Source of the DNA: a virus
Taxonomy: Duplodnaviria; Caudoviricetes
Reading direction: 5' to 3' (one strand)
Length of the DNA: 31,243 nucleotides
IMG/VR virus record: IMGVR_UViG_3300037851_000533
Coordinates: 1-31,243 of that record
Shown here: one piece after another, positions 1-31,243 of the stretch
Numbering within the stretch: position 1 is the stretch's first letter
How the letters are laid out: each line of letters begins with the position of its first letter
The notes under the pieces: model-generated
Told to the model about the DNA's origin: nothing
What the model saw: only the letters and a program-made list of their open reading frames with translations
Databases searched by the model: none
Program-made: the position numbers and the translations under genes

Positions 1-1485
1 TATGTGCCGCAAGGCCAGACAACGCTACAGGCCATGCGCAGGACGCAGGCACAAGAGCTTATCGACAATATCCGCAGCGGTATCGACTGGCACAACAACA
101 TGATACGGCTGGTCGGTCACATGGTCGCCAAAGGCCGCACCGACGCCGAAATAATGGGGCTGGCCGAGCATCTGACGCTGGCAGGCTATACGGTCAACCA
201 GACAGCGCAGGAGATGCACATAGCCATGCTTGGCGCACGGCGCAAGTGGGCCATGGCGGAGCCGGTTGACGACATAGGCACAATCGAAGAGCAAAATGCG
301 CAACAGGAACTGGGGGTTGTCGATGCCTTTGATTTTGAGGAATCCGCCATACCACCGCGCCCGTGGCTTGTTCCCGGCGCGCTGCTATCGGGCTATACGC
401 ACATATTGGCGGCACCCGGCGGTAGCGGCAAAAGCCTTTTCACGCTGCAATTCGCAATAGTTCTCGCCACAGGCCAGCAATGGGGAAAGTTTATCCCACG
501 GCGAAAAGCCCGGTCGCTTATTATCAATGTCGAAGATGACTTTGACGAGCAACGCAGGCGGCTGGCAGCAGCGGCAAGAGTAATGAATGTCGATCCTCAC
601 GACTTGCGCGGCATGATCTATCTTGTAGATGCCAGTCACGGCGTCATGGTAGCAGGAAAAGACCCGCACAAGGGCGCATTGGTCATGATGCCAGTCGCCA
701 ATAAATTACGCACATTCGTGCAGGAAAACAAAATTGACGTGCTTTGGGCCGATCCGTTCACCGAAACATTCGACGGTGACGAAAACGACAACAGTCAAGT
801 CAAATGGGCCATGCAGATATGGCGCGATGAAATTGCACGTCCAACAAAGGCGGCTGTTTATCTGGTGCACCATACAACGAAATATGCGTCAAATGGCGCT
901 GGTGACGTCAATGTGATTCGCGGTGCGTCGGCCATCGTTAATTCCGCGCGGATTGCAGCGACGCTTATGCCTATGACAAGCGAAGAGGCAGCAAAAATAG
1001 GTGTCGATGACGACGAGCGGCACTGGTTTATCCGTTATGATGATGCCAAGGCCAACCAAAGCCTCAAATCCGGCGCGGCGCAATGGTTCAAGAAACAAAG
1101 TATCACGCTGGATAATGGCCGTGGCTTCGATCCGCCAGATGAGGTTGGTGCGCTTGTGCCATGGTCACCGCCCGATCCCTTTGACGGGATAATGGCGGCG
1201 GAAATAAATACATTCCTGCAAAAGATTGATGACGGGATAATCGACAAGGACGGCGTTGTCACCGGCGTTCGCTATACATCCTCAACAAAAGGCGGAACAA
1301 AGGAAACTGGCCGTTGGGCTGGCTGTCTTGCGGTCGAGCATTTTGACGTGTCGGAAGCCACGGCGCGCAAACTGATAGCCACATGGCTCCGAAACGGGTC
1401 GCTGGTTGAAAAGGATTATCAATGCCCCGAACGGCGCAGGGCGCGCTCCGGCCTGTTTGCGCCGCTTGACAAGCGCGTCGGATAA
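1..1485 (+). CDS. RecA-like/AAA_25 (RepA-type) replicative helicase, probably the C-terminal part of a primase-helicase; 5' end truncated by the window
   Basis: Walker A APGGSGKS, Walker B VLWADP, LVHHTTK and RGASAIVNSAR motifs; frame is open from base 1. Confidence 0.85.
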   Translation, partial: YVPQGQTTLQAMRRTQAQELIDNIRSGIDWHNNMIRLVGHMVAKGRTDAEIMGLAEHLTLAGYTVNQTAQEMHIAMLGARRKWAMAEPVDDIGTIEEQNAQQELGVVDAFDFEESAIPPRPWLVPGALLSGYTHILAAPGGSGKSLFTLQFAIVLATGQQWGKFIPRRKARSLIINVEDDFDEQRRRLAAAARVMNVDPHDLRGMIYLVDASHGVMVAGKDPHKGALVMMPVANKLRTFVQENKIDVLWADPFTETFDGDENDNSQVKWAMQIWRDEIARPTKAAVYLVHHTTKYASNGAGDVNVIRGASAIVNSARIAATLMPMTSEEAAKIGVDDDERHWFIRYDDAKANQSLKSGAAQWFKKQSITLDNGRGFDPPDEVGALVPWSPPDPFDGIMAAEINTFLQKIDDGIIDKDGVVTGVRYTSSTKGGTKETGRWAGCLAVEHFDVSEATARKLIATWLRNGSLVEKDYQCPERRRARSGLFAPLDKRVG

Positions 1486-1521
1486 AAAAAGGCCGGAAGC
1501 GACTAGGGAACGCTTCCGGCC
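1484..1521 (-). terminator. Intrinsic terminator for - strand (tnpA-tnpB/omega RNA) transcription
   Basis: 11-bp perfect stem GGCCGGAAGCG (1491-1501) / CGCTTCCGGCC (1511-1521); A7 at 1484-1490 is a U-tract on the - strand. Confidence 0.75.
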
Positions 1522-1653
1522 AAAGTAGGCAAGGTCGAACTGCCAGCTTCCGCTCTAAAAAACCGATGACAAGGCTTGATTATCCATTCAAACAAACATA
1601 TCAGTTTTGACAGGAGTTATACATAGGATTTGTCAAAATGCCAGATATGTTTG

Positions 1654-1860
1654 AAAAATCAGAAAAAACTATCGCTAATCCGCTCCGAAAAACCGTATGA
1701 AATCGCTCCGCGCATCAGGCGGCCTTTCTCATGACAGTTGTTTCTTCCTGCTTCACAGAGGCACGTTTCACACGGGGCTTGCGCACCGTGCCAGAGCGTA
1801 TCTCTCCACAGGCTGACACCGCAGAGCTTGCGGCATGTCGGGCGAGGTTCATGGCCGCGT
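1654..1860 (-). ncRNA. Putative TnpB omega/reRNA: scaffold overlapping the tnpB 3' end up to the IS right end (1680), with flank-derived guide starting ATTAGCGATAGTTTTTTCTG
   Basis: Position inferred from established TnpB biology; scaffold ends ...TTTTTCGGAGCGG; 5' boundary approximate. Confidence 0.6.
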
Positions 1861-2902
1861 TCACATCGCGGTCGGCCTCAAATCCACAATCATCGCAGCG
1901 GAACAACCTTTCCGCCAAGGCCAGCGTCGGCTTAACGACGCCGCAGCAAGAACAGGTCTTGCTCGAAGGATACCAGCGATCCGCGACAACAAGCCGCGAA
2001 CCATACCAATTCGTCTTGTATTCCAACTGACGGCGAAACTCATGAAAGCCGCCGTCCATGATTGAACGTGCCAGCTTGCCGTTGGCGGCCATACCGCGCA
2101 CGTTCAAATCCTCGATGCAGACGGTGCCATATGTCCTGGCCAGTCGTGTTGTCAGCTTGTGCGTTGCATCCTTGCGGATATTGGCGATGCGGGCATGGAT
2201 CTTTTGCAAGCGCAACTTTGCCTTGCGCCAGTTGGCGCTTCCCTTGCGTCGCCTTGCCAATGTCTTGTTCGCACGGCGCAACCGTTTCAGCGCCGCCTTG
2301 TGCGCCTTCGGCCCTTCAATAGTCTCACCGTTTGAAAGCGTAGCAAGCGCCTTGATGCCCAGATCCACGCCGATGCTTTCACCATTGTTGGCGACCGGCT
2401 GGATGTCGTCGGTCTCGATCATGATGGAAACGAACCAGCGCCCGGCTTTACAGGACACCGTGGCGCGCTTCATCGGGCCGCTAAAGCGGACGGCCTCGCG
2501 CATCCTGATCCAGCCAACAACGGGCAACTTGATGCGCTTGCCATCGGCGCGGAATGTGCCAGCCTCGTTGGCTGCGCAGAAGCTGGCCTTGTCGTCCTTG
2601 CGCTTGAAGCGCGGGTATTTGCTCCGCTTGGCGAAGAAGCTGCCGAAGGCCGCGCCAAGGTCAATGATGGCCTCTTGGACCACGACCTTGGACACATCAT
2701 ACATCCAAGGAAACTGTTCACGCTTGATGGCGTTCAGGGCGCGGCGCAGCGAGACATCGGACGGCTTGCCGCCCTCCTTGTGTTGCCGCTGCCATTCGGC
2801 CAGCGCCCAGTTATAGGCAAAGCGGGCCGTGCCAGCAGCGCGGGCCAGGTAGAGCCGCTGGGCCGCGTTTGGCGCGAGCGCGATCTTATGGGCGACTAGC
2901 AT
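1715..2902 (-). CDS. tnpB: RNA-guided endonuclease TnpB (IS607-associated)
   Basis: N-terminal HTH (AGTARFAYNWAL), RuvC triad GVDLG / CIEDL / DRDVNAA intact, zinc finger CSCCG...CDDCG. Confidence 0.95.
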   Translation of the reverse strand: MLVAHKIALAPNAAQRLYLARAAGTARFAYNWALAEWQRQHKEGGKPSDVSLRRALNAIKREQFPWMYDVSKVVVQEAIIDLGAAFGSFFAKRSKYPRFKRKDDKASFCAANEAGTFRADGKRIKLPVVGWIRMREAVRFSGPMKRATVSCKAGRWFVSIMIETDDIQPVANNGESIGVDLGIKALATLSNGETIEGPKAHKAALKRLRRANKTLARRRKGSANWRKAKLRLQKIHARIANIRKDATHKLTTRLARTYGTVCIEDLNVRGMAANGKLARSIMDGGFHEFRRQLEYKTNWYGSRLVVADRWYPSSKTCSCCGVVKPTLALAERLFRCDDCGFEADRDVNAAMNLARHAASSAVSACGEIRSGTVRKPRVKRASVKQEETTVMRKAA

Positions 2903-3608
2903 TGTTGTCTCCCGCCGTTATCTTCTTAATCGCGCTGTCTTGCAGAACGCTCATTGCTTCCATCAATGAAGAAACGAGCGGGTCATCATGCTCGCCAGCC
3001 GCCTTTTCGACCTTCGCGCCGTCCATTATAGCTTCAATCATTCGCTTGTTCTTGTTCGACCGCGAGCCGTAAAGGCGAGCGCTGAAAACAGTGATTATTT
3101 CAATCACGTCTCGCGCCAATTCTTCCTCAAAGGTCGGTTGTTCGCCCTTGTTGATGATGACGATTTCAATGCTCTGCAATTCGCAAAGCGCAAATATCAG
3201 TTCTGAACCAAACCGAAGCAGTCTGTCCTTGTGTGTCAGCACAAGGCGCTTGACCTTCTTGCGGAGTATCATTTCCAGAAGGCGGTTCAGGCCCTTTTTG
3301 CGATAATTTAGGCCGCTTCCCAAGTCGCTGATGATTTCGAAGCGCCAACCTTTCGCAGCGCAAAATGCCTCCAGCAATTCGCTTTGCCTGACGAGGTCGG
3401 CCTTCTGGTCGTGACTGGAGACGCGTGCATAACCGATTGTCGGCGCGTCCTCGTTCCCAAGGCCAAGCAATTTCGCAAGGTCATAATAGCGCGTGCCGCC
3501 GGCGCTTTTGCGGTCAGGTATCAGTTCGCCAGACGCTTCCCACGCGTGGAGCGTTTGCACACTCACGCCAAGAGCTTCTGCCGCTTTCCCTATCTTAACC
3601 AAAGTCAT
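2886..3608 (-). CDS. tnpA: IS607 transposase TnpA (MerR-like HTH + serine recombinase)
   Basis: KAAEALGVSVQTLHAWE HTH, catalytic YARVSS, DLGSGLN, HKDRLLRFG, FSARLYGSRS. Confidence 0.95.
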   Translation of the reverse strand: MTLVKIGKAAEALGVSVQTLHAWEASGELIPDRKSAGGTRYYDLAKLLGLGNEDAPTIGYARVSSHDQKADLVRQSELLEAFCAAKGWRFEIISDLGSGLNYRKKGLNRLLEMILRKKVKRLVLTHKDRLLRFGSELIFALCELQSIEIVIINKGEQPTFEEELARDVIEIITVFSARLYGSRSNKNKRMIEAIMDGAKVEKAAGEHDDPLVSSLMEAMSVLQDSAIKKITAGDNNASRP

Positions 3609-3636
3609 AATATGAGATATTACGCGATACTATGGG
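3607..3636 (-). repeat. Three imperfect 10-bp direct repeats in the IS607 left end (probable TnpA binding sites)
   Basis: - strand CCCATAGTAT / CGCGTAATAT / CTCATATTAT in tandem, overlapping the promoter. Confidence 0.55.
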
Positions 3637-3645
3637 AAAAGTCAA
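3617..3645 (-). promoter_or_regulatory. Sigma70-like promoter of tnpA (probably leaderless mRNA)
   Basis: TTGACT-17 nt-TAATAT on the - strand; ATG 8 nt after the -10 box, with no room for an RBS. Confidence 0.6.
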
Positions 3646-4195
3646 GCCAGTTTTTAACCCGTGGAAGATAGACTTTGTGTTGTTCCATCCCCATTTTTTG
3701 CCTCATGGCCTTTGCATTGAATGCAAAACACAATCAACCGCAGGCAGTGTTGATGAAAAATATATTTTTGTCGAAAAATCATTGCTCAACGTGGCGCAAA
3801 TAAACGGATGTTCCACGCTTTTCTATCTCGAAGGTGGTGCGGCACGGCTTTGTGTTCTCGACTATCTCTATGCCGCAGCGACCGCAGACAATATGTTCCA
3901 GTTTGCAACAAGTGCGAATGAGTTTCGTGATGTCTTGCGCGGTAAAAGCATCCAGAAAAGACGTCTCCCTAGCGCTGCGCAGCAAATCAACTTGTTTGGA
4001 TAAAACCGGACAGACCACCGCTTCAAGACCGACAAATCACGCTTCGAGCCGGTGGCTGGCTTTTTGCTTTTCCGCAATCTGGTTAAAAATCGGCGCTTGT
4101 TGCCGGTGAAAAACGATCAACAATCCAGCCGATAATCTGTCTTACAACCGATGAAAAAATACTCTTGCGCGTAATCTGCCAAATCACAAAATCCA

Positions 4196-4412
4196 TTTGG
4201 CGCAACTTTTGTGCTAAGTCATTGTTTTTCTTTGCGCAATATCGAAATCGCTATTTGGCGCATTTGGCGCAAAAACATGTAAGGATTCGTCAAAATTGAT
4301 GTGCGCCAAATAAACCTGCCCCTAGATATATATAATTCTGCGCAACGCGGGGGAAGATGGCACGCTTTTGGAGCGGGCCACTTCCCCCGCGTTGCGCAGA
4401 TTTATATATATC
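4196..4412. repeat. Putative replication origin: TTTGGCGCA repeats, IHF-like site and 88-bp hairpin
   Basis: TTTGGCGCA at 4196, 4254 and 4263, inverted at 4302; TAAGTCATTGTTT at 4215 (one mismatch to the IHF consensus); inverted repeat 4325-4361 / 4377-4412. Confidence 0.55.
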
Positions 4413-4475
4413 ATGGGACAGGGTGGCAGCCCGATTCAATGCGACATTCGGCACATTTCGATTAACCAAAATGAT

Positions 4476-4745
4476 ATGTCGTTTTTAACCAAATCGGAAA
4501 AGGCAGTTTCCGCTTGTTTTTGTCGGTTTTCAGATGCAGAAACAAGCAAGGCCGAACGGTGCGCAAACACCATCCGGCCTCTAGCTATTCACAATGCCCA
4601 CGCAGTCAGACTGTTTGAAGAACATATCCTGCCGCACATGATCGAACAACATGGCAAAACATTGCGCGGCAAAAATCTTGGTTGCTGGTGCAAAATAGGC
4701 TCGCCATGTCACGCAGATTCCCTTTTGAAAGCACTAAACCCATGA
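4476..4745 (+). CDS. DUF4326-like protein (C-terminal motif only; may be a remnant)
   Basis: LRGKNLGCWCK...PCHADSL matches the DUF4326 C-terminal signature; the N-terminal GRPSxWGNPF motif is absent; start uncertain. Confidence 0.55.
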   Translation: MSFLTKSEKAVSACFCRFSDAETSKAERCANTIRPLAIHNAHAVRLFEEHILPHMIEQHGKTLRGKNLGCWCKIGSPCHADSLLKALNP

Positions 4746-5296
4746 CCCCTCAAGCCCCGCCACCGCTTCTGCACGAAGTTGCCGAAAAGTGCACAATCAT
4801 AATCAAAGCTGTCGATCAAAAAGCCCGCGAAATCGAACGCAAATGGGGCATCGGCAGATTGCAGAATCTTGTGCCAGCCGAATGGTCAGAACGCTTCTTA
4901 TCCCAACAACGCAAATTCAGCCTTGCCGCCTTCGAGATGAATCTTGATGATCTGCGCATCCACGCAGCAGGCATGGAACGTGCTTTCGACAAGCTGGAAG
5001 AAATAGCCATAAGTCACGGCCATATTCCCAATCATAGCCAGCAATGGGAATTTCAACTGTCCAACGGCTCTCTCGTCATCCTTGTGCGAGACAGGGCCGA
5101 AATGGCCCAAGTCGATACACAAGGCAGACAGGCGCAAATCTGGGCAATCGATGAAATAATCGAAATTATAGACAAATTCCCGACATTATCCGCAGCCAAG
5201 GATAGCTTTCCCGGCGCTGAAGTCCAAAGCATCAGGCCAAGCCCCGACGCTATCAAAACTGCAAAACAAATTCTCGAAGACGAAATCCCGTTTTGA
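4742..5296 (+). CDS. Hypothetical phage protein
   Basis: ATGA overlap with the upstream stop; protein-like composition; ends EDEIPF. Confidence 0.7.
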   Translation: MTPQAPPPLLHEVAEKCTIIIKAVDQKAREIERKWGIGRLQNLVPAEWSERFLSQQRKFSLAAFEMNLDDLRIHAAGMERAFDKLEEIAISHGHIPNHSQQWEFQLSNGSLVILVRDRAEMAQVDTQGRQAQIWAIDEIIEIIDKFPTLSAAKDSFPGAEVQSIRPSPDAIKTAKQILEDEIPF

Positions 5297-5302
5297 TTTG
5301 CC

Positions 5303-5596
5303 ATGCAATCATTCTATTCTAGCCAAGCGTGGCGCAATCTAAGGGCTAAGGTCAAAGCCAAGTGGCGCGCGACCGGCAAGCCTTGCGCTTATTGCGGCCT
5401 GCCTATCGACTGGCGCAATCAAAAGACAATCGCGGATCATGTGAAGCCAGTAAGAGCAGCGCCGCATTTGAAACTGGATGAATCTAATATCGTGGTAATG
5501 CACCATAGCTGCCATACGCGAAAAACTATCTGCAATGATTATGCACAGGGCGTTGTTATCAACATTGATGGATATGCCGATGATGACTGGCGCTGA
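5303..5596 (+). CDS. HNH endonuclease, packaging-associated (HK97 gp74-like)
   Basis: FYSSQAWRNLR, CAYCG, DHVKP, N...HHSCHTRKT; lies directly before the cos-like region and terS. Confidence 0.9.
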   Translation: MQSFYSSQAWRNLRAKVKAKWRATGKPCAYCGLPIDWRNQKTIADHVKPVRAAPHLKLDESNIVVMHHSCHTRKTICNDYAQGVVINIDGYADDDWR

Positions 5597-5639
5597 TCGT
5601 CGACGCTGATCGTCGACGCTGATCGTCGACGCTGTTCGT
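5591..5639 (+). repeat. 13-bp tandem repeat, three copies plus a partial copy
   Basis: CGCTGATCGTCGA at 5591, 5604 and 5617, then CGCTGTTCGT. Confidence 0.95.
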
Positions 5640-5800
5640 GGGGTGCTTGCCCCGGCCCCCGCTTCGCCCCCGCTCCGCCCCAAGGGGGGGGCAGGTAATA
5701 ACGCAGCCAGATCAGGTGCGCAGCGCCAGAACCCACAAATTTCAACGAACTCTGAAAAAATAGGGCCGATTCGGACCTAATTACGGGTATTATGATACCT
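5640..5800. other. Probable cos/packaging-initiation region
   Basis: Non-coding gap between HNH and terS with C-runs followed by a G9 run; this is the usual position of cos in HNH-terS-terL phages; cut site not determinable. Confidence 0.5.
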
Positions 5801-5862
5801 TTTTGACCGAAATTTGCATTTCGTTGCGTTTTGCGTATATTCGGCTGGAAAGGGGTTTATTC

Positions 5863-6324
5863 ATGCCAAGACGCGCACAAAGGGCCGGAAATAACAGTGT
5901 TACGCATATCGCGGCGGTTTTTCAGAGTTCTGGCCGCATTCCGGCCATTCCAGCCGGGTTCCCGCAGGATGATCCGCTATTTAACGAGCTTTGGATAGGG
6001 TTTACACGCGCTCGGACTTATGACGATTGGCTTGTCAGTGATCTTCTCATTCTTGCGCATGTCGTTGCGAATGAAATTGAAATCAGAAAATTGACCAAAG
6101 AGCGCAATGAGCGTGGCTATATTATATTAAACCAGCGCGGCACCGAAGTTGAGAATCCGCTGACGCGAACGATTGACGTTTTGACGCGGCAGCAAATGGC
6201 GCGGATAAGGTCGTTATCGCTTACTGCCGGAGGAAATGCGGTTGCGCAGACAAGGGCTGCGGCAAAAGCCGATGTTTCGGCTCAAACGATCAAAGATGAG
6301 GCGGGCGATTTGCTGGCGAATTGA
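5863..6324 (+). CDS. terS: Terminase small subunit (P27-like)
   Basis: ERGYIILNQRGTEVENPL motif; overlaps the terL start; ATG 5863 follows AGGGG. Confidence 0.8.
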   Translation: MPRRAQRAGNNSVTHIAAVFQSSGRIPAIPAGFPQDDPLFNELWIGFTRARTYDDWLVSDLLILAHVVANEIEIRKLTKERNERGYIILNQRGTEVENPLTRTIDVLTRQQMARIRSLSLTAGGNAVAQTRAAAKADVSAQTIKDEAGDLLAN

Positions 6325-7946
6325 TCGTGCTGCTCGAAAAACTGCCGGAAAATGTCTTGGCCGCAATCAAGTCCGGGCCGATACCCGAATTGCGCGACTG
6401 GCGAACGATACCTATAAAGGATTTGACGAGGGCAGAGCGCAACATGCGTTTTGCCGAAACATATCTAAAAGTGCCGGAAGGCGATCTTGTCGGCCAGCCT
6501 ATTCGCCTCTTGCCTTTTCAGGAGGCATTTTTTTACGCTGTTTTCGATAATCCATATGGCACAAGGCGGGCTATTTTGAGCATGGCGCGCAAAGGCAGTA
6601 AGACTGTCACATGCGCCATGATATTACTGGCATATATTTGCGGCCCTGAAGCAATTAATAATTCGATGTGCTGCTCGGGAGCGTTAAGCCGGGACCAGGC
6701 CGCGCTTGTTTTTCAGCATATGAGCAAGTTTATTAACTTGTCGCCTGAATTATCCAAGCTGACGCGAATTATCCCATCGAAGAAAATGATTATCGGCCTT
6801 GCCCGCAATGTGGAATATCAGGCTTTGGCACGCGATGGTGGCAGGGCGATGGGGCGCTCCGACATTGTGATATTGGGCGATGAATGGGGACAGATAAAAG
6901 GCGCGAGCGATCCTTTTGTCGAGGCGTTGACAAGCAGCCAGGGCGCTTATGGTGACAAGGCACTGCAAATTATCATTTCAACGCAGGCTCCAAGCGATGC
7001 TGATATGCTGTCGCAATGGATTGATGACGCGGAGCGATCTGACGACAACAAGATTGTTTGTCATGTATATCGTGCCGACGAAGGGTGCGATCTTTTGGAT
7101 CGGGAGCAATGGAAAAAGGCTAATCCTGCACTTGGTATATTTCGCAGTGAAAAGGATTTGGAGGAGCAACTGGCACAGGCGGCAAGATTGCCGTCAATGG
7201 AAGCCAGTGTCCGCAATCTTTTATTAAATCAGCGTATCAGTCTGGAAAAGCTATGGCTTGCGCCGGGACCGTGGAAGCAATGCAATGGCTTGCCCGATGA
7301 TGACGTATTCAGGCGATGCACCGTTTCAATGGGGCTTGATTTGTCGGCGCGGGTTGACTTGACAGCGGCTGTATTGGCGGCGCAGGATGAGAGCGGGGTT
7401 GTCCATTTGAAGCCCTATGTCTTTACGCCGCTCGAAGGCTTGCGGGATAGGGCGCAGCGTGATCGTGCACCTTATGAAGAATGGGTAAGGGCGGGTTTTC
7501 TTATAGGTGTTCCCGGCGCGTCGGTTGATTATGACTATGTAGCGCAATGGTTACGCAACGAACTTGACGATCAGCAGATACAGCCCGCTTCGGTATGCTT
7601 TGACCGTTGGCGCATTAATATATTCCAGAAGGCTTGTGCAGATGTTGGGGCATTTCCGTTTGCGGAGTGGGTGGCAATTGGACAGGGCTTCAGGGATATA
7701 AGCCCGCGCATGGAATCTTTCGAGGCAAAACTTCTGGCGGGCGCAATACGTCATGGCAGCCATCCGCTTTTGAATATGGCGGCTTCCAATGCGATTGCGG
7801 TTGGCGATCCAGCCGGTAATCGCAAAGTCGATAAATCCAAGTCAACGCAGCGCATTGACCCGATTGTGGCGGCAATTATGGCATTGCATCAGGTTTCGGA
7901 AGGTTCAAGTGAGGTTGAATTTGATGTTGCGGCTTGGATTGGTTGA
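6321..7946 (+). CDS. terL: Terminase large subunit
   Basis: LLPFQ motif, Walker A-like ARKGSKT, Walker B ILGDE, IISTQA, GLDLS, FDRW, KSKSTQRIDPIVA. Confidence 0.95.
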   Translation: MIVLLEKLPENVLAAIKSGPIPELRDWRTIPIKDLTRAERNMRFAETYLKVPEGDLVGQPIRLLPFQEAFFYAVFDNPYGTRRAILSMARKGSKTVTCAMILLAYICGPEAINNSMCCSGALSRDQAALVFQHMSKFINLSPELSKLTRIIPSKKMIIGLARNVEYQALARDGGRAMGRSDIVILGDEWGQIKGASDPFVEALTSSQGAYGDKALQIIISTQAPSDADMLSQWIDDAERSDDNKIVCHVYRADEGCDLLDREQWKKANPALGIFRSEKDLEEQLAQAARLPSMEASVRNLLLNQRISLEKLWLAPGPWKQCNGLPDDDVFRRCTVSMGLDLSARVDLTAAVLAAQDESGVVHLKPYVFTPLEGLRDRAQRDRAPYEEWVRAGFLIGVPGASVDYDYVAQWLRNELDDQQIQPASVCFDRWRINIFQKACADVGAFPFAEWVAIGQGFRDISPRMESFEAKLLAGAIRHGSHPLLNMAASNAIAVGDPAGNRKVDKSKSTQRIDPIVAAIMALHQVSEGSSEVEFDVAAWIG

Positions 7947-7970
7947 TAGCCTTTACGCAAGAATACACCA

Positions 7971-7999
7971 TTGACATCCCGCGCACAAAAAATTATGTC
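7971..7999 (+). promoter_or_regulatory. Putative sigma70 promoter of the accessory cassette
   Basis: TTGACA-17 nt-TATGTC. Confidence 0.5.
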
Positions 8000-8029
8000 C
8001 GGTGCAAATCAAACATTGAAAGGGTTGTT

Positions 8030-8173
8030 GTGGAAAACAAACGTGAACGGATCGTCAATTTTCGTATGACGAACAAGGAATATGAGGTCTTGCGCGCCTT
8101 GTCGGAAAAGGAAATGCGCACGGTCTCGCAGACTGTCCGCTATTTCGTCATCAAGGCGATTGAGCAATCGTAA
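8030..8173 (+). CDS. Small ribbon-helix-helix (CopG/Arc-like) DNA-binding protein
   Basis: RIVNFRMTNKEYEVLRALSEKEMRTVSQTVRYFV fits the beta-alpha-alpha pattern; GTG start after GAAAGGG. Confidence 0.7.
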   Translation: MENKRERIVNFRMTNKEYEVLRALSEKEMRTVSQTVRYFVIKAIEQS

Positions 8174-8207
8174 ATCCTGTGGTAATTTTTGACCGAAAGG
8201 AGCACCC

Positions 8208-8951
8208 ATGAAAAAAGCACTTCTCTTTGCGGCAACGGCGGTTGTCTTGCTGCATTTTTCACCGGCGCAAGCGCAGACGCAAACGCTAGACAATAGCGCG
8301 CAAGCCAATTCCAACGCCAATTCGGGTTCGTATTCTGCTTCCGGTGCAAGCTCTGACCAGTCGCAAGGTCAATCACAGGGGCAGAATCAGGGTCAATCGC
8401 AGGGACAAAATCAAGCGCAAAACCTGCAATCGTCGCAAGCCCTTCAATCGTCGCAAGGCAATGCTCAGAACATCACATTCAATAGCAAGTCGCCGGACAA
8501 GCTTGAAGTGATGGCTAACCAGAACGTTCCACTCGCGGCATCGGTCAGTTTCTCCAGCGATTATTGCTCCGGCACGGCTTCCGGCGGCGTTTCAACGTCA
8601 CTCGGCTTTAGCCTTGGCGGCGCTAAGCCGGTTGAGGACAATAATTGCCAAGCCCTTCGTCGCGCAGAAAAATACAGCATCATCTCGGTCACGGCCAAAA
8701 ATATGGGTTACCATGACTGGGCCGGTAAGTTGATGAGTATGTCGATCTTTGAACTCTGCCGTGCAACGCGCTCGGATACGCCCAAGGGCAGCGGTGATCC
8801 TTGCGTCACTGTCGGCTTGCTTGGCATGAGTGAAACGCCTCCTGCTGAAGCAGCCGCTTCCGTAAAGGCAACGCCCGCACAGGATGCAGGCGACAACCCT
8901 GTTCAGACCACTCCGGTCTTGAGCGCCGCTGCCGTTGCTTTCCGACCCTAG
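8208..8951 (+). CDS. Secreted protein with Q/S/N/G low-complexity region and a four-Cys domain
   Basis: RBS AAGGAG; signal peptide MKKALLFAA...AQA; (S/N)QGQ repeats; CSGTASGGVS...DNNC; Pro/Ala-rich tail. Confidence 0.85.
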   Translation: MKKALLFAATAVVLLHFSPAQAQTQTLDNSAQANSNANSGSYSASGASSDQSQGQSQGQNQGQSQGQNQAQNLQSSQALQSSQGNAQNITFNSKSPDKLEVMANQNVPLAASVSFSSDYCSGTASGGVSTSLGFSLGGAKPVEDNNCQALRRAEKYSIISVTAKNMGYHDWAGKLMSMSIFELCRATRSDTPKGSGDPCVTVGLLGMSETPPAEAAASVKATPAQDAGDNPVQTTPVLSAAAVAFRP

Positions 8952-9000
8952 CAACGGTGGCACCCCTTTAACTTAGTGCACTTTTTGAAAGGTTAGTAAC

Positions 9001-9384
9001 ATGAAAAAGCTTGTTTTTGTTCTCGCGGCTCTTGCCGTTTCTTCGCCCGCTCTCGCTGCTGAAGCTGGCGTTTCGCAGGGCGGTTCGACCGCTGTTGCTA
9101 CTTCGAGCACTGGCAGCCAGTCCGCTGGCGGTTCGGTTGCTACCCTCGCTGGCTTGACCGCACAGGGCAGCAGCGCACAGGGTGGCAACACTTCGTTTGC
9201 GCTCACCGGCATCAGCGGCAACGATACCGCAGTTCAGTCTGGCACGCAGGGCTTTACCGCGCAGCAGGGCTTTGGCGCTGCTCTCGGCTTTGCTACCTCG
9301 GTCAACCAGAACATTGCCGTTCAGACCGGTAATGCGGGCGCGCAGGTCAATCTGGTGAGCATTCAGGGTTTCATCCAGCCCTAA
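9001..9384 (+). CDS. Secreted G/A/S/T/Q-rich, nearly uncharged protein (curlin/HfaA-like composition)
   Basis: RBS GAAAGG; signal peptide MKKLVF...ALA; mature part has no K/R and only one E and one D; strongly biased codons (GCT, GGC, ACC). Confidence 0.85.
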   Translation: MKKLVFVLAALAVSSPALAAEAGVSQGGSTAVATSSTGSQSAGGSVATLAGLTAQGSSAQGGNTSFALTGISGNDTAVQSGTQGFTAQQGFGAALGFATSVNQNIAVQTGNAGAQVNLVSIQGFIQP

Positions 9385-9413
9385 GCATTGGACAGCCTCA
9401 GGCTGAATGAACG

Positions 9414-9455
9414 ACGGCGCGCAGTTTGGATGGCTCCTTCTGCGCGCCGTTTTTT
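9414..9455 (+). terminator. Intrinsic terminator closing the accessory cassette
   Basis: ACGGCGCGCAG / CTGCGCGCCGT stem followed by a T-run. Confidence 0.75.
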
Positions 9456-10931
9456 GTGATTGGAAAAAATTTGATAGGCAAAGTTTTTGGCAGGCTTACC
9501 GTTTTGCAAGAAATGGAGCCACGCAAATATAAATCCGGCGCAAAAGCCCGAATGTATCTGGTGTCTTGCGAATGCGGTAACCGAAAAGTTGTGCAATATA
9601 GCTCGTTGGTATCAGGCTTGACCCGATCATGCGGCTGTTTGCACAAAGAGCAAGCCGTTTGCAATCTTGAAAAAACGAGAGGCGTTCCCGCTTCTAACCG
9701 GCTTGATCTGACCGGCAAGCAGTTTGGCAAACTGACAATTACCGGCATTGCATATATTGAGAAACAATCAACATATTGGAATGCATTATGCGATTGCGGC
9801 AATACAAAAATTGCCAAAGGTGCGTTATTGAAGATGGGCAGCATAAAATCTTGTGGTTGTCGCAAATTAGAGGCTAGTTTTGAAAACGGAAAAGCAAATG
9901 CGGGCAAGAAAAATGTTGTCAAACGGCGAAAAGCCAGAACAGCACACATTGGCAAAATTTATGGCAAACTAAAAATAAACAAGATCCATTGGGTTGCTCC
10001 GAATACGCCTGCTCTTGCTTATTGCACATGCGAATGTGGAACTGAAACAAGCTCGAACCTGAATGATATTCTGCAAGGCAAGACGCAATCTTGCGGCTGT
10101 GGCGTTCACTGGTCAAAGCCATGCGAAGAACTTTTCCAGATTGCCCTGCGATATTGCCCGGACGCAATAAAAGAGTATAGTTTCGGCAGCCGCTATCGTT
10201 ATGACATTGCTATTCCATCAAAAAAAATTGTTATCGAATTTAATGGGGCGATTTGGCATTCGATGAAATATAGAAGCGATACTGGCTTTCATCGGGACAA
10301 GCGGCTTTATGCCGAAAGTCATGGATACCGCATGATAAGCATTTGGAGCGATCAATGGGAAGCGCAGCGCGAACGCATGGTTTTATTGATTGAGCGAGCG
10401 TGTGTTGGAGGCCAGACAAAATTATATGCCCGCAAGTTGAGCGCAGGATTGGTTGATTTTTTCAAAGCGAACGCTTTCCACAAGCGTCATCATATCCAAG
10501 TTGGCCGCGTATCCGCCTCTCAAAACATTGCTCTTTTTGAAGGCGGCGAGATTGTTGCTGTCGCCAGTTTTAAAGGCAACGAACTGCTGCGATATTCGGT
10601 GAAAGACGGTGTTGGAATAGTCGGCGGCCTTGCAAAATGTATAGCCGCTTCCGGCTTGGATGTCGTTGTGACATATTGCGACCGCGATCATTTCACCGGC
10701 GGGCTGTATGCGGCTTGCGGCTTTCGGCATGTCGGCACAACTTTGCAGCTTTCCTATCTTTTCAAAGGAGAAAGATGCAGGCGCGAAAAATTTATGAAGC
10801 ATAAATTGTCCGCCCTTGGCATTGAAGTATTGCCGGATGATACGGAAAAAACGGCGCTAGAGCGCGCTGGCATTTATGGGTGCTTCAATAGTGGAATTGA
10901 TAAGTGGATTTGGCGCAAATCGGAACGCTAG
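9456..10931 (+). CDS. Hef-like homing endonuclease: three Cys-rich repeats + Vsr/DUF559-like PD-(D/E)XK domain + GNAT-like C-terminal domain
   Basis: Three GKxFG(R/K)L...C(E/D)CG...SCGC repeats; YDIAIPSKKIVIEFNGAIWHS; VAVASF...LLRY...TYCDRDHF...GF; GTG 9456 is the likely start. Confidence 0.75.
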   Translation: MIGKNLIGKVFGRLTVLQEMEPRKYKSGAKARMYLVSCECGNRKVVQYSSLVSGLTRSCGCLHKEQAVCNLEKTRGVPASNRLDLTGKQFGKLTITGIAYIEKQSTYWNALCDCGNTKIAKGALLKMGSIKSCGCRKLEASFENGKANAGKKNVVKRRKARTAHIGKIYGKLKINKIHWVAPNTPALAYCTCECGTETSSNLNDILQGKTQSCGCGVHWSKPCEELFQIALRYCPDAIKEYSFGSRYRYDIAIPSKKIVIEFNGAIWHSMKYRSDTGFHRDKRLYAESHGYRMISIWSDQWEAQRERMVLLIERACVGGQTKLYARKLSAGLVDFFKANAFHKRHHIQVGRVSASQNIALFEGGEIVAVASFKGNELLRYSVKDGVGIVGGLAKCIAASGLDVVVTYCDRDHFTGGLYAACGFRHVGTTLQLSYLFKGERCRREKFMKHKLSALGIEVLPDDTEKTALERAGIYGCFNSGIDKWIWRKSER

Positions 10932-10989
10932 ACAGCGAGCAAAGTTTAATATAAAGCCTTCAGGCATTCGCATGGCTTGGGGACGCGCA

Positions 10990-11109
10990 ATGCAGCACAA
11001 AACAATTTCTGCCGCAATCACTAAGGGTAAGGACAATAACGGCACGTTTGTTCTGACCTCCACGGCTCTTGACCGTGACGGCGATGTCATTACCGAAAGC
11101 GCGAGATAA
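10990..11109 (+). pseudogene. Orphaned 5' fragment (39 codons) of a prohead protease gene
   Basis: GTFVLTSTALDRDGDVI aligns with GTFIISSTSRDRDGDNI of 11975..12547. Confidence 0.8.
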
Positions 11110-11115
11110 ATTAAT

Positions 11116-11982
11116 ATGAATTATGAGCGCATATATAATGAATTCATCGAAAATAGGCGTTTGATTGAGCCTGCAATTTTTTCTGGTGCCAAATTAAATT
11201 TGAGGAGCAGATTGAGAAAACAAATAAAAAAAGACGGGGCATTTTTGTTTGGTAATTATGAGACTCATCATATTTTACCAAAGTCTCTTGGCGGGGATGA
11301 CGAGATTTGTAACCTTATTACACTTACTATTTCAGATCATATATTCGCGCACATGCTGCTTGCAAAAATTTATGGCGGCTCTCAATGGTTTTCCATTGAG
11401 CGTATTCTTTGCAATTATCCTGGTAAATATGTTACAGATAAACGCGTTCGCAGATTTTGTGAGAAAGCAAAAATAAAAGCAAATTTGACAAAAAGTAAGA
11501 TGATGTCAGAAATGAAAAAGGACCATGAATATATAGCCAAGATACAGGAAGGTGTATCTAAAGCTAGGGAAGATAAAAAAATATATCACTTCTGGCACTC
11601 TTTACACGGCGATGTGCATTGCACTCGCAATGAATTGGAAGCGCTTTACGGAGTAAACAAATTAACATCTTGGGCGATTTGCACTGGCAGGACTCTAATG
11701 ACTAGGAGCGGCTGGTGTGTTGTTGAATTCAATCCTGAGCGTAAGCCTCTTGATACAAGGGCTGTTCAACTGCGTGAATCAAATCCTATGAAAAGGGAAG
11801 AAATTTACGAAAAAGTTATGGCTACGCGAAAAACGTTAGATTCAAACGACCCAGGAAGGTATAAAAGATATTCGCTAAATAGAATTTACGCTAAAGGGGA
11901 AAAACATCACATGCATGGCAAGGCCCCTTTACTTGGCAAAAAGCGCATAACTGACGTTCACGGGAAGACCAGATATGTCTGA
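11116..11982 (+). CDS. Free-standing HNH homing endonuclease (Mob-like, with NUMOD3-like tail)
   Basis: MNYERIY...ETHHILPKSLGG...NLITLT...HIFAHMLL; KGEKHHMHGK; AT-rich relative to the flanks. Confidence 0.85.
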   Translation: MNYERIYNEFIENRRLIEPAIFSGAKLNLRSRLRKQIKKDGAFLFGNYETHHILPKSLGGDDEICNLITLTISDHIFAHMLLAKIYGGSQWFSIERILCNYPGKYVTDKRVRRFCEKAKIKANLTKSKMMSEMKKDHEYIAKIQEGVSKAREDKKIYHFWHSLHGDVHCTRNELEALYGVNKLTSWAICTGRTLMTRSGWCVVEFNPERKPLDTRAVQLRESNPMKREEIYEKVMATRKTLDSNDPGRYKRYSLNRIYAKGEKHHMHGKAPLLGKKRITDVHGKTRYV

Positions 11983-12547
11983 AGCGAAGCAAATTGTTGT
12001 CGGTGTTACTAAAGCTGCTGATAGCAGTTATGATGGCACGTTCATCATCTCTAGCACGTCAAGAGACCGTGATGGCGATAATATCAGCCTCAATGCGCTG
12101 AAAAACGCCGCCGGGAATCTTAAAGATGATCTGATATGCCTGTGGCAGCACAAAAGTGACGCGGTTTGCGGCGCTTGGAAAAATGTGCGTTTGAATGGGA
12201 ACACGCTGATTGCTGATCTAAAAATCGCCACCGGAACAAATCTTGGCAAGATGGTAAAGGCACTTTTGGACGCTGACGTTCCTCTGAGGGCTAGTATAGG
12301 TTTCATGGGCGTTGGAAAATATGACGAGAAAAACAAGGGCATTACGTGGGATGAAATAGAACTTATGGAAACGTCTCTCGTTTCAGTCCCCAGCAATCCA
12401 GAGGCGCGGCGCATCGCAAAAAGTTTCGGCATCGAGATGGAAGCGATAGCCGAAAAGAATGAAGCTGATATTGTTCGCCGCGCAAAACTGGCTTTGGGCG
12501 ACCGATCAACGGTTGCAATCCATCGTGCAAAAGAGGCGCTGAAATGA
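11975..12547 (+). CDS. HK97-family prohead protease
   Basis: DRDGD, LWQH (catalytic His), ASIGF (catalytic Ser), ETSLVSVPSNP. Confidence 0.92.
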   Translation: MSEAKQIVVGVTKAADSSYDGTFIISSTSRDRDGDNISLNALKNAAGNLKDDLICLWQHKSDAVCGAWKNVRLNGNTLIADLKIATGTNLGKMVKALLDADVPLRASIGFMGVGKYDEKNKGITWDEIELMETSLVSVPSNPEARRIAKSFGIEMEAIAEKNEADIVRRAKLALGDRSTVAIHRAKEALK

Positions 12548-12705
12548 AGCGCCACGATACATATTATCTACCAAGAAATGGAGAAATTCGGCATCAACGG
12601 TGGTCAATTCCGTTGGTAATGAGGGAGCATATGACAGTTTACCCCTCGCCGGAAACCGCAATTCTGCGGATGTCGCAAGCAACTCTTTTATGAGGAATTA
12701 ATGTC

Positions 12706-14163
12706 ATGAGTATTCCAGTTTCAGAACGGGTGCAAGCGGCCACGGAAGCCGATGTTGCAGCCAAAGATTCTCTTGTTGAAGTATTGAAGCAACTTGAAGA
12801 AACTCCCGATGATGAATCGTTGGTTGTTCAAGTCGAAGAACTGACCACTAAGGCCGAAAAAGCTTCTGCTCATTTGGAAAGCATGAAGCGGGCAGAAGCC
12901 GCCTTGGCCGCTCGCGCCAAGCCGGTTGCGGAAGTCACCGGCACTCCGGCAATCATTCCGAACATGGGCATCCACAAGTCGGTTAAAACGCCCGGTGAAC
13001 TGCTTTGGAAACATGCTACCGCAGCGTTTATCGGTCATGTCGAACGCAAGCATCCCGCGCAAGTCATTGAGGAGCGTTATGCTGACGATCTGCGCGTTAA
13101 GGAAACTTTCGACTATGTGCAGAAAACGGCTGTTGCGCCCGCGATGACGACTAATGCTCCATGGGCAGGCGCATTGGTTCGTGAGGACACTCGCGGCTTT
13201 ATCGAAAGTCTTGAAGCGGTATCGGTTGCGGCACAGCTTACGCGCTACGCAAACAACCTGACCTTCGATGGTTATGGTTCGATCAAAATGCCGATGGAAA
13301 ATGACCTACCGGCAACTCCGACCGAACCTGCATGGGTTGGTGAAGGCGGTGTGATTCCGCTGACTAGCTTTAGCTATGCCAGCAAAACTATCCACCCCTA
13401 CAAACTCGCAGCGGTAACTACAATGACCCGCGAGATTGTTGACCGTTCCACTCCTGCAATCGAAGCATTGGTTGAGCGCGGCTTGCGCAAGGCTTATGCA
13501 CGGGTGCTTGATAACGCGCTTATCAATCCGGCGATTGCGGCGATTGCCGATGTTCGTCCTGCTTCGCTGACTAACGGCGTTACCGCGACCGCACCGGCAG
13601 CTAGCACGGCTGACGAGAATGTGCGTGTTGACATTAAGAACCTGCTCACGGCGCTTACGTCGCACAATCTGGGTGCACGGCCTGTTCTGATTGCGAACAA
13701 CCAGAACGTGCTTGGCGCAAGCATGATGCATAATGCGATGGGCGAGGCGCTATATCGCGCTGAACTCAACAGCGGCTCTCTGTTCAGCATTCCGATTATT
13801 TCATCGGCTCATGTTCCGCTGAATCGCCTGATCATGGTTGACGCTGATTACATCGTCACTGCGTTCGGTAACATTATGTTTGACGTAAGCGATGTCGCTA
13901 CTGTGACGGAGGCCAATGCCGATACGACTGCACCGACCCAAGCCAATTATGGCGCGGCTGGTGCAGTGGGCGCGGAAGGCGGTCGCGTTGCCGTTGACGG
14001 CGGTATCCGCGTTTCGGGAACAACTGGCACTGGCTCGGCTGGTTACACGGCTCGCTCACTGTGGCAAACATATAGCGTTGGCATCCGCATGGTCGCGCAG
14101 ACGAGCTTTGCTCGCTTGAACGACAACGCCGTGCAGATGATTGCTACGGTTGACTGGGATTAA
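12706..14163 (+). CDS. Major capsid protein, HK97 fold with N-terminal delta (scaffold) domain
   Basis: Coiled-coil N-terminus, AWVGEG, YKLAAVTTMTRE, SLWQT...IR; RBS GAGGA. Confidence 0.92.
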   Translation: MSIPVSERVQAATEADVAAKDSLVEVLKQLEETPDDESLVVQVEELTTKAEKASAHLESMKRAEAALAARAKPVAEVTGTPAIIPNMGIHKSVKTPGELLWKHATAAFIGHVERKHPAQVIEERYADDLRVKETFDYVQKTAVAPAMTTNAPWAGALVREDTRGFIESLEAVSVAAQLTRYANNLTFDGYGSIKMPMENDLPATPTEPAWVGEGGVIPLTSFSYASKTIHPYKLAAVTTMTREIVDRSTPAIEALVERGLRKAYARVLDNALINPAIAAIADVRPASLTNGVTATAPAASTADENVRVDIKNLLTALTSHNLGARPVLIANNQNVLGASMMHNAMGEALYRAELNSGSLFSIPIISSAHVPLNRLIMVDADYIVTAFGNIMFDVSDVATVTEANADTTAPTQANYGAAGAVGAEGGRVAVDGGIRVSGTTGTGSAGYTARSLWQTYSVGIRMVAQTSFARLNDNAVQMIATVDWD

Positions 14164-14206
14164 TGAATAAGCGGCGGATTCCGCAAACCCCGTAGTCCGC
14201 CGTTTA

Positions 14207-14251
14207 CCCCGACTGCCTTTTGCGCCTACCACTGGGCAGTCGGGGCTTTTT
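14207..14251 (+). terminator. Terminator after the capsid gene (preceded by a second hairpin at 14171-14203)
   Basis: CCCCGACTGCC / GGCAGTCGGGG stem followed by CTTTTT. Confidence 0.7.
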
Positions 14252-14263
14252 GAGGAGACAGTT

Positions 14264-14572
14264 ATGCCTTGGCTTGTGGAACCCGGTATTCTCGGCAAAC
14301 GCCTAGTTTATCGGACATTGAATTTCGTTACTACTCATGCGGCGAAAATGCGCCGCCTTGGCGGCGGCTTTTATTCGACCGATCAGGATATTCCAGCTAC
14401 GCCAAAAGGCGATGTTGTCCCGCCTCCTCCCGGCCCGACTCCGCCTCCAGCGCCACCGCCACCGCCTTGCCCGCCAGAAGATGATCCTGTTGAAGTGAAG
14501 ACCGAACCGTGCACGTATGAAACTGCGGTCATCGAACCAAAGAAGCGGGGTCGTCCCAAAAAAGAGGGCTAA
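14264..14572 (+). CDS. Small Pro-rich protein with C-terminal AT-hook-like motif
   Basis: RBS GAGGAG; poly-Pro tract; KKRGRPKK. Confidence 0.75.
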   Translation: MPWLVEPGILGKRLVYRTLNFVTTHAAKMRRLGGGFYSTDQDIPATPKGDVVPPPPGPTPPPAPPPPPCPPEDDPVEVKTEPCTYETAVIEPKKRGRPKKEG

Positions 14573-14575
14573 GGT

Positions 14576-15643
14576 GTGGCAAATTTAATGCCATTAAGTT
14601 TCAGGCATGGCAGGTGCGCAAGACAGGTGCTTGACCGGCGTAAGGTCAAGCGCCATTTGCGTTTACCTGAAAAGATTGTCGCAGAATTGGATTTTCTCGC
14701 ACAGAGCATCGATCTCGAAAAGACATCGGCGTTTGTATTTTTTGCTGGCGCGGATTTGTGGACCATACAGACTTTGGACGTCTGTATCAGCGCTACGCAT
14801 GATACCGCTGGAACGGAAGCGAACTTTTTTTGCGGCGTAGGGGTAACATATTCGCTTTTTCACGAAGATCATAGACTTGGCCCTAAAATCATAGTGCCTT
14901 GGGATTACCTGACGCTAGATTCGGAATCAGGGGAGCATATAGTCTATAGCTGTTTGCTTGAATCTGTAAAAACACAACAAATGTATTACAGCGGTTACGT
15001 AAGAGAAAATGTTACTCGTAGCCATGTTCTTCAAAACACTACCGGCCCAAGAGATTTTTCTGACACGTTTCATCCAAGAGAGCCGACTTATATTGGTAAG
15101 ACATCGCAAGGGCTTGCGCATAGGGCGTTGCAGCATATCCAAAGCGCGGCTTCCGGGTCAAATACGAGATTTCACTTGGCGATGCGCGGCAACGACAAGT
15201 TTTTGCCTATGCTTCCTACATTTACTCCTGTGAACTCATATCCTGATTCTGACGCTGCGTACGAAGCAGAAGATGAACTGATAAAATTTTACGCTGTCGA
15301 TAATCATGAATCTATTTTCACGTTGAACACGGTTAAATCAGGCGACGCATTGAAAGAACTTCTGGAGCGCCATCCCCATCTGTTCGGCAAAGTCAGCCGC
15401 GAACATGCAGAAGAAATACTGACTAGCAGAAAGTCGGCTACGAGCCTGCTTTGGAACGATCCAGATTTCGCGGAGCGAGTAATTTGCAATAATCCACGCA
15501 ATCTGGACGCGAACACTGTTCGCAATATCAGATTCATGGCATCCTTAGGCGCGACAAGGAGAGAAATACAGAGAGCTACAGGGGTAAGCGATATGCGGAT
15601 CAAAATGCTTGTCGGCAAAAAGACCTACGGGAGAATCATGTGA
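14576..15643 (+). CDS. GIY-YIG-like homing endonuclease with C-terminal HTH
   Basis: TYIGKTSQGLAHRALQH (YIG..T...R...H), YEAEDELI (catalytic Glu), ATRREIQRATGVS HTH; GTGA overlap with portal; no clear GIY half. Confidence 0.6.
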   Translation: MANLMPLSFRHGRCARQVLDRRKVKRHLRLPEKIVAELDFLAQSIDLEKTSAFVFFAGADLWTIQTLDVCISATHDTAGTEANFFCGVGVTYSLFHEDHRLGPKIIVPWDYLTLDSESGEHIVYSCLLESVKTQQMYYSGYVRENVTRSHVLQNTTGPRDFSDTFHPREPTYIGKTSQGLAHRALQHIQSAASGSNTRFHLAMRGNDKFLPMLPTFTPVNSYPDSDAAYEAEDELIKFYAVDNHESIFTLNTVKSGDALKELLERHPHLFGKVSREHAEEILTSRKSATSLLWNDPDFAERVICNNPRNLDANTVRNIRFMASLGATRREIQRATGVSDMRIKMLVGKKTYGRIM

Positions 15644-17121
15644 CGGTTGACAAGCAGAACTTCAATCTTTCTTCATGGCTTCGCAACAACGAAGAAAAGA
15701 TCCTTGCCCCGTTGTTCGATGGTTCGGTTGACCATTCGACAAAAGGATTTCTCGGTTCCGGGATTGAAGGCTCTTGGCGCGGCCCGTTCTATGGCCAAGG
15801 TGAACTTGGTCATAGTTTCATGCTTGGGCCGCTGGAGGACGGCTGGCAGCGCAATTTGCATATTTCGCAAAATGCAGCGCGCAACTTGCCAGTCATTGCG
15901 GCAGGCCGGTCTGGTTTCAGAAACGCATGGGCTTTGCTCATTCCCCAAGTTTTGAAAGTTTCTGGCGATACGATAACCAAAGACACAAGCAGCATAGCTT
16001 TCAAGACTTTGCTCAACCCGAACCCGTATGAAACCGGCGCGGATTTCAATGCGCGTTTTATAGATCAGGTTCTGTGTCACGGTGAAGTGCTAGTCTATGG
16101 GGTAAAGAATAACCGCTACGAAACGAACGCGCTTTATATCATACCGCGCCCTGCATGGACGCCTGTTATCGACAATGAAACGGGTGCGCTGTTTTACGAC
16201 ATCAATCTGTCGATGGACGATCTGCGCGAAGGCATGGAAACAATCCGCGTTTCGCATAATGACGTCATTCATTTCAGATGGTCTTGCCCAAGGCATCCGC
16301 TGATAGGCGAAGGGCCGTTGGCAGCGGCGGCGATTTCGGCGGGTATCAATGTTGCTTTATCGGCTTCGCAGCTTGCATTTTTCAGCCAGTCGCGCAGGCC
16401 GTCCGGGATTATCTCCACCGATCAATCGTTGAATGTCGAGCAAATGAAACGCTTGCGCGAGGCATTTGACAATCAGGCGGCGGATTTGGCGCGTGGCGGG
16501 ATTCCGATCCTAGCCAACGGGATGAAATTCCAGCCGATGTCGCTGACATCGCAGGACGCGCAAGTGCTGGAGGCGATGAATTTCAGTGTTGAGGATTTGG
16601 CCCGTTGTATGTGCATCCCGCCCCAACTTGTCGGCCATTTGAAAAATGCGAATATCGCCAATACCGAGCATTTGATTAGTCACTGGCTGTCAATCGGCCT
16701 TGGCGGATTGATCGAGCGATACGAACGCCAGCTTGAACGTATCTTCAAGATGGACGGAATTACCACGAAAATTAATTTCGACCTAAGCTCGCTGTTGCGC
16801 ACTGATTTTGCCGCTCGCATGGAAGCCTATGGCAAAGGCGTTATGAGCGGTATCCTGTCGCCCAATGAAGTGCGCGAGAAGGAAGGTTTGACGGCCAAGG
16901 AAGGCGGCGACAATCTTTTCCTGCAACGCCAGCAAACACCGGTTTCGTTGCTTACCGATCTGGCTGTAAGTGAGATAGGCGCGGTTGCGCAAGGCTTGGC
17001 AAATACCGTAGAGCCTGAAAACGCGCTGCAAGAGGCAGGCGAAAAGATTGACCCGGAAGTTTCAAAGGCTCTGGTTGTTTCGATGATGGAATATAAGCGC
17101 AAGGAGGCGAAGGCAGCGTGA
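15640..17121 (+). CDS. Portal protein, HK97 family
   Basis: PNPYETG, VIHFR, GEGPL, RPSGII, GMKFQP, IPPQLVG, LLRTD, SPNEVREKEG. Confidence 0.95.
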   Translation: MTVDKQNFNLSSWLRNNEEKILAPLFDGSVDHSTKGFLGSGIEGSWRGPFYGQGELGHSFMLGPLEDGWQRNLHISQNAARNLPVIAAGRSGFRNAWALLIPQVLKVSGDTITKDTSSIAFKTLLNPNPYETGADFNARFIDQVLCHGEVLVYGVKNNRYETNALYIIPRPAWTPVIDNETGALFYDINLSMDDLREGMETIRVSHNDVIHFRWSCPRHPLIGEGPLAAAAISAGINVALSASQLAFFSQSRRPSGIISTDQSLNVEQMKRLREAFDNQAADLARGGIPILANGMKFQPMSLTSQDAQVLEAMNFSVEDLARCMCIPPQLVGHLKNANIANTEHLISHWLSIGLGGLIERYERQLERIFKMDGITTKINFDLSSLLRTDFAARMEAYGKGVMSGILSPNEVREKEGLTAKEGGDNLFLQRQQTPVSLLTDLAVSEIGAVAQGLANTVEPENALQEAGEKIDPEVSKALVVSMMEYKRKEAKAA

Positions 17122-20100
17122 ACGAAAAAGCGATAGCAAGTGCGTTAGAGCCTGTTGTCGATAGCCTTATCGAACTGGAAAGCCGTGTCGAAAGCATATC
17201 AAAGGCTGCTGGCCCGCAGGGGGAAGCGGGCAAGGATGGCCGCGACGCAGACCCACAAGACGTCGCGGCCATTTTAATTAAGGACCATGCCGATGTTTTG
17301 CGTGGCGCTCCCGGCAAAGACGGCAAGGATGCCGAGCCGGTTGACGTTGATCTTGTCGCCAAGGCACTGGCAGAAACTTACGCCGATACGCTCAAAGGGC
17401 AGGATGGTAAGGATGCCGAGCCGGTTGACGTTGATCTTGTTGCCAAGGCACTGGTTGAGAACCACGCTGACACGCTCAAAGGGCAGGACGGCAAAGACGC
17501 CGAACCTGTCGATGTCGAGCTAGTCGCAAAGGCGCTTGTTGAGAACCACGCCGACACGCTCAAAGGTCAGGACGGCAAGGACGCCGACCCGGTTGACGTT
17601 GAACTTGTCGCCAAGGCACTGGCCGAAACTTACGCCGATACGTTGAGGGGTAGCGACGGTAAGGACGCCGAGCCGGTTGACGTTGAACTGGTCGCTAAAA
17701 CTTTATCGACTGACTATGCGGACGCCTTGCGCGGCGAAAAGGGCGCTGACGGTGTAGGCATAATGGCCAAGCAATGGGAGCCGGGCGTCTATCGTGAAGG
17801 CACGATTGTTCAGCATGACATTGGGCGCTTTTCGATTGCGCTGAAGGATACGGCGAGTGAGCCTTGGGCGAGCGATGACTGGCAGCGGATCGGCACCGGC
17901 GGCTTTCGTTTCTGCGGGTTGAAGCGAGAGGGCCGCGAATATCAGGTTGGCGATATTTTCATAGATGACGGCTCCTGCTTCATGCAGACCGAAAAGAAGC
18001 CGCGCATGATTGTCCAAAAGGGCAAGCCGGGTGAGAAAGGCGAAAAAGGAGACAGGGGCGAAAAGGGTGATAGCGCGCCCGATATTATCGGCGTTGAATT
18101 TGACGCTAACGGCAATCTGGTCATCATCAAGTCTGACGGCAATATAATCGAGGTCAAAGGGCTTGCGCTTAAAGAGTCGATGAAAGCCTATGCCGAGACG
18201 TTTGTCGAGGTTCAGAAACGGCTCAATATCATCGACCAGATGATTGCCGACTATCAGGATATTGACATTCCTGTCCGCGAATATCGCGGCTTATGGAAAC
18301 GCAGCACAGCCTATAAAAAAGGCGCGCTTGTGACTTATGACGGTAGCTTGTGGCTCGCTACCAAAGACACTAGCGGCGCAGCCCTTACTCATGTCGATTG
18401 GGTGCAGTTGGCGGGTAAGGGCGGAAGCGGCGGGACTGGTCGCAAAGCGCCTGCCGCTTCCCCATTTAACGTAGTCGCGACGCCTGCGCTGATTCCGGCG
18501 CAAGGGGCTGGCGATGGCGATACCTATTTTGCTTTCAGTGATAAATTGCTTCGCGTCTGGGATGCAGGCACTAATCGTTGGCGCGTTCTGTCCGGTTTTC
18601 AGGTCGCCAATACGGCGGCGAACCTTCCCGCCAACGGGCAAGCGGGCGATGTTTTTCTGACAGCCGATGACCACGCCATGAATTTCTGGATTGGCGGGCA
18701 GTGGGTGAAGAATCTTGACGGCGCTTATACTGCCGCAAGTGCTGCGGAACAGGCGCTAATTCAGCCGCAACCCAACGGTCGCCTGCTTTTCCGCTCCGAT
18801 ATCCCCGAAGTTTTTGTAGCTGATCAAGGCGCTTGGGTAAGCACGATTGGCGGCTCTCCTGTCAGGGTTGTCGCCAACCTTGCGGCAATGAACCTGATAA
18901 CTAATCCCAATGTCGGTGACTTGGCTTACAGGCAGGATATTGGCGAACTGTTTGTTTACGATAACGGCCAATGGAATGCTGCAGAGCATGTCTTGCACGT
19001 CTATAATGACGAGACCGCCCGCCTTGCCGCTGCTAGCGTGTTTGATAACAGTTTTGGTTTTCAGCGTGATACAAGTGCTCTTTATATCCGCGATAATAAC
19101 GCTTGGGTTGAAATCGGCGGTAGCGGCGCGGGCGTATCAAGCGTAAACAATCAGGCGGCAAGATATAATCTAGTCCCCGCACAGGTTCCACTTGGCGGGC
19201 TGGTTTATCAGGCTGACACCGGAGTCCTTTGGGAATATACAGGCCCAAGCCCTGCTACAGCCGCAACGATTGCCGCGCCGGGATCATGGACACAGATAAC
19301 GAGCGTTGGCGCGACACCGAAAGTTATCGAGATTGCCAATCCGGCAGCACTCCCTTCGGCACAAGCGGCTGCATCGGATAGCAGTCAACCGCTTTATCTT
19401 ATTAGGCAGGACGCATTGGGCAATCCGCTTAATCGGCTTGTCTGGTTCGAGAATACGACACCTGCCGCCCCCGGCTCGCCTGCTTCTGGCAACTGGTTGA
19501 ACGTCAACACAGAGAATTTCGTTAAAGACTTGGTTGCCGATCAGGATATTGCGGGCAATCGCCGCGAAGGTGATTTTCAGGCGACAATCGAGCCAGACCA
19601 TGCGCAGTTGAAGGTATTTGCTAATGGCACTTGGCAGATGCTCTTCAACGAGGATGAAATCCGCAGTTGGATTGCCGCTGGGTCGCTTTTCCAAGGCACG
19701 GTAATGAATCCGCCTGTAGTGGGCGGCGCTACGGATTTTGCGCAGTTGCCTGCGCCAGCGACGAACTGGAAAGGCTATTATTGGACTTGGGTAGGCTCGC
19801 CAAACTATCAGGTTAATGACGGCGCTCCGATACAGGCTGACCCGAATTACCACGCAATAACATATACGCTCAATCCGGCTGTGCTACCCGCCGCCGCCAA
19901 TACTCCTGTTACCGTGACGATTGATGTTGCTGGCGGCGGTGCGGTTGGAATTGCCCATAGTGTCACTGTCACTATCACGACTGCGGGAAATGCAAATGCA
20001 GGCTCTAAGCATGTTGTCGCCAATTTGGCAGATACCGATACGGCCAATGATGTTGCCGCTAAACTTGAAGCCGAATGGCGCGATGGGGACGTAGGGCTTG

Positions 20101-23100
20101 ACGTAACCGTAAATAACAACGTTCTGACATTAACGCCTACGGACGCTACCATATTGGTTCAGGCGATAACGCCGCTTCCCGATGGTGCTACGCCTGTTAT
20201 CGGGGTTGATTTGGATGGCGAAACACTACAAGTTGGCGACTGGTTGCAGGTTGTAACAGACCCTAACGGCGGCTATCGTTGGGCGCATGTGCCTTCGGAT
20301 TTGCTATCAAAGCTTCGTGGCGACAATCTTTATTCGTTGCAACCTTGGGCGGCTGGCACATGGGAGCGTAATAGCGTTGTAAGCCATGACTGCCGTATAT
20401 GGCGGGCTATGCGCGGCGTTTCCGCGCAAGATCCTGCACCACAGTTGACAGGCGTTCCAATCACTATCCTTGGTCAAGCGCTGATTAACTATCCCGATAG
20501 TGTTGCAGATGTAAATGCGTGGTTCGTTGCATCGCCATCAAACGGCGCACATAGCGGTGAGTATATTGTAATCAATGCCAATGGCGGCGGCACTTATACT
20601 TTGCCCGGCGGCGGTAGTATGACGGCTGTTTCCGGCGATGCAATTCTCAATCTTGGAAACGAACTTTTAGGAACGGAAGGCTATGCTGTTGTGCCGGGGC
20701 CTTTCGCTGTAGGCGTTACGCCTGCCGCGATAATCAGGGCAACGCCGCGCACAAGCGCAACCAATCCTACTGGCGGCATACCAATTCCATCGGGCGCAAG
20801 GCTACAGCAACAATTCGGTGCAACCAACGTGCCTGGCCAACGCCTCGTTATAACGGCTGATTTCGTCGTTCCTCCGGGACTGCCGCTTGCTGGAACTCGA
20901 TTGAGCGCTGGCGATACAATCTGGTTTACTGACGATCTCGCTAATGGCGACGAGGGCTGGGTGCATGTCACGGGCGCGGCGCTAGGTGCTAACGACCAAC
21001 CGCCGTTCGTTCCTGATACGGCTGTCCAGCATCACATAACCAGTGCAGCAGTTGGCCAATCGGCGCTTGATTTGCTTTTGCAGGATTTGGACGGCAACGG
21101 GTTGCAAGATGGCGATATCATTTTAATTAACGCGGCTGGCAGATTGCAGACAGCGGCAACCAATGCGCCTGTCGGCACGGCGCTTGCGGTCAACGACTAT
21201 CTCGAAGTCATTAGTGCGGCGCAAAATACATTCCAGTATTTCTCTGGACCCTATCAGACAGGGGCGGCAATCCCGATTACTGTAACGCCGGTTTTTGTGC
21301 GAGGTTATGGCGATCAATGGCAAGACCCAAACACCGACGATTTTTCGGACATTCTTACCCGTCCGACGAATACACTGACATTGCATTCGGCATATGGCTA
21401 TATTGGCCGTGGCAGCCCGAAGGCAGTCAATCCTGCATGGCCTTCTGCTGGTAATCTCGCCAATACCAACCTGCCAAATACAAACGGTGTCTGGTATCAA
21501 GCGACGTTGGTAAGCCTTCGACCGTTGACTTGGGATGTTCGCGCAACAAATTATGATGTAAACGGCTGGCCAGCGAACGGCTCTACCCTGCCAAACATTA
21601 CGGTTAATGTCGTGGCCCAAGGCCCTGCCGCAACGGTATCGGCGGCGGCGGGCGTTGCGTTCACATGGGCAGACTTTTCGGCAACTTTGGACTGGAGCAA
21701 TGCAGGCACGGCCCCAAACAATTTTGGCGTCGGGCAAGGGCAGTATTTTATAGTTGACGAAGCTACTGCCGCTGTCCCTGCTGGCCCCGGCGCTGGCAAT
21801 TTGGCTGGGCAGTCTGTGGCTATTAACAGCCGTGTCTACATGACGAGATTTAATCCGCCGCGCTGGGCGGTTTATACTGCTGGCAATTATCCTACAAGCG
21901 GATTGCTTATCGAAGGGGCGCAGCCGGTTGACCCGACTACGCTTTCGCATAACAGGCCGCAAACTTTACGACCGCCATCTCCATCGCCTGTCACGACTGT
22001 TGCGGGCTTACCTGCCAACGCTTCACCTTGGGAACTTATCTGCATCGAGGGTAACTGGCATAGCGTTTTGAACGACAGCGAATTGCCCGCTGCGGGTGCG
22101 CTTCCGAACGAGGTTTATTTTGTTTCGTCGAGCGCAAGGAATAATAATCAGCCTTCGCTTTACAGCTATTCGGGCGGTCTATGGTTCCAGTTGGGAGGCA
22201 GCCAAGGCGGGATTCAGGCTGTTTCGAGATTGCCCGCCGCGCATAATCCGGGCGATATGTTCCTGCATTCGCCAACGGGAACGCTTCATATCAGTAACGG
22301 GAGCCAGTTATTCCAGATTGGTATGCAACCAACTGGGCCGGTTAATGCAGAAGGCATAATCACTGGCAGGGATTCAGGCGTTCATAGTTGGACGCCGCGT
22401 GTATGGAGTGCCGGGACTGTTGTTGTCGATCAGGGCGGACTTTATCGCGCCGCCCAACAAGTTTCTTCTCTCGACCCTGCACCAAGTCAAAGCCTTGTAA
22501 TTGTCTTTGCGACGTTCACAAAGATTGACGACTGGGCGAATAACTTGGCGGTCGATACCGCCTTCCTTACTGCGTCGCCTGCTGGCAGCTATGCTGCGGT
22601 AGGTGGAAGCGTTGCAACAAATATAAGCATCGGCAGCCCTGCCTATAATGTTGATTTCCCTGCCAACTCTTTTGTGATTTGGACAGGCAATTCCAACCTC
22701 AATCTTACGCTTGGCAATGGCCAGCGCATTGTTGACGGGCTATGGATTTGCACCGGCTCTTTGCCCGCCACCCCATATACTTTGTCGGCAAGCAATCCTG
22801 TTTGGGAATGGCTCGGCCATATCGGGACAGGGATTTACTACAATAACGGGACCGGCATCCTCGGCGCTCCTCGCCCAAGAGTGCAAGGCGACCTGCTTGT
22901 CGGCCATAGCGGTCGGCAAGATCATCCTCGCATTTTGGGCGTATCGCAGGATGGTGTGCATTGGACTGAATATGGCGGGGCGGGCAAGAACCTGCCGACG
23001 AGCTATTATGGCGCTACGCCGCCTGCTAATCCGTTAAAGGGTGATTTGTGGGTTGATACGGGAACGATTATCCCGAAACTCAAAATGTATAACGGCACGT

Positions 23101-23765
23101 CATGGACAGAAAGTATTGGCGCTGTCTGGCATGGTCCTGCCGCGAACAAGCCAGCTTATAACACTTCTGAATGGGGTGACATTTATATTGAAGATGACGG
23201 CGACAGAAATGTCTGGATTGCAGCTTCCGGTGCATGGCGCAAGATTTACAATGGCGCTACCGAGAATGTAGATTTGCCGCCAACGGATTCAACCGGGCAA
23301 TCAAGAGACATTCCTGTCGGTTCGATGATTACTTTGGCCGGTGTTGCTAAAGCCAATGCAACCGCTGACACCCTTGCTCTTATCGCGCTTAACAAGGCGG
23401 ACGGCAGCAAGCCAACGGTTGCTGATTTTATCCGCAACGAGATACTGGATACCGACTATAATGCAAATGGTTCGTCAAAGCAGCAGGCCCCCTCTAACGT
23501 AAATGGCTCAACGCCCGGATGGTGGAATCTAAATTGGGAAAAAATGACTTCTGGAAGCATGGCGCAAGTAAATGTTACGCTTGGTATCATCGGTGGTATC
23601 GGCAGTGTTTTAGCCGAAACGCATTATGAAACGCCAAACGGGCATCGCCATAAGTCAATAACGAAACTTATCTGGAATAACGACGCTATGCCGCTCAAAC
23701 AATTCTATTTTTCAAATATTCAGGGCGTTGAGATGGAGTGGTATCGCATTGGTAAGGTAGATTAA
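17118..23765 (+). CDS. Giant (2215 aa) collagen-repeat, fibre-like virion protein
   Basis: G-X-Y stretches, 28-aa tandem repeats, W...Y..G..V.YDG..W carbohydrate-binding-like modules and many GD-x-aromatic beta modules; GTGA overlap with portal. Confidence 0.8.
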   Translation: MNEKAIASALEPVVDSLIELESRVESISKAAGPQGEAGKDGRDADPQDVAAILIKDHADVLRGAPGKDGKDAEPVDVDLVAKALAETYADTLKGQDGKDAEPVDVDLVAKALVENHADTLKGQDGKDAEPVDVELVAKALVENHADTLKGQDGKDADPVDVELVAKALAETYADTLRGSDGKDAEPVDVELVAKTLSTDYADALRGEKGADGVGIMAKQWEPGVYREGTIVQHDIGRFSIALKDTASEPWASDDWQRIGTGGFRFCGLKREGREYQVGDIFIDDGSCFMQTEKKPRMIVQKGKPGEKGEKGDRGEKGDSAPDIIGVEFDANGNLVIIKSDGNIIEVKGLALKESMKAYAETFVEVQKRLNIIDQMIADYQDIDIPVREYRGLWKRSTAYKKGALVTYDGSLWLATKDTSGAALTHVDWVQLAGKGGSGGTGRKAPAASPFNVVATPALIPAQGAGDGDTYFAFSDKLLRVWDAGTNRWRVLSGFQVANTAANLPANGQAGDVFLTADDHAMNFWIGGQWVKNLDGAYTAASAAEQALIQPQPNGRLLFRSDIPEVFVADQGAWVSTIGGSPVRVVANLAAMNLITNPNVGDLAYRQDIGELFVYDNGQWNAAEHVLHVYNDETARLAAASVFDNSFGFQRDTSALYIRDNNAWVEIGGSGAGVSSVNNQAARYNLVPAQVPLGGLVYQADTGVLWEYTGPSPATAATIAAPGSWTQITSVGATPKVIEIANPAALPSAQAAASDSSQPLYLIRQDALGNPLNRLVWFENTTPAAPGSPASGNWLNVNTENFVKDLVADQDIAGNRREGDFQATIEPDHAQLKVFANGTWQMLFNEDEIRSWIAAGSLFQGTVMNPPVVGGATDFAQLPAPATNWKGYYWTWVGSPNYQVNDGAPIQADPNYHAITYTLNPAVLPAAANTPVTVTIDVAGGGAVGIAHSVTVTITTAGNANAGSKHVVANLADTDTANDVAAKLEAEWRDGDVGLDVTVNNNVLTLTPTDATILVQAITPLPDGATPVIGVDLDGETLQVGDWLQVVTDPNGGYRWAHVPSDLLSKLRGDNLYSLQPWAAGTWERNSVVSHDCRIWRAMRGVSAQDPAPQLTGVPITILGQALINYPDSVADVNAWFVASPSNGAHSGEYIVINANGGGTYTLPGGGSMTAVSGDAILNLGNELLGTEGYAVVPGPFAVGVTPAAIIRATPRTSATNPTGGIPIPSGARLQQQFGATNVPGQRLVITADFVVPPGLPLAGTRLSAGDTIWFTDDLANGDEGWVHVTGAALGANDQPPFVPDTAVQHHITSAAVGQSALDLLLQDLDGNGLQDGDIILINAAGRLQTAATNAPVGTALAVNDYLEVISAAQNTFQYFSGPYQTGAAIPITVTPVFVRGYGDQWQDPNTDDFSDILTRPTNTLTLHSAYGYIGRGSPKAVNPAWPSAGNLANTNLPNTNGVWYQATLVSLRPLTWDVRATNYDVNGWPANGSTLPNITVNVVAQGPAATVSAAAGVAFTWADFSATLDWSNAGTAPNNFGVGQGQYFIVDEATAAVPAGPGAGNLAGQSVAINSRVYMTRFNPPRWAVYTAGNYPTSGLLIEGAQPVDPTTLSHNRPQTLRPPSPSPVTTVAGLPANASPWELICIEGNWHSVLNDSELPAAGALPNEVYFVSSSARNNNQPSLYSYSGGLWFQLGGSQGGIQAVSRLPAAHNPGDMFLHSPTGTLHISNGSQLFQIGMQPTGPVNAEGIITGRDSGVHSWTPRVWSAGTVVVDQGGLYRAAQQVSSLDPAPSQSLVIVFATFTKIDDWANNLAVDTAFLTASPAGSYAAVGGSVATNISIGSPAYNVDFPANSFVIWTGNSNLNLTLGNGQRIVDGLWICTGSLPATPYTLSASNPVWEWLGHIGTGIYYNNGTGILGAPRPRVQGDLLVGHSGRQDHPRILGVSQDGVHWTEYGGAGKNLPTSYYGATPPANPLKGDLWVDTGTIIPKLKMYNGTSWTESIGAVWHGPAANKPAYNTSEWGDIYIEDDGDRNVWIAASGAWRKIYNGATENVDLPPTDSTGQSRDIPVGSMITLAGVAKANATADTLALIALNKADGSKPTVADFIRNEILDTDYNANGSSKQQAPSNVNGSTPGWWNLNWEKMTSGSMAQVNVTLGIIGGIGSVLAETHYETPNGHRHKSITKLIWNNDAMPLKQFYFSNIQGVEMEWYRIGKVD
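17319..17738 (+). repeat. 84-bp (28-aa) coding tandem repeat, five copies plus a degenerate upstream copy
   Basis: DGKDAEPVDV(D/E)LVAKAL....ADTL(K/R)G at 17319, 17403, 17487, 17571 and 17655. Confidence 0.95.
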
Positions 23766-23935
23766 TGAATTGCTGCGATAATCCTGTTTTTGCTGGGCCT
23801 TGCCCCGATACCAAAGGCGATACGATTGCCAAGTGCGGCACTTGTGGCGCGGAGCATGGCAAGATGAAACTGGCCAAAGCCGAAGCTCTTTTCAGTAAGC
23901 CAAAGGAGAAAGCAAATGCGCGTGGTTCTGGTTAG
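23765..23935 (+). CDS. 56-aa Cys-rich (zinc-ribbon-like) protein, absent from the ORF track
   Basis: TAATG overlap with the upstream stop; MNCCDNP...C...KCGTCG; fills the gap before 23916. Confidence 0.6.
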   Translation: MNCCDNPVFAGPCPDTKGDTIAKCGTCGAEHGKMKLAKAEALFSKPKEKANARGSG

Positions 23936-24221
23936 TTTTTCGACTTTTGCGTTAGCTGCTTGCGCTTCGCCTTATGGCGGGCGTTCGCTGAACACCACGC
24001 CCATATCGACTTGCGTTGCGTTCTGCATCACGACGAACACACAGGCCGATACGCAAGAGGACATAAAGAGCGAAGGCGGCGGCGCTATCTCGAACACCAC
24101 GCAGGAAAGCCAGAACGTGACCGAGACTTTCGATGTTGGCGGTTCGACTGAAAAAGAAAAGCAACCGTCGCAGCCGACAACTACCGCGCCAACCGCGCCG
24201 CCGCCTCCGGGAGTATATTGA
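23916..24221 (+). CDS. Lipoprotein with Pro-rich tail
   Basis: RBS AAGGAG; hydrophobic leader with lipobox LAAC; CVAFC; T/Q/S-rich; PPPP tail. Confidence 0.8.
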   Translation: MRVVLVSFSTFALAACASPYGGRSLNTTPISTCVAFCITTNTQADTQEDIKSEGGGAISNTTQESQNVTETFDVGGSTEKEKQPSQPTTTAPTAPPPPGVY

Positions 24222-24896
24222 ATGTCTTGGCCGCCTGTGATTGACGACATGCGCAAGCGCATCGGCTTGCAACCAAATGATCCTTCGCGTGATGCCGACA
24301 TTACCGCCGCGCTGGAAATATCGTTGGATTTGGCCGAAACTTATCTAGACCGCAAGCTTACCAAGCAGGCCGATGAGGAAGATTTTTTCGGGGGTTCGAC
24401 TGCCTTCCTTTTGCACCGCTGGCCTGTTGACAGGATTTCCGGCGTTGACATAACCGCCAAGTTTATCGGCTCGCCAATCATTCAATATACATGGTCAACC
24501 ACAGGCTCCGAAAGCTATTTCACTGTTGATTGGGAGAAGGGCATAGTTTTTACGCCAAGCTATGCTCGCGGTTGGCCGTTGACCATAACCTATCGTGGCG
24601 GCTTTGATCCTTTGCCCAACGCCCTGCTTATGGCGCTGTTACAGGTTTTCGATAGCGTATGGACAAGCGACCCCATGCTTGGCGGCACGGCTGGAGGCGG
24701 CATTATACAGGGCAGCGGCGCGGTCAAAAAGGTATCGCTTGTTGGCATAGGCAGTGTCGATCTTGACGTTGGCGCAACCGCTGTCGGGGGCGGTGGCATG
24801 GGGGGCTATGATGAGGGGCCGTGGGGCTTGATACCTGCCAGCGCTATTTCCATTCTGTCGCGCTACCGGCGTGAAAGCGTTGTGGGGATAGGTTAA
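24222..24896 (+). CDS. Head-tail adaptor/connector (gp6/gp15-like)
   Basis: AETYLDRKL, LHRWPV, ITYRGGF..LP..L..A, ILSRYRR; position in the operon. Confidence 0.8.
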   Translation: MSWPPVIDDMRKRIGLQPNDPSRDADITAALEISLDLAETYLDRKLTKQADEEDFFGGSTAFLLHRWPVDRISGVDITAKFIGSPIIQYTWSTTGSESYFTVDWEKGIVFTPSYARGWPLTITYRGGFDPLPNALLMALLQVFDSVWTSDPMLGGTAGGGIIQGSGAVKKVSLVGIGSVDLDVGATAVGGGGMGGYDEGPWGLIPASAISILSRYRRESVVGIG

Positions 24897-26155
24897 TGGG
24901 CGCGGCGGTGCAAAATCCACTTGTCTATTCCGGAATTCCAGCATTGGAATATACCGACCTTTTCAAGTGCCGCCCGTTCCGTTTCGCCTTTGGCAATTGC
25001 AATGCCAAGAGCGCCAAGTTTATGGCGCATGAATTTTTCCCGTCTGTAACGGGTGCTGCCATGCAAATAACTAAGCTGCAAGGTGCATCCAAATTTGACA
25101 AACCCGGAACGGTAATAAATGTCACCTTCAAAAAAATCACGATCACAATAAGTTACAATCGGATTGCTTCCACCGTATGCAGAAACAAGTTTTTCAAGTC
25201 CGCCAGATATGCTCCATCCGCTAGCAATGGTGTAGCGGACAATGCAGGTTTCTTTTTTGCTTTGCCGAAAACTAGCCACAGCTACAATGATATTTTCAGC
25301 AATAAGTGCGATGTGAGTAGTCGCGGCAACTCGCCCGCTTTGGATATGGTTTGCGGTATGAAAAGCATTGGCTTCTGTCGCACTTATCACTTTGACAATC
25401 AAGTTTCGCGCGCCAATCCGGACAAGTTTCGCTTTGTCGAACGCGCGCATAAGATGCTCTTTGATCCTGTCAGGTTTTGTTCGCCAGTCGTCTTGCCAGA
25501 TACTTATCATACGGTATCCGGCAGCTTCCGCAGCAATGCGCTTGCGATAATGGTAACCTTTGTCAACTTTGGCCGCCGAATGCCAAAACACCCCGTTAAA
25601 TTCTATGACGATCTTATGCTTGTGCGATATGATGTCGTATCGAAACTGGCTTTTTCCAATTTTGCGATTGGTTTCAATTTCAATGCCGGTTTCCGAAAGA
25701 AAATCGGCAATGCTACATTCCTCACGAGACGGTTTGGACGCGCCGCACCCGCAAGTTTGAATTTCTCCGGATTTCAGATTCCTACCAGAAACAACAGTGT
25801 ATTTCTCGCAATCGCAAATACAATGCCAGTATGTGCGGTATGTTCCACCCGGCGTTTGTCTGGTTTCAAAAAATTCTGTGACAACAAGGTTGCCATATCT
25901 GTTGCCAATAATATCTTGGCGGTTTCGTGCGATACCGCCACGCTTTTTGACAAAAGCCGCCTGCAATCTTTCGATCCGCAAGCATCCGCAAGATTGTGTA
26001 TTCCCGGAGCGAAGAGTGCTAACAGTAAGAAAGCGTTCATTCCCGCAATCGCAAATGCACCGCCAAAGCCAATTCGTGCGCTGTTTTTCGCTCGTTCGCT
26101 CAATAGCAAGCAAACGACCAAAACGCTGGTTTGTAATGTCAACTGTGTGAGTCAT
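24893..26155 (-). CDS. Hef-like homing endonuclease, paralog of 9456..10931, inserted antisense
   Basis: Two Cys-rich repeats; YDIISHKHKIVIEFNGVFWHS; GYRMISIW, TYCDRD, TLQLSYL, RREKFM.HKL.ALGI and NSGIDKWI are shared with the paralog. Confidence 0.8.
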   Translation of the reverse strand: MTHTVDITNQRFGRLLAIERTSEKQRTNWLWRCICDCGNERFLTVSTLRSGNTQSCGCLRIERLQAAFVKKRGGIARNRQDIIGNRYGNLVVTEFFETRQTPGGTYRTYWHCICDCEKYTVVSGRNLKSGEIQTCGCGASKPSREECSIADFLSETGIEIETNRKIGKSQFRYDIISHKHKIVIEFNGVFWHSAAKVDKGYHYRKRIAAEAAGYRMISIWQDDWRTKPDRIKEHLMRAFDKAKLVRIGARNLIVKVISATEANAFHTANHIQSGRVAATTHIALIAENIIVAVASFRQSKKETCIVRYTIASGWSISGGLEKLVSAYGGSNPIVTYCDRDFFEGDIYYRSGFVKFGCTLQLSYLHGSTRYRREKFMRHKLGALGIAIAKGETERAALEKVGIFQCWNSGIDKWILHRRAH

Positions 26156-26203
26156 ATGCTATTGCATTACAGAAAACATACATATTATCAAGAGGGGTTT
26201 TAG
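24896..26203 (+). CDS. 435-codon frame overlapping the endonuclease gene on the opposite strand, coupled to both neighbours (function unknown)
   Basis: ATG overlaps the adaptor stop (TAATG); TAG overlaps the next GTG (TAGTG); no recognisable protein motifs. Confidence 0.45.
   Translation: MGAAVQNPLVYSGIPALEYTDLFKCRPFRFAFGNCNAKSAKFMAHEFFPSVTGAAMQITKLQGASKFDKPGTVINVTFKKITITISYNRIASTVCRNKFFKSARYAPSASNGVADNAGFFFALPKTSHSYNDIFSNKCDVSSRGNSPALDMVCGMKSIGFCRTYHFDNQVSRANPDKFRFVERAHKMLFDPVRFCSPVVLPDTYHTVSGSFRSNALAIMVTFVNFGRRMPKHPVKFYDDLMLVRYDVVSKLAFSNFAIGFNFNAGFRKKIGNATFLTRRFGRAAPASLNFSGFQIPTRNNSVFLAIANTMPVCAVCSTRRLSGFKKFCDNKVAISVANNILAVSCDTATLFDKSRLQSFDPQASARLCIPGAKSANSKKAFIPAIANAPPKPIRALFFARSLNSKQTTKTLVCNVNCVSHMLLHYRKHTYYQEGF
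26164..26191 (-). promoter_or_regulatory. Putative promoter of the antisense endonuclease (leaderless)
   Basis: TTGATA-16 nt-TAATGC, ATG 8 nt downstream. Confidence 0.4.
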
Positions 26204-26565
26204 TGGCGCTCCCGACAACCGCATGGCTTCAAGCTAATTTTGCGCCGATCTATGCGCTGATAGATAGTGTCGGCACAACCGTTATCATTCGTGAAAACAC
26301 CGCGCCGGGCGCATGGTCTGATCACGGGCCGATTAAAGCCAAAATCAACCCTGTCAAAATGGAAGACCTGATACAAGGCTCATCGGTCAAGCAAGGCGAT
26401 ATGTTTGTTATCGTAAAGGCTGACAGCTTTCCTGTTGCCCGCCAGCTTGAACAGAAGGACCGCATACGTATTGATGGCAGGGACTATTCGGTTATCAATG
26501 ACGACCGGCACCAGCACCGCATAGGCGACAAGACCTATGCCCGCGTCATTCATGTGAGGGGGTAG
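26203..26565 (+). CDS. Head closure/stopper protein
   Basis: KDRIRIDGRDYSVI...IHVRG beta-barrel pattern; size and position; RBS GAGGGG. Confidence 0.7.
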   Translation: MALPTTAWLQANFAPIYALIDSVGTTVIIRENTAPGAWSDHGPIKAKINPVKMEDLIQGSSVKQGDMFVIVKADSFPVARQLEQKDRIRIDGRDYSVINDDRHQHRIGDKTYARVIHVRG

Positions 26566-26568
26566 CGC

Positions 26569-27375
26569 ATGGTTGACATTGCAACACTGCCTAATTCGAC
26601 GACGATCAGCCGAACCAACAAGCACGGGACAATAACCATGACGACGATCATGGATACGTTGCCGCTGCGAGGCATTTTCGAGGAGATAAGGCAGGACTAT
26701 ATCAAGATTGCCCGAACAGAAATAAACGAGGTTTTCGGCACTGACTGGAGCAAGATAACCGTTCGTGTGGACGGTAATACCGAGCGCCCTATTGAAAACG
26801 CGACACTGGGCGGCAGCGGCATTGACGCATTTGAGGACGTCACTGTCTATGCCGACGAGATGATGGCGGCTTTTCAGGCGGCGTGGAACTATCTTACCGG
26901 CTTTCGTTTCACTAAATCCGGGCGCTCAACAGGCCGCTATGCGAGCGGCTTGACTGTCCTAGTGAACGGCATCGAACAAATGCCTGTCAGGGAAAAGATA
27001 GGTGCCAAGACTGTTATTCAGATATTCACGACCGCGCGTCATGCTTCACCGATTGAAAGCATTTACGCAGGCAATGTGATGTTGGCCGCAAGGAATCGCG
27101 CCAAGGCCGCTACCGGCGGCAAGGAAATAGGCGTATCTTTCACCTATCGCAAAGCCAGAGGCAATATAACGCAGGAGCCGTCAAAGTGGAATCCTCTGGC
27201 TATTCCCGTCATAGAAATAGGCGGAATCGCGGCTGGAACGACCGATGAAGTCGGCAATGTTTCGGAAAACTTGCGGCGTGTTCCCAGAAGGAAAAAACCC
27301 AATCTTGTCAAGCGTCGCATACTTGGGGAGGAACGGGAGTTTTCAGGGCCAGCACCGCGAAGGAGAAGGCGCTAA
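26569..27375 (+). CDS. Neck/tail completion protein (HK97 gp10-like position)
   Basis: STGRYASG motif, basic C-terminus, position between stopper and tail terminator. Confidence 0.55.
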   Translation: MVDIATLPNSTTISRTNKHGTITMTTIMDTLPLRGIFEEIRQDYIKIARTEINEVFGTDWSKITVRVDGNTERPIENATLGGSGIDAFEDVTVYADEMMAAFQAAWNYLTGFRFTKSGRSTGRYASGLTVLVNGIEQMPVREKIGAKTVIQIFTTARHASPIESIYAGNVMLAARNRAKAATGGKEIGVSFTYRKARGNITQEPSKWNPLAIPVIEIGGIAAGTTDEVGNVSENLRRVPRRKKPNLVKRRILGEEREFSGPAPRRRRR

Positions 27376-27785
27376 TGTCGGCCCGTGACGAATTTTACAC
27401 ATGGCTTCAGGCCAATTGGGCGTCAACGCCGCTTTATGCGCTTGACGACTATGTTTCGCTTGACGACCTGCCCGCAACCAATGAAGCGCCTGTTCTGCTT
27501 GTCGATTTCCCGCCTGCGCTGGAGCGGCTTGTAACCATAGCTGTCAACCAGAAACAGGGTTGGCGGGAAGACGGCGAGTTTCAACTGTTTATGCTTCACC
27601 CTGTCGGCTATCCGGTTGCGCCAACAAGGTTCCTATGCGAGCAAATACGTGATATGGTTCGCGCCAAGCGTATCGGACAGACAGTTACAATGGCTTGCGA
27701 ACCATTTTCGGCCTATGGTGAGTATGATGGCAAGTGGCTTTTGTTTGTGGCTTTTGTCAATTATTACAGGGACGCTTTTAACTAA
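27375..27785 (+). CDS. Tail terminator protein
   Basis: 136 aa directly before the tail tube gene; WREDG.FQL motif; TAATG coupling. Confidence 0.65.
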   Translation: MSARDEFYTWLQANWASTPLYALDDYVSLDDLPATNEAPVLLVDFPPALERLVTIAVNQKQGWREDGEFQLFMLHPVGYPVAPTRFLCEQIRDMVRAKRIGQTVTMACEPFSAYGEYDGKWLLFVAFVNYYRDAFN

Positions 27786-27805
27786 GTTATTGAGGAGTAA
27801 GGAAA

Positions 27806-29044
27806 ATGGCTGACCCGACTTCCGTAGAGGTGATTGCGCTTAAGGAAGTTACCTATGGGGTAACACCTGCTTTGGCCACCGCAACGGCAGACACCGTTCG
27901 CAAGACAAGCGAAAGCCTGTCCGGGACGCCGACGACGACCGAAAGCGCGGAATTGCGTAATGATCGCATGAGCGGCGGCTTGGTTGTCACAGGGCTTGAA
28001 TCCGGCGGTGATATTAACTTCGAGCTAAGCAAGGACGCGCTTTACGAGCAATTCTTTGCTGGCGTCATGATGAGCGATTGGGTGCAGGGCGCGGCACTTG
28101 CGGCGGCTGCTACTGTTCTGACTAAGCAGGCAGCGCCCAACGACCAGCTTGCGACGATCACCATTACAGGCGACACTGCCGACTTTGACGGAAATGGCCG
28201 CGCATTGAAGCCCGGTGACGTTATCGTTCTTGGCGGCTTTACCAACCATGCGAACAATACGCCCGTTCAAGTTGTTTCGATCACTGACGCAACCAACTTT
28301 GTCGCTGTTGTCCCGCGTGACGCGGTAACCGAGACTGCCGCCAATGGCCTTGTGCAGATTGCCGATTATGTTGACATCGGCAAGACCGTTTCGAGCTGGA
28401 CGCTAAGCAAGGCTTACAATGACGTGATGCACCTTGCGACGACCGATATTCACAGCCAGCGTTATACTGGCAGCCTTGTGAATACTATGTCGATTGCTAT
28501 TGAATACGGGGCAATCGTCACTGGCACATTTGGCTTCCTGTCAAACGGATACGATCAGGAACATCCGTCACTTCATCAAAAACTTGTGGCGGCGGGCGGC
28601 ACCGTTCATCCCGCTGGCACGGCCAACCCGATGAACGGTTCTGTCGATATGAACCTTGTCACGGTGGCAGGCCAGCCGACTGAATTTTGCATTCAGTCCA
28701 TGTCTATTGAGATGAACAACAATGCTACGCCGCAAAATTGCATCGGTCACTTAGCGCCGATGAAATACAATCTTGGGACGGCAAATATCTCAATCAATAC
28801 AAGCATTTATCTTGGCGATGCAAGTTATGATAAATTTATGCCTGCGAAACTTTCGATGGTTCCGATAAGCCTTCTGTTCGGCGCGCAGAATGCAGATGGC
28901 GGTTACGCTTTCGATTTGCGGGCTGTTCAGTTGTCGTTCCCTGACCCCGCTCAATCGGGCGACCAGCCGGTCATGATCGAGGCGCAAGGCACTGCCAAAG
29001 TCGGCCCGAATGGTGCATCGGCTCTCCGTATCTGGCGTTGGTAA
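27806..29044 (+). CDS. Major tail tube protein
   Basis: EVTYGVTP, ESAELRNDRM, GGDINFELS, IEMNNN; strong RBS GAGGAG. Confidence 0.88.
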   Translation: MADPTSVEVIALKEVTYGVTPALATATADTVRKTSESLSGTPTTTESAELRNDRMSGGLVVTGLESGGDINFELSKDALYEQFFAGVMMSDWVQGAALAAAATVLTKQAAPNDQLATITITGDTADFDGNGRALKPGDVIVLGGFTNHANNTPVQVVSITDATNFVAVVPRDAVTETAANGLVQIADYVDIGKTVSSWTLSKAYNDVMHLATTDIHSQRYTGSLVNTMSIAIEYGAIVTGTFGFLSNGYDQEHPSLHQKLVAAGGTVHPAGTANPMNGSVDMNLVTVAGQPTEFCIQSMSIEMNNNATPQNCIGHLAPMKYNLGTANISINTSIYLGDASYDKFMPAKLSMVPISLLFGAQNADGGYAFDLRAVQLSFPDPAQSGDQPVMIEAQGTAKVGPNGASALRIWRW

Positions 29045-29070
29045 TTTTCAACTTGGTAGGAGTTAATTAA

Positions 29071-29523
29071 ATGGGGTTAGAAAAATATCGCACACCTGAA
29101 CCGGTTATCTTTGAACTGGAGGGCGAGGAGTTTCGGATTGTTCTGCCGACAAAGTGGAACAAGCCTTATACTCGCACATGGCAGGATGTGCTCGCTGGCA
29201 AAATGCAAGTGGGTGCCGATGGCACTACGTCAGGTCTTGATAAGGTAAATCCGCTTGAACTTATGGAAGCGCAGCGGGTTGCCTTTGCCGAGCATTGCGT
29301 TGTTGATGGACCAATCCTGGGCGATGACTTGCGCGACAACTATGGCCCGTTACTTGAAATTCTGTTTGATGCCGCCACTGCAAAAGCCAATGAGGAAGAG
29401 GATGGCTTCAACGCCGCCGTGGGAAAGTTTCTGACTACATCCGCTGGCAAGAAAAATGGAAAGGCCGGTTCGATTTCTATGACAAAATCAAGCAGGCAGG
29501 GAGAGTCGCGCCCGCCGATGTGA
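29071..29523 (+). CDS. Tail assembly chaperone (gpG-like)
   Basis: Between tail tube and tape measure genes; contains the slippery site. Confidence 0.85.
   Translation: MGLEKYRTPEPVIFELEGEEFRIVLPTKWNKPYTRTWQDVLAGKMQVGADGTTSGLDKVNPLELMEAQRVAFAEHCVVDGPILGDDLRDNYGPLLEILFDAATAKANEEEDGFNAAVGKFLTTSAGKKNGKAGSISMTKSSRQGESRPPM
29421..29427 (+). promoter_or_regulatory. Programmed -1 ribosomal frameshift site G GGA AAG
   Basis: Same heptamer as lambda G/GT, in the correct register; the -1 frame stays open to 29729. Confidence 0.9.
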
Positions 29524-29729
29524 TGCCCGATATAACGGGAGTGCACTGGCTGATTGAGGCATTTGGGGAGCTTTCGACGACAAGGACTTACACCTTCGGA
29601 GGCGCTGCAAACATTCCTGTTACCGCGATTTGGCAGTGGTATGATAGATATGGCGGGCCGGGATGGTTGGTTCCGGCATTGCTTGAAATAGATGGTGTCT
29701 GGCTGGGGATGGTGCAGAAGAATGGCTGA
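29421..29729 (+). CDS. gpT-like C-terminal extension of the chaperone (G-T fusion)
   Basis: -1 frame GKVSDYIRWQ...AFGELSTTR...IPVTAIWQW...EID.VWL. Confidence 0.85.
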   Translation, partial: GKVSDYIRWQEKWKGRFDFYDKIKQAGRVAPADVMPDITGVHWLIEAFGELSTTRTYTFGGAANIPVTAIWQWYDRYGGPGWLVPALLEIDGVWLGMVQKNG

Positions 29730-31243
29730 CAAGGTTCAAAACGTCATCGTCAAAATCCGCGTCGATGGCGATGTCAAAGCGATCAACGCACTAGCCAATT
29801 TGGAGCGGGCGCAAGCAAGAACGGTGCTTGCCGCAGAGAGAGCGGCTAGGGCAACCGGCGGTTTAACTAAAGCCCAACTGGACGCGCAAAAGGTTCAACG
29901 CACTGTCACTCAGGGCTATGCACAGGCGGGGCAGCAAATTCAGGATTTCGCCGTTCAAGTGTCAAGCGGCCAAAGTGCGGCGGTGGCGGCTGCGCAACAA
30001 TTACCGCAGCTTGGTTTTGTGTTGTCGAATATCAGCACACAGGCAACTGGTGCAGCGGCGATATTCAGAGGTTTTGGCGCTTTTCTGGCAGGGCCTTGGG
30101 GGACGGCTTTGACGATTGCGGCGGCTGTTATTGTGCCGTTGGTTTCCAAACTTTTTGAGAGCAAGGATGCTGCTGAAAAAGCAAAAGAATCCAAGGAAAA
30201 ATTAGCTGATTCATATAGAAAATTCATTGAAGCCTCTGAAAGTCTTGATGAAGCCTTAGGCAAAAATATCGCAAAATATAGGGTTGTCCGCGAAGAAGCG
30301 ATAAAGACGGCAAGGGCCGAATTATTTGCGGCTGGTAATGCTTTGATTGCTGCTGAAATGAGGGCGCGTGCAGCGCAGTCAAATTTGAAAGCAAATCGAG
30401 ATATGGCTGTCGGCGGCGTTCCGGGGACAGGAATGGCGATTGAGGGCTTTCGGAAAGCAGGCGCAAAAAGGGAACTGGATAAAGCAAATGCGGAAATAGA
30501 GGAACAAACACAAAAACTGGCTGAATGGCGAACTGCATTGAAAAATGCAGAAAGGGATTTGGTTAATTTTGACAAAAAATTAGCCGGTAATTCCAGTGGC
30601 GGTGGCAAATCAGGCGGTGGCAAATCAGGCGGTGGCGCGGTTGCTGCTGCTAAGGCTGAATTGACGCCATTGCAAAAATTGCTTGAAGAATTGGTGAAAT
30701 TCAAAACGCCTGCCCAAGAGGCACAGACGCAGATTGAATTGCTGGGCAAGGCAATCGAAGTTTTCAATCGTCAAAAGGCGGCGGGTGCCGATGTCGATGA
30801 CGCGCTTGCGGAGGCAGCTAAGCGACTGGCCAAGGCGCAAGAGGATTTGGCGATTGCGGAAGCGCCGTGGCAGCAACACACCAAAGAAGCGCGTGAATAT
30901 GCAAAGTCTATCGAGGACGCGAAAAAGGATTTGGAGGAATTGCAAGCCAGGTTGGCGCTGTGGAAAGGTGATGGAGCCGCTGTTACCGTAGGCGATTTCG
31001 GTGAAAACAAAGAAGCAACCAAAAGCGCCAAGGAAATAGAGTTTCTCGAAAAGCGTATCGAGGAATTACAGAACAAGATAGACCCTGCACGTTCTGCCAT
31101 TCTCGATCTGGCGAAAAGCTTTGAATATGCCAGCCCGAAAGCAAAAAGCATTGCCGATGAAATAAAGAAGCTCGATGACGCACTAGCCCTTTACGACAAG
31201 GCGCTTAATGAAGGCGGCGGCGAGATATTCAGCACGGAAGCCG
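29722..31243 (+). CDS. Tape measure protein (3' end truncated by the window)
   Basis: MADKVQNVIVKIRVDGD...QIQDFAVQVSSGQSAAVAAAQQLPQL (lambda-type TMP motif), LAGPWG, long Ala/Lys/Glu helical region. Confidence 0.9.
   Translation, partial: MADKVQNVIVKIRVDGDVKAINALANLERAQARTVLAAERAARATGGLTKAQLDAQKVQRTVTQGYAQAGQQIQDFAVQVSSGQSAAVAAAQQLPQLGFVLSNISTQATGAAAIFRGFGAFLAGPWGTALTIAAAVIVPLVSKLFESKDAAEKAKESKEKLADSYRKFIEASESLDEALGKNIAKYRVVREEAIKTARAELFAAGNALIAAEMRARAAQSNLKANRDMAVGGVPGTGMAIEGFRKAGAKRELDKANAEIEEQTQKLAEWRTALKNAERDLVNFDKKLAGNSSGGGKSGGGKSGGGAVAAAKAELTPLQKLLEELVKFKTPAQEAQTQIELLGKAIEVFNRQKAAGADVDDALAEAAKRLAKAQEDLAIAEAPWQQHTKEAREYAKSIEDAKKDLEELQARLALWKGDGAAVTVGDFGENKEATKSAKEIEFLEKRIEELQNKIDPARSAILDLAKSFEYASPKAKSIADEIKKLDDALALYDKALNEGGGEIFSTEA

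Follow-up and report, generated by a model that had tools for sequence, protein, structure and literature searches.

The window analysed here is a whole contig of 31,243 bases from a tailed phage, and its plus strand holds all of the terminase, protease, capsid, portal, adaptor, stopper, and tube genes. Several endonuclease-like insertions are present, at 9456–10931, at 11116–11982, probably at 14576–15643 (a label reflecting weak similarity only), and at 24893–26155, and the sense endonuclease genes of the operon also overlap their downstream genes. The last of these insertions is antisense and lies between the head–tail adaptor gene (24222–24896, plus strand; phrog_442, E 8e-13; 16 homologues) and the full-length head-closure, or stopper, gene (26203–26565, plus strand; phrog_161, E 1e-5). 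The window's own antisense resolvase/TnpB insertion has no plus frame bridging it.

The minus-strand gene at 24893–26155 encodes a predicted free-standing endonuclease of 420 residues and matches phrog_3339 (E 3e-51) and phrog_559 (E 8e-45). We assign it to the Hef type on its similarity to annotated Hef/homing endonuclease families, with tblastn matches of the product annotated as Hef-like at about 31%, and on its being optional, as it is missing from the same site in L284 and L285. Its N-terminus carries two Cys-rich repeats; a nuclease domain of the Vsr/I-Bth0305I-like kind comes next, and the C-terminus is predicted to adopt a GNAT/Mom-like fold. The middle domain matches 3r3p by profile (E 3e-6), and a Foldseek search with the AF2 model (pLDDT 82.8) returned 3r3p (E 2e-4, TM 0.80 over the target) and 8bv8; on the predicted structure, the middle domain groups with I-Bth0305I and the C-terminal domain with GNAT/Mom folds. 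In common with the EDxHD/I-Bth0305I Vsr-like enzymes, as the accessible text of PMC3239194 describes them, the protein has the nuclease fold (3r3p) and carries Glu146, Asp174, Asn187, and His192, and E146, D174, and H192 are invariant in our alignment A8. Unlike I-Bth0305I, it has Cys-rich repeats in place of NUMOD2, an additional GNAT/Mom-like domain, and no intron location. Because it also has Arg204 where I-Bth0305I has D222, a position that is not Asp in P0002 and P0003 either, its sequence indicates an EDxHD-like enzyme rather than a strict member of the family, to which, in the wider sense, phage Hef enzymes are counted (PMC3239194, accessible text). No Rfam match to a group I or II intron was found in the window, the insert consisting of the ORF plus 47 nt only, and a repeat search found no terminal or target-site repeats at the insert. 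Judged by eye only, its two ends look alike, reading TA(A/G)TGG(G)CGC.

At the upstream junction, the hexamer TTAATG (24893–24898) combines the endonuclease stop on the minus strand, the adaptor stop on the plus strand (24894–24896), and an ATG. The two closest phages, L284 and L285, have no insert, and their adaptor and stopper genes overlap by one base, at TAATG and TGATG, respectively. Since the insert-free junctions have this form and the stopper of the window aligns with theirs from residue 1 (50% identity to L284, 62% to L285), the stopper probably once started at the ATG at 24896, as the initial annotation had suggested. The insert supplied a new GTG start to the stopper at 26203, with the Shine–Dalgarno-like AAGAGGGG (26190–26197, plus strand) five bases upstream. 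The hexamer also fixes the codon register, because the nuclease ends on TTA just before the ATG; start codon and register are one single event, both given by the position of the insertion. What is to be explained is a stretch of 420 open codons and an end in the right frame, the latter about 1 in 3.

Across the 1.3-kb insertion runs a stop-free plus frame of 435 codons (24896–26203), codon-aligned with the endonuclease gene, which opens at TAATG and closes at TAGTG, its TAG overlapping the new GTG; the sequence confirmed the coordinates, register, and overlaps reported initially. Its last 15 codons, opened by an in-frame ATG at 26156, lie in the 47-nt AT-rich leader (26156–26202) that is presumed to be the promoter region of the endonuclease on the minus strand. 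The promoter scan found no sigma-70 consensus promoter for the nuclease, and a hairpin hiding the nuclease start was not supported (z about 0). The bridging of this leader had been put forward as special, and this we could not uphold: none of the three plus frames contains a stop from 26151 to 26200, so the leader adds little to the case.

Stops in the aligned plus frame are formed by TTA, CTA, or TCA in the minus-strand gene. As had been claimed, none occurs in its 420 codons; 50 of these encode Leu or Ser (23 and 27, respectively; 11.9% of the protein), and about 6–8 stop-forming codons would be expected among them. The remaining two plus frames over the endonuclease contain 13 and 21 stops. 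The sense-oriented paralog at 9456–10931 (plus strand; 40% identical), which served as a control, has exactly 12 stop-forming codons in 491, in agreement with an estimate by eye of at least 12. At a GC3 of 0.45, the minus-strand gene uses A-ending codons normally in the other four-fold boxes (32 of 154), and the gap is specific to TTA/CTA/TCA rather than a general avoidance of A-ending codons. The probability of finding no stop-forming codon ranged overall from about 1e-4 to 4e-3: it was 1.4e-3 with the codon usage of the window, 1.4e-4 with that of the paralog, 1.2e-3 to 2.1e-3 in box-level models, 1.7e-4 from the three sense endonuclease genes, and 3.8e-3 in an over-dispersed model built on 160 genes at GC3 0.40–0.52. 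In the over-dispersed set, none of the 101 genes having at least 40 Leu and Ser codons was free of them. For genes of at least 420 codons in the fetched loci, a comparable run was present in 0/36 at GC3 0.4–0.5 (the longest being 381 codons) and in 1/31 at GC3 0.5–0.6; in the related phages, it was present in 0/21 below GC3 0.6 and in 27/91 above. Codon usage alone is unlikely to explain the avoidance of stops.

These counts bear on the possibility that the frame is a chance shadow, lying idle while the stopper recruits ribosomes at a binding site of its own. Leu and Ser are scarce in the gene, openness is in any case greatest in the aligned reverse frame, and insertion at TTAATG forces both the ATG and the register; the TAG may derive from a duplicated or re-created junction, and the leader is open whichever plus frame is read. 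Moreover, lenient models give a per-gene probability of only about 1e-3 to 4e-3, runs of 354–395 codons occur in genes of GC3 0.47–0.56, and antisense relatives show no codon depletion. The scan that surfaced the locus covered some 250,000 windows, a number in which an event of 1e-3 is expected by chance. On the other side, the frame ends exactly on the new stopper start and with the ancestral one-base overlap, and, while none of the 265 family members with DNA is fully open, two close homologues, P0143 and P0144, are. We consider chance the less likely explanation, though its probability stays high given a large scan and a bridge function that is only proposed.

The two homologues are the only matches of a phmmer search with the plus-frame product (P0143, 597 aa, E 1.6e-10; P0144, 541 aa, E 5.6e-6), a search that can reveal open frames only and draws on an uncounted set of homologues. 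When reversed, their codons are compatible with those of close nuclease homologues, P0143 reaching 81% against P0002. As read from the alignments, their starts lie no more than about 7 codons from the inferred end of the nuclease, and they span the nuclease and continue some 14–30 codons past it. Both are known from protein only, from one short contig each (1,924 and 1,689 nt), and their estimated GC3 is near 0.60, at which the chance of 525 open codons, taken from the family rate, lies between 1.6e-5 (pooled) and 1.3e-3 (mean per gene). The initial judgement that openness by chance is unlikely stands as far as codon usage alone is concerned, with recurrence in two close homologues. No further reverse-frame homologue was found in phage records or by a profile with which 8,000 candidates were scored and which also missed P0143; eight other close homologues are known as protein, and their reverse strand is not readable. 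Both sense-oriented close homologues with DNA keep stop-forming codons (12/491 and 10/541, the latter at GC3 0.67). The family scans for close relatives, four of viral contigs and metagenomes and one of GTDB genomes, each keeping at most 80 loci, yielded one sense-oriented homologue with DNA (L352/L355) only among the matches listed, and single-protein scans for relatives with the adaptor and tube gave no match.

The presence of two look-alike products in the database, together with a coupled ATG from which the frame would be translated, could also mean that the frame encodes a real protein of 435 residues, such as a nuclease inhibitor or a virion part; a dual-strand protein of this kind had been raised in the initial annotation. 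The identity of the plus product is 21% to P0143 and 20% to P0144, against 23–24% (SD 1.6) in a neutral simulation of reverse products free of selection on the protein; for the reverse frames of the two sense homologues, which are riddled with stops, identity to the plus product is 23% and 19%. No more of its amino-acid sequence is conserved than the opposite strand imposes, and its composition is odd, with 9.9% Phe, 0.9% Glu, and no Trp. Searches of Pfam and PHROG families gave no match, and Atlas recognition was low (826, best score 0.79). With identity at the neutral level, no family match, and a low Atlas score, these comparisons make a functional product of the plus frame unlikely, and we regard a real 435-residue protein as highly improbable.

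As a general need of antisense insertions, the bridge is clearly contradicted by the wider family. The family set comprised 426 loci, with 392 hits collapsed to 265 distinct members, many sharing only some domains, and the orientation of members was assigned by automatic ORF picking. The reverse frame, open in P0143 and P0144, is closed in all 265 dereplicated members with DNA, nearly all of them distant, none being without TTA, CTA, and TCA. Of the 55 members in antisense context, none has a bridge in whichever frame is read (best cover 0.62), and stop-forming codons are no rarer in them than in the sense ones; 43 of the 55 have a GC3 below 0.4 and 12 a GC3 of 0.4 or more. An earlier pass over the family had likewise found 0/194 with zero such codons and 0/37 antisense members bridged. 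Antisense genes in late regions elsewhere contain in-register stops, 19 in Bas95, 23 in Akira, and 9 in T4 segD. In Bas95, a Hef-like gene lies antisense behind a gene that we take, from its motifs, to be terminase-like, and the two share a TTAA without any bridge; the shared TTAA noted initially is present at our locus, but its weight is reduced by this case. In related phages, 20 minus-strand candidates were reduced by eye to 7 real-looking genes, 13 being dropped as shadow frames or unclear, and all 7 are unbridged, at the mostly gapped junction between terminase and protease. For the antisense homologues L001–L043, the idea that stops are recoded was rejected, as these lie in conjugative-type elements and retain TCA codons.

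For the locus itself, we think it moderately probable that the plus frame is a ribosome bridge and that selection against polarity has kept it open. The observations that bear on it are the open frame, its two overlaps, the directly coupled junction in relatives, and the stopper's new start with its Shine–Dalgarno site. Polarity acts through Rho or through mRNA decay. Ribosomes finishing the adaptor would reinitiate at the old ATG, as in the uninterrupted operon, whatever follows; if they met an early stop, more than 1 kb of late mRNA would lie bare, open to Rho termination or decay, with less expression of the stopper and tail genes. Only a codon-aligned frame could lose all stops by synonymous Leu and Ser changes that leave the nuclease intact, a restriction that the accessible text of 10.1101/761890 states for aligned reverse frames. 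TAGTG would then hand the ribosomes to the stopper, and translation as such, rather than the 435-residue product, would be what counts. The open frame is compatible both with purging of stops in place and with arrival already open.

The proposal had been that the frame preserves coupling and avoids polarity. Stop avoidance beyond codon usage speaks for such a role, whereas strict coupling is weakened by the unbridged antisense relatives and by the stopper's own Shine–Dalgarno site, and because of that site, we favour protection from polarity over strict coupling. A strong C-over-G Rho signature was absent from the plus strand, where the signal is weak only. Observations that go against the bridge are the unbridged state of antisense relatives and the Shine–Dalgarno site of the stopper; polarity through Rho would also depend on the host having Rho. 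Also, coupling to the stopper could come from the in-frame mini-ORF of 15 codons beginning at 26156 alone, which goes against the need of a full bridge. A programmed frameshift fusing bridge and stopper was rejected on inspection, as TTT-TAG would shift +1 into a short frame and not into that of the stopper.

The open frame might instead serve the endonuclease, with ribosome-loaded late mRNA silencing the nuclease late through antisense RNA or polymerase collision. The layout is convergent, and according to the accessible text of PMC2988022, the T4 endonucleases are tightly down-regulated and expression of the antisense segD is believed to be very low. Silencing does not, however, require the frame to end exactly on the stopper start, and other antisense members of the family lack the frame; we find this reading improbable. 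A broader version of the bridge reading is that one clade of Hef-type homing endonucleases consists of ambigrammatic mobile elements, which would insert antisense at coupled late-operon junctions, capture the host start, carry a stop-free reverse frame, and rebuild, at the far end, a Shine–Dalgarno site and an overlapping start, leaving the insertion silent to translation with no need for splicing. Such elements would have a third option, besides introns and inteins, for concealing a selfish gene within an essential operon. This extension we offer tentatively, as possible but rather doubtful.

Close parallels exist in ambigrammatic narnaviruses, whose accessible descriptions (10.1101/761890, PMC8316113) report a full-length codon-aligned reverse frame over the RdRp, obtained by avoiding UUA, CUA, and UCA, a product without homologues, and a proposal that translation and not the product matters; in Culex narnavirus 1, the reverse frame is translated and must be intact (PMC8316113). 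The frame described here has the whole-gene alignment and the absence of TTA/CTA/TCA but no RNA genome or RdRp, and by this analogy it would resemble the narnavirus ambigram in its working without being a member of that class. Narnaviruses are eukaryotic RNA viruses in which both strands are genome-length RNAs, whereas here a single gene is inserted into the operon of a DNA phage and the frame joins an upstream stop to a downstream start. The free-standing Hef, seg, and mob genes of T4-like phages, in the accessible text of PMC2988022, also place nuclease genes between essential genes, with neighbour overlaps that suggest translational coupling (nrdA/mobE) and one antisense case, segD. There, the coupling concerns sense-oriented genes, and segD, with its 9 in-register stops, has no bridge. 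Long antiparallel (shadow) ORFs of prokaryotes are likewise codon-aligned and avoid stops with no sign of protein-level selection (10.1101/724807, accessible text, which does not mention phage, polarity, or Rho); our frame differs in lying on the mRNA strand of an operon, in its coupled ends, and in a GC3 of only 0.45.

No published description of such a bridge was found in the literature searched, a body largely exclusive of subscription papers. Ambigrammatic frames and endonuclease genes fitted into host operons are already known, and a stop-free bridge is a variant of these. Selfish genes invading essential phage operons must leave downstream expression uncut. A stop-free reverse frame would be one more solution to set beside those already known, which are self-splicing, inteins, sense-strand coupling, and new promoters. 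If true, it would be the equivalent, in a virus of bacteria, of the narnavirus ambigram, and its purpose would be clear. It would also supply a testable reason for the avoidance of stops in some long antisense frames that encode no useful protein, and a rule for designing operons that contain backward genes.

The recent history of the insert is reflected in contig pieces from other runs, which are short, have a depth of 2–6, and never cross the whole region. All nine listed pieces that lie wholly inside the insert, from four other runs, show 0 differences from the window, an identity that makes them uninformative on selection. Among the flanks in runs X2 and X3, six pieces differ from the window by about 8–16% and three others by 1–3%. 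Co-conversion of flanks is described for the free-standing homing endonucleases of T4-like phages (PMC2988022, accessible text), and an identical insert beside diverged flanks, as seen in these short pieces of depth 2–6, fits recent homing with co-conversion. In one X3 piece, the leader is joined to a sequence that carries variant alleles from position 26368 onward.

The antisense Hef-type endonuclease gene (24893-26155, minus strand) lies in a stretch that is nearly uniform among strains. In two other sequencing runs, X2 and X3, short contig pieces from the insert and its near flanks (about 24235-26367) were nearly or fully identical between strains, while the same strains differed by about 10% farther from the insert. 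Judged from these sequences, the interval may represent a homing co-conversion tract.

A close homologue of the endonuclease is found in the sense orientation (7467-9092, plus strand) at the junction of the portal and large genes of a related phage, L352, and since it occupies that site, the clade invades several junctions of one operon. Distant Hef-like genes were found in antisense orientation in L001 and L008-L043 (3320-5245); they lie next to what we take to be a coupling-protein-like gene, on elements filed among viral contigs and presumably of conjugative type. The C-terminal part of the Hef-type protein (residues about 240-415) is predicted to adopt a GNAT fold, the nearest match of the modelled domain being phage Mu Mom (8bv8, E 5e-6), and our literature search found no description of a Hef-type nuclease paired with a GNAT/Mom-like domain.

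The window contains another antisense insertion, a resolvase and TnpB pair behind a primase-like gene (1715-3608, minus strand), which we assume to be IS607-like. No stop-free plus-strand frame bridges it, each plus frame containing 9-24 stops. At the prohead protease, a 39-codon frame (10990-11109, plus strand) resembles the N terminus of the protein (44% identity, E 3e-8) and is directly followed by an HNH gene (11116-11982); the full-length protease gene begins at 11975, inside the end of this HNH gene. The short frame is likely a remnant of the former protease start, stranded by endonuclease insertion, and the same insertion likely rebuilt the new start, maintaining the chain of translation.

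Two secreted-looking plus-strand genes rich in Ser, Gly and Gln (8208-9384), between the terminase and the sense endonuclease, had no Pfam or PHROG matches. Downstream of the portal, a plus-strand gene of 2215 aa (17118-23765), which has repeats at its N-terminal end as well as a long tail, gave a weak CBM_5_12 match and no other in Pfam; the lengths of its homologues vary widely among related phages, between about 280 aa and more than 1600 aa.
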